50,019 nt of DNA from assembly GCA_044225365.1 (NCBI GenBank), contig JBGAIQ010000043.1:1-50019 (forward strand), given 5' to 3'. The DNA comes from Planctomycetota bacterium (GTDB lineage: Bacteria; Planctomycetota; B15-G4; JADJEK01). The notes under the pieces were generated by a model. The model worked only from the letters and a program-made list of their open reading frames with translations. It ran no database searches and was not told the DNA's origin. Each line of letters starts with the position of its first letter. Positions within the stretch are counted from its first letter, which is position 1. Below, piece after piece: positions 1-50,019 of the stretch. The position numbers and the translations under genes were made by a program.

Positions 1-1389
1 ATCCTGCAGTCGCACGGCGATCCCGCTGACTGGCAATACTACGGCGCCGCCATCGCGACGCTCGGCGACCTCGACCATGACGGTTTCGAGGACTTCGCGG
101 TCGGTGTCCCGATCCATTCCTTCCCTCCGAAGGTTCCGAGGGTCCTCGTGTTCTCGGGCCATACCGGCGCGCAGATCTTGAACGTGCCGAATCCGACCGG
201 CACGGCGACGGGCGCGAGCTTCGGCAGCTCGCTCGCGGGGTTGGGAGACGTCGACTCCGACGGCACACCGGACCTCCTGATCGGTGATACCGGAACCACG
301 ATGAATCCGTTCACGGTGGTCTCGGGCGCCACAGGATCCGCGATCTACGGGCTCGGACAGGCGAACGGGATCTACCTCGCGGGCAGCGGCATCGCGCCGA
401 TCGGCGACAGCGATCTCGATGGCGTCGTCGACTACGCGGTCCAGGTCGTGACCTATCCGTCGCAGAACGTTCTCGTCGAACTGCACAGCGGCGCGACCGG
501 CGCCAAGCTCCAATCGCATCCGAAACACTCCGCGAGTTCGCGCATCGGCGACGCGATCTGCGCCGCGGGGGACGTCGACCTCGATGGCCGTCCGGATTTC
601 GCCGTGAGCGAGCGCAGCCTCTCGTCCCCGAACACGGCGGGCGGAGTCTACGTCTACTCCGGCGGCAACAGCGCGCAGCTCAGCCTGGTGAAGAACCCGT
701 TCGTCGGCGCGAGCCTCGATAGTTTCTTCGCGTATTCGCTCGCGGGAGGATTCGACGTGAGCGGCGATGCGCCGCCGGACATCGTGATCGGCTCGCCGTT
801 CTCGTGGACTTCGGTGATCGTCGCCGACGCGGCGACCGGGAAGTGGAACGCGGCGTTCGCCACGCCGTCGAACGGCTACGCGGGATGGTCGACGGCGATC
901 GTTCCCGACCGCAGCGGCGACGGCATCGCGGAGATCGCTGATTCCTGGCCCAATCCTGCGAGCGCGTTCGAGCCGAACCTGCGAGTGCGCAAGGTCGACA
1001 AGACCTCGGTCGAGCCCTTCGGCTTCCACTGCGCGGGGTCCGGGGGCGCGTTCGCGACGCTTTCGGGCAGCGTCGTTCCGAATGGCGCGCAGGAGACGAT
1101 CGGGATCACCGTGAGCGCGGGCCTTGGGGGCGCTCCGTGCGCGATCCTTGCATCCCTGCCGGGCCTCGCGCCGTTGAACTCCGGCTGCGGCGTGCTCTTC
1201 CTCTCGCCACTGATCCAGCCGCTCGTCGTCTTCGCCACGCTCTCGGGGTCGGGCCCCGGGAACGGCACGCTCTCGGCCGCGGGCAACGTGAACCCGGGCT
1301 TCGGAGTCATCGCCCTCCAAGTGGCGATCGCGGACCCGGGCGCTCCGAAGAGCCTCTCGCTCACCAACGCGATCGTCGTGAAGGGCTGA
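1..1389 (+). CDS. Secreted FG-GAP (integrin-alpha-like beta-propeller) protein, 5'-truncated by the window edge
   Basis: Frame 1 is open from base 1 (ILQSHGDP...GDLDHDGFEDFAVG). Repeated GD[V/L]DxDGxxD Ca-binding motifs. The C-terminal domain (FGFHCAGSGG...QVAIADPG...LTNAIVVKG) is shared with 4786-6435 and 6484-8175. Confidence 0.88.
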   Translation: MLQSHGDPADWQYYGAAIATLGDLDHDGFEDFAVGVPIHSFPPKVPRVLVFSGHTGAQILNVPNPTGTATGASFGSSLAGLGDVDSDGTPDLLIGDTGTTMNPFTVVSGATGSAIYGLGQANGIYLAGSGIAPIGDSDLDGVVDYAVQVVTYPSQNVLVELHSGATGAKLQSHPKHSASSRIGDAICAAGDVDLDGRPDFAVSERSLSSPNTAGGVYVYSGGNSAQLSLVKNPFVGASLDSFFAYSLAGGFDVSGDAPPDIVIGSPFSWTSVIVADAATGKWNAAFATPSNGYAGWSTAIVPDRSGDGIAEIADSWPNPASAFEPNLRVRKVDKTSVEPFGFHCAGSGGAFATLSGSVVPNGAQETIGITVSAGLGGAPCAILASLPGLAPLNSGCGVLFLSPLIQPLVVFATLSGSGPGNGTLSAAGNVNPGFGVIALQVAIADPGAPKSLSLTNAIVVKG

Positions 1390-1494
1390 TTCGCGGCGAG
1401 ATCTTGCATTGTCTCGTCGCCCCGCGGCCACTCTCGCGGTGAAGAACCGGAGAGTACGGATCTTCCGAGAGTCGCGGGACGGCAGGACGATGGC

Positions 1495-4400
1495 ATGAGC
1501 GAATCGGTGGAGTCGGAGTACGGCGAGATCGAGGATCTGCTCGCGAATTCGCGATGGATCAGCGGTCTCGCCCGTCGCTTGATCCTCGATTCGGGCCTCG
1601 CCGAGGACGTGATCCAGGACGCCTACGTCGTGGCGCTCGAGAATCGAGCGCGCATCCGCGGCAGGATGTCCGGCTTCGTCGCGGGCGTGATCCGCAAGCT
1701 TGCGTCGTCGTCGCGGCGGGGGGCGGCCCGGCGCAGCGAACGAGAACTCGCCGCTGCCCGGCCTGACGACGGACGCGACGACGTCGATGTCTCCACGAGC
1801 GTGGCGAACGTCGAGCTGCAGAAGCGGCTCGCCGATGCTCTGCTCGCGCTGCGTGAACCCTACCGGCGAGCGTTGCTTCTACGTTTCGTCGAGGATCTCC
1901 CGCAGCGGGAGATCGCTCGCAGGCTCGGCGTCCCGCTCGCGACCGTCAACAGCCAGATCACGCGAGGCCTCGCGATCCTGCGCGAGACTCTCGCGCGCGA
2001 TGGCGACGCGACGCCCTGGCTGTCCGCGGCCCTGCCGCTCGCCCTCGGAGGATCCGGCTCTCCCATCGTCCATTTCGTCGTGTTGGGAGTTCGGATCATG
2101 AGCCTGAAGCAACGAATCACCGTCGCGGCCGCCGCTGCCGCGATCCTCCTCACCAGCGCATGCTTCTTGTTCGCGCCACGGGAGGACGCTGAGACGAAGG
2201 CCGTGGCATCGCGTAGAGAATTGGCTGTTGCGGCTGCTCCAGAGGCAGCGATTCCCGAGCCTGCTAGCGGCTCGAACGCGAACCCGACGTCGGTACGCAA
2301 GGCCGTGGAGGCGGCGAACGACGCGGACATCGACAGCGTCGACATTGCGGTACGAGTCATGAGCGAGTCCGACCGAACTCCAGTCGCAGGGATTCGCGTC
2401 GAACTGGCGTCGCAACTGGATTCCAAGACTCTGCGCGACTCGAACCACTCCGCGTTCGAGATGCTCGGCGGACTCGCACCATCGTTCGGCGAGCGCTGGG
2501 ATGCGGTGGGTGAGCGACACGTGACCGACGCCGATGGGTGGGTGGTGCTGAAGGCGCCCACAGGCCTCAGTCTCGGAATCTCGGCCTACGACGGTCGCCA
2601 ATTCGGAAGTGTACGTGTCCGTCCCGGTGTCTTGAAAGCCGAGCTGATCGTTGCGCCCATGGTCGTCGCGGACGTCGACGTGGTGGATGCGTCCGGGAGT
2701 TCCGTGGCCGGCGTGCCGATTGCGCTCGCAGCGGTCTCGAGCGGGAGGAATCCGAATCCATACCTCGTCGTCGTGAGCGATGCCAACGGTCGAGCGAGTC
2801 TGCCGATCTCTCCGTGCTTGGACCTGATCTCCGGAACCAAAGACGACCTCATCGTCCGCATCGAACTCCCACTCGGATCCGCGCCACAGCGCGTGATCTC
2901 ACGCCGTGGCGAGCACGTTCGCCTCGTGTTGCCGCCGACGGCATCGCTCGTGGTGGACGTCGAGTCGGATGTGCCCCTGCCCGAGCGATCGATGGTCATC
3001 CTCGCTGCTCCAAGCTCGCCAGAGGGAATCGCGCCCCCATTCTGCGCCAGTTTCGTCGACCACGGAGTCGCACGTTTTCCCTTCATCGGCCCGGGTCTTT
3101 CGCTCGCGGCGATCGTCGTTCGTCCTCTCGACCCGTTCTCGAGCCCGCGAGCGGAGGATCGCGTCGCGACCTCGCCGGTGCCGGGAGCGGTGAGTCATGC
3201 GATGCTGCGATTCGATGCCCGTCGGTATGTCTCTTTCCGTGGCCGTTTGATGAAGGGCGATTCCCCGTGGGGCGGCGCGCTCACCCGGATGGGCTTTGGA
3301 GCGAAACTGCAGACGCTCGTCCGCGGGGAAGCGGATGGCACGTTCGAGCAACGGCTCGTGCTTCCCGACGATCCCGGAGGGGAGACGGTTCTCGAGATTC
3401 GCGAGAGCTCGACGCAGGCAGTCGCGAAGATCCCGTTCGACCGCGCCAACGCACAGAAGTCGGGAATCGTCGACCTCGGAGACTGCGCGCTAGCGCGCCC
3501 ACGCATGGGCGCGGGAGTCGTGCGGGACGATCGCGGCCATCCCGTGGCGGGAGTCACCGTCTACTTGTCGCGACGGACCGAGTCGGAAGGAGTTCCCTGG
3601 GAGCCGATCGAAGGCGCGGGTCATGCGACGACCGACGATCGGGGCCGCTTCGAATTGCTGGGATCCCCACCGACGGGAGATGCATTCATCGCGGTCCGTG
3701 CCACGTCGATGGCCCTCCTCGGAACGCCGGTTCCGTACCGCTGCGCGGATGACCTGGAGATCGTCGTACCGTCGCGGTTCGGCTTGGAAGGACGGCTGTC
3801 GTTGGATGTGGGCATCCCAGGCGAAAGCGTGCACCTCGCTGTCCGGCGGGAGAATGGCGATTCGCCGCCGGCGCTCGTGAAGGGCTCATGGCTGCAGATG
3901 ACCGTCGAGAAGGATGGGAGCTTCCGGAGAGAGGATCTCGCTCCCGGTTCGTACACGCTTGCCATCGGTCTGTCGAGGATCGACGACGCGCCGCTCCTCA
4001 TCGAGGGCATCGACGTCGGCTCCGGCGCGGCTCCCGATCCGCGCGTCCATCCGCTCGACCTTCGCGGTCGCTATCGAACACTCGACCTCGACGTGAGGGA
4101 CGAGGTCGGAAACGCGCTGCACGGATTCGCGATCGCGCGCTTGCCGGATCGCACGTCACGACAGCTCGGCGACACGTCTCGGCTGTTGATCCTGCGCCGC
4201 GACGAGCGGCTTGCGACGGTGATCGTCTCTGCGGAGGGCTTCGCCAGCGAGAGCCTCGGATCGCTCGAGGGGCGCGAGGGCACGATCCCTGTCGTCCTGA
4301 AGCACGACATGGTCGTCGAACTCGAATGGCCGGATCCGAGCGCGCTGCCGCCGCCGCCGGTCACGATCTCCGCGGCGCTCGCCGAGGTCGGGAAATCGGA

Positions 4401-4662
4401 CGGTCGAAGCACGTCATCGAGCGACGACCCGATGTTCGATGCGGACGGCATCGTCCGGCTCCGCGTGCCGCGCGCCGGCAACTACTACCTCAGCGTGACC
4501 GTCACGCGCGTCGACGGGAGAGTTGGGCATTGGGCGTTCGTGACGGATCGTGAGAAGTGCCCGGTCGTCACCGTTCCGCCGGCGGGGGCGGATGGCATCC
4601 CGCGCATCCGCATTCCGCTCGAAGCGGACGCCGCGACGAAGGCGCTCACCCGTCTCAACTGA
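1495..4662 (+). CDS. ECF sigma-70 factor with transmembrane segment and long extracytoplasmic C-terminal extension (carboxypeptidase-regulatory-like/Ig-like repeats)
   Basis: Sigma2 (AEDVIQDAY) and sigma4 (LALREPYRRALLLRF...REIARRLGVPLATVNSQITRG) in the first ~170 aa. Hydrophobic segment VAAAAAAILLTSACFLF. Repeats such as VVDASGSSVAGV, GVVRDDRGHPVAGV and TTDDRGRF. Confidence 0.88.
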   Translation: MSESVESEYGEIEDLLANSRWISGLARRLILDSGLAEDVIQDAYVVALENRARIRGRMSGFVAGVIRKLASSSRRGAARRSERELAAARPDDGRDDVDVSTSVANVELQKRLADALLALREPYRRALLLRFVEDLPQREIARRLGVPLATVNSQITRGLAILRETLARDGDATPWLSAALPLALGGSGSPIVHFVVLGVRIMSLKQRITVAAAAAAILLTSACFLFAPREDAETKAVASRRELAVAAAPEAAIPEPASGSNANPTSVRKAVEAANDADIDSVDIAVRVMSESDRTPVAGIRVELASQLDSKTLRDSNHSAFEMLGGLAPSFGERWDAVGERHVTDADGWVVLKAPTGLSLGISAYDGRQFGSVRVRPGVLKAELIVAPMVVADVDVVDASGSSVAGVPIALAAVSSGRNPNPYLVVVSDANGRASLPISPCLDLISGTKDDLIVRIELPLGSAPQRVISRRGEHVRLVLPPTASLVVDVESDVPLPERSMVILAAPSSPEGIAPPFCASFVDHGVARFPFIGPGLSLAAIVVRPLDPFSSPRAEDRVATSPVPGAVSHAMLRFDARRYVSFRGRLMKGDSPWGGALTRMGFGAKLQTLVRGEADGTFEQRLVLPDDPGGETVLEIRESSTQAVAKIPFDRANAQKSGIVDLGDCALARPRMGAGVVRDDRGHPVAGVTVYLSRRTESEGVPWEPIEGAGHATTDDRGRFELLGSPPTGDAFIAVRATSMALLGTPVPYRCADDLEIVVPSRFGLEGRLSLDVGIPGESVHLAVRRENGDSPPALVKGSWLQMTVEKDGSFRREDLAPGSYTLAIGLSRIDDAPLLIEGIDVGSGAAPDPRVHPLDLRGRYRTLDLDVRDEVGNALHGFAIARLPDRTSRQLGDTSRLLILRRDERLATVIVSAEGFASESLGSLEGREGTIPVVLKHDMVVELEWPDPSALPPPPVTISAALAEVGKSDGRSTSSSDDPMFDADGIVRLRVPRAGNYYLSVTVTRVDGRVGHWAFVTDREKCPVVTVPPAGADGIPRIRIPLEADAATKALTRLN

Positions 4663-4785
4663 CCCGCGGCGCGACGGGCGCCGGAGTCCTTCGTTCGAAT
4701 GACGCCGCCGAAACGCATTGGGCCTCCATCGTGCCTTCGGCTACACTCCGGTTCGTGCTGAGCGGCACGAGCCGAGGGTGAGGTC

Positions 4786-6435
4786 ATGTATCGATCGTCG
4801 ACGCAGGCGAGTGGGCGAAGTCTCAGGGTTTCTTGGCGTACAGGGTCGTTTGCCTTGGGCGTCGTACTCGCGTGCGCCGCTCCGGCGAGCGCGCAGTCCG
4901 TGATCTCGGCATTCGGCAATTTCCCGTACTCGAAGCTCGGCGACCGCATGGTGAAGGTCGCCGATGCGAATGGCGACGGCCTCGAGGACTTCGTGCTCTC
5001 GGGCGATCCGGGCTTCAGCGTCGGGCCACCCTACGCGACCGTGGTGCTCGTATCCGGTTCGAACGGCACGTTGCTCCAGACGCACAGCGATCCGCAGTTC
5101 GCGTCGGGATATGGCGCCTCGCTCACCGCGGCGGGCGATCTCGATCACGACGGCTTCGGCGACTTCGCGTTCGGCGCGCAGTCGAACAGCTCGGGCGCCG
5201 TCCCGCGCGTGCTCGCGTTCTCGGGCAAGACGGCAGGCTTGCTCTTCGAAGTGCAGAATCCGTTTGGGACGTCCTTCGGTGGATTCGGCCGGCCGCTCGC
5301 GGGGATCGGCGACGTGAATGGCGACGGAACGGACGATCTCGCGATCGGGAACCCGTTCTCGACCGTGTTCCCGCTGACGGTGGTCTCGGGTGTCGACGGC
5401 GCCACGATCTACTCGCTGATCAACGAGCACATCGGCGTCGGTCTCGCCGCGGTGGGCGACGTCGACCAAGATGGCGCAGTCGACTTTGCGATGCAGGTCG
5501 ACGACACATTGGATTCGATCGCGATCCACAGCGGCGCAACGGGAGTGCTTCTGCGATCCGTGCCGTCGCACTTCCCGGGCGCGGATTTCGGCAAGTCGAT
5601 CACCTACGCCGGCGACATCGACAACGACGGCGTCCCCGATCTCGCCGCGAGCGACCTGCTCTCCGTGGGATCCACCGCCGGACTCGGCGGCATCTACGTG
5701 TATGCGGGCGCCACGGGTGCGGAGATCGCACAAGTGCGCAATCCGTTCTACGGGAGCTTCTACGGCGGCGGCTTCGGCCTTGCGCTCGCCGGCGGGGAGG
5801 ACGTCAGCGGCGATGCGAAGCCCGATCTCGTCATCGGCACACCGCTCTCGCTCTTGCCCGTGATGGTCGCGGACGCCGGAACCGGGCAGTGGCGCGCGGC
5901 GCTTCCCACCGCGCCGAACGTCGTCCAGGGCCGCGCGGTCGCGATCGTCGCGGACCGCAACGGCGATGGTGTCGCCGAAATCGCCGACAGCGCGGGAACG
6001 ATCGCATTCGCTCAGGTCTCGAGCCTGCGGATCCGCGCAATCGACAAGACGAGCGTGGAATCAGTGGGGACGATCTGTCCCGGCTCCGGAGGCTTCACTC
6101 CGGTGCTGCAGGGTGGGATCACGCCCGCGGGTGCGAACGACTCGATCTCGATCCAGGTCTCGCAAGGCCTGGGCGGCGCACCCTGCGTGATCCTCGCGTC
6201 GCTTCCCGGGATCGTGCAGACGAGCACGTCGTGCGGCTTCCTGTTCATCTCACCGTGGATTTCGCCGCTCACGATCGTGACGACTCTTGGCGGAACCGGC
6301 CCGGGACAGGGAACGCTCGCTGCGGGCGGCAACGTGCTCGCGGGATTTGGCGCGATCACGATCCAAGCCGTCGTCGCCGATGCGGGCGCGCTGAAGAGCC
6401 TCGCTCTTTCGAACGCGCTCGTGATGAAGGGATGA
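4786..6435 (+). CDS. Secreted FG-GAP repeat protein
   Basis: Signal peptide ending APASA-Q. Seven DxxxDG-type motifs. Shared C-terminal domain ending LSNALVMKG. GAGG upstream of the ATG. Confidence 0.9.
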   Translation: MYRSSTQASGRSLRVSWRTGSFALGVVLACAAPASAQSVISAFGNFPYSKLGDRMVKVADANGDGLEDFVLSGDPGFSVGPPYATVVLVSGSNGTLLQTHSDPQFASGYGASLTAAGDLDHDGFGDFAFGAQSNSSGAVPRVLAFSGKTAGLLFEVQNPFGTSFGGFGRPLAGIGDVNGDGTDDLAIGNPFSTVFPLTVVSGVDGATIYSLINEHIGVGLAAVGDVDQDGAVDFAMQVDDTLDSIAIHSGATGVLLRSVPSHFPGADFGKSITYAGDIDNDGVPDLAASDLLSVGSTAGLGGIYVYAGATGAEIAQVRNPFYGSFYGGGFGLALAGGEDVSGDAKPDLVIGTPLSLLPVMVADAGTGQWRAALPTAPNVVQGRAVAIVADRNGDGVAEIADSAGTIAFAQVSSLRIRAIDKTSVESVGTICPGSGGFTPVLQGGITPAGANDSISIQVSQGLGGAPCVILASLPGIVQTSTSCGFLFISPWISPLTIVTTLGGTGPGQGTLAAGGNVLAGFGAITIQAVVADAGALKSLALSNALVMKG

Positions 6436-6483
6436 CCGCAGGACGACTCTGAACCGCTGCTTCGACGACAAGAGGAGGTTCTC

Positions 6484-8175
6484 GTGCAGATCGACTCGCA
6501 GATCGACTCATGGGAGCGACGAACGCGGCTGCATTGCCGGACGTTCGCCCCGGCATCGCGTCGTTCATCTCGCGCGATCGTGGTCGCGTTCTCGACGATC
6601 GTCGGCGCGGGCACCGCGGCCGGGCAGAGCGTGATCGCTTCGTTCGGGAACTATCCGTACGCATCGCTTGGCAATCAGATGATCTCCATCGCCGACGCGA
6701 ACGGCGACGGTGTCTCCGACTTCGTCCTGTCGAACGACAACGGCGGGCTGTCGGGATCGCCGGGCTCCACCGTCGCGCTCGTGTCGGGCGCGACCGGAGC
6801 GATGCTACATGCGCACAGCCATCCGCAAATCCCGAAGGGATTCGGCGTCAGCATCGCCGATGCCGGCGATCTCGACCACGACGGTCGCGAGGATTTCGCG
6901 TGCGGCGCGATCCAGCCGCTCGGGACCGCCGCCTCGCGCGTGCTCGTCTACTCGGGCGGCACGGGCACGACGATCCTGGAGGTGCTCAATCCCTACGCCC
7001 CGTCGCAGGTCGGCTTCGGCGCGTCGATCGCGGGACTCGGGGACGTCGACGGCGACGGAACTCCGGATCTCGCGGTCGCGAATCCGGACTCGGTCGTGTT
7101 CCCGCTCACGGTCGTCTCCGGCGTCGACGGGAGCACACGCTACGTGGTCCTGAGTGAGCGCATCGGATCGGGTCTCGCGACGATCGGTGACGTCGATCTC
7201 GACGGCACGCCTGATTTCACGATGCAGGTCGACGACGTGCTGGATTCGATCGAAGTGCGAAGCGGATCTTCCGGAGCGTTGCTCTCGACGGCGACTTCGC
7301 ACTTCAGTTCCGCGACGTTCGGCGCCGTCATCGTGGCCGCGGACGACGTGAATCAGGATGGCGTTCCCGACTTCGCCGCGAACGAACTCTACATCTCGCC
7401 CGGGACGTACGGCCTCGGCGGTGTCCTGGTCGAGTCCGGCGCCGACGGATCGCAGATCGCTGCCCTACGCAACCCGTTCTATCAGTCCTTGTGGGCACCC
7501 ATGTTCGCGATGCGACTCGCCGGCGGCGGCGGCGACGTCGACGGAGATGGGAGGCCGGATCTCCTGATCCTCTCGCCCGAGATCAACCTCCCGCTTCCCG
7601 TGTGGATCGCGGATGCGGCCACGGGTGCGACTCATGCAACGTTCACGGTCGGAAACGTCGGCACGCCGCACGCCCTGGCGATCGTTCCGGATCGCAACGG
7701 CGACGGCATCTCCGATATCGCTGACAGCCTGGGCCAACCTGCATCTTCTGCGACCGCCACGATCCATGTCCGGACGCTCGATGCTCACAGTGTCGGCACG
7801 GTGCCCTTGAACTGCATCGGATCGGGCGGATTCAAGCCGCTCCTCCAAGGCAGCGTCACGTCTACGGCCGGCGGCGAGACGGTATCGATCGCCGTCTCTT
7901 CAGGCCTGGGCGGCGCGCCGTGCGCGATCGTCGTATCGGTACCGGGACTCGTGCAGATCCCGAACAAGCAGTGCGAGCTGCTCTACGTGTCGCCGTCGAT
8001 TCCGCCGCACGTGACTCCGGCGACGCTCTCGGGCGCCGGGCCCGGACAAGGTGCGCTCGTCACGGCGGGAACCACTGCAGCCGGATTCGGTGGGATCTCC
8101 ATCCAGGTCGTCATCGCGGACCCGGGTACCGCCAACGGCTGGACGATGACGAATCCGATCTTCGTGAACGGCTGA
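6484..8175 (+). CDS. Secreted FG-GAP repeat protein, paralog of 4786-6435
   Basis: AGGAGG RBS before the GTG. Mature N-terminus QSVIASFGNYPY matches QSVISAFGNFPY of the upstream paralog. FG-GAP motifs and shared C-terminal domain. Confidence 0.88.
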   Translation: MQIDSQIDSWERRTRLHCRTFAPASRRSSRAIVVAFSTIVGAGTAAGQSVIASFGNYPYASLGNQMISIADANGDGVSDFVLSNDNGGLSGSPGSTVALVSGATGAMLHAHSHPQIPKGFGVSIADAGDLDHDGREDFACGAIQPLGTAASRVLVYSGGTGTTILEVLNPYAPSQVGFGASIAGLGDVDGDGTPDLAVANPDSVVFPLTVVSGVDGSTRYVVLSERIGSGLATIGDVDLDGTPDFTMQVDDVLDSIEVRSGSSGALLSTATSHFSSATFGAVIVAADDVNQDGVPDFAANELYISPGTYGLGGVLVESGADGSQIAALRNPFYQSLWAPMFAMRLAGGGGDVDGDGRPDLLILSPEINLPLPVWIADAATGATHATFTVGNVGTPHALAIVPDRNGDGISDIADSLGQPASSATATIHVRTLDAHSVGTVPLNCIGSGGFKPLLQGSVTSTAGGETVSIAVSSGLGGAPCAIVVSVPGLVQIPNKQCELLYVSPSIPPHVTPATLSGAGPGQGALVTAGTTAAGFGGISIQVVIADPGTANGWTMTNPIFVNG

Positions 8176-8198
8176 GCGCGTCGCTCGAGCCGCCGGCC

Positions 8199-9587
8199 TC
8201 AGTTCGCCTTGGCCTTGCACTCGCCGCACTCGCAGAGGCGGCGCAGCCGATCGAACGTGTAGAGGCCCGTAGAGTGACCATCGCTCCAGGTGATCTGCAC
8301 CGCGTAGCGACCCGAGGCCTGGATGTTCTTCGGTCGGATGTTCGGATCGATGAACTCGAGGACGAGCTTGCGGGTTCCCGTCTGCTCGTCGACGCACGCG
8401 GCGCACGAGCAGTTGAAGCGCAGGCGCTGGAAGTTGTGGATCGAGTGGTGGCCGTCGTCCCACTTCATCTCGAGGCGGGCGCCGTCGGCGTTGACTTCGA
8501 TCGGCGTGCCGGATTCGCTCTTGCTCATCGCAATGGTGGAGAGCGCAGCGGCGACTCGCGCCGCGAGATCCTTGAACGCGCGCGCGGTCGAGCTGCCCGG
8601 TGCCGCGACGAGGATCGGGACGCCTTCGTCGCCGAGCGCCGCGAGTTCGGGCTCGATCGGGACTTCGCCGAGCAAAGGGACGCCGAAGCTCTCGTGCGGG
8701 CGCTTGCCGCCGCGCGGCCTGAAGATGTCGTAGCGCTTGCCGGTGTCGGGAGCGATGAAGTACGCCATGTTCTCGACGACGCCGAGCACGGGCACGCGAA
8801 CGGTGCCGAACATCTTGAGTCCGCGCTTCGCGACTTCGGATGCAACGTCCTGCGGAGTCGTGACGATCACGGCGCCCGAGAGCTGCGCGGTCTGAGTGAT
8901 CGTGAGCTGGATGTCGCCCGTTCCCGGCGGGAGGTCGAGGACGAGGTAGTCGAGCTCACCCCATTCGACCTTGGTGAGGAATTGCTGGATGAGACCGCTC
9001 GCCATCGGCCCGCGCCAGACGACGGGAGTCTGATCGTTGATGAGCATGCCCATCGACATGAACTTCATGCCGTGCGCATCGAACGGGAGCAGCTTGCCCT
9101 GCGGCGTCGTCTGGGCGTCGTTCTTCAGGTTCGGGCCGCAGACCATGCGCGCTACGGAAGGGCCGTAGACATCGGCGTCGAGGAGTCCGACCTTGGCGCC
9201 GGTCGCCGCGAGCGCGGCGGCGAGATTCACGGCGACGGTCGATTTGCCGACGCCGCCCTTGCCCGAGGCAACCGCGAGCACGTTCTTCACGCCCGCGAGC
9301 ACGGGTTCCTGCGGCCCGCCCGTGGCCCGGGTTCCCGCGCGCACGGCGGCCGTCATCTGGACGTCGACGCTCGTGACACCGGGAAGGCTCCTGATCTCGT
9401 TCTCGCACTGCGTGCGCAGGCGGTCCTTCACGGGGCAGGCCGGCGTCGTCAGCTCGACGACGACCGACACCGCGCCTCCTTCGATCGCGACCTTCTTCAC
9501 GAAGCCGAGGGAGACGATGTCCCGATTGAGGTCGGGATCCATGACGCGGGAGAGGACGGTGAGGATCGAGTCGCGGGAGAGAGTCAT
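8199..9587 (-). CDS. apbC: Mrp/ApbC/NBP35 Fe-S cluster carrier ATPase with N-terminal DUF59 and C-terminal DUF971 (HCF101-like architecture)
   Basis: DPDLNRDIV...TTPACP (DUF59), GKGGVGKS P-loop, DADVYGPS, WRGPM, DLPPGTGD, C-terminal CSCAAC...GRYAVQITWSDGHSTGLY. Start taken as MTLSRDS. Confidence 0.88.
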   Translation of the reverse strand: MTLSRDSILTVLSRVMDPDLNRDIVSLGFVKKVAIEGGAVSVVVELTTPACPVKDRLRTQCENEIRSLPGVTSVDVQMTAAVRAGTRATGGPQEPVLAGVKNVLAVASGKGGVGKSTVAVNLAAALAATGAKVGLLDADVYGPSVARMVCGPNLKNDAQTTPQGKLLPFDAHGMKFMSMGMLINDQTPVVWRGPMASGLIQQFLTKVEWGELDYLVLDLPPGTGDIQLTITQTAQLSGAVIVTTPQDVASEVAKRGLKMFGTVRVPVLGVVENMAYFIAPDTGKRYDIFRPRGGKRPHESFGVPLLGEVPIEPELAALGDEGVPILVAAPGSSTARAFKDLAARVAAALSTIAMSKSESGTPIEVNADGARLEMKWDDGHHSIHNFQRLRFNCSCAACVDEQTGTRKLVLEFIDPNIRPKNIQASGRYAVQITWSDGHSTGLYTFDRLRRLCECGECKAKAN

Positions 9588-9733
9588 AGGGGCGATGGGC
9601 CGTTGGCGATTTGCGGTTGGGTCAGACGTGAGGGCGCTGCACGCTCGCACGTTCGAGCGCCCACTTCGAACCATGCAGTTGAGCAGAGAACCGGCGATTC
9701 AGGCAAGCCGAAGCGAAAACGTTTCGGCGTGTT

Positions 9734-10618
9734 TCAGGAGACCTTGTCGGGATCCTGGCCGCGCAAGACGGAGTTGCCGTCGAACGTCTCTCGCAGGTTG
9801 ATCTCGGCGGGGCGGTCGAGTTCCTTCGGATCGAGTCGCCCGCCCTGGGCGAAGAAGGCGATCGGGTTGCTCCAGACCAACTGTTCGATCTTGGCGTCGG
9901 GGACACCGGCCTGCGACATCTTCACGCACGTCTTCGGAACCATCAGCGGATCGGAGATTCCCCAGTCCGCGGCGCTGTTCACGATCATGCGATCGACGCC
10001 GTATTCGAGCACGATCTGCGTCATGCGCGCCTCGTCCATCTTGGTGAACGGGTAGATCGAGAAGCCCGACCAGCAGCCGAGGTCCTTCGTGATCTTGATC
10101 GTCTCCTCGTTTCCGTGATCGAGGAGCACGCGCTCCATCGGGAACTTCACGTCGCGGATCATTGCGATGCAGCGGTCGAAGCCCTTCTTCTTGTCGCGAT
10201 GCGGAGTATGGACGAGCGCGGGCAATCCGTGCTTCGCCGCGAGTTCGAGCTGGGCGATGAAGAACTTCTCTTCTCGCGGCGTTTGATCGTCGAGGCCGAT
10301 CTCGCCGACGCCGAGCACGCTGTTCTTCTCGAGGTAGCGCGGCAGCACGTCCAGGACGGCCTGGTTCACGCGATCGTCGTTCGCCTCGCGAGGATTGAGC
10401 GCCATCGTGCAGTAGTGGTGGATGCTGAACTGACGCGCGCGGAAGCGCTCGAAGCCGATGAGCGTGTCGAAGTAGTCGACGAACGAACCAATGTTGGTGC
10501 GCGGCTGCCCGAGCCAGAACGCAGGCTCGAGCACGGCGCGGATTCCCGCGAGCGCCATGCGCTGGTAGTCGTCGGTGACGCGGCTGAACATGTGAGCGTG
10601 GGGTTCGAAGATGCGCAT
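9734..10618 (-). CDS. eboB: TatD-family metal hydrolase, EboB type
   Basis: EPHAHM.SR.TDDY, EPAFWLGQPR, ALNPREAN, GEIGLD, HTPHRDK, DHGNE, NSAADWGISDPL. Directly downstream of an EboA-domain gene. Confidence 0.85.
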   Translation of the reverse strand: MRIFEPHAHMFSRVTDDYQRMALAGIRAVLEPAFWLGQPRTNIGSFVDYFDTLIGFERFRARQFSIHHYCTMALNPREANDDRVNQAVLDVLPRYLEKNSVLGVGEIGLDDQTPREEKFFIAQLELAAKHGLPALVHTPHRDKKKGFDRCIAMIRDVKFPMERVLLDHGNEETIKITKDLGCWSGFSIYPFTKMDEARMTQIVLEYGVDRMIVNSAADWGISDPLMVPKTCVKMSQAGVPDAKIEQLVWSNPIAFFAQGGRLDPKELDRPAEINLRETFDGNSVLRGQDPDKVS

Positions 10619-10644
10619 CGTTTCGGTCCGTTTCGGGGTTGGGG

Positions 10645-11499
10645 TCAGCGCGAAGCCGCGCGAATGGCCTGTCGCAGGAGGTCCTGGATCTCGGTTCGCG
10701 GCTCGCGGTCGACGCGCTCCTTCGCGAAGCGGACGAGATCCGCATGGCCTAGCGTCAGCAGCGCGCGGGCCGCGCCGCGGCGGATCTTGTCGTCGCCGTG
10801 CTCGAGGCCTCCGATCACTCTCGCGATCGTGCCCGGGCATGGCGCGAGTGCGACGAACTCGAGCATGTCGGGCCAGACAGGACGACCGGCGGCCTCGCGC
10901 TCGCTCGCGAGATCGAGGAGCATGCGCGAGAGTTCGACGTTGGCGAGCGAATTCGCATCGAGGAGTCGCGAGAGCGGCAGCCCGATGAACGCGCACTTCA
11001 GGACGATTCGATTGAACCCGGCGATCCCGAACGCCTCGACGCCTGCCGCACGCGCCGGGAGATTGGAGTCGCAGGTTGCCGCTGAGAAGTGACTCTCCAT
11101 GTTGGAGCGATGCGCTTCTTCGAGCAGCGCGACGATTCCAGCGTCGATCTTGGAGAGCGACGCGACGCGCAGGGCCTCGATCCGCTCGTCCATGTCGCCG
11201 TGGCGATAGAGGTCGAGCAGGACGGATCCGTCCGCCTTCGCCGCGCGCGCGAGCAGGAGCGCAGCGAGATCGCACTGCCGCCAGGCGGCGAGGTTGCACC
11301 GTGCGGGGAGCTTCTCCCCGCACGCGAATTCGATTCGTTGCGCGCTGCTCCCGCTCACCTCCACCCGGCCGATTCGGCGGGGCAGTTGAGGAAACAGTTC
11401 GAGGAGGGCTTTACTGCCCTCGCTCGAACAACGTGTGAGGGCGGCGTCGAAGAAGGTCTTCGCGTCGCCAGGAAGATCGATCCGCAGCTCGGTCACCAT
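10645..11499 (-). CDS. eboA: EboA-domain protein with HEAT-like C-terminus
   Basis: LYRHGDMDER, FNRIVLKCAFIGLPL and LSRMLLDLASEREAAGRPV are typical of EboA. Adjacent to an EboB-like TatD. Confidence 0.8.
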   Translation of the reverse strand: MVTELRIDLPGDAKTFFDAALTRCSSEGSKALLELFPQLPRRIGRVEVSGSSAQRIEFACGEKLPARCNLAAWRQCDLAALLLARAAKADGSVLLDLYRHGDMDERIEALRVASLSKIDAGIVALLEEAHRSNMESHFSAATCDSNLPARAAGVEAFGIAGFNRIVLKCAFIGLPLSRLLDANSLANVELSRMLLDLASEREAAGRPVWPDMLEFVALAPCPGTIARVIGGLEHGDDKIRRGAARALLTLGHADLVRFAKERVDREPRTEIQDLLRQAIRAASR

Positions 11500-11568
11500 T
11501 TCATCTCTCGAAGTTCCGGAAGGGGCCGGAACGAACGAGGATAACCGGAACTGCGTTCGAGTCCAATT

Positions 11569-11889
11569 TCACGGATGGGCGGGAGCGTCTCCGAGGAGGT
11601 GCGTCGCGTGGGTGATCGCGGCGCCGGCGTTGAGCGCCGAGGCGACGAGACCGACCTCCGCGAGCTCCTGCTCGCTCACCCCGGCCTTCACCGCGCGCTT
11701 CTTGTGCACCTCGATGCAGTACACGCAGCGCGTCGTAAGGGCGATTCCGAGTGCGATGAGCGACTTGGTGCGCGACGGGATGGCGCCATCGGCGAGCGCC
11801 TTCTTGTCGAAGTCGACGAAGGCCTTGAAAGCGTCGGGCGCGAGCTCGCCGATACGGGAGAGCTTCTTGAGATTGTTCATGTCGTACAT
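11569..11889 (-). CDS. Carboxymuconolactone decarboxylase/AhpD-family protein
   Basis: KSLIALGIALTTRCVYCIEVH (CxxC..H) AhpD core. GGAG RBS upstream. Confidence 0.88.
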   Translation of the reverse strand: MYDMNNLKKLSRIGELAPDAFKAFVDFDKKALADGAIPSRTKSLIALGIALTTRCVYCIEVHKKRAVKAGVSEQELAEVGLVASALNAGAAITHATHLLGDAPAHP

Positions 11890-11986
11890 GGTCTTGCTCC
11901 GTGGTGTGTGGAGTCGGGAAGAACGAGTGAGTCGATCTCGACGAACGCCGAATTCAAGGCAATAGCTCGACTCGGCGGCAATGCTC

Positions 11987-13618
11987 TCAGCGATTCACCG
12001 TCACTCCGGCCTTCACGACGAACCGACACACGGAACCGCGATCGACGTACTCCAGCGTGTACTCGACTCCCGGCTGCATCTTCGCGAAGTCCTCGGGCTC
12101 GATGCGGAGGTAGAACTCCTGGATCCCGCGCGCGACGTCCACCCAGTAGCCGCGAGTCGCGTGCGCCGGAATCGCGGCCTTGCCCTTGCTGCGCAGGACG
12201 AACTCTTTGCCGCAGAGATCGTAGAACGCCTTGAACTGGGACGCGTCCTCCCCGAAGTGACCTTCGTCGACGTGCATGACGAGGTGGCCCGCGGTCTTTG
12301 GATCGTCGAGCCGCATCTTCACGACGTCATCCTTCGCCGCGTCCTCGTACCAGCGTAGCCGGCTCACCGTGAGACGTTCGAAACCGGTCGCGAGCGCGTC
12401 GAGACGCGCCTTGTTGGCGTGCGCGCCGACGCGATCGGAGAGCGATTCGCACGAGTACGGGTTCGCGTGACCGAAAGCGTCATTCGTCTCGCCCTTGGCG
12501 GCTCGCGCGGCGCGCAGGCCCCAGCTGACGAGACCGGCATTCGCATGATCGTCGAACGTCTTCACGTGGACCATGATCCCGAGCCCGCCAGGATCGAGGG
12601 CGCCTTGTCCGAGCCGCGAGTAGTTGAGTCGCCGCCATCGTCCGCCGACGAACACTTCGTTGAAGGTGTGCGACGCCCACGAGTTCCCGAGCTTCTGCGT
12701 CGATTCGACGAGGATCGCGCGGATGCGTTCGTCCTTCACTCCGTCGAGCAGCGGGCGCTCGCCCGGATCCGACGCGTCGACGATCGGGATGCACACGATC
12801 TCGCGCGTCGGGATGCCCGCGGCGCGAAGGCCCGTGTTCAGGTAGATCGCGGTCGAGGTGCATGTGCCGTGGATCTTGTTCACGTACATTCCGCGGCCGA
12901 ACAACTCGCGGTTCCACTGCTCGTCGAGGGAGCGATGGTTCTTCAGGAGCGCGGCCTTGACCGATTCCTCGAGACCGCGCGCCACGCTGGGCCGGCCGTT
13001 CTCGAACTCGACGGCGAAGGTGGTGAAGCTGTCCTCGAACGCGGCGCGATCGAGCAGCCAACGCGCGACGCGAGCGGCGGTCGTGACGTCGTCGAGCGCA
13101 GAAAGATCGATGCCGTCCTTCGCGAGGCCGGCGACGAGATCGGCCTTCATCGCGGCGTCGTAGTTGGACGTCGGTCCCGGGGCGAGGTACTTCGCGAGCG
13201 CGGGGCGCGGATCCCGCCAGTTCGGATCGGGAGTCAGCGTCACGCCCGCGTCGCTGAGCGGATAGAGCACGACCGAGAGTTCGACGTACTCGTTCGTCCG
13301 CTTCACGACCCGCGCGTCCTGGAAATCGTCGTAGAGGGCGCTCTCGTCGATCGGAGGCAGGACGCGTAGAACCGCCTCGATCGTGTAGGTGTATTCGCGG
13401 CGTTCGGTGGGCGAGAAGTCGGGAACGCCGTCGCCGTCGCTGTCCTTCTGGTCGGGATCGGTCAGGTACTTGTGGACCTCGAGGAAGTCGGACAACCCAT
13501 CGCCGTCGCGATCCGAGTCCTTATCCTTTCCGGTCGTGGCGACGTTCTGAGCTTGGCAAAGCAGTGGGAGGAGACCGTGGACGAGAAAGATCACGATCGA
13601 AGTTCGACCCAAGGACAT
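11987..13618 (-). CDS. Secreted transglutaminase-like protein with N-terminal Ca-binding Asp repeats
   Basis: Signal-like N-terminus, DSDRDGDGLSD...TDP...DSDGDGVPD, core GTCTSTA...LRAAGIPTR...HTFNEVFVGGRWRRLN. Confidence 0.75.
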   Translation of the reverse strand: MSLGRTSIVIFLVHGLLPLLCQAQNVATTGKDKDSDRDGDGLSDFLEVHKYLTDPDQKDSDGDGVPDFSPTERREYTYTIEAVLRVLPPIDESALYDDFQDARVVKRTNEYVELSVVLYPLSDAGVTLTPDPNWRDPRPALAKYLAPGPTSNYDAAMKADLVAGLAKDGIDLSALDDVTTAARVARWLLDRAAFEDSFTTFAVEFENGRPSVARGLEESVKAALLKNHRSLDEQWNRELFGRGMYVNKIHGTCTSTAIYLNTGLRAAGIPTREIVCIPIVDASDPGERPLLDGVKDERIRAILVESTQKLGNSWASHTFNEVFVGGRWRRLNYSRLGQGALDPGGLGIMVHVKTFDDHANAGLVSWGLRAARAAKGETNDAFGHANPYSCESLSDRVGAHANKARLDALATGFERLTVSRLRWYEDAAKDDVVKMRLDDPKTAGHLVMHVDEGHFGEDASQFKAFYDLCGKEFVLRSKGKAAIPAHATRGYWVDVARGIQEFYLRIEPEDFAKMQPGVEYTLEYVDRGSVCRFVVKAGVTVNR

Positions 13619-13741
13619 GCGGATCCACTCCGTTCTCTATCGGTTCCGTCCTGCGCGCCGAGTGTAGCGATTCGTTTCGAACATCGCGTTCGAGGTCTGT
13701 TGAACCGGAATCGCGCGGGATCGCGGAACAGGAGAAGCTCG

Positions 13742-15070
13742 ATGCACGGTTCGACCCTGGAACGGATCCTCTCGCTCGCGGTTCTCGTCCTCGGTTGCAC
13801 GGTTCCCGCCCTCGCGATCGCGGCTTGCGGTTCGAGAGCGGAGTTCAACGACTCGATCGAATCATCCGCCATCGCCGAGGGCGCCCTCGCGCGCCGACTC
13901 GACGACAGCTCCGACGCGAAGCTCAGTCAGATGGGTTACCTCGGGACCGGGACCGCCAGTACGGCATTCCTCGGTCGGGTCGAAACGAACGCCGGACTTG
14001 CCGATCTGCCCGCCGATGCCGCGGCTCCAGCGCCCCAGAATCCTGCCGCGCCGCCTTCCGCCGAGAAGCCCGCGCGACTGCGGATCTACAAGGCTCGCGC
14101 CGAAGTGCTCGTCCCCACGATCGCCGAGGCCATCACGAAGTTCACGACCACCGTGGAGAACGAAGGCGGCTACGTCGAGACGCGCAATGACGCGGACATC
14201 GTATGTCGCGTGCCGGTCGCGAGCTTCAAGAAGCTCATCGAGGAGCTGAAGACATACGGCATCGTCACGCGGTTCTCCGAATCTGCGGAGGACGTCACGC
14301 GCCAGCATCTCGACCTCGTGATCCGCCTCGAGAACGCAGACAAGTCGCGCCAGCGATTGCTTGCCATCCTGGAGAAGGCGACCGACACCGAAGCGATCCT
14401 GAAGATCGAGCAGGAGATCCGCCGCCTCACGGACGAGATCGAGCAGATGCAGGCGTCGCTCCGGAATCTCGACCAGCAGATCGCGTATTCGACGATCGAG
14501 GCGATCTTCCACGCGAACGCGCCCGAGATCCATGAGCCCGTCACGCGTTCCGGTCTGTTCCCGTGGTTCGACACCCTCGGCCTCGAGCAGCTCTCGAGCT
14601 CGATGGAACGATCGAGTCCCGCGTCGCCGTCGTTCCTTTCCGCGCTGTTCGGCGACGCGCGCGAGCCGCCGAAGGGTTTCATCGCCGTCGCGACGACCGA
14701 TGCCGACATCGACTACAAGGCGATCGCCGCCGACCGGTCGAAGTTTCGCGCCCGGATCTTCGAGAGCTCGCCCGAGGGCGACCTCGCCTTCTGGCTCGCG
14801 GCGTTCCGCAGCGACTTCAAGGATCGCCGCGGATACGTGATCCTCTCCGAGAAGAGCGTGTCGATCGACGGGCGCCCGGGCGCCGAGTTCGTGATCGAAG
14901 GCACGGTCCGAGGCCAGCCCTTGAAGTACCTCTTCGCGATGTCGGTGGAGGAGGGTCGCTTCGAGGATCGCATCCATGTCACCGAGTACCTCGCCGAGAA
15001 GCCGCTCTTCGACGCGCATGCTTCGGAGGTGCGCGCGACGGCGAACATCGAGACGGCGGCCGCGCACTGA
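13742..15070 (+). CDS. DUF4349-domain (lipo)protein
   Basis: Hydrophobic N-terminus with IAAC. IYKARAEVLV...GGYVE...CRVP...EDVT...coiled coil...YSTI pattern of DUF4349. AGGAG upstream. Confidence 0.75.
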   Translation: MHGSTLERILSLAVLVLGCTVPALAIAACGSRAEFNDSIESSAIAEGALARRLDDSSDAKLSQMGYLGTGTASTAFLGRVETNAGLADLPADAAAPAPQNPAAPPSAEKPARLRIYKARAEVLVPTIAEAITKFTTTVENEGGYVETRNDADIVCRVPVASFKKLIEELKTYGIVTRFSESAEDVTRQHLDLVIRLENADKSRQRLLAILEKATDTEAILKIEQEIRRLTDEIEQMQASLRNLDQQIAYSTIEAIFHANAPEIHEPVTRSGLFPWFDTLGLEQLSSSMERSSPASPSFLSALFGDAREPPKGFIAVATTDADIDYKAIAADRSKFRARIFESSPEGDLAFWLAAFRSDFKDRRGYVILSEKSVSIDGRPGAEFVIEGTVRGQPLKYLFAMSVEEGRFEDRIHVTEYLAEKPLFDAHASEVRATANIETAAAH

Positions 15071-15089
15071 AACGAACGGGAGGTTCGCG

Positions 15090-16310
15090 ATGTCGTACAG
15101 GTCGACGTTCAACGGGTTCGCATCCCTGATGATCGGAGTACCCACGTTCTTCGGCTGCGCCGGGAACCTCGCGGGCCCGGAGGCGAAGCAAGCCCTGCCA
15201 CAAGAGGGCCTCGTTCGCGCCTCGCCGAAGCCGGAGTCGCCGCCATCCCCGACGGATTATGCGGCGGACACGTGGGGCATGCCCGAATCGATCGCACGCG
15301 TCCCCGGTTCGGCGGCGGCGAAGGCCTCCGACGTCCGCCTGCGGGTGTATCAGGCCCGCGTCGATCTGCTCGTCCCGAACGTCGAGGAATCGATCGCGAG
15401 ATTCACCACGCTCGTGGAGCAGAGCGGTGGGTACGTCGATTCGCGCACGAACGGCGATCTCCAGACTCGCGTTCCGGTCGTTGCCTACCGCGACGTGCTC
15501 GCGCAGGTGAAGCAATCCGGTCGCGTGACGTTCTTCTCCGAGTCGAGCCAAGACGTGACGAACGATCGCGGCGAGATCGCGATGAAACTCGAGAACGCGA
15601 ACAAGTCGCGCGAGCGATTGTTCGAGGTGCTGGCCAAGGCGACCGCGACCACCGACATCCTCGCCATCGAAGCCGACATCAACCGCCTCACGAACGACAT
15701 CCAGCGCTTCGAGGGACAGCTCCGAGCGATCGACCTCGATGTCGCGTATTCGCGCATCGAAGCGATCTTCTCGGCGAACGCGCCGGAAGGACCGGGAAGC
15801 ACGAGCCAAAGCGGTCTGTTTCCCTGGTTCGATTCGATCGGCGTCGAATCGATGTTGAAGCGCACGGATCGCAACGACGTCGCCGAACCCGGTTTCTTCG
15901 AGTTCCTCGTCCCAACGCGTCATCCGCCGCTCGGATTCGTGCAGGTCGCCTCGAGCGAGAAGTACGAGGAGTTCGCGGCGGTCGCGGCCGATCGCTCGGT
16001 GTTCCGGTCGCGTCGTATCCCGGCTTCGCGCGATGGCGATCTCGGTTTCTGGGTCGATGCGCTTCGCACCGACTTCGTGTCTCGCCGCGGCGACACCCTC
16101 ATCGACGAGAAGAAGACGACGCGCGGTTCGCTGCCCGCGGTCGAGTTCACGCTCGAGCGCACGGTGCAGGGCCAAGCCTATCGCTGCCTCGTCACCCTCT
16201 CCGTCGAGAAGCGTTGGTTCTCCGCCGACGTCCTCGTCGACGAGTTCGTCGCGACGAAGGAGCGGTTCGAGAGCCACCTCGCCGGCGTCCGAGCCTTCGA
16301 CGCAAATTGA
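15090..16310 (+). CDS. DUF4349-domain lipoprotein, tandem paralog
   Basis: GGAGG RBS and FFGC lipobox-like motif. Colinear similarity to the upstream gene (SGLFPWFD, GDL.FW..A.R.DF..RRG). Confidence 0.75.
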   Translation: MSYRSTFNGFASLMIGVPTFFGCAGNLAGPEAKQALPQEGLVRASPKPESPPSPTDYAADTWGMPESIARVPGSAAAKASDVRLRVYQARVDLLVPNVEESIARFTTLVEQSGGYVDSRTNGDLQTRVPVVAYRDVLAQVKQSGRVTFFSESSQDVTNDRGEIAMKLENANKSRERLFEVLAKATATTDILAIEADINRLTNDIQRFEGQLRAIDLDVAYSRIEAIFSANAPEGPGSTSQSGLFPWFDSIGVESMLKRTDRNDVAEPGFFEFLVPTRHPPLGFVQVASSEKYEEFAAVAADRSVFRSRRIPASRDGDLGFWVDALRTDFVSRRGDTLIDEKKTTRGSLPAVEFTLERTVQGQAYRCLVTLSVEKRWFSADVLVDEFVATKERFESHLAGVRAFDAN

Positions 16311-16331
16311 CCGCGCGCGATCGGCGGTTCC

Positions 16332-17198
16332 CTATGCGCCGAGGCGGCCTGCGAACACGATGCGCCCCTGACCCTCGAGGCATACGTCTTCGAATCGATC
16401 CCCTTCGCGCCGACCCGTGACGACGAGGATCTCGCCGCTCGCGGTGGCGATCGCGACGCGATCCCCGCGGAGTCCGTGCGCCATGAGCGCGAGTCCCGTG
16501 GCGGTCGATCCCGTTCCGCACGCGAGGGTCTCGTCCTCGACGCCGCGCTCGTACGTTCGTAGTGCAAACGCTTCGTCGATCGCGCGGCGCGCCACGAAGT
16601 TCACGTTGGCCCCCGCGGGTGAAAGTGCGTCGTGGAATCGCAGCTCGCGGCCGCGGCGCGACAGATCGATCCGCTGCGGATCGTCGACCTCTACGACGAG
16701 ATGGGGGACTCCGACGATCGTGAAAAGGATCGATTCCTCGCCTTCCGCCGCCCGGATCGCGTCGATCTTGCGGGGGACGGCGATCGATCCGACGCCGATC
16801 CGAGCGCGATCTCGAGCGAGCACCGTGGCGGACACGTCGCCCGCGCCGGTCGCGAGCACGAGTTCGTCGCTTGCCGCGATCCCGATCGTGCGCGCGAGCA
16901 CCGCGGAGCAGAGCGATCCATTGCCGCAGAGCGCGGCGTCGGAGCCGTCGCTGTTCCAGTAGTCGAGATGCACTCGATTCGAAGCGTCCGCTGGCGACAG
17001 CCAGACGACGCCGTCGGCGCCGACTCCGAATCGCCGATCGCACACCGCGGCGATCGCGCGTCGTGAAGGGCGCGGTACCACGCGCCCATCGAAGCCGACG
17101 AAGTCGTTGCCCGAGCCGCAGAGCTTGAAGAAGGGCGCGCCGCGCAGTTCTTCGAAGGCCGAGATGTCGAAGGCGTGGGAGCCGGCGGAATCGTTCAT
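16332..17198 (-). CDS. dapF: Diaminopimelate epimerase
   Basis: GSGNDF, DRRFGVGADG, NSDGS..LCGNG, GVPH, ANVNF, YERGVEDETLACGTG. Confidence 0.93.
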   Translation of the reverse strand: MNDSAGSHAFDISAFEELRGAPFFKLCGSGNDFVGFDGRVVPRPSRRAIAAVCDRRFGVGADGVVWLSPADASNRVHLDYWNSDGSDAALCGNGSLCSAVLARTIGIAASDELVLATGAGDVSATVLARDRARIGVGSIAVPRKIDAIRAAEGEESILFTIVGVPHLVVEVDDPQRIDLSRRGRELRFHDALSPAGANVNFVARRAIDEAFALRTYERGVEDETLACGTGSTATGLALMAHGLRGDRVAIATASGEILVVTGRREGDRFEDVCLEGQGRIVFAGRLGA

Positions 17199-18148
17199 CG
17201 AAAGGACCCTTCTCGTGCGATCGCGACGACCCAGGCGAGCACGATCACGAATACGGCCGCGAAGGCGCAGCGCCGTTGGACCGCGGGCTCGGCGAGGAGC
17301 GTCCGCGGCACGAAGCCGACGGCCGCACCGAGCACGCCGCCCATCAAGAGCCCCGTCGCGTGCGCGACGATGTCGGTGCGCTCGCCCCCGGTGCCCAGGG
17401 TGCTGAAGTAGGCGAGTCCGAGCGCGACGAGGAGCAGGCGGGCGCTGCGCCGCAGGCCGCGACCGCGTTCGTTGAACACGCGATACGCGATCAGTGCGCC
17501 CACGGCGCCGAAAATCGCCGTCGAGGCGCCGAGCGACGCGTAGTCCGCACCGTGAAGCAATGTCGCGAGAGCGTTCCCGAGCACGCCGGCGAGCAGCGCG
17601 ACGAGGATGCCGAGTCCGCCGCCGAGAGGCTGGCAGAGGCCCGCGAGGACGGGGAAGCCGAACACGACGTTCGACGCGACGTGGACGACGTCGGCGTGCA
17701 GAGTGAGCGCGGTCACGAGGCGCTCGACCTCGCCGTGGCGGATCGCAGAGCCGTCGGAACGACCGCGCTGCGTCCAGTCGAGCCCGAACCCGCGGATCAC
17801 TTGCATGAAGTACATCATGAACAGGAAGATCCCGGCGAAGAACGCCGACGCCATGCCCGAGGTCAGCAGGAATTCGGGCGCCTCGTGCGGCGGCCAGTTC
17901 TTGTTCTCCGCGGCGTAGCGCGCGAGCTCGCGCCGAGCCCGCGCGGCGAATCGCGGCGCGACCACGACCGACAGGGCGGTCCCGCGCTCCGCGATGCCGA
18001 AAGGGATGTCGCGAGCGTCGAGGACGAGAGCGATCTCGTTCACCTGCGCGTCGGCGAAGACCGTGGCGATCGCGATCGCGCGCGGAGCGGGAGTGGATCC
18101 GACGCCCGCGGGATCGTCGTCATGAGGATGGGGCCGGCGCTCGTCCAT
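17195..18148 (-). CDS. Rhomboid-family intramembrane serine protease
   Basis: RLVTALTLHADVVHVASN, GASTAIFG (catalytic Ser), DIVAHATG (catalytic His), multiple TM helices. Overlaps the dapF start by 4 nt. Confidence 0.87.
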   Translation of the reverse strand: MDERRPHPHDDDPAGVGSTPAPRAIAIATVFADAQVNEIALVLDARDIPFGIAERGTALSVVVAPRFAARARRELARYAAENKNWPPHEAPEFLLTSGMASAFFAGIFLFMMYFMQVIRGFGLDWTQRGRSDGSAIRHGEVERLVTALTLHADVVHVASNVVFGFPVLAGLCQPLGGGLGILVALLAGVLGNALATLLHGADYASLGASTAIFGAVGALIAYRVFNERGRGLRRSARLLLVALGLAYFSTLGTGGERTDIVAHATGLLMGGVLGAAVGFVPRTLLAEPAVQRRCAFAAVFVIVLAWVVAIAREGSFR

Positions 18149-18250
18149 CCACGGATTCTCGCATTCGCCATGCCGTGGATCGAGCGCGCTCGCCCTATCA
18201 TTTCGATCGAGTTGAAGATCGTCTCGATCGAGTTGTCTGGGGTCGCTCGT

Positions 18251-19885
18251 ATGTGGTCTGCCGTTCTCGCCTTCCTCGCGGTTCTCGCGCCTCCGGTGTC
18301 GCCGCCGCTCGTCATCGTCAACACGCGCGTGATCAGCTTCGACGCGGCCACCACGAACGGGGCCGCGATCGCGCTCAAGGACGGGCGAATCGTCGCGATC
18401 GGTGACGAATCGTCGTGTCGCGCCGCGGCGGGCGATGGCGCCACGGTGATCGACGCGGGCGGACGGGCGACGATGCGCGGGTTCTTCGATGCGCACGCGC
18501 ACCTGATGAGCGGCGGCGTCTCCGAGCTCCAGCTCGAACTGAAGGGAGCAAGGAGCGAGGAGGAGATGATCGAACGCCTCGCGAAGTGGCGCGAGACGCT
18601 TCCGTCGGACGAGTGGATCATCGGCCGCGGCTGGGACCACACGTTGTTCCCGAACCAGACCTGGCCGACGCGCGCGAACTTCGACTCCCTCGCGCCGAAC
18701 ACTCCCATGCTGTTGTGGCGCGTCGATGGTCACAGCGCGCTCGCGAATGGCGCGGCGCTGCGCGTCGCCGGCATCGACGAGTCCGCGCACGATCCGCCCG
18801 ACGGAATGCTGATGCGCGACAAGGACGGCCTGCTCACGGGCATCCTGAAAGAGGGCGCCGTCAACCTCGTCGCGTCGCACATCCCGCCTCGATCGTTCGA
18901 GCGCAAGCTGCAGGGGACGAAGCGAGCGCTCGAGCACTGCGCCCGCTTCGGCATCACGTCGTGCACCGATCACGGCGGTGATCCCGACGTCTACTTCGAG
19001 CTCCTGAAGCGCGGCGAGCTCACCTGTCGCATCGACCTGTGGGTCGATCTCGCCGACGATCTGAAACCTGCGATCGAGCTGCGCAGCAGACTCGAGCCCG
19101 TCGCGGAGTGGATTCGATTCCAGACCCTGAAGGGATTCGTCGACGGGACGTTCGGCTCGCGCACGTCCGCCATGTTCGAGCCGTTCCACGACGACGCCGG
19201 CACGAGCGGGGTGCTGCGAACCGACGTGAAGGTGCTGACCGATCGCGTGATCGCCGCCGACGCCGCGGGTTTCCAGGTGGCGCTGCATGCGATCGGCGAT
19301 CGCGCCGTCGCGATCGCGCTCGACGCGTTCGAAGCCGCGCAGGCGAAGAACGGAACGATCGATCGGCGCGATCGCGTCGAGCATGCGCAGGTCCTGCGCG
19401 AGTCCGACATCCCGCGCTTCAAGAAGCTCGGCGTGACCGCATCGATGCAGCCCTGCCATCTGCTGACGGATCGCCGCTTCGCCGTCGATCGCATCGGTCA
19501 GGATCGAGCGAAGTTCAGCTACGCGTGGAAAGCGCTCGCAGACGCCGGCGCGCTGCTCGCCTTCGGCACCGACTACGACGTCGAGTCGCTCGATCCGATG
19601 CGCAATCTCTTCGCGGCGGTCACTCGCGAAGCCGAGGACTCGACGGCGGAGAAAGCGTATTTCCCGGAGCAGTGTCTCTCGCTCGACGCCGCGCTCGCCG
19701 CGATGACCGTGGGCGGCGCGATGGCCGCGCATCGCGAGAAGGAACTCGGCCCGCTCGTCGTCGGTTCGCTCGCCGACCTCGTGGTACTCGATCAAGCGCT
19801 CGACGCGAAGCAGCCGCGCGAGATCCTGAAGAACAAGGCCTGGCTCACGGTCGTGGGCGGGCGCGTCGTGTTCCAGCGCCGCTGA
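18251..19885 (+). CDS. Amidohydrolase 3 family (YtcJ-like) protein
   Basis: GFFDAHAH, DGHSALAN, FVDGTFGSRT, HAIGDRA, RVEHAQ, FGTDY, LADLVVL, TVVGGRVV. Confidence 0.9.
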   Translation: MWSAVLAFLAVLAPPVSPPLVIVNTRVISFDAATTNGAAIALKDGRIVAIGDESSCRAAAGDGATVIDAGGRATMRGFFDAHAHLMSGGVSELQLELKGARSEEEMIERLAKWRETLPSDEWIIGRGWDHTLFPNQTWPTRANFDSLAPNTPMLLWRVDGHSALANGAALRVAGIDESAHDPPDGMLMRDKDGLLTGILKEGAVNLVASHIPPRSFERKLQGTKRALEHCARFGITSCTDHGGDPDVYFELLKRGELTCRIDLWVDLADDLKPAIELRSRLEPVAEWIRFQTLKGFVDGTFGSRTSAMFEPFHDDAGTSGVLRTDVKVLTDRVIAADAAGFQVALHAIGDRAVAIALDAFEAAQAKNGTIDRRDRVEHAQVLRESDIPRFKKLGVTASMQPCHLLTDRRFAVDRIGQDRAKFSYAWKALADAGALLAFGTDYDVESLDPMRNLFAAVTREAEDSTAEKAYFPEQCLSLDAALAAMTVGGAMAAHREKELGPLVVGSLADLVVLDQALDAKQPREILKNKAWLTVVGGRVVFQRR

Positions 19886-19898
19886 ATCCGCGATCGGA

Positions 19899-21635
19899 TC
19901 AGCTTCCGAGCTTCCAGTGCTGGCCCTGCGTCAGCGCCGTGTGATACGGACCGACCGCGCCCGGGTCGACGAATCCCGCCTGGAGGTAGAGGTCGAGTCC
20001 GCAGAGCGACTGCGTCGACGGCAATGGGAACGCGATGGTTTCGTTGCCCGCCGCATCGAGCGCGGGCACGAAGAAGATCGTCGAGGGGGCGACGAGGAGC
20101 GTGCCGTGATCGAACGGGATCGCGACGGGACTCCCCCCCGCGAAGAAGAACACCGTTCCTGCGTTGGGCAGGCCGCCCGTGATGGTGAGGTCGGTGGTCC
20201 CGCCGAGGACCGGCGGCTCGAGGGATGTGAGCACCGGCACTCCCACGGTTCCCGCCTTGCCGGCGCCGTAGGCCGTGGCCGACGCCGCGATGCAGCCGTG
20301 ATAGAGCTGGACCTGACCTTCGTCGCCGAGGAAGCCGCCCGGTCCGTCGAGGTGCGGCTCGCCGACCAGGATGTCGTCGACGAGATCGCCGTTCACGTCA
20401 CCGGCGCCGGCCACGGAGAATCCGAGCGTTCCGACCGACTGCGTTCCCGTGATCGTCCAGTACGGGGTCGAACCGAGACCGCCGGCGCCGTTGCGGAATG
20501 CGTGGGCGCGTCCCGCCGAGAGCGGCGAGTTTCCGTAGTAGGGATCGCCTGCGAGCACGTCGGGCCGCCCATCGCCGTCGATGTCCGCGTGACCCAGCGC
20601 ATACCCGAGGTTCTGGGATCCCGCACTCAGCCCGATCCAAGACGGATTCGCCGCATACCCGAGTGAGGTGCCCTGAAGCAGGAGGACACGGCCATGAACG
20701 GTGCCTTGAACCGCGAACTGCGCCTCCGAGACGAGCAGATCGTCTAAGCCGTCCCCGTCGAAATCGGCGGCGTCCATCGCGCGACCGAAGGCGACGCTTC
20801 CATTGCCGCCCTTGCTCCAGAGCGGCGTCGCGAGCGGTCCCGCGGGCGAGCCGGCGAAGAGGAAGACTCCGCCGTTGGCGTTCGCAGTGCCGGGATACAC
20901 GCTCGAACTCACGAGCACGTCGGAGAAGCCGTCGGCGTTGGGATCCCCCGCCGATCGCACGCCCGCGCCGAAGTGCGCGAGCAATTGACCGAAGCCGCCG
21001 TTCACCCAGGATGGAGAAGAGGGGAGTCCGAGGCTCGTTCCCAGGAAGACCATCGCGTAGCCTTCGCCGAGTTGGGACTGCGTGGCGCCGGGGAGTCCGA
21101 CGACGAGATCGAGGAATCCGTCGGCGTTCACGTCCCCCGCGCTCGAGACCGAGGCCCCGAGCTGTGCATTCGCGAGGTTGCTCTCGACGGACCATGCCGA
21201 CGTCGTCGCCAGGCCGGCAGGCGATCCGAGGAACACCTGGACGCGGCCCTCACTCGTCTGACCGTTCGAGTACGTGGTGGAACCGATGACGAGATCCGCG
21301 TAGCCGTCGCCGTTCAAGTCTCCCGCGCTGGCGACCGCCGCCCCCAACTGCTCGCTGAAAGTCGCGCCGTCGATGATCGAGGATGGGAGATTGGACAAGC
21401 CGCCCGGTGCGCCTCGATAGACGAAGACGCGGCCCACCCCCGTGTTGAACGAGTGCCCCGGGGCGCTGACGGCGATGTCGCCGAAGCCGTCGCCGTCGAC
21501 GTCTCCCGCGCTCGTGAGCGCGTATCCGAGCCACGCACTGTGCTCCCCACCGTTCTGCTTCCAGTTCGGCGTGGTTCCGATCGGGTAGGCGAGAACGGAC
21601 AACAGTATGGGACTTGCCAGAGTTGCGAGAAACAT
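19899..21635 (-). CDS. Secreted FG-GAP repeat protein (integrin-alpha-like)
   Basis: Seven (S)AGD[V/L]N.DG..D repeats with GR V.V(F/Y).G. C-terminal domain YGAGKAG...LQAGFVDPG...LTQG..WKLGS. GGAGG upstream of the chosen start. Confidence 0.9.
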   Translation of the reverse strand: MFLATLASPILLSVLAYPIGTTPNWKQNGGEHSAWLGYALTSAGDVDGDGFGDIAVSAPGHSFNTGVGRVFVYRGAPGGLSNLPSSIIDGATFSEQLGAAVASAGDLNGDGYADLVIGSTTYSNGQTSEGRVQVFLGSPAGLATTSAWSVESNLANAQLGASVSSAGDVNADGFLDLVVGLPGATQSQLGEGYAMVFLGTSLGLPSSPSWVNGGFGQLLAHFGAGVRSAGDPNADGFSDVLVSSSVYPGTANANGGVFLFAGSPAGPLATPLWSKGGNGSVAFGRAMDAADFDGDGLDDLLVSEAQFAVQGTVHGRVLLLQGTSLGYAANPSWIGLSAGSQNLGYALGHADIDGDGRPDVLAGDPYYGNSPLSAGRAHAFRNGAGGLGSTPYWTITGTQSVGTLGFSVAGAGDVNGDLVDDILVGEPHLDGPGGFLGDEGQVQLYHGCIAASATAYGAGKAGTVGVPVLTSLEPPVLGGTTDLTITGGLPNAGTVFFFAGGSPVAIPFDHGTLLVAPSTIFFVPALDAAGNETIAFPLPSTQSLCGLDLYLQAGFVDPGAVGPYHTALTQGQHWKLGS

Positions 21636-21786
21636 GCGCTTCCTCCATGTTCTCAAGGCCTTGATCGGCCGGGATCCGGTCCTCCGCTCGCGTTCATTAT
21701 GTTCGAACGGGTACGAATTGCCAGCGCGCAACTCGAGGCCGGGTGGAGTCCCGTGTCACGCTGGCCGATTGGGATCGGGTCGAGAT

Positions 21787-22854
21787 CTATCGAGTCTCGG
21801 CGAGCGACTTCACGTGGATCGAATCCACCGTCAGCAGCGAGCCGTGCGTGAAGAGCTGCACCGGTGCGGAGAAACCTCGGTAGTCGCCCTTCCATTTCCC
21901 CCGCAGTCCGTCGTCCACGAACAGCTCCATCCCGTCCTCGCGCACGATCTGGCGGATCGTGGCGAACTCGCCGGGAGCGATGCGGCCCATCTTTGGAACG
22001 TGTTGCCCGCCGCATGGACCGAGCTCCACGCGGAGTTGATCGGGATCGTGCTCCCAGTCGAAGACGATCTGCCACGCGCCGTACCCGAGGCGGATGTTGT
22101 CGACGTCCGTCTTCACGCGATACGTGATCTCGATGGGCACGCGATACTGCGAGACCGACTCCACGATGCCGTCTCGCACCACGATGCCGCCGTCGTACGG
22201 CACCCCGCGCACGCACAGGAAGTCGTCGTCGAAGCGATCGCTCTTCTTGAAGAGACCACTCTCGGGCGGCAAGGGCGCGACGGCGGCTGAACTCCGCCCC
22301 TTCGCGTCTGCCGCGAGCGGCTCGATGTGGATCGACTCGACGATGAGCGTCGAGAACTCGACCGAGAAGACGCGGATCGGCGCCTTCTTCCCTTTGAAGT
22401 CGCCGAACCAGCGCCCGCGCGGCTCACCGTCGACGAGGATGTCGAGCTGATCGTCGGTCACGACCTCGCGAACGGTGACGAAGCGCCCGGCAGGCAGCAG
22501 TCCCTTGCCGTCGATGTGACGGCCGCTCGCGGGGCCGCCATCGATTCGTAACTGCGAGGGCAGCGACTCCCAATTGAAGAGGATCTGCTCCGCGCCGCAG
22601 CAGCCGAAGCGTGCATCGTTGCCGTCGCTCATGACTCGGAACTCGATCTTGAGCGGCGGGCTGTAGAGCTGGAGCGATCGCATCTCCCCGTCCTGGAGCA
22701 CGACCTTGCCGCCGACGTTCGCGGCGCTCGTCGCCAGGAAGTCGTCGTCGAAGCGATCGCTTCGCGGGAAGAGGAAGGGCGTTCCGCCACCGCCTTTGGT
22801 GTCGGCGTTGCCGGGCACGAGGAGAGCGAACAACGCGGCCATCGCGATGAGCAT
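21787..22854 (-). CDS. Secreted hypothetical protein with two tandem ~150-aa beta-rich domains
   Basis: Signal peptide MLIAMAALFALL with AAGGAG RBS. Internal duplication LFPRSDRFDDDFL...VESIHIEPL / LFKKSDRFDDDFL...VDSIHVKSL. Confidence 0.72.
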   Translation of the reverse strand: MLIAMAALFALLVPGNADTKGGGGTPFLFPRSDRFDDDFLATSAANVGGKVVLQDGEMRSLQLYSPPLKIEFRVMSDGNDARFGCCGAEQILFNWESLPSQLRIDGGPASGRHIDGKGLLPAGRFVTVREVVTDDQLDILVDGEPRGRWFGDFKGKKAPIRVFSVEFSTLIVESIHIEPLAADAKGRSSAAVAPLPPESGLFKKSDRFDDDFLCVRGVPYDGGIVVRDGIVESVSQYRVPIEITYRVKTDVDNIRLGYGAWQIVFDWEHDPDQLRVELGPCGGQHVPKMGRIAPGEFATIRQIVREDGMELFVDDGLRGKWKGDYRGFSAPVQLFTHGSLLTVDSIHVKSLAETR

Positions 22855-23066
22855 GGGGGGCCACTCCTTCATGGAATCGAGAATCGAATCGAGAATCGAA
22901 TCGAGCTGCGAGCGACAGGGTACGGACCCAAGTTGCTCCATGGAGTTCCCCTCCCTCTCCGTGAAATGGGGACCGCCGGGCTCTGCCCGGCAATGGCTAC
23001 GAATCGCACGTTGGCCGGGAGAAGGAATGCCGGGCGGAGCCCGGCGGTCCCATCGGATGGGCCCGC

Positions 23067-23849
23067 TCAGCCCTTCAGATACGAAACCGCGTTCTTGAAC
23101 ACGCGCGCCCCGTCGCCCTCGTCCTCGGCGGGGAAGGTCGCGGCGCCCGTCCAATCGGGGTGATGGACGGCGAACATCGCGCGCTCGGGGTGAGGCATGA
23201 GCCCGAACACGCGACCGGTCTGGTCGACGAGGCCGGCGATCCCATCGATCGAGCCGTTGGGGTTCGCGGGATATTCGGCCTTCGAGCCGTCCTCGTTCAC
23301 GTAGCGCAGCGCGACGTGACCGCCGTCGACGATGGCCTTCAGCATCGCCGGATCGCGCGGGACGAACTTCCCCTCGCCATGGGCGAGCGACATGCGCAGG
23401 CGTTCTCCGGCCTTCACGAAGATCGATCGCGGAGAGACCGCGACGAGATCGACCCAGCGGTCCTCGTACTTGTTGGAGTCGTTGTCGGCGAGCGTCGCTT
23501 CTTGATTCCCGATGCGGTGGTGGACGCCCGGCAGGATGCCGGTCTTCACGAGCACCTGGAATCCGTTGCAGATCCCGAGCACGATCCCGCCGCGATCGAC
23601 CAGGGCGAGCAGGGCGTCCTTCAGGCGCAGGAGTTCGAGAGCGAGGACCTTGCCCGCGGAGATGTCGTCGCCGTACGAGAAGCCGCCCGGGATCGCGAGG
23701 CCGTCGAACGCGTCGAGCTTCGTCTTGCCGCTCAGCAGGCGGTTCACGTGCACCGTCTCCGTCGCAGCGCCGTAGCGCTCGAACGCGAATGCGGTCTCGA
23801 CCTCGCAATTGATACCGGCGGCGCGGACGACCAGGATCTTCGGTTTCAT
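23067..23849 (-). CDS. purQ: Phosphoribosylformylglycinamidine synthase subunit PurQ
   Basis: G.NCE.ET, IPGGFSYGD, GICNGFQ, AHGEG, NPNGS, GLMPHPER. 4-nt overlap with purL. Confidence 0.95.
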   Translation of the reverse strand: MKPKILVVRAAGINCEVETAFAFERYGAATETVHVNRLLSGKTKLDAFDGLAIPGGFSYGDDISAGKVLALELLRLKDALLALVDRGGIVLGICNGFQVLVKTGILPGVHHRIGNQEATLADNDSNKYEDRWVDLVAVSPRSIFVKAGERLRMSLAHGEGKFVPRDPAMLKAIVDGGHVALRYVNEDGSKAEYPANPNGSIDGIAGLVDQTGRVFGLMPHPERAMFAVHHPDWTGAATFPAEDEGDGARVFKNAVSYLKG

Positions 23850-26830
23850 GCGGCACCTCCCGAGAGCTTCTCGAATGCTTTGGCCGGCGAGCCGAAATCG
23901 AGCGGCGCCTTCCATCGGGCGTGGAGGTCCTCGACCTTCTCGTCGAGGACGGCCCCGCCCGCGAGTCCTTGGACGACGAGGCGCCCGGTCGCCGTGACCT
24001 CGCCGACGACGGCGTGCGGGATGCCGTGAAGTTCCTTCGCGAGGGCCGCGAGCGATTCCGGCGCGACCTCGCACAGGAACCGGGTGGGAGACTCGGAGAA
24101 GAGCAATGTGTCGTCGCGATCGAGCGGCGGCGAGCCGTCGCTTCCGCCGCGACCGATGGCCGTCGTTCGCGCGATCTTCGACAGGTCGACGTTCACGCCG
24201 AGCCCGCGAGCGAACGCCGACTCGGCGAGCGCGACCGCGAGGCCGCCATCCGAGAGGTCGTGGCAGGTGAGCAGGAGGTGCGCCTGCATGATGCGCGACA
24301 TCGCCTCGAACGTCTTGCGCGAGACCTCGAGATCGACGCGAGGCACGCTCGCTCCGATCTTCCCGAGCGACGCGTAGTAATACGACGCGCCGAGTTCGTT
24401 CCGGGTATTGCCGACGAGCACCAGCTTGCTGCCCGCGCGCTTCAGATCGGAGGAGACCGCGCGCCGGACGTCGTCGACGATGCCGATCGACGACACGAGC
24501 AATGTCGTCGGGATCGCGACGATGCCCTTCGGCGTCCGGAATTCGTTGTTCAGCGAATCCTTGCCGGAGATGAACGGCGTGCCGAGCGCGAGCGCCGCGT
24601 CGCGGCAGGCGAGCGCCACCTGCGCGACCTCGCCGAGGATCTCGGGGCGCTCGCAATTGCCGGCGCAGAAGTTGTCGAGGAGCGCGATGCGATCGAAGCG
24701 CGCACCGACCGCGATGACGTTGCGCACGGCCTCGTCGATCGCGAGGAGTCCCATCTGATAGGGATCGATGTCGCCGTAGCGCGGACACAGCCCATTGCCG
24801 ATGGCGAGGCCCTTGGCGCCGTTCAGCTTCGGCCGCACGATCGCGGCGTCGGACGGGGTCCTCTGGCCGGGACCGAGGAGCGGCTTCATCGCCATGCCGG
24901 CCTGGACCTCGTGGTCGTACTGCCGAATGACCCATTCCTTGCTCGCGATGTCCGGCGTCGCGAGCAGATCGCGGAGCGTCTTGCCGAGTTCCTTCGGGCA
25001 GTCGAACACGGGCTCGGCCTCGTTCGGGCGATGCGCGGTGCTCTTCGTCGTCGCCTTGCGCGTGACGCGCGGAAGGCCATCGTGCAGGAACGCGAGCGCG
25101 ATGTCGCCGACGACGTGATTCTTGTAGCGCAGCACGAGGCGCCCGGATTCCGTGAAGCGGCCGATGACCGTCGCCTCGACGTCCTCGCCCTCCATCAGCT
25201 CGAGCAGTGCTTTCACATCGGAGGGAGCGACGGCGAGCACCATGCGCTCCTGCGCCTCGCTGATCCAGATCTCCGCATACGTGAGCCCCGCGTACTTCAG
25301 CGGAACCTTGTCGAGGTCGACCTCGGCGCCGAGATCCGCCGCCATCTCACCCACGGCCGAGGAGAGGCCGCCGGCGCCGCAGTCGGTGACGCAGTGGTAG
25401 AGCCCCGCGTCGCGCGCCCGGAGCAGCGCGTCCATCACCTTCTTCTCGGTGATCGCGTTGCCGATCTGCACCGCGCCGGAGTCGAGCGATTCCGATTCAT
25501 GATGCAGCTCGCGCGAGGAGAACGTCGCGCCGTGGATGCCGTCGCGTCCCGTTCGCCCGCCGATCACGACGATCTCGTCGCCAGCGAGCGCGGCCTTCTC
25601 CACCTTGTCGGTCGGGATCATGCCGACGCTGCCGCAGAACACGAGGGGGTTGCCCGTGAAGCGTTTGTCGAACAGGAGCGCGCCGTTCGCCGTCGGGATA
25701 CCCATTCGATTGCCGTAATCGCGCACGCCGGCGACGACGCCCTTCAACGTGCGGAACGGGTGGAGCGCTCCCGGCGGCACGTCGGACGCGGCCATGTCCG
25801 GCGGGCCGAAGCAGAACACGTCGGTCGAGACGATCGGCTTGGCGCCGAGGCCCGTGCCGAGCGTATCGCGCAGGACGCCGCCGATGCCGGTGCCGGCGCC
25901 GCCGTAGGGCTCGATCGCCGACGGATGGTTGTGCGTCTCGACCTTGAACGTCGCGCACGATTCGCCGTCGAAGTCGATGACGCCGGCGTTGTCGACGAAC
26001 ACCGACACGCACCACGGCAGCGCGAGTTCACGCGTCGCGAAGAAGATCGTCTCCTTCAGCAGGTTGTCGAAGTGCTGGCCGTCGAGATCGACGGCGCCCG
26101 CGAGCGTCTTGTGCTTGCAGTGCTCCGACCACGTCTGCGCGATCGTCTCGAGTTCGATGTCGGTCGGTTTGCGGCCGAGCTTGCCGTAGTGAGCGCGGAC
26201 CGCCTTCATCTCGACGAGCGAGAGCGCGAGTCCGCCCTTCTTGCTGACGTCGAGGAGCGGTCCGTCCTCGGCCGGCAGATCGACCTCGACGCGCACGAAC
26301 TTCGGCTCGTGGGTGACGACGGAGGGAGCGACGGGCTTCTCGTCGTCGACCTCGATGAGCTCGATCGCTTCGTTGCCGAGCGTGCGCGACGCCGCGAAGC
26401 GCAGATCGTCGCGATCGACCTCGCCCTCGACGAGGAACGCGGTGTAGGTACGAACCGCGCTCACTTCGATGTTCGCCGTCGAAAGGGCCCGCAACACGCC
26501 GTCCGCCGCGGGATCCATCACGCCCGGTTTCTTCACGACGAGGATGCGATGCCGGAACGGCTTCTCGAGCGGGGGAGCGTCGTTCTCCGCGAGCACGATC
26601 GCCTTGTCGACGACGGCATCGGTGAAGACCTGCTTCGCGGCGCGCTCGGCCTCGATCCTTCCGCCGGTGAGTGCGAGTGCGCAACCGCGCACGCTCCTCA
26701 CCTGATGGATTCCCTTGACGCCCGCGCCGCGCAGGTCGAGCAGGGCCTGGCGTCCGCGCGTGTCGCGGTCGGGGTCGATGAACGTGATCTCGATTCGGAA
26801 GGCCTGGGGGCCGAGCGGGGAGGGAGTCAT
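23846..26830 (-). CDS. purL: Phosphoribosylformylglycinamidine synthase subunit PurL with N-terminal PurS-like domains
   Basis: QTWSEHCKHK, KVETHNHPSAIEPYGGAGTG, TGRDGIHGATFSS, DCGAGG, SEAQERM, QYDHEVQ, ISGKDSLNN, HDLSDGG. N-terminal KPGVMDP PurS-like repeat. Confidence 0.95.
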   Translation of the reverse strand: MTPSPLGPQAFRIEITFIDPDRDTRGRQALLDLRGAGVKGIHQVRSVRGCALALTGGRIEAERAAKQVFTDAVVDKAIVLAENDAPPLEKPFRHRILVVKKPGVMDPAADGVLRALSTANIEVSAVRTYTAFLVEGEVDRDDLRFAASRTLGNEAIELIEVDDEKPVAPSVVTHEPKFVRVEVDLPAEDGPLLDVSKKGGLALSLVEMKAVRAHYGKLGRKPTDIELETIAQTWSEHCKHKTLAGAVDLDGQHFDNLLKETIFFATRELALPWCVSVFVDNAGVIDFDGESCATFKVETHNHPSAIEPYGGAGTGIGGVLRDTLGTGLGAKPIVSTDVFCFGPPDMAASDVPPGALHPFRTLKGVVAGVRDYGNRMGIPTANGALLFDKRFTGNPLVFCGSVGMIPTDKVEKAALAGDEIVVIGGRTGRDGIHGATFSSRELHHESESLDSGAVQIGNAITEKKVMDALLRARDAGLYHCVTDCGAGGLSSAVGEMAADLGAEVDLDKVPLKYAGLTYAEIWISEAQERMVLAVAPSDVKALLELMEGEDVEATVIGRFTESGRLVLRYKNHVVGDIALAFLHDGLPRVTRKATTKSTAHRPNEAEPVFDCPKELGKTLRDLLATPDIASKEWVIRQYDHEVQAGMAMKPLLGPGQRTPSDAAIVRPKLNGAKGLAIGNGLCPRYGDIDPYQMGLLAIDEAVRNVIAVGARFDRIALLDNFCAGNCERPEILGEVAQVALACRDAALALGTPFISGKDSLNNEFRTPKGIVAIPTTLLVSSIGIVDDVRRAVSSDLKRAGSKLVLVGNTRNELGASYYYASLGKIGASVPRVDLEVSRKTFEAMSRIMQAHLLLTCHDLSDGGLAVALAESAFARGLGVNVDLSKIARTTAIGRGGSDGSPPLDRDDTLLFSESPTRFLCEVAPESLAALAKELHGIPHAVVGEVTATGRLVVQGLAGGAVLDEKVEDLHARWKAPLDFGSPAKAFEKLSGGAA

Positions 26831-26836
26831 GCGTCG

Positions 26837-26845
26837 ATGGTAGCA
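26837..26845 (-). promoter_or_regulatory. Extended -10 element (TGcTACCAT) 6 nt before the purL ATG; likely leaderless promoter
   Basis: Minus strand reads TGCTACCAT-CGACGC-ATG with no Shine-Dalgarno. Confidence 0.5.
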
Positions 26846-26949
26846 ACGGGACGCCCGGGAATCGATTGACCCTCTTCGGAGTCCGGTTACAACCTTTCGC
26901 AGGCGCGTCGGCGGCGAGGTCCTCGCCCGCGCCGCTCGGGGTCCATTCC

Positions 26950-28974
26950 ATGGCGCGACGGCTGCTCGCCATCGTCTTCGGCGTCCTGCTCGGGCTCCTG
27001 CTCGTCGAGGCAGGGTGCCGCGCGTACGTGCGCTTCGCATGGACGCAAGACGATCGCGACCGGCTCGTGCTGCCCTACGAGCAACTGCCGTATCTGCCGC
27101 ACCCGTACGTCAATTGGGTGAATCGCCCGAGTTGCGTCGCGCGCGACGGCGAATTGCACAACTCCCAGGGATTCCGCGGACCCGAGCGCTCGATCTCGAA
27201 GGCCAAGGACGTCTTTCGGATCGCGTGTCTCGGCGGTTCCACCACGTACACGCAGCGGGTGAAGGAAGCCGAGACCTATCCGGCTCGACTCGAGGCCTAC
27301 CTCCTCGAGAAGGCGCCGGGCAGGAAAGTCGAAGTCCTCAACACGGGAGTGAAGGGATACACGACCGCCGAGTCCCTCCTCAATCTGCTCTTCGTCGTCC
27401 TCGACCACGCGCCGGACGCGATCGTCGTCTACCACGCGGTCAACGACTTCTACCCGCGCTGCTATCCGCGGTTTCGACCGGACTACCTGCACTGTCGCAG
27501 CGTGTGGGTCGGTGAGGATCTGAAGAAGAACGCGTTCCTCGAGCTCGCGGAATCGACGGCCTTCTTCCCGCTCGCGCGATCGCGGCTCACCGATTACACG
27601 AAGCGTGGGGCGCTGTACTACTGGATCTACGATCCGTTGCAGACCCAGGGCTCGCGCGAGTTCGGGCTGAAGAACAGCACGACCGAGGGATTCGAGATGA
27701 ACCTCGCCGCGATCTGCCGCATCGCGAAGCTGCGGGGGATCCAATGCGTGATCGTGAGTCAGGCGCAGAATCTCGTTTCCGATTTCAGTGACAAGCCGAG
27801 TCCGGAACCGATCGATCAGATGAACGCCGCCGCCGCGAAGGTCGCCGCGGCCGAGGGCGCGCTGTTCGTGGACGCGGCGAAGGACTTCCCGCAGACCGAG
27901 GGGTACTTCGACAAGAACGACATCGTTCACATGCAGGCGTTGGGTGCGACGGAACTCGCGCGGCGCGTCGGCGACGGAATGCTCGCGGCGAAGGTCCTCG
28001 ATCGTCCCGCGCCGGCCGCGTCCATGGAGTGGGACGCGCCGTCTGCTCTCAAGGACCTACCGAGGCTCGAATCGCCCTTGCCCGCTGCGAGTCGCGCGCG
28101 GATCGAGAACGGCGATATCGTGCATCCCTCGCCGTATTTCGGATACGCACTGGTGCCGGGCGCTCGAGCGAGCGAGGGCTTGGGCCCGCACGACGAATAC
28201 GGGCGGCGAACCGCCGCGATTCCCGCCGCCGACCCAAAGCGAGAGCGCAGGATCGTGGTGCTTGGCGGCTCGTCGACGTACGGCGTCGGCGTCTCCGCGG
28301 AGGATTCGATGCCCGCGCAACTGCAGCGCCTCGTCCGCGCGCGCGGCATGAACAACATGGTCGTGATGAACTGCGGAGTTCCCGGCTACACGACGGCGGA
28401 GATGCTCGCCGCGGCGCACTTCCGCGACCTTCGCGTTGGAGCGCAGATCGTCGTCATCGACTACGATTTCGAAGACGCCGTTCCGCGCACGCTCCCGGGT
28501 TATCGCACCGACTACGCGCACGCGCGCAAGACGTTCCGATTCGGCGCTCCGACGTTCCCCGCGAGCCTGGTGACGACCACGTTGACGCGCGGCTTCGATC
28601 CGCTGGGAAGCGGCGCGCCGCTCCTCGCGCTGCGCGACGGCGAAACCCCGTCGCTGCGCGACAGCCGCGTGACGCGTCCGGGGCCGTACGCGACGTACCG
28701 GAATCTCCGGTCGCTCGTCGACCTCGCGCGCGCCACGCCCGGAGTCGAGCGGGTGATCCTCGTGCGCGCCGTCGCACCGAACGGCGAGCTGGGATTCGTC
28801 ACCGCCGCGCAGGATTGGAACGATGCTGCGAAGCAGATCGCGAGGGAGACGCGCGCAAGCGTCGTCGATCCCGGAGAACTCACGGGATGCTGCCAGCCCG
28901 GGAGCTACCTGCCGAACCGGGAGGGAAACGCGAGGCGCGCGGATGCCGTCCTAAAAGCGATTCGCGGCGAGTGA
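26950..28974 (+). CDS. Membrane-anchored protein with two SGNH/GDSL hydrolase domains
   Basis: N-terminal TM, HNSQGFRG, RIACLGGSTT, NTGVKGYTT, AVND, DIVH. Second domain RIVVLGGSST, NCGVPGYTT. Confidence 0.82.
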   Translation: MARRLLAIVFGVLLGLLLVEAGCRAYVRFAWTQDDRDRLVLPYEQLPYLPHPYVNWVNRPSCVARDGELHNSQGFRGPERSISKAKDVFRIACLGGSTTYTQRVKEAETYPARLEAYLLEKAPGRKVEVLNTGVKGYTTAESLLNLLFVVLDHAPDAIVVYHAVNDFYPRCYPRFRPDYLHCRSVWVGEDLKKNAFLELAESTAFFPLARSRLTDYTKRGALYYWIYDPLQTQGSREFGLKNSTTEGFEMNLAAICRIAKLRGIQCVIVSQAQNLVSDFSDKPSPEPIDQMNAAAAKVAAAEGALFVDAAKDFPQTEGYFDKNDIVHMQALGATELARRVGDGMLAAKVLDRPAPAASMEWDAPSALKDLPRLESPLPAASRARIENGDIVHPSPYFGYALVPGARASEGLGPHDEYGRRTAAIPAADPKRERRIVVLGGSSTYGVGVSAEDSMPAQLQRLVRARGMNNMVVMNCGVPGYTTAEMLAAAHFRDLRVGAQIVVIDYDFEDAVPRTLPGYRTDYAHARKTFRFGAPTFPASLVTTTLTRGFDPLGSGAPLLALRDGETPSLRDSRVTRPGPYATYRNLRSLVDLARATPGVERVILVRAVAPNGELGFVTAAQDWNDAAKQIARETRASVVDPGELTGCCQPGSYLPNREGNARRADAVLKAIRGE

Positions 28975-29094
28975 TTCTTGGAGTATCCTCGTCCGGATCG
29001 CGAGGGTCGCGCGATAGATGCCGGGGTAGCTCTTTCGATCCGTGGACCCGCCGATCGTCACCACCAAGCTTGCTCGAATGAGGGAAACCAAGGC

Positions 29095-30825
29095 ATGAAA
29101 ACGGTCTTCGCCCGCAATCCCAGCGTTCGCATCCTCCATTCGACGACCTTGTGGTTCACCGCACTCTGCGGAGCCGCGAGTTCCCAAGTCCCGCTCATGA
29201 ACCTGGTGAGCTCAACGGGCGATGACGATTTCGGGGCCGATGTCACCCTCGTCGGTGACGTCGACGGCGACGGCGTCCCGGACTTCGCGATCGGCGTACC
29301 GCGAACGGTGGGCCCCACGGGCGCAACGGCGGGAGGTCCTGGCGCAGTGCGGGTCATCTCCGGCGCCACCGGTTCCCTGCTCTTCGTCGGGAATGGCCTC
29401 CACGCGAACGATTTCTTCGGCAGCGCTGTGGCGGGTGGGGGAGATGTCGATGCCGACGGATTTCCGGATCTAGTCGCGGGCGGATTCCTGATGACGAACG
29501 GGCCGTCCGCCGCGGGCGGCATCCGCGTCTTCTCCGTCGCGAACGGCACCGTACTCTTCACTCGGTTCGGCGATTCGGCGAACGATTGGCTCGGTTTCGC
29601 GGTCGCGGATGCGGGTGATGTCGACTCGGATGGTCACGCCGACGTTGCCTGCGGCGCGCCGTACGACGACAACGCGACGACCGACTCCGGCAGCGTGCGG
29701 GTCTACTCCGGCTCGAACGGCAGCGTGCTGTACACGCTGAACGGCTCGTTCCCGCAGGGAGGATTCGGGCGCGCATTGGATGGAATCGGCGATGCGACCG
29801 GCGACGGGGTGGACGATCTCGCGGTCGGAGTGCCCTATGCCACCGTGCTGAAACCCCAGTCCGGACAACTGCGGATCTACTCGGGCGCCTCCGGCGGCCA
29901 ACACCTCGCACTCTCCGGCGTCGCGAACCTCGAATCGTTCGGCTCGAGCGTGTCCCGGGCCGGCGACCTCGATGGCGACGGGCGCGGTGAAGTGCTCGTC
30001 GGCACTTCGGCCAACGCCGTACGCATCCACTCCGGCAGCGACGGCGCGCAGATCATGGCGTTCTCCGCCGGCACGCCCGGGGATCTCGCCGGTACCGTGG
30101 CGGCGATGGCGCACGACTTCAACGGCGACGGCGTGGCGGACGTGATCGTCGGAGCGCCTCGCTCCAACCTGAACGGCACGGAATCGGGCGCGGCCTTCGT
30201 CGTCTCGGGACAGAACGGATCCGTACTGGAGACTCTTCGCGGCACCGGCGCGTTCGCTCACTTCGGGTCGAGCGTGGCGGGGATCGAAGACGTCGATTCG
30301 GACGGCCGCGCGGACGTGCTCGTCGGTGCGCCGGATGGAGGGATCGCGGGATTCGGTTTCGGCGGGGTCGCGCAGGTCTTCGTGGGCCTGCCGGCGGGAT
30401 GCGTGAACGGACCGGGAAGCGTGGACCTCAACGTGGACGGAGTGCCCGATCCCTGCCAGTTCTGCCAATCGAATCTTGCGGCCGGTGGGCCGGGAAACCT
30501 GCATCTGCAGATCTGCGGCGATTCCCTCACCTTCACCGGCAGCGTCGCGACGCTCGGCTTGTCGAAGGGCACGCCGGGAGGTCCGTTGTTCCTCCTGGCC
30601 TCGACGAGCAGTCATCCGACGCCGCTCCTCGGTGGCACCGTCTGGCCGTTCCCCGTGATCGCGATGATCACGGGCAACTTCGACGCGGAGGGCAAGTGGC
30701 GGCTCAAGATCCCAGGGGGACCGGCGCCCACCGTGAACGTGTACCTGCAGGCGATCGCGCCCTGGCCGGGCGGAACGTCGCCCTACGAGATCTCGGGTCC
30801 GACCCTGCTCAAGCTCGGCTACTGA
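29095..30825 (+). CDS. Secreted FG-GAP repeat protein
   Basis: FG..V...GDVDGDG.PD and GAP repeats. C-terminal domain ...VYLQAI...EISGPTLLKLGY. Confidence 0.88.
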   Translation: MKTVFARNPSVRILHSTTLWFTALCGAASSQVPLMNLVSSTGDDDFGADVTLVGDVDGDGVPDFAIGVPRTVGPTGATAGGPGAVRVISGATGSLLFVGNGLHANDFFGSAVAGGGDVDADGFPDLVAGGFLMTNGPSAAGGIRVFSVANGTVLFTRFGDSANDWLGFAVADAGDVDSDGHADVACGAPYDDNATTDSGSVRVYSGSNGSVLYTLNGSFPQGGFGRALDGIGDATGDGVDDLAVGVPYATVLKPQSGQLRIYSGASGGQHLALSGVANLESFGSSVSRAGDLDGDGRGEVLVGTSANAVRIHSGSDGAQIMAFSAGTPGDLAGTVAAMAHDFNGDGVADVIVGAPRSNLNGTESGAAFVVSGQNGSVLETLRGTGAFAHFGSSVAGIEDVDSDGRADVLVGAPDGGIAGFGFGGVAQVFVGLPAGCVNGPGSVDLNVDGVPDPCQFCQSNLAAGGPGNLHLQICGDSLTFTGSVATLGLSKGTPGGPLFLLASTSSHPTPLLGGTVWPFPVIAMITGNFDAEGKWRLKIPGGPAPTVNVYLQAIAPWPGGTSPYEISGPTLLKLGY

Positions 30826-30959
30826 TTCGCCAGGCCCCGACGTCGCGGTCAAGTGGCGGTGGACAAAGCCGGGGGCGGATCGGTTAGAGTGACGCGCTTC
30901 CTCGGTCGGGGCGGTCCCGATCGTGTTTCGCGGCGCGAGATCGAGTACCCCAAGTACCC

Positions 30960-32036
30960 ATGACGGCACGCAAGCCCGATCCGATGCAGCACACGCTCGA
31001 CTTCGAGCGTCCGATCGTCGAATTGGAATTGAAGATCCAGGGGCTCGAGGAGCTCGCCGAGCAGACGAGCATGGATCTCACCGCGGAGACGCGGCCGCTG
31101 CGCGAACTGCGCGACAAGTTGCTGAAGCAGATCTTCTCGTCGCTCACCCCGTGGCAGATGGTGCGGCTCGCCCGCCATCCCCAGCGGCCTCTGACCTTCG
31201 ACTACCTGCGGCTGATCTTCGAGGACGTGATCGAACTGCGCGGCGACCGATTGTTCGCGGACGATCGCGCGATCCTCACGGCGCTCGCCCGCATCGGCGA
31301 CGAGCGCGTGATGCTCGTCGCCCATCAGAAGGGCAAGACGACGGAAGAGCGCCTCGCGACCAACTTCGGCTGTGCGCATCCCGAGGGCTACCGGAAGGCG
31401 CTGCTCAAGATGAAGCTCGCCGAGAAGTTCGGCCTGCCCATCGTCACCCTGATCAACACTCCGGGCGCCTATCCCGGAATCGGCGCGGAGGAGCGCGGCC
31501 AGGCCGGCGCGATCGCGCTCAACATCCTCGAGATGTCTCATCTGAACGTGCCGATCGTGTCGTGCGTGATCGGCGAAGGCGGGTCGGGCGGGGCGCTCGG
31601 CATCGGCGTCTGCGACCGGCTCCTGATGATGGAGTACGCCTACTATTCGGTGATCTCGCCCGAAGGGTGCGCCGCGATCCTGTGGAAGAGCGGCGAGAAG
31701 GCCGAGGAGGCCGCAACCGCCCTGAAGCTCACGGCGCGCGACCTCCAGGGCCTCGCGCTCATCGACGAGATCGTCCCCGAGCCGCTCGGCGGCGCGCACC
31801 GCGATCACGCCAAGGCCGCCATCCTGCTGCGAGACCGCATCCTGCGCAATCTCAAGGAGTTGAAGTCCGTGCCGCGGGCAGAATTGATGGCGCGGCGTTA
31901 CGCACGCTACCGCTCGATCGGCAATTCCGAATCGATCGCCGCGCAGGTGAAATCCGGGCGCGAGGTCGCGGCCCAACGTCTGTCGGGAAAGGGCGGGAAA
32001 GCGGGCAAGGGCGGCAAGAGCGCAGCGCGGGAGTGA
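30960..32036 (+). CDS. accA: Acetyl-CoA carboxylase carboxyltransferase alpha subunit
   Basis: LDFERPI, ARHPQRP, PEGYRKA, TPGAYPGIGAEERGQ, GEGGSGGALG, YSVISPEGCAAILW, EPLGGAHR. Confidence 0.96.
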   Translation: MTARKPDPMQHTLDFERPIVELELKIQGLEELAEQTSMDLTAETRPLRELRDKLLKQIFSSLTPWQMVRLARHPQRPLTFDYLRLIFEDVIELRGDRLFADDRAILTALARIGDERVMLVAHQKGKTTEERLATNFGCAHPEGYRKALLKMKLAEKFGLPIVTLINTPGAYPGIGAEERGQAGAIALNILEMSHLNVPIVSCVIGEGGSGGALGIGVCDRLLMMEYAYYSVISPEGCAAILWKSGEKAEEAATALKLTARDLQGLALIDEIVPEPLGGAHRDHAKAAILLRDRILRNLKELKSVPRAELMARRYARYRSIGNSESIAAQVKSGREVAAQRLSGKGGKAGKGGKSAARE

Positions 32037-32203
32037 ACCGCGAACGAAGCCGAAGACACGCCCCCGTTGCTCCGGATTTCAGGATAAACTCACAACCGGC
32101 TGCCGCGCGTCGTAGCTAGCGCGGCCCGCACGATCCGCCGGCGTTCTCGACCCGACCTCGACGAGAGGATCTGCTTGGGAGCGTCGACAGCCCGGAGCAC
32201 TGC

Positions 32204-32857
32204 TTGAACGTCCATTCCTTCTCTCGATTCGTCACGCGCAATGCGAACGCGACGGAGCTCACTCCCGAGCGCCGCCTCGACAACGAGCTCATTCGCTCGG
32301 CGCAGCGCGGCGACCGCGATGGGTTCGCCGAACTCGTCAAGCTGTACCACGCGCGAGCGTACTGGGTGGCGTATGGACTCCTCGGCGACGAAGAGGACGC
32401 GCGCGACGTCGTTCAAGACGCGTTCATCCGTGTGCTCGGCGCGCTCGAGCGCTTCGACTTCGCGCAGAGTTTCTACACCTGGCTGTATCGGATCATCGTC
32501 AATCTCTCGATCGATCGGTTGCGCCGCCGCGGCAAGGCGCGCAGCGTCGCGCTCGACGACGTCGCCGAACCGGTGGCCGAGGTCCAGGGCGAGCAGATCC
32601 CGTCCGATCGGATCGAATCCGGGGAGACGAAGAAGGAAGTGCACGCCGTCCTCGAGACGCTGCCGGAGAAGTACAAGACCGTGATGGTGCTGCGCGAATT
32701 GAATGGTCTCTCCTGCAAGGAGATCGCGCGCATCGTCCACTGCAGTCATGCGACGGTGCGATGGCGCCTGCACGTCGCGCGAAAGTTCTTCAAGGACGCG
32801 TGGGAGCGTCGTGAGCGACTCCGAGATCAGCAGCAGCAGCTCGGAGAACTCGCATGA
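32204..32857 (+). CDS. ECF RNA polymerase sigma factor (RpoE/SigW-like)
   Basis: DARDVVQDAF, FYTWLYRIIVNLSIDRLRR, LPEKYK.VMVLRELNGLS.KEIA...TVRWRLH.AR. Exact start uncertain. Confidence 0.92.
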   Translation: MNVHSFSRFVTRNANATELTPERRLDNELIRSAQRGDRDGFAELVKLYHARAYWVAYGLLGDEEDARDVVQDAFIRVLGALERFDFAQSFYTWLYRIIVNLSIDRLRRRGKARSVALDDVAEPVAEVQGEQIPSDRIESGETKKEVHAVLETLPEKYKTVMVLRELNGLSCKEIARIVHCSHATVRWRLHVARKFFKDAWERRERLRDQQQQLGELA

Positions 32858-33438
32858 AGTGCAAGCGCGCGATCGATCTCATTCCGCTCGCCGCGGGCGG
32901 TGACCTCGATGCCGAGGATCTCGTTGCGGTCGAGACCCACGTGTCGAGCTGCCTGCCGTGCTACCGCGAACTGCAGCGCTTCCGCGCCGCGCTCGCCCCG
33001 CTCCGCGAGATGCGCGAGCGCGGAACGTTGCCGAAGGATCTGCTCTGCGATGTCCTGTCCGCCGTCGACTCGGCGCGCGAGCGCGTGGGTGGCGAAGCGC
33101 CGCTCGTTTCTGGCGGGTTCGTCCGTCGCGCCGCGGCGATCGCGGCCGTCGTGATCCTCGGCGTGTTCGCCGGATCGTGGTTCGCGCGTCACGACGCCGT
33201 CGTCGACCCGCCGACCCGCATCGCGTCGAGTCCCTTCGACCACTTCTCGAAGGAGGTGAAGACCATCTCGTACCCCGTGCGTCGAGATGTCTTCGGTGGC
33301 GCGTCTCCCGTGCTGTTGCCCGCTGTCGCAACGCCCGCGATGAGCGCTTACCCGACCGATGATTACTATGTTCGCATTCGTCGCTCCCAGCCGAATCCGG
33401 CGGTCCTGCGTTCGAACTCGCAAGCGGATGGCTTCTGA
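32854..33438 (+). CDS. Zinc-binding (zf-HC2) transmembrane anti-sigma factor
   Basis: HVSSCLPC (HxxxCxxC), one TM helix, ATGA overlap with the sigma gene. Confidence 0.85.
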   Translation: MKCKRAIDLIPLAAGGDLDAEDLVAVETHVSSCLPCYRELQRFRAALAPLREMRERGTLPKDLLCDVLSAVDSARERVGGEAPLVSGGFVRRAAAIAAVVILGVFAGSWFARHDAVVDPPTRIASSPFDHFSKEVKTISYPVRRDVFGGASPVLLPAVATPAMSAYPTDDYYVRIRRSQPNPAVLRSNSQADGF

Positions 33439-34645
33439 TCGCGAGCGCGCGTTCCGGCACTTCGTCCCCACGGCCTTGATTGCGTTCGTCGCCTTCGGCG
33501 TTTCCGTTGGCACTGCCAGAGCGCAGGGTGAATCTGCCAGGGCGCAGGGGGGCGATGCGGCGAGAACGGAGGGTCCGCGGCCCGCGAGCGAACTCGTCGG
33601 ACTCGACGCCGTCGTCGCACGCACGGTGAGAGTGCAGATCACGCGCATTCCCAAGGCGAAGGTCGCCGGTTCCGAGGATTCCGGGACGTCGGCGAAGGCC
33701 AACGACCCGAAGGCGGGTCCGGCGAAGAGCAGTTGGGGAACTTCGCCGTCGGAGCCCGTTCGCGAGCAAGTCGTGGGATACATCCTCGACGACGGCGAAC
33801 GGATCGCCACCTTCGGCGACCTGCTCGAAGACGCGGCGATGATCGTCGTCGAGACGAGTACCGGCGAACTGCGCCGCGGCAAGAGCGCGGGGCGCGATCC
33901 GCAGAGCGGGATCGGCCTCGTCTGCGTCGACAAGTTGCCCGTGCCGCCGGCCCCTCGATTCGATTCCACGAACGCTCGCGCCTGCCCACTCGGAACGAGC
34001 GTGTTCGTCGTGGGAGATCCCCAACACGTGGGACTCGCGCCGACCATGGGCTCGCTCGCGGCGCGGGCGCGCCAGGTCGACGAAGCGGAGAGTGGCGAGG
34101 CTGCGATCAAGCGACCGCCGATGCTGCAGCTCGCGATCGCATGCGATTCCGGTGATCGCGGCGGCCCCGTCGCGACCGCCGATGGGACGATCCTCGGCGT
34201 CTGCCTCGGACCCTATGCGGCTTCCGAGGGCAATCCGCATTCGACGCTCGCGTTCGCCGTGCCGATCGCCGAGGTCTTGTCGGTCTGCAAGCTGCTCGCT
34301 GACATCGATCGCGAGCACCAGCAGATCGAGACGCGCGGACATTCGTCCTGGCCCTACCTCGGGGTGTGGGCGATGGACATCTACGATCCCGTCCTCGAGG
34401 CACAGCTCGATCTCGACGAGGACCAGGGCATCTTGATCCAGAACGTATTCCCCGATTCGCCTGCCGCGAACTGCGGTCTCACGCGATACGACGTCGTCGC
34501 CAAGATCGACGGCAAGAAGCTGAAGGGCACGCTGGGCCTCAGGGAGATCCTGCGAGAGTGCAAGCCCGAGCAGACCATCGTCCTCGAAGTCATCCGCAAG
34601 GGCAAACGGTTCGACCTCCCCGTGCAACTGAAGTCGGCGGAATGA
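33428..34645 (+). CDS. HtrA/DegS-like trypsin-fold + PDZ protein, catalytic triad degenerate
   Basis: Signal/TM segment, trypsin-like core (GRDPQSGIGLV, GDRGGP, FAVPI), PDZ (YLGV...GILIQNVFPDSPAANCGL..YDVVAKIDG). Confidence 0.8.
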   Translation: MASDRERAFRHFVPTALIAFVAFGVSVGTARAQGESARAQGGDAARTEGPRPASELVGLDAVVARTVRVQITRIPKAKVAGSEDSGTSAKANDPKAGPAKSSWGTSPSEPVREQVVGYILDDGERIATFGDLLEDAAMIVVETSTGELRRGKSAGRDPQSGIGLVCVDKLPVPPAPRFDSTNARACPLGTSVFVVGDPQHVGLAPTMGSLAARARQVDEAESGEAAIKRPPMLQLAIACDSGDRGGPVATADGTILGVCLGPYAASEGNPHSTLAFAVPIAEVLSVCKLLADIDREHQQIETRGHSSWPYLGVWAMDIYDPVLEAQLDLDEDQGILIQNVFPDSPAANCGLTRYDVVAKIDGKKLKGTLGLREILRECKPEQTIVLEVIRKGKRFDLPVQLKSAE

Positions 34646-34709
34646 GGACGTGCGACGGGCCCCCGGGCCCGTTATCCTCATGCGGATCCAAGTCCGAGGA
34701 CCGTCCGCG

Positions 34710-35024
34710 ATGAATGCGGAGAAGATCGCCAAGTGGCAGGCCGCCGTCGCGAAGTCGCCGAACGATGAACTCGCTCGCTTCACGTTGGCGCGCGCCTTCC
34801 TCGAAGCGGGCAAGCTCGACGATGCGAAGCGCGAGTTCGAGGCGGTCGTGACGATGAAGGACGATTGGATGATGGCGTGGATCCTGCTCGGACGATGCTG
34901 CGTCGAGCTCGGCGAGGCCGGGTCGGCGCGCGCGGCGCTCGAGAAGGCTCGCGCGCTCGCGATCGCGCAGGGTCATTTCGACCCGCTGATCGAGATCGAT
35001 GAACTCATGAGCGAGATCCGTTGA
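34710..35024 (+). CDS. Small tetratricopeptide-repeat protein
   Basis: P.DELARFTLARAFLEAGKLDDAKREF, AWILLGRCCVELGE...ARAALEKA. GAGG upstream. Confidence 0.8.
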   Translation: MNAEKIAKWQAAVAKSPNDELARFTLARAFLEAGKLDDAKREFEAVVTMKDDWMMAWILLGRCCVELGEAGSARAALEKARALAIAQGHFDPLIEIDELMSEIR

Positions 35025-35026
35025 CG

Positions 35027-35719
35027 ATGATGCCGTACCGCAAGCCCGCGCTGTCGATCACCTGGAAGTTGCGCTCGCTGCTCGCACTCTGCGCCGCGAT
35101 GCCCGCCTGCTTCGCGCCCACGCAGGCCGAGGATCCGCTTCCCGGCCCCTCGATGCTCGGCGCCGTGACGGCGGATTCCACGAACGAGCGCAGCGCGATG
35201 GCGTCGATCCTCCTACCGGTGAGCGGCGAGGAAGCGGCGGCCTGGATCACGCAGAGCGATCACCTCGAACGCTGGTTCTGCGAAAAGGTCCAGATGGGCG
35301 GCGTCGGTGAGCCATTCATCATCGGCTACCCGAGCCTCCACAAGGAGTGGACCGGCAAACTCGTCGAACTCGATCCGAAGGGGCGACTCGTCGCCGAGGT
35401 GATGGCGCCGAACGTCGGCAAGCCGATCACGATCACGCTCGATCATGCGGAGGAAGGCGGATTCGAGCGTGTCACCTTCTCGATGGGGACGTTCGGGAAG
35501 GAGATGGCCGACGAGGTCGTCGCGGGCGGATTCCGCGAGGGCATGTCGGACGCGCTCGAGATCCTGAAGCTCGCCGCCGCCGGCGAGAAGACGACCCCGA
35601 AAGGTCCCCCGGTCGTCGAGCGGGTCTTCCATCCCCTCGAAACGCCCCGCGAGGGACTCGAGGCGGAGATGCGCATGAAGGCCGCGGCGAAGCCGCCGGT
35701 GAAGTCCGACTCACCTTGA
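35027..35719 (+). CDS. SRPBCC/AHSA1-like domain lipoprotein
   Basis: Signal with MPAC. AWITQSDHLERWF...G.LVELDP..RLV and the C-terminal helix G..DALEILK are typical of START/SRPBCC. Confidence 0.6.
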   Translation: MMPYRKPALSITWKLRSLLALCAAMPACFAPTQAEDPLPGPSMLGAVTADSTNERSAMASILLPVSGEEAAAWITQSDHLERWFCEKVQMGGVGEPFIIGYPSLHKEWTGKLVELDPKGRLVAEVMAPNVGKPITITLDHAEEGGFERVTFSMGTFGKEMADEVVAGGFREGMSDALEILKLAAAGEKTTPKGPPVVERVFHPLETPREGLEAEMRMKAAAKPPVKSDSP

Positions 35720-35818
35720 TGAGCCCCCGCTCGCTCGGCCTCCGGTCGGCGTAGGGTTTTCCTCGGGGCACGGCGGCCTTTCTTGTCTGCGGAATCGATT
35801 GAATTGGAATGCCGGCCC

Positions 35819-35900
35819 GTAGGGGCGCACGGCTTGTGCGCCCTCTTTTCTTCGGCACCGTCCGCAATGGAACGGCGGGGACACCGCCGTGTGCCCCCGC
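35819..35900. repeat. GTAG-type REP-like palindrome plus degenerate inverted copy (REPIN-like); first hairpin may act as terminator
   Basis: GTAG-GGGCGCAC-GGCTT-GTGCGCCC followed by TCTTTTCTTC. The reverse strand at 35877-35900 reads GCGGGGGCACACGGCGGTGTCCCC. Confidence 0.5.
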
Positions 35901-36071
35901 GTGGATGGCCGCGCGCGGCGCATCCCTCGACGAATACACCGGCATGGCCGCAACGCGGAACGCCGCGAATTCGTGCAACGCTCGTTCGCCCCCGTGCGAC
36001 AACCGTGAAGGAGCCAAACGGTCCTGCCCGTTCGCAGGGTGAATTCGAGAATCCGTCCGGAGTCGTGTGTC

Positions 36072-37259
36072 ATGCGTATCGATCGTCAGTCCAACCTGGA
36101 GTCGTTTCGTTCTTCTTTCACCCCGATGAGCCGTGGTCCGACCGTGCTCGACCTGAAGGGCGCCACGGGCGTTCAGCAGTTGTTCGGGCCGAATCTCGCG
36201 GGAAACACCCGCGCGACGTTCGCGCCAAACATCACGGGAACCGATCCCGCGACGTGGACCTACTTCGATCAGAACCAGGTCGCTGGCGACCCGAACGCCT
36301 GCGGCACGACGAGCCTGTCGATGATCCTTGCGACTCTCGGCATCATTCCGCCGACGCTCGAAGCGGCCAAGGGAGTCGACCAGGCGATCCGGCGCTGGGG
36401 CGGATTCTCGGCTCCCGAAGATCTCGAGAAGTTCGCCGAGAGCAAGGGCCTCTTCTCCGAGGGCTACAACGACCAGAGCTTCTCCGATCTCAAGGGTCAC
36501 CTCGCGGCCGGCCGTTCGGTCATGGCGATGATCGATGGCGGTAGCAACCCGCATTGGGTCGCGGTGCAGAACGTCTCCGAGCAGAACGGTCAGGAGTTCG
36601 TGACGTATGCCGATCCCGGCGGCGGCGTCACCAAGACGGTGACGCGCGAGCAGTTCGAGAAGATGTGGGACAAGCCGATGAAAGGTTCGAACGGCTTCCT
36701 GAACGATCTCGCGGGCTTCCACAACTTCCTCCAGGTGTTCGACAAGAAGCCGGTTCCGGCGTCGAACGACTTCTCGATCGCGTTCACCCAGGCCGCGGCC
36801 GACGGCGTGTCCGACATGGGCAATGCGTTGTCCGACCTGAAGAGCGTCTTCACGAAGGGCAATATCGGCGGTCTCGTCACCGGCCTCACCGGCCTCACCG
36901 GCGGCCTCGTCTCCACCCTCAGCGCGATCCCGGGCGGCGTCGGCCGCATCGTGGAGATGGGCGGCGACAAGGTCCTCGACTGGGCGAAGTCCAAGTGGAA
37001 CGAGGGCGGAGTCGGCAACAAGATCCTCGGCGGGCTCGGATTCGTCGGCGGCGGCATTCTGAAGGGCCTGGGCTGGGGCGTGAAGCAGATCGGCAACGTG
37101 GTGGCCAAGGTCGGCCATGCGATCGGCAGCACGATCACCAAGATCGGCGAGAAGGTCGTCGAAGGCGTCAAGAAGGTCGGCGAGAAGGTCGTCGACGGCG
37201 TCAAGAAGGTCGGCGAAGCCATCGGCCACGGAATCAAGAAGATCTTTTCCGGCTGGTGA
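36072..37259 (+). CDS. Peptidase C39-like domain fused to Gly-rich amphipathic repeat tail
   Basis: Q...NACGTTSLSMIL (Cys), PHWVAV (His), YADPGGG (Asp), EQFEKMW. Tail of 11-aa repeats ending KKIFSGW. GGAG RBS. Confidence 0.8.
   Translation: MRIDRQSNLESFRSSFTPMSRGPTVLDLKGATGVQQLFGPNLAGNTRATFAPNITGTDPATWTYFDQNQVAGDPNACGTTSLSMILATLGIIPPTLEAAKGVDQAIRRWGGFSAPEDLEKFAESKGLFSEGYNDQSFSDLKGHLAAGRSVMAMIDGGSNPHWVAVQNVSEQNGQEFVTYADPGGGVTKTVTREQFEKMWDKPMKGSNGFLNDLAGFHNFLQVFDKKPVPASNDFSIAFTQAAADGVSDMGNALSDLKSVFTKGNIGGLVTGLTGLTGGLVSTLSAIPGGVGRIVEMGGDKVLDWAKSKWNEGGVGNKILGGLGFVGGGILKGLGWGVKQIGNVVAKVGHAIGSTITKIGEKVVEGVKKVGEKVVDGVKKVGEAIGHGIKKIFSGW
37140..37238 (+). repeat. 33-bp in-frame tandem repeat (two near-identical units and one diverged unit)
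   Basis: aagatcggcgagaaggtcgtcgaaggcgtcaag / aaggtcggcgagaaggtcgtcgacggcgtcaag / aaggtcggcgaagccatcggccacggaatcaag. Confidence 0.9.
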
Positions 37260-37359
37260 GCGCAACGCGGCGTGAATCGCGCCGAGAACTGGGCCGGCCC
37301 GACGGGAATTCCGATCGGGTCGGCCCTCGTTCGTTGATCTGAAGACCCGGAGAAGCGCG

Positions 37360-38610
37360 ATGTCGACCGAAGTCCTCGAACCCACCGCCCAGATCGATGC
37401 GATTCCCGTCGCGCCGCGCCTCCACATCGTGAACCTCACGATCACGGGGAAGTGCAACCTCGACTGTCCCTGCTGTTATCAGAAGCGTCGCACCGACGAC
37501 ATGGACACGGCGCCGATCCTGAAGATCATCGACGAGATCGCCGCGCTCGGTACGGAGATCCTGATGATGCCGGGCGGCGAGCCGCTCCTGCGCAAGGACC
37601 TCGACGCGGTGATCGAGCACGCGAGCCGGCGCGGCCTCAAGATCTACCTCGCGAGCAACGGCACACTCGTCACCGACGAGCGCGCCGCGCGACTCAAGGA
37701 ACTCGGGCTCACGGGCGTGTGCGTCGGCTTCGAAGTCTTCGATCCGCGTTCGCTCGAGGAAGTCGATCGCGCGGGACTCGGCAAGACGATGGCCGGGATC
37801 CAGAGCTTCGCGAAGGCGGGGCTCGAGACGTTCGCGAACCTCATCGTGACGCGCACCAACCTGAAACACCTGCCGCGCACCGTGAAGTTCCTCCGCTCGC
37901 TCGGCGTGAAGCGGATGACGATCCTTCGGCCGAAGCCCGCGCAGACCGGGAAGTGGTTCGAGGAAGCGCGCCTCGGCAAGAAGGAGATGTTCCGTCTGCA
38001 GATCCTGAAGGCGAAGCTCGAGGCAGCCTACGATCTCGAGTTCATCAACGTGGATTGCGCGCTCGGTCCCCTGCTCGGTGGGCTGCCCAAGAACCTGCTC
38101 GAGAGCGCGGGAATCGAGAGCTGCCTCGCGGGCCGGAAATACATCTCGGTCGACAGCAACGGCGACGTGTATCCATGCGCGTACTTGCGGTATCCCGAGT
38201 TCAAGGCCGGCAACGCGAAGCGGGAATCGCTGGAGCAGATCGTCGCGACGTCGAAGGTGTTCGAGCCGTTCCGCAAGCCCAAGCTCGAGGGCAACTGCGG
38301 ATCGTGTCCGATGCAGCAGCATTGCGGCGGCTGTCGCGCGATGGCGTGGCACGACCACAAGAACATCATGGCGCAGGACGACGACTGCCACTTCGGCGGC
38401 GCGTCGACCTCGCGCAAGGTGTACATGGGCGTCGCGTTCTGGAGTGCGATGATCGTTCGCTTCGCCCGCGCGCGATTCGGTCTGCGCTCGAAGGGCTCGA
38501 AGGCGTATGCCGAGGAGATCCTCGCGCGCACCCCGAAGCGATCGATCTTCCGGAGGAAGAGGAAGAGTGAGCGTCTCGAGCTGTGCGGCACGCCGGGTCA
38601 CGCGGAGTGA
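37360..38610 (+). CDS. Radical SAM protein with SPASM domain
   Basis: CNLDCPCC (CxxxCxxC), GGEPLLR, SNGTL. SPASM: CLAG...ISVDSNGDVYPC...CGSCPMQQHCGGCRA...DDDC. Confidence 0.93.
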   Translation: MSTEVLEPTAQIDAIPVAPRLHIVNLTITGKCNLDCPCCYQKRRTDDMDTAPILKIIDEIAALGTEILMMPGGEPLLRKDLDAVIEHASRRGLKIYLASNGTLVTDERAARLKELGLTGVCVGFEVFDPRSLEEVDRAGLGKTMAGIQSFAKAGLETFANLIVTRTNLKHLPRTVKFLRSLGVKRMTILRPKPAQTGKWFEEARLGKKEMFRLQILKAKLEAAYDLEFINVDCALGPLLGGLPKNLLESAGIESCLAGRKYISVDSNGDVYPCAYLRYPEFKAGNAKRESLEQIVATSKVFEPFRKPKLEGNCGSCPMQQHCGGCRAMAWHDHKNIMAQDDDCHFGGASTSRKVYMGVAFWSAMIVRFARARFGLRSKGSKAYAEEILARTPKRSIFRRKRKSERLELCGTPGHAE

Positions 38611-38688
38611 CGCCGGAGCGATGGCCCGGCACGCTATGCTGACCGGGCGGAGCGTTTCTCGACCCCGCGAATTCCCGGAGCGAGTTCC

Positions 38689-39870
38689 TTGACGATCCTG
38701 CTCGCCTCGATCTTGCGCGCTTCGAAGGGCGCGCTGTTCCTCATCGCCGGCTTGGTGCTTGCGGGCTGCACTCAACCCGCCAGCATCGTGGGGATCGATG
38801 GTGCCACCGGGGCGGAGAAGTGGCGGCTCCAGGACGGGACCTCGGTCTTCTCGTGCGTGGGCGATCTCGTGCTCGTCGTGCGAGACGAGCACCTCGCCGC
38901 GCTCGATGGACGAACGGGCCAGCCGCTCTGGAAGTCGGATCTCCAGCCCGCGCTCGATCGCCGACCTTTGGACGTCGGCGGCGCCATCGTCGTCGTGAGT
39001 GCGAACCAGGATCTCTGTCTCGTCGACGCGAAGGACGGTGCTGTGCGCTGGCGCGTTCCCTTCGGACGCGGCGGACTGGTGCTCGGCAGCAGTGACGACG
39101 GTTCGATCGCCGCGCTCGGAACGGCGCCCGAGTCGGATGGCGCCCTCGAATTGCGGCAGATCGATCGCCTCGGAGCCGCTCACGGAAGACTGCGCATCGA
39201 AGGTCTCGAGCTCGGGGCCGTGGCGCGCCTCACGGTGGCCGGAGCGATCGCCACGATCGCATCGCACGACGGCGATCTCGTCGTCGTCGATTTCGAAGCA
39301 GGGACGGTGTACTCGTCCGGAGAGATCCATCCCGCGATCGCTCCTTGCATCGCCGGCTCGCGAGTGGTGGCGGTCCGGAAGGACGGGTCGCTCGTGATGA
39401 TCGACGCGAAGACGGGCGAAGAGGGTTGGCGCATCGGGGCGTTGCCGACGGCAGCGACGCTCGGCGTCGCGAACGGGATCATCTGGTTGGGGGGAAGCCA
39501 CGGCGCGCTCGTGGGCGTGGAGATCGATAGTGGCGAGATCCGTTTCAGCATCGCCGATTCCGGGACCGACGGCCGCATCGTCCGGGATTCGCGTCTCCTC
39601 GGCGATCCCACGCCCGCCCTGATCTTGCAGCAGGGAACCGGCCTCGCGATCGTCGACGCCACGAAGGGGAAAGTGGCCACGCGTTTCGAGATCCGCGATC
39701 TCGTCGCGACGTTCGCGCGCATCGGTCCGCGCGCCTTCACCCGCACCGACGATGGCCGGGTGGCGGGATTCGATCTCGAGAATCGAAGGAAGGCGTTCGA
39801 GTCGAATCCCGGGTCCCGTGCGGAGACCGCGATCGTGGTCGTGACGCGCGACGGAACAGCGGTCCTGTGA
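38689..39870 (+). CDS. PQQ-like (BamB-type) beta-propeller lipoprotein
   Basis: LAGC lipobox. Repeats IDGATGAEKW, ALDGRTGQPLW, VDAKDGAVRW, IDAKTGEEGW. Confidence 0.8.
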   Translation: MTILLASILRASKGALFLIAGLVLAGCTQPASIVGIDGATGAEKWRLQDGTSVFSCVGDLVLVVRDEHLAALDGRTGQPLWKSDLQPALDRRPLDVGGAIVVVSANQDLCLVDAKDGAVRWRVPFGRGGLVLGSSDDGSIAALGTAPESDGALELRQIDRLGAAHGRLRIEGLELGAVARLTVAGAIATIASHDGDLVVVDFEAGTVYSSGEIHPAIAPCIAGSRVVAVRKDGSLVMIDAKTGEEGWRIGALPTAATLGVANGIIWLGGSHGALVGVEIDSGEIRFSIADSGTDGRIVRDSRLLGDPTPALILQQGTGLAIVDATKGKVATRFEIRDLVATFARIGPRAFTRTDDGRVAGFDLENRRKAFESNPGSRAETAIVVVTRDGTAVL

Positions 39871-39882
39871 GGGCGAAAATGC

Positions 39883-39920
39883 GAACGGGTCCCGGTCACG
39901 AGCGCGACCGGGACCCGTTC
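39883..39920. terminator. Perfect 15-bp inverted repeat between convergent genes (probable bidirectional terminator)
   Basis: gaacgggtcccggtc-acgagcgc-gaccgggacccgttc. Confidence 0.75.
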
Positions 39921-39937
39921 CATGCGATCGAAGTTCG

Positions 39938-42229
39938 TCAGTTACCGACTTTGATACGCAGCGCGTTGCTGAACGCGAACTGACCGTTGTAGCCGCCGGC
40001 CGTGTCGAAGATGAAGTACTGGAAGTACGCCGAGCTGCCGGCGAAGCCCGACAATTCCGTCGGCACGGGGAGGGTCACCGTCGCCAAGCCGGCTCCGTTC
40101 GTCACCGTGTTGATCAGCACGAGCGGCGGCAGGAGATAGAGACTGCAGCTCGCGAGCGGCGTCGTGAACTGGTTGAGGGACAGGCCGAGCAGTGCGGGCG
40201 CATTGCTGCGCGCGTTGCTCACCGTCACGCCGAACGACGGATTGCCGAAGAAGGGCGAGCCGACGGCCGAGATCACGGGCACTCCGCTGGTGCCGGCGCA
40301 GCCCACGCCGAACGGCTGCACGAGCGACGGCGTGACCGCGATCATGATCGTGACGTCGTTCGACGCCTTGTTGGCAACGACGATGTCGAGCGTCTTGTCG
40401 TCATCGAGATGCGCGATGGCGAGCGCCGCGGGAACCGAGTGCGCGAGCAGCGTGTTCTGCGCGGCGAACGCGTTCGAGCCCGCGTTGTAGCCCTCGTAGT
40501 GCGTGAGATTCTCCGAACCGAAGTTCACGGCGACCACGTCCTGCTTCGCGATGAAGCCCGGGAGCGAATCGTCGCGCAGATCGGCGCATTCGAGATCGAT
40601 CGGCGACGAGCCGCCGGTGAACGTGCCGCCCGCGGCGAACGCGCCCGAGTTCCACGACCCGGCGGTGAGGCCGGTGTTCTTGAACACGACGACGTTGCCG
40701 GGGAGGATCGTCGGGAACGACTCCGCCGTCACCGCGAGATCCTTGTCGCCGTCGCCGTCGAAGTCGCCGCTGCAGATGCCCTTGGGATTCTGCGAGACGC
40801 TGAGCGTGATCGGAGCGGCGAACGCGCCCGCGCCGAGGTTTTCGTAGAGTAGGACGTTGGCGGAGAGCGTGGGGGAGAACGCCGAGCCCGACATGGTGAC
40901 GATGAGGTCGCCGTCGAGGTCGCCGTCGAGATCGCTGATCGCGACGCGCTGCGGACGCTTGAAGCCGCCCGCGGGCGGAGTGAGAGCGACGAGCGCGCCG
41001 CCGTTGAGGCTCACCATCACCGAGCCGGTGCCCGCGATGAGCAGGTCGCCTTGCATCGCGACCGCGATGTCGTCGGTGCCCGTGCCATCGAGGTTGCCGA
41101 CGTCGATGCCGACGGGCTCGGTCGCGGGAAGCGTGGAGAGGGAAGCCGTGACCGCGAACGTACCCGCGGGGTTGTTGCGCACGATGCGCACGGCGTCGTT
41201 GCCGGTGGCGGCTACGGCGAGATCACGCCCGCCGCCCACGACGAGATCGCCCGCCGCGAGGGCGGAGGGAGCATCGCCGGAAGTGAGGCCGATCGTGGTC
41301 GACGTCGGGAACGTACCGGTGCCGCTGTTGAATCGGACGGTGACCGAGTTCGAGCCGTTGTCCGCGGTCGCGATATCGGCCTTCGAGTCGCCCGAGAGAT
41401 CGAGAGCGATGACGTCACACGGCGTCGTTCCGACCGCGACGTGGGTCCGCGAGTACGGAAGATCGAAGTCGTACGCCAGGTTCATCCCGGCGCCGAAGTT
41501 GTGAGAGACGCGAAAATCGTCGACGTAGCCGACCTGGTTCAGGTTGCCGGCGCCGACGCCCATCTCGATGAGCACGACCTGCGCGTCCTGGAAGTCGGAC
41601 GACATCACCGCGCGCCATTGCGCGAGCGTCTTCAGCGGAGGGCCGCCCGCGCCGCTCGGCTGGCCGAAGCCGCCGGTCCACCAGAACAGTCCGTTGTTCT
41701 CGTCGATCGTCACGGTCTTCCAGGTGTCGAGCGAAGGCTGTGAACTGATGGGCGTGGCCGGGGTCGAGCCCGGTCCGTTCCACGACGCTTCGTAGACGAA
41801 CGTGCCGAAGCAGTCGGAGGCGCTCAGCGGATCGTCGCAGAGCGGATTGAAGACCGCGATCTTCAGCGACGGCGCGGGCGTGAGGTCCTGACCCGGATTG
41901 GTCGCCTTGTGCCACGAGTACTGGATGTTCAGCGACGGGAAGATGTTCTGCGGCTGACCGTAGGCGAACGGGAGTCCGATGTTCGCGCGATCGCCCGGAT
42001 TCGACGTCGTCGTGAGACGCGCCGCGCCGCGCGGCAGCGGTTGATTGTTCTGCAGATTGCCGCCCGCGGTGGAGAGATCGACGACCGAAACGGTGCCGGC
42101 GCCGGTGACGTTGCTTGCGTACCAGACGCCGGGAGTGGGAGTCGGCGAGAAGGGCGCGATCGAGGTGACGACGTTCTGCGCCGCGGCAGGCGCCGCGAGC
42201 AGAGCGAGTGCGATGAGGGTTGTCTTCAT
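39938..42229 (-). CDS. Secreted VCBS/FG-GAP protein with N-terminal beta-sandwich domain
   Basis: Signal MKTTLIALALLAAPAAA-Q, D[L/F]DGDGD.DL repeats, C-terminal FGVGCAG...FQYFIFD...FSNALRIKVGN. Confidence 0.88.
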   Translation of the reverse strand: MKTTLIALALLAAPAAAQNVVTSIAPFSPTPTPGVWYASNVTGAGTVSVVDLSTAGGNLQNNQPLPRGAARLTTTSNPGDRANIGLPFAYGQPQNIFPSLNIQYSWHKATNPGQDLTPAPSLKIAVFNPLCDDPLSASDCFGTFVYEASWNGPGSTPATPISSQPSLDTWKTVTIDENNGLFWWTGGFGQPSGAGGPPLKTLAQWRAVMSSDFQDAQVVLIEMGVGAGNLNQVGYVDDFRVSHNFGAGMNLAYDFDLPYSRTHVAVGTTPCDVIALDLSGDSKADIATADNGSNSVTVRFNSGTGTFPTSTTIGLTSGDAPSALAAGDLVVGGGRDLAVAATGNDAVRIVRNNPAGTFAVTASLSTLPATEPVGIDVGNLDGTGTDDIAVAMQGDLLIAGTGSVMVSLNGGALVALTPPAGGFKRPQRVAISDLDGDLDGDLIVTMSGSAFSPTLSANVLLYENLGAGAFAAPITLSVSQNPKGICSGDFDGDGDKDLAVTAESFPTILPGNVVVFKNTGLTAGSWNSGAFAAGGTFTGGSSPIDLECADLRDDSLPGFIAKQDVVAVNFGSENLTHYEGYNAGSNAFAAQNTLLAHSVPAALAIAHLDDDKTLDIVVANKASNDVTIMIAVTPSLVQPFGVGCAGTSGVPVISAVGSPFFGNPSFGVTVSNARSNAPALLGLSLNQFTTPLASCSLYLLPPLVLINTVTNGAGLATVTLPVPTELSGFAGSSAYFQYFIFDTAGGYNGQFAFSNALRIKVGN

Positions 42230-42282
42230 GGTTGAGTTTCCAATTCCCGAAATGGCGGAGACAAGGGGGACGAGAGAGGACG

Positions 42283-42329
42283 ATCGAGACGACGCCGCGG
42301 GCGCATGCGCTCACGGCGTCGATCTCGAT
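42283..42329. other. Long imperfect palindrome in the intergenic spacer between the tandem VCBS genes
   Basis: atcgagacgacgccgcgggcgca|tgcgctcacggcgtcgatctcgat. Confidence 0.7.
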
Positions 42330-42378
42330 GGAGTCGAATCACGAACTCAGGTGGAGGATCGTGTCGGTCGCGACGCGA

Positions 42379-44772
42379 TCAGTTGCCGACCTTGATGCGT
42401 AGGGCATTGCTGAACGCGAATTGCCCGGTGTACGCGCCGTTCGGATCGAAGATGAAGTACTGGAAGAACGCCGACGATCCGGCGAAGCCCGAGAACGGGC
42501 CCGGGATCGGCAGAGTCACCGTGGCCTCGCCGAGACCGTTCGTGACGGTGTTCAGCAGCACGATGGGCGGCAGGAGGTAGAGGTTGCACGAACCGAGCGG
42601 CGTCGTGAATTGATTCAACGACAGACCGAGCAAGGTCGGTGCGAACACTCGCGCATTGCTGACCTTCACGCCGAACGCCGGATTGCCGAACGACGGCAGT
42701 CCGATCGCGGAGATGACCGGGATGCCGGTCGTACCCGGGCAACCCGAACCGAACGTCTGAGCGAGCGACGGCGTGATCGAGAGCAGGACGGTCACGTCGT
42801 TCGACGCCTTGTTGGCGACGACGAGGTCGAGCGTCTTGTCGTCGTCGAAGTGCGCGATCGCGACCGCCGCCGGCACCTGGTGCGCGAGGACGGTGGCCTG
42901 TGCCGCGAACGAACTCGAGCCGCCGTTGTAGCCGTCGTAGCGCGTCAAGTTCTCCGAGCCGAAGTTGACCGCGACGATGTCCTGCGCGGAGATGAAGCCG
43001 GGGAGCGAGTCGTCGCGCAGATCGGCGCATTCGAGATCGATCGGCGACGAACCGCCCGTGAAGGTGCCGCCCGCGGCGAACGCGCTCGAGTTCCACGACC
43101 CGGCGGTGAGGCCGGTGTTCTTGAACACGACGACATTGCCGGGGAGGATCGTCGGGAACGACTCGGCGGTCACCGCGAGATCGTTGTCGCCATCGCCGTC
43201 GAAGTCGCCGCTGCAGATGCCCTTGGGATTCTGCGAGACGCTGAGGGTGATCGGAGCGGCGAACGCGCCCGCGCCGAGGTTCTCGTAGAGCAGGACGTTC
43301 GTGGTGAGCGTGGGGGAGAACGCCGAGCCCGACATCGTGACGATGAGGTCGCCGTCGCCGTCGCCGTCGAGGTCGCTGATCGCGACGCGCTGCGGCCGCT
43401 TGAAGCCGCCCGCGGGCGGAGTGAGCGCGACGAGCGCGCCGCCGTTGAGGCTCACCATCACCGAGCCGGTGCCCGCGATGAGCAGGTCGCCCTGCATCGC
43501 GACCGCGATGTCGTCGGTGCCCGTGCCATCGAGGTTGCCGACGTCGATGCCGACCGGCTCGGTCGCGGGAAGCGTCGAGAGGGAAGCGGTGACCGCGAAC
43601 GTGCCTGCGGGGTTATTGCGCACGATCCGCACGACGTCGTTGCCCGTCGCCGCGACGGCGAGATCACGCCCGCCGCCCACGACGAGATCGCCCGCCGCGA
43701 GGGCGGAGGGTGCATCGCCGGAAGTGAGGCCGATCGTGGTGGACGTCGGGAACGTGCCGGTGCCGCTGTTGAAGCGGACGGTCACCGAGTTCGAGCCGCT
43801 GTCCGCAGTCGCGATGTCGGCTTTCGCGTCGCCCGAAAGTTCTTCGGCGATCACGTCGCACGGCGTCGTTCCGACGGCGAGATTCGTCGCCGTGAATTCC
43901 GGCGGCGGTCCGAACGTCGTCGTCGATCCCACGCGATAGAAGCTCGTCACGAGTTGGTTGACGTAGACGTTGCCGTTCGCATTGCCCGAACCGATTCCGA
44001 ACTGGATGCTCGTGATGTGCGCGCCGGGAGCGGTGATGAGCGCGTACTCCATCGCCAGCGTCTTGGCGCCCGAGACCACGGCGCCCGAGGTCGACATCGC
44101 GCTCAAGGTCATCGGATTGCCGATCGTGTTGGCGCCGATCGTGCGATCGACGAGCCACCAGGTACCGGAGGTGAACGTCGAGGACTCGACGTGCCAGTTG
44201 CCGTCGGACGTGGTTCCGTTCAGGTTGCCGGGCTCGTAGATGAGCAGCTTGTCCCACGCGTTCTCACCGGTGCGAGCCGAGATCGGCGTCGAACCGTAGT
44301 CCGCGGTCTTGATGCCGATCTTCAGCGCCGCCGTGATCGACGACGGACCGTTTCCCATCCACGAGTAGTTGATGCTGAAACCGGGCGCGACGACGCTGCC
44401 GGGAGCATGGCCGATACCGTCGTCCTTCCGATGGCTGATCGTGCTCTTTCCCGACCCGCTGTTGCCGATGCGCAGCCGCACGGCGCTCGGGAACGTGCCG
44501 AGCGGGACGGTGCCGGGCGCGATGAGGAAGCTGATCTGACTCTGGATGTCGGCGTTGTGGAGCACGTTGCCCGAGCCCGCTTCCGGGAAGTCGGTCAGCG
44601 TGGGGCTCTTCAAGTTCGTGCCGGCCACCTGCGTGCCGAAGCCATCGGCGCGAGTGTCGTCGGAGTACCAACCATTCTGCGAGAGGCTGCTCGTGTTGAC
44701 CGACGCCGCGAGGGCGTAGGAACCAAGGGCGACCCCGACGAGGGGAATCCCGACGAGACGGAGAATCTTCAT
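42379..44772 (-). CDS. Secreted VCBS/FG-GAP protein, paralog of 39938-42229
   Basis: Signal MKILRLVGIPLVGVALGSYALA with GGAAGG RBS. C-terminal ~500 aa very similar to the neighbour. Confidence 0.88.
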   Translation of the reverse strand: MKILRLVGIPLVGVALGSYALAASVNTSSLSQNGWYSDDTRADGFGTQVAGTNLKSPTLTDFPEAGSGNVLHNADIQSQISFLIAPGTVPLGTFPSAVRLRIGNSGSGKSTISHRKDDGIGHAPGSVVAPGFSINYSWMGNGPSSITAALKIGIKTADYGSTPISARTGENAWDKLLIYEPGNLNGTTSDGNWHVESSTFTSGTWWLVDRTIGANTIGNPMTLSAMSTSGAVVSGAKTLAMEYALITAPGAHITSIQFGIGSGNANGNVYVNQLVTSFYRVGSTTTFGPPPEFTATNLAVGTTPCDVIAEELSGDAKADIATADSGSNSVTVRFNSGTGTFPTSTTIGLTSGDAPSALAAGDLVVGGGRDLAVAATGNDVVRIVRNNPAGTFAVTASLSTLPATEPVGIDVGNLDGTGTDDIAVAMQGDLLIAGTGSVMVSLNGGALVALTPPAGGFKRPQRVAISDLDGDGDGDLIVTMSGSAFSPTLTTNVLLYENLGAGAFAAPITLSVSQNPKGICSGDFDGDGDNDLAVTAESFPTILPGNVVVFKNTGLTAGSWNSSAFAAGGTFTGGSSPIDLECADLRDDSLPGFISAQDIVAVNFGSENLTRYDGYNGGSSSFAAQATVLAHQVPAAVAIAHFDDDKTLDLVVANKASNDVTVLLSITPSLAQTFGSGCPGTTGIPVISAIGLPSFGNPAFGVKVSNARVFAPTLLGLSLNQFTTPLGSCNLYLLPPIVLLNTVTNGLGEATVTLPIPGPFSGFAGSSAFFQYFIFDPNGAYTGQFAFSNALRIKVGN

Positions 44773-45197
44773 ATGCGTAGTACCTTCCACAGTTGCTCGG
44801 ACCGCGTGAAAACGCGGGTTCCGACCCTTTTACGTGAACGCGCGAACGCCCCGGCGCCCGCGAGTCGCAGCCGCGATCGTGATTCGAAGGCTTCGGAATG
44901 GAATGCCGCCGCAGCGAAATCGCTCAGCCATCGGGAGGGATCGTCCACCGATTCCCAATCCCCAATCCTCATCCACTCCCCGGTCCCTCGCCGGCTGCTG
45001 CATCACATCGGAGGATTCCGATGCCTTTCCACGACCGAGGCGGCGTCTTCTCCGCCCGGCTCATCACGTGCAGCGACCATCGCGATCGAGGCTCGAACGG
45101 GGAGGAGGATAACAGGACGTAGGATCGCTGAGAAGTCCACGCGTCGAAATGCAGGCCTGCTTCCAGGCGCGGGCGCGGGCGCGGGCGCGAGGCGGGA

Positions 45198-46316
45198 TCA
45201 GCGAGTCCCGGGCGGCCGCTTCTCGAGCGACTCGCCGGTCGGGAACCTTTTGCGGAGCTGACCGCAGGCCGCGTCGATGTCGCGCCCCCGCGATCGGCGA
45301 ACGGTCGTGTTGATGCCGCGCTCGGTGAGCAGCTTGCGCATCGTCTCCACGGCCTCGTCGGTGGGGCGTTCGAACCGAGTCTCGGTGACGGGATTGAGCG
45401 GGATGAGGTTGACGCTCGCGCGCATGCCCTTCAGGAGGTCGCGCAGTTCGCGCGCGCACGCGGGCGAGTCGTTGACGCCCTTCAACACGACGTACTCGAA
45501 CGTGATTTCGCGGCCCGTGCGTTCGAAGTAGCGTTTGCTCGCTTCGAGCACTTCGGTGAGCGATACCCGATCGAGTCCCGGCATCAGTTCGCCGCGCAAC
45601 TTCTCGTTCGGTGCGTGCAACGAGATCGCGAGGTTGATCTGTTTCCCGAGTTCCTCGAGGCGGTCGATCTTCGCGGGGATTCCGATCGTCGACAACGTGA
45701 TGCGGCGCGCGCCGAATTCGAGGCCGTCCTTGCCGTTCAGGACATCGAGCGCGACCTTCACGTTCTCGAAGTTGTTGAGCGGCTCGCCGCCGCCCATCAG
45801 CACGACGTTGGTGATGCGCTGGTTCTTCGTCGCGAGGAATTCGCGCGCGAAGAGGAACTGCTCGACGATCTCGCCCGAGGTCAGATTGCGGTCGATTCCA
45901 TTCAGGCCGCTCGCGCAGAACGCACAGCGGACGCCGCACCCGACCTGGGTCGAGACACAGAGCGTGCGACGGTCCGCGTCCGGGATGATGACGCTCTCGA
46001 TCGTCTTGTCGTCGTGGAGTTTCAGCAGCAGCTTCGTCGTGCCATCGGCGGAATCCGAGACGAGCGCGACGCTCGACGAACGGATCTTGAAGCGCTTTGC
46101 GAGCGTCGTGCGCAGCAGCGCCGGAAGGTCGCTCATCGCGTCGAACGAGCTCGCTCCCCGTTCGTACATCCAGCGTCGGATCACGCCGCCATGGAACTTC
46201 TTGGCGCCTTCGATCTCGACGATGCGGGCGAACTCATCGAGCCGCCAGTCGGTGAGCGCGGTCGGAAGCGGTCGCTCACTGCGTGGAGCTTCCGGCTTCG
46301 AAGTACCAGTTTCCAA
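45198..46316 (-). CDS. rlmN: 23S rRNA (A2503-C2)/tRNA methyltransferase RlmN
   Basis: TLCVSTQVGC..RCAFCASG, RNL.SGEIVEQ, MG.GEPL.N, LAISLHAPN, FEYV, VNLIP.N, RGRDIDAACGQL. Confidence 0.93.
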   Translation of the reverse strand: METGTSKPEAPRSERPLPTALTDWRLDEFARIVEIEGAKKFHGGVIRRWMYERGASSFDAMSDLPALLRTTLAKRFKIRSSSVALVSDSADGTTKLLLKLHDDKTIESVIIPDADRRTLCVSTQVGCGVRCAFCASGLNGIDRNLTSGEIVEQFLFAREFLATKNQRITNVVLMGGGEPLNNFENVKVALDVLNGKDGLEFGARRITLSTIGIPAKIDRLEELGKQINLAISLHAPNEKLRGELMPGLDRVSLTEVLEASKRYFERTGREITFEYVVLKGVNDSPACARELRDLLKGMRASVNLIPLNPVTETRFERPTDEAVETMRKLLTERGINTTVRRSRGRDIDAACGQLRKRFPTGESLEKRPPGTR

Positions 46317-46355
46317 GGGTCCAGCTTCCAGGTGCGGATCGGACGGAGGGGCGGA

Positions 46356-47738
46356 TCAGGCGCTCTCGCGGCGACGCTCGGACATCGGCTCGATCTTGAT
46401 CGGCTCGCGCTTCTCGATGAAGCCGCGGGTGACGACGAACCGAGCGGGATCCGGACGCTCGGGGACCTCGAAGAGGACCTCGAGCATGCGCTCCTCGAGG
46501 ATGTTGCGCAATGCGCGGACGCCAGTGCCCTTCTGCAGGGCGAGTTCCGCGATCGCGTTCAGCGCCTCGGGGTCGAACTCGAGTTCGCAGCGCTCATACT
46601 CGAAGAGCCGCTGGTATTGGCGCGTGATCGCGTTCTTCGGCTCGGTGAGGATCGAGACGAGATCCTGCTGGCGCAGCGGCGAGAGCGGCGCGACGACCGG
46701 GAAGCGTCCGATGAACTCGGGGATCATCCCGAACTCGATCAGGTCCTCGGTCTGCACCTGCTTCAGCATCTCGTCGAGGCCCTTCTGCGGATCGGCCTTG
46801 TCGCCGCCGGGATCGAACGTGAAGCCGATCGTCGACTTGCCGATGCGGCGCCCGATGATGTCGGGCAGGTGCGTGAACGTCCCGCCGCAGATGAACAGGA
46901 TGTCGCGGGTGTCGACCTGGATGTAGTTCTGCTCGGGATGCTTCCGGCCGCCCTGCGGCGGCACGTTGCAGAGCGTTCCCTCGAGGAGCTTCAAGAGCGC
47001 CTGCTGGACGCCTTCGCCCGACACGTCGCGCGTGATCGAGACGTTGTTCGTGGTGCGCGCGATCTTGTCGATCTCGTCGACGAAGATGATCCCCTTCTGG
47101 GCGAGCTGGACGTCGTAGTTCGCGCTCTGCACCAGCTTGAGGATGATGTTCTCGACGTCTTCGCCGACGTAGCCGGCCTCGGTGAGCGTGGTCGCGTCGG
47201 CGATCGCGAACGGTACCTTCAGCAGGCGCGCGAGCGTGCGCGCGAGCAACGTCTTGCCCGACCCCGTGGGGCCGATGAGCAGGATGTTCGACTTCTCGAT
47301 CTCGACGTCGCCGGGCTTGTTGTTCTGCTGATGACGCAGTCGCTTGTAGTGGTTGTAGACCGCGACGGAGAGGACCTTCTTCGCGTGGTCCTGACCCACG
47401 ACGTACTCGTCGAGGAAGGTCTTGATCTGGCTCGGGGGAGGGAGCTTGCCGGAGAGGCCGGCGACTCCCTCACGCCCCGCGCGATCGAGACCCGCGCGCT
47501 CGGTGCGATCGGCGGGCCGCTCGCCGCGATCCGGCCGCTCGCCGCGTTCGCCGCGTTCCCCTCGTTCATTCGGGGGCACGCGACGGCTCGCATCCTCGAA
47601 GAGGATCGTGTTACAGAGTTCGACGCACTCGTTGCAGATGTAGATGCCGGGCGGACCAGCGATCAGGCTCGTGACCTGGCGCTTCGGCTTGTCGCAAAAC
47701 GTGCAGCGTTCTGAATCGCGGGTTCCGCGTGCGGCCAC
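46356..47738 (-). CDS. clpX: ATP-dependent Clp protease ATP-binding subunit ClpX
   Basis: CTFC...CNEC zinc finger, [46 protein letters not shown] loop. Confidence 0.97.
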
Positions 47739-48346
47739 TACTTCTTGACTCCCGTGCGCTGGAGCGGTTCGACGACCTCGTCGACCAATCCGTACGCCTT
47801 GGCTTCGTTCGCCGACATGTAGTAATCGCGGTCGGCATCGATCTCCACTTTCGAGACCGGATGTCCGGTATGGTACGCGAGCAACTCGTTCAGGCGCTTC
47901 TTCATCTTCAGGATTTCGATGGCCTGGATCTCGATGTCGGCGGCCGTACCCTGGGCGCCGCCCCAGGGCTGGTGGATCATGACCCGCGAATTGGGCAGCG
48001 CATGCCGCTTGCCCTTGGCGCCGCCCGCGAGCAGCAGGGCCGCCATCGAGGCGTTCTGTCCGATGCAGTACGTCGCAACGTCACACTGGACGAACTGCAT
48101 GGTGTCGTAGATCGCGAGACCCGCCGAGACGCTGCCGCCCGGCGAATTGATGTAGATGTTGATGTCCTGGGTCTTGTTGTCCTTCTGGAGGAACAACAAC
48201 TGGGCGATCACCGCGTTCGCGACGTGATCGTCGATCTGCGTCCCGATGAAGATGATGCGATCTTCCAGGAGCCGCGAGTAGATGTCGTACGCGCGTTCGC
48301 CGCGACCGGTCTTCTCGATGACGTAGGGAACCGGATAGTAGCTCAA
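47738..48346 (-). CDS. clpP: ATP-dependent Clp protease proteolytic subunit
   Basis: [27 protein letters not shown] (Ser), MIHQP (His), DRD (Asp). TTG start after GGAGG, alternatively ATG at 48358. TAGTG overlap with clpX. Confidence 0.96.
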
Positions 48347-48406
48347 ACCACCCTCCATGACTCGATCCGCGAACACTGGTAGCTGGCGTTCCGCTCGGCG
48401 CGGATC

Positions 48407-49732
48407 TCAGGTCGTACCGGCGGGCGCCTCGGCCGACGGTTCCACGTCGATGACCTTGGCGCTCTCTCGCAGCAATCTTCGGACCTTTGCGTCCAAGACC
48501 TGAGCCCGCAGTTGGCCAACGCCGTCGTTGGCGATCAGTTCGTCGGCGAGCTGTTGGGGATCCTTGCGCTGTTGCTGCGCGAGCGCTCGGACCGCGTTCT
48601 CGAGATCCTGCTCGGTCACGGCGACCTGCTCCTTCGAAGCGATGCGGTCGACGAGGAACGAGATCCGCAGGCTGCGTTCGTTCTGCTCGCGGATCTTCGG
48701 GACGTACTGCTCGGCGCGGGTATGCGCTTCCTTGTCCGCCATGCCGGAGCGCATCATCTCGTGCGCGACTCGATGAACACCCTGTTCGGTCATCATCTTC
48801 AGTGTGTCTTCCGGCATCGGAAAGGTCGTCCGCTCGATCAGCGAGTCGAACACCCGCTCCTCGATGAACTGATTGCGCCGGTGCTGGATCGTCATCTCGA
48901 CCTGCTTCTTCACCTGGGTCCGGAACTCGTCGACGGACTCGATGCCGAAGCGTGCGACGAAAGCCTCGTCGACCGGTGGCAGGATGAAGCGGTTGATCTC
49001 GAGGATCTCGCAGTCGAGGTGGGCTTCTGCACCCTTGAACGTCGCGGGCTCGTAGCCTTCCGGCCACTTCACCGGGACCGTGACCTTGTCGCCGAGGTTC
49101 TTGCCCTCGAAGCTCGCCGTGCCGCCCTCGGTCGCGATGCCGTCGATCTTGTCGCCACGGGTGTCGACGACGGCGTCATCGACCGTCTTCACCACGGCGC
49201 CATCGACGCGGATCGAGAGCTTCGCTCGCATGAAGTCGCCCTTGGCGGCGGGCTCGCCGGTGATCGTCTGCGGCTGTGCGAGCTTGCCTCGCAGACTCTC
49301 GATCTCACGCTCGACGATCTCCTCGGTCACGTCGACCTTCGGCACCTTGACCTCGACGTCCTTGTAGCTATCGACCTCGAACTGGGGGACGACTTCGAAA
49401 TCGAGGTCGAACTGCAGCTCGCGCGTGATGTCGAGATCGAGCTTCGTGAGGTCGACGCTCGGCGCGACCACCGGCCGCAACGCGTGCTTCTCGACCGCTT
49501 GGCGGAAGGCGTCGTTGATCAGGTGCTGCTTGATCTCCTTGCGGATCTCCTCGCCGTACTTCTTCTCGAGGATGCTGCGCGGAACCTTGCCCGGCCGGAA
49601 GCCCTTCATCTGGACCTGGTATTGGGCATTCTGCCAGCCGCGTTGGACCGCCTGCTTCACGCGCTCGGACGGGATCTTCACGGAGAGCTTGCGCTTGCAC
49701 GGGCCAAGCTCCTGGAGCTGGAGGTCGGTCAT
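48407..49732 (-). CDS. tig: Trigger factor
   Basis: GFRPGKVP ribosome-binding motif, FKBP-like middle domain, canonical tig-clpP-clpX order. Confidence 0.93.
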   Translation of the reverse strand: MTDLQLQELGPCKRKLSVKIPSERVKQAVQRGWQNAQYQVQMKGFRPGKVPRSILEKKYGEEIRKEIKQHLINDAFRQAVEKHALRPVVAPSVDLTKLDLDITRELQFDLDFEVVPQFEVDSYKDVEVKVPKVDVTEEIVEREIESLRGKLAQPQTITGEPAAKGDFMRAKLSIRVDGAVVKTVDDAVVDTRGDKIDGIATEGGTASFEGKNLGDKVTVPVKWPEGYEPATFKGAEAHLDCEILEINRFILPPVDEAFVARFGIESVDEFRTQVKKQVEMTIQHRRNQFIEERVFDSLIERTTFPMPEDTLKMMTEQGVHRVAHEMMRSGMADKEAHTRAEQYVPKIREQNERSLRISFLVDRIASKEQVAVTEQDLENAVRALAQQQRKDPQQLADELIANDGVGQLRAQVLDAKVRRLLRESAKVIDVEPSAEAPAGTT

Positions 49733-49807
49733 AGTCCACCTGACGAGAAACGGAAGCCGGCCCGGTTCGCGGGCAGTCGATATCGCCACCAGAGGGCGAA
49801 CTGGGAG

Positions 49808-49813
49808 ATTCTA
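49808..49813 (-). promoter_or_regulatory. Putative -10 element (TAGAAT) for tig-clpP-clpX
   Basis: TAGAAT on the minus strand ~75 nt upstream of the tig ATG. No convincing -35. Confidence 0.4.
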
Positions 49814-49862
49814 GGGAGGAATGGCCCCGAAGGCGTAGGGTTTTTCGGGCCGACCCGGAGCG

Positions 49863-50019
49863 GAGGCCGCGCTGGAGCGCGGCGGTCCGGCGGAGAGGAA
49901 TCGGAAAGAGAGGCCGCGCTGGAGCGCGGCGGTCCGGCCCAGAGCCGCGGCGGTCCGGCCCAGAGCCGCGGCGGTCCGGCCCAGAGCCGCGGCGGTCCGG
50001 CCCAGAGCCGCGGCGGTCC
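49863..50019. repeat. Tandem 21-bp repeat (4 full copies + partial, running off the window) preceded by two 29-bp hairpin-containing copies
   Basis: gcggcggtccggcccagagcc at 49926, 49947, 49968, 49989 and 50010 (partial). gaggccgcgctggagcgcggcggtccggc at 49863 and 49910. Confidence 0.92.

Follow-up and report, generated by a model that had tools for sequence, protein, structure and literature searches.

A three-gene locus in the genome of an uncultured Planctomycetota bacterium raises the question of whether a cysteine peptidase can carry its own peptide substrate, to be modified by a neighboring radical SAM (rSAM) enzyme and released as a bacteriocin. That was the proposal of the initial annotation of contig JBGAIQ010000043.1, positions 1 to 50,019 of which are referred to here as the window. 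Our analysis suggests that it is probably a whole protein that is matured here, and that the locus does not amount to a classical cluster for a peptide antibiotic. The features on which the argument depends are as follows.

35822-35844, + strand: terminator-like hairpin with a 10-bp stem (7 GC pairs) and then a T-tract, CTTTTCTT, 3' of the SRPBCC gene
36072-37259, + strand: g1, 395 aa from ATG, a C39/C70-like cysteine peptidase that has no leader and is extended by a Gly-rich C-terminal domain
36219-36755, + strand: g1 peptidase domain, about residues 50-228, with Q67, C77, H161 and D181-P182; pLDDT above 90
36756-37256, + strand: g1 tail, residues 229-395 (~165 aa), five predicted helices
37268-37326, + strand: two hairpins in the g1-g2 gap (z -4.3; 0/200 shuffles fold equally well)
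37360-38610, + strand: g2, 416 aa, an rSAM enzyme of orphan clade A; its SPASM domain has all seven Cys, and its C-terminus is extended by a basic stretch
38689-39870, + strand: g3, 393 aa, a BamB-like (PQQ_2) beta-propeller lipoprotein
~39879-39923, no strand assigned: strong hairpin with a 15-bp GC stem between convergent g3 and an FG-GAP gene

The ORF calls bear out the layout first described, of three co-oriented genes set off by an upstream gap of ~350 bp, measured here as 352 bp (35720-36071), and by a strong downstream hairpin (z = -4.7; 0/200 shuffles fold equally well). The upstream gap contains the hairpin at 35822-35844, so that g1 opens a new transcription unit; its ATG start is favored both by GGAG placed 8-9 nt before it and by conservation with the homologous locus L031, which extends into the 5' leader. 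The three genes have GC3 values of 0.81-0.88. The paired hairpins between g1 and g2 are also kept in L031 (z -4.25; 0/200 shuffles), where a U-rich run follows them, and they may represent an attenuator or a partial terminator. In three family-level relatives only 74-239 bp separate the SRPBCC gene from RlmN, and in the window 9.5 kb are inserted between the two; g1, g2 and g3 are each absent from 40 relatives at the thresholds used (E <= 1e-10 for g3). The trio is an accessory module that was acquired as one unit. The intergenic gaps contain no small conserved ORF, and a Pfam scan of 30 window ORFs detected no ABC exporter, both in agreement with the annotation, and no heme-pathway genes. Among the PADLOC defence models g1 and g3 are unmatched, and the match of g2 is confined to the generic rSAM core of pVip (62 bits, over residues 24-197).

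The head of g1 has the Peptidase C39 fold, the Gln oxyanion residue and the Cys/His/Asp triad. It matches Pfam Peptidase_C39_2 (PF13529) over residues 67-182 with 30 bits against a cutoff of 24, falls below the strict model PF03412 (18.5 bits, cutoff 22) and has no match in NCBIfam. The catalytic set was rightly called intact, as C77, which is the sole cysteine of g1, and H161 are invariant and D181 is nearly so in 39 homologs, and Q67 is nearly invariant in a 15-sequence alignment. Profile matches in the PDB are to 3erv (7e-7), 9l5u (2.2e-5) and 8ssm (2.7e-5). By structure comparison the modeled fold is nearest to the double-glycine peptidases of PCAT transporters, namely PCAT1 (8vp3; Z 16.0, rmsd 2.1 over 134 residues) and LahT150 (6mpz; Z 16.0), followed by the StbD-CT toxin (Z 13.2).

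The tail is Gly-rich (22% Gly vs 11% in the head) and free of cysteine, as had been noted. All of the Gly-Gly sites that had been listed (NIGG, LTGG, IPGG, EMGG, NEGG, ILGG and VGGG) are present, at residues 266, 277, 288, 297, 312, 320 and 326/327. Two moderately hydrophobic, Gly-zipper-like stretches (265-286 and 318-336) are followed by Lys-rich amphipathic 11-residue repeats and by the end motif KKIFSGW. A HMMER search with the tail alone gave 40 matches, mostly C-terminal in proteins of ~350-450 aa; the short matches look like contig-edge fragments, and a tail standing by itself as a protein of 30-216 aa was sought and not found. The Gly positions are fixed, and the tail domain is also found behind another, different papain-like domain. 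The tail behaves as a conserved helical domain rather than as a variable precursor core, and it probably binds or inserts into membranes.

Proteins of this peptidase-tail architecture form a small, unnamed and undescribed family that is spread over several phyla, whose hosts include predatory or social lineages (Myxococcota, Bdellovibrionales and Sericytochromatia). Genomes carry 2-3 peptidase-tail paralogs and one rSAM gene, and the neighbors of peptidase-tail loci are highly diverse and differ by locus. Sec or lipoprotein signals are present in some proteins of the family (P0008-P0011, P0113). Signal peptides are missing from the rSAM-linked ones, in keeping with modification in the cytoplasm. 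No residue or motif sets rSAM-linked tails apart from unlinked ones.

The second gene is the radical SAM enzyme with a 7-Cys SPASM domain that it was taken to be. It matches Radical_SAM (PF04055, 80 bits) and SPASM (PF13186, 46 bits) in Pfam, its CX3CX2C motif is C32, C36 and C39, and its seven SPASM cysteines are C255, C273, C313, C316, C322, C325 and C343; six of the seven are among the positions listed as invariant or nearly so, C325 being the one not listed. The radical SAM core starts near residue 25, and there is no PqqD/RRE model among the Pfam and NCBIfam matches, although another protein may carry a divergent RRE. Identification as NirJ/AhbD, mycofactocin MftC or PqqE can be rejected, as the scores lie far under the NCBIfam cutoffs (NirJ2 165/500, AhbD 154/500, MftC 120/265 and PqqE 99/381 bits). 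The closest homologs of g2 form clade A, six members with 56-100% identity whose next relatives reach at most 33%. A separate SPASM clade, B, has 51-61% identity within it and 26-28% to g2.

Clade A genes keep company with peptidase-tail genes rather than with heme or mycofactocin loci, an outcome that favors the linkage first proposed, and clade B is linked to the peptidase-tail family as well. L031 has the g1-g2-g3 order of the window, with identities of 79%, 86% and 48%, and in a further lineage, G042, the rSAM and peptidase-tail genes are on one contig, 65 kb apart. In three further clade A lineages the adjacency is deduced from matched contig sizes and not from sequence: the rSAM and g1-homolog clusters lie on contigs of matching size (36540, 24095, 8932, 4544, 8392 and 5016 nt), some of them so short that the genes must be neighbors. 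Altogether, clade A shares contigs with a peptidase-tail gene in 5/5 judgeable lineages, which may in part be due to shared ancestry. At three of their four known loci (L007, L033 and L047), clade B genes are no more than 2 kb away from a distant member of the peptidase-tail family, each time in a different arrangement; no peptidase-tail gene was found within the fetched flanks of the fourth, L065. The co-occurrence of clade A throughout, and of clade B in 3/4 loci, supports a functional link between the rSAM enzyme and the peptidase-tail protein. The link is not general in the other direction. The annotation had set an rSAM neighbor of C39-tail genes as a test, and only 4/14 tail-bearing loci with usable flanks have one (the window, L031, L007 and L033; those lacking it are L004, L005, L006, L008, L012, L029, L037, L041, L043 and C93). 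Among five tail-bearing genomes searched, an rSAM of clade A or B was found in one, the clade A ortholog of G042; of the others, the search covered both clades in G041 and G045, and clade B only in G043 and G044. At another locus, L019, a class-B (B12-binding) rSAM gene is directly upstream of a C39 homolog.

The reading that we favor, with a rough probability of 0.4, is that the rSAM enzyme of this accessory module acts on the peptidase-tail protein at its full length and matures it, the protein being probably membrane-active and perhaps able to process itself. What the data show are the genes present, their status as an island, the conservation of the family and the co-occurrence; we infer from these that g1 is the substrate, that its tail is membrane-active and that there may be cleavage. 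The g1 product joins a C39-fold peptidase to a conserved, Gly-rich and amphipathic domain, all-helical by prediction, which closes with an aromatic motif and probably binds or inserts into membranes. The g2 product, an orphan SPASM enzyme without a recognizable RRE, would most likely modify full-length g1 post-translationally in the cytoplasm, in protein-level maturation of the kind performed by anaerobic sulfatase maturases, QhpD and CrpC, and not on a short precursor peptide. Anaerobic sulfatase maturase and QhpD are SPASM rSAM enzymes that act on whole proteins. Several observations weigh against this reading: the many tail-bearing loci and genomes without such an rSAM gene, the 2-3 paralogs per single rSAM gene, the 65 kb between the two genes in G042, the clade B locus L065, the lack of any feature particular to rSAM-linked tails, and the single Cys of g1, which excludes thioether chemistry on the tail. 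The g3 product is a predicted exported lipoprotein that travels with this rSAM clade and could serve as partner, receptor or protection, and the peptidase may, by analogy with StbD-CT, cut itself or a target after Gly-Gly.

The strongest competitor, less probable than the favored reading, holds that the functional pair is the rSAM enzyme and the propeller lipoprotein, the former maturing the latter or making its ligand, with the peptidase-tail gene a frequent neighbor that has a function of its own. The lipoprotein assignment itself is upheld by the lipobox LVLAGC at the start of g3 and by a PQQ_2 match of 74 bits. The two genes adjoin in all three sequenced clade A loci (the window, with a 78-bp gap, L031, and G042, with a 2-bp gap), and since the rSAM gene of G042 is 2 bp from the lipoprotein gene and 65 kb from the peptidase-tail gene, rSAM and lipoprotein are the tighter pair. 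NCBIfam TIGR04133 offers a precedent for an rSAM gene beside a lipoprotein gene, but g2 reaches just 88.5 bits where the cutoff of that model is 425. Against such a pairing, all of the judged clade A lineages also carry the peptidase-tail gene, and clade B loci have peptidase-tail genes and no such lipoprotein. Moreover, the lipoprotein diverges far faster than the rSAM enzyme (identities of 48% and 28% vs 86% and 65%) and keeps no conserved Cys, an uncommon pattern where an enzyme acts on a fixed site in its substrate.

It is more doubtful still that the locus works as first proposed, the C39 domain cutting its own tail after Gly-Gly, the rSAM enzyme cross-linking or epimerizing the freed peptide to give a membrane-active bacteriocin, and the lipoprotein providing immunity or export. 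In an equally doubtful variant, the RRE-less SPASM enzyme modifies the tail before the cut and a membrane-active agent of 9-13 kDa is released, the peptidase acting as the "leader"; one example of such a modification would be a cross-link that involves an aromatic residue or Lys close to DWAKSKW or to KKIFSGW at the C-terminus, and the one scaffold would have acquired two independent rSAM clades. The idea of a substrate in cis draws some support from the PCAT-like fold, from the rSAM linkage (a modifying enzyme does co-occur with the putative substrate gene, at the frequencies given above) and from the cis cleavage described for StbD-CT. In the 15-sequence alignment G278 never varies and G277, G312 and G313 hardly do, and the window-type tail is cationic and amphipathic with its Gly-zipper-like stretches. 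A hairpin between a structural gene and its enzyme genes, such as that kept in L031, is a common arrangement, and a sister rSAM clade has an N-terminal extension that is RRE-like by eye, although no Pfam model matches it. Against the proposal, the conserved Gly-Gly sites lie within predicted helices, none is conserved at the peptidase/tail boundary, where there is an [LV]-P motif instead, and L007, L037 and L008 have acidic tails. Across phyla the tail keeps the character of a conserved domain and is not hypervariable; the gaps have no conserved small ORF, and there is no tail homolog of 30-216 aa, to supply a short precursor with a leader and a variable core; g2 has no RRE and the window no exporter by the searches above; and most family members are without an rSAM gene.

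That g1 is instead a C39-like antibacterial toxin, of the type of StbD-CT or of the T6SS protease in PDB entry 9l5u, its tail serving for membrane entry, a neighboring gene for protection and the rSAM gene being incidental, is similarly improbable, as the PDB matches, the several diversified paralogs per genome, the secretion signals of some members and the predatory or social hosts are countered by an N-terminal peptidase (the reverse of the polymorphic toxin order, whether of CdiA-CT or of T6SS C39-like toxins), the lack of any delivery domain in g1 by Pfam, highly diverse neighbors with no recurrent conserved small immunity gene, and a repeated rSAM linkage that it leaves unexplained.

If the rSAM enzyme acts on the peptidase-tail protein, SPASM enzymology would gain a protein-sized, cysteine-free class of substrate, and the C39-type peptidases a new, phylum-spanning family with a built-in membrane domain, in a system as small as two genes. 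Standard RiPP miners seek short precursors and RRE domains and would therefore overlook it. Should the link be only positional, there remain an unannotated peptidase family and an orphan rSAM-lipoprotein pair.

Among known systems, g1 resembles the C39 domains of PCAT/AMS transporters (PCAT1, LahT150 and ComA) in its fold and catalytic set, and its sequence shows the H-W-V-x-V and D-P motifs, but it stands alone without an ABC transporter fusion and carries a C-terminal helical domain that those proteins lack. The g3 product shares its PQQ_2 propeller and lipobox with BamB, but scores 60.9 bits against a cutoff of 285 for TIGR03300, and it is not the housekeeping BamB since it is absent from the 40 relatives. 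StbD-CT, a CDI toxin of Citrobacter rodentium (PDB 8ssk/8ssm), and the papain-like toxin 9l5u likewise combine a C39-type peptidase and a membrane-related domain in one chain. According to the StbD-CT report (bioRxiv 10.64898/2026.05.07.723447), its C39 domain cuts itself in cis after Gly157-Gly158. This toxin has its peptidase at the C-terminus of a CdiA protein, following a YajC-dependent entry domain, and comes with a dedicated immunity gene, all of which g1 lacks, and no rSAM neighbor is described for it. NirJ2 and AhbD, the best NCBIfam matches of g2, align with it over the full length of their models (residues 23-345), and the anaerobic sulfatase maturase (anSME) model scores 61.6 bits against a cutoff of 349. 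A further parallel is CrpC, a SPASM enzyme that modifies the whole protein CrpA and whose gene lies beside that of this full-size substrate, much as g2 adjoins g1 (PMC13692751). CrpC differs in carrying an RRE and in forming thioethers on a protein rich in Cys; no RRE is seen in g2, and C77 is the only Cys of g1.

Our analysis bears out in full the observation made in the initial annotation of three co-oriented genes within the window, which is itself the entire 50,019-bp contig C28 of a 6.5 Mb genome in 103 contigs.

36072-37259, g1, 395 aa: Peptidase_C39_2 domain (Pfam, 30 bits; cutoff 24) with a Gly-rich C-terminal tail
37360-38610, g2, 416 aa: radical SAM enzyme (rSAM) with a SPASM domain (Pfam)
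38689-39870, g3, 393 aa: PQQ_2/BamB-like propeller with the lipobox LVLAGC

The likely start of g1 is the ATG at 36072, because a GGAG lies 8-9 nt upstream of it and similarity to L031, a homologous locus on a metagenome contig, extends ~90 bp into the leader, where no conserved small ORF was found. The 352-bp gap upstream of g1 contains a terminator-like hairpin placed after an SRPBCC gene, and the strong hairpin reported downstream of the trio is also there (z -4.7; none of 200 shuffles folds equally well). A double hairpin between g1 and g2 is kept in L031, where a U-rich run accompanies it (z about -4.3 at both loci), and it suggests that g1 is expressed at a higher level than, or separately from, g2. 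An Rfam search of the window gave no match.

The trio interrupts a backbone that three family-level relatives share: accA, ECF sigma, anti-sigma, HtrA-like, (TPR) and SRPBCC genes, followed by RlmN, ClpX, ClpP and tig. The SRPBCC-RlmN spacing is 74-239 bp in these relatives and 9.5 kb in the window, where the interval holds the trio and a pair of near-identical FG-GAP genes. Searches of 40 relatives from the same family and order found no g1, no g2 (E <= 1e-30) and no g3 (E <= 1e-10). The core of the island is g1-g2-g3, since L031 carries the three genes in the same order and on the same backbone (identities of 79%, 86% and 48%) and lacks the FG-GAP genes; a 632-aa CarboxypepD_reg gene precedes its g1. 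The FG-GAP genes of the window insertion form a tandem pair on the minus strand (39938-44790; 763 and 803 aa) and share long runs of identical sequence, which suggests a recent duplication. Five further FG-GAP propeller genes are found at 1-8175, 19902-21755 and 28975-30822, and a 1090-aa ECF-sigma/CarboxypepD_reg fusion protein is encoded at 1390-4659.

The peptidase assignment of g1 is to a broad family: the protein falls below the Pfam cutoffs for the strict C39 model (18.5 vs 22) and for C70/AvrRpt2 (16.8 vs 19), and it has no NCBIfam match. Its single cysteine, C77, and H161 are invariant in an alignment of 39 sequences, in which D181 is nearly so. AlphaFold, supplied with the homolog alignment, models residues 50-230 confidently as the peptidase domain (pLDDT above 90) and residues 1-47 as disordered.

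The last 171 residues of g1 are 22% Gly and contain every Gly-Gly site that had been listed for the tail. The closer 15 sequences all keep the tail glycines G245, G278, G288, G291, G298, G334, G352 and G359, and nearly all keep W309, G312 and G313. Two moderately hydrophobic, Gly-zipper-like stretches are followed by strongly amphipathic 11-residue repeats; the charge varies from Lys-rich in the window type to Asp-rich at loci L007, L037 and L008, and the C-terminus is nearly always aromatic-rich (FSGW, LFGF or FKSLF, for example). In the full-length AlphaFold model the tail forms five helices, with pLDDT of 65-85 to about residue 360 and lower values thereafter, and the tail-only model (pLDDT 55.6) is too poor for a fold search. 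Likenesses of the tail in the full-length model to the colicin E2 coiled coil and CHMP1B (both Z 9.1) are below the level that is meaningful for helical proteins, and a protein atlas search with the tail gave no usable match. In two proteins, P0094 (424 aa) and P0117 (287 aa), the N-terminal region is not C39-like and the same Gly-rich tail, ending in KKIFSGW or KKFFSGW, follows it; the region in P0094 is a different Cys/His domain that, judged by eye, is papain-like in appearance. The tail behaves as a modular, conserved domain, because it is fused to this different domain in P0094, no tail-only protein of 30-216 aa was found, and the short HMMER matches, mostly without a start, resemble contig-edge fragments.

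Proteins with both the peptidase domain and the tail are rare. Word matching against 5.8 billion proteins recovered 16 relatives of g1, the only named close homolog being from a Planctomycetota metagenome-assembled genome (MAG). When the tail by itself was searched exhaustively with HMMER, it gave 40 matches among 1.84 billion representatives, in most of which the tail is the C-terminus of a protein of ~350-450 aa. In contig scans the family turned up in MAGs with the labels Planctomycetota, Actinomycetes, Myxococcaceae, Deltaproteobacteria and Sericytochromatia; a subset (P0008-P0011, P0113) carries Sec or lipoprotein signals, and there are two copies in genome G042 and three in G047. The window's own genome has a second peptidase-tail gene (contig C93:51275-55181, loci L002/L003), 32% identical and with the same KKIFSGW end; no rSAM is present at this locus, where two paralogous ATP-grasp genes follow the gene and an opposite-strand 555-aa Ig-like/CarboxypepD_reg protein precedes it. 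ATP-grasp ligases, too, form a class of peptide-modifying enzymes.

The g2 enzyme has the CX3CX2C cysteines and seven more in its SPASM domain, and it fits no named rSAM family: NCBIfam scores fall short for NirJ2 (165 bits) and AhbD (154 bits; cutoffs 500), MftC (120 vs 265) and PqqE (99 vs 381), and its sole PADLOC match is a generic rSAM core. Its clade, A, has six members that share 56-100% identity, the next relatives being at most 33% identical. In three lineages besides L031 the clusters of clade A rSAMs and of g1 homologs lie on equal-sized contigs (36540, 24095, 8932, 4544, 8392 and 5016 nt), and on the shortest of these the two genes must be adjacent; for P0002-P0005 and P0019-P0022 this adjacency is read from matching contig sizes and not from sequence. 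In G042 there is no rSAM within 6 kb of a 63%-identical g1 homolog (L004), and a 65%-identical clade A rSAM lies 65 kb away on the same 80.6-kb contig. A second SPASM clade, B (51-61% identity internally, 26-28% to g2), lies within 2 kb of distant peptidase-tail genes at L007, L033 and L047, in three different arrangements. In a quick tree clades A and B are separate, well supported and not sisters. Among 185,579 species genomes clade B occurs only in that of L007 and at L065, where no peptidase-tail gene was found in the 6 kb upstream or 1.7 kb downstream of the rSAM.

Other rSAM neighbourhoods deserve mention in their own right. A UDP-glucose pyrophosphorylase-like gene immediately precedes the clade B rSAM at L033:9209-11431 and L065:4934-7020 as a conserved pair. 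At L019:4187-6951 (also L056), from a Cyanobacteriota MAG, a B12-binding (class B) rSAM is directly upstream of a C39 homolog, a third rSAM type beside the g1 peptidase family. The sister clade of g2 (L165, L166, L168, L170 and L171; 30-33% identical), from MAGs labelled Blastocatellia, Verrucomicrobia, Acidobacteria, Heliobacteriaceae and Nitrososphaerota, has a ~110-aa N-terminal extension that is RRE-like by eye. At five of six loci examined a conserved 194-198-aa protein is encoded upstream (about 4370-6300 in L168); it has no Pfam or NCBIfam family, and carries the motif M.I..R.QFIADHSSTNYLF.... This clade thus resembles a further case of an rSAM whose partner is of protein size.

That two orphan SPASM clades recur beside one rare family, in differing arrangements, is difficult to ascribe to chance, and it points to an rSAM that acts on the peptidase-tail protein or together with it. 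A cytoplasmic, oxygen-sensitive rSAM would act on a g1-type protein before any export, which fits the missing signal peptides in the rSAM-linked members. Modification would be accessory and not the tail's reason for existing, because most family members are without an rSAM: one is present at only 4 of the 14 tail-bearing loci with usable flanks, and a clade A or B ortholog (clade A) in G042 alone of five tail-bearing genomes (G041-G045, with G043 and G044 covered for clade B only), best other matches reaching 90-120 bits. The remaining neighbours are very diverse. No motif marks the rSAM-linked tails, whose differences only follow the two tail subtypes, and a complex prediction for g2 with full-length g1 scored 0.00, which counts neither for nor against binding.

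Two rival explanations are kept: that rSAM, lipoprotein and g1 form a three-part system, or that rSAM and lipoprotein form a pair to which g1 is a separate neighbour. The reason is the arrangement in G042, where 2 bp separate the clade A rSAM from a PQQ_2 lipoprotein (28% identity to g3 over most of its length), which shows rSAM and lipoprotein to be the tightest pair within clade A. Two sigma-CarboxypepD_reg fusions similar to that of the window flank this rSAM (L163:3337-9420). Propellers of four families, Sortilin/BNR, NHL, FG-GAP and PQQ_2, follow peptidase-tail genes across different phyla (L004:7533-10118, L029:6773-8143, L006:7290-9914 and g3 of the window), and CarboxypepD_reg-domain proteins flank such genes in C93, L031, L033 and L007. 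These neighbours could be due to chance in propeller-rich genomes, and we gave the propellers no weight, seven of the window's ORFs being FG-GAP genes. The model of the initial annotation, in which the protease carries its own substrate in cis as a Gly-rich tail that the rSAM modifies, is possible but weaker, because the tail is a conserved domain, its conserved GGs lie within predicted helices, the domain boundary has [LV]-P and not GG, no free tail peptide was found, Pfam and NCBIfam gave no RRE match in g2, and no exporter was seen among the window ORFs scanned with Pfam.

Literature searches on combinations of Peptidase_C39_2 with radical SAM and of C39, glycine-rich, Planctomycetes and SPASM, with supplements outside their scope, found no description of this arrangement. 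Its component kinds (C39-type peptidase, SPASM rSAM, propeller lipoprotein) are already known; the new elements are the tail domain, both rSAM clades and their pairing. SPASM enzymes that modify a whole protein are known, an example being CrpC on CrpA (PMC13692751). Sequence profiles of g1 against the PDB retrieve 3erv (7e-7), the toxin 9l5u (2e-5), 8ssm (2.7e-5) and ComA (2e-4), and the modelled peptidase domain is closest in fold to PCAT1 and LahT150, both double-glycine peptidases (Z 16.0 for each; rmsd 2.1 over 134 residues for PCAT1). The domain is also close (Z 13.2) to the C39-family CDI toxin StbD-CT, whose C39 domain, according to a preprint (bioRxiv 10.64898/2026.05.07.723447), processes its own polypeptide in cis by cleavage after Gly-Gly.
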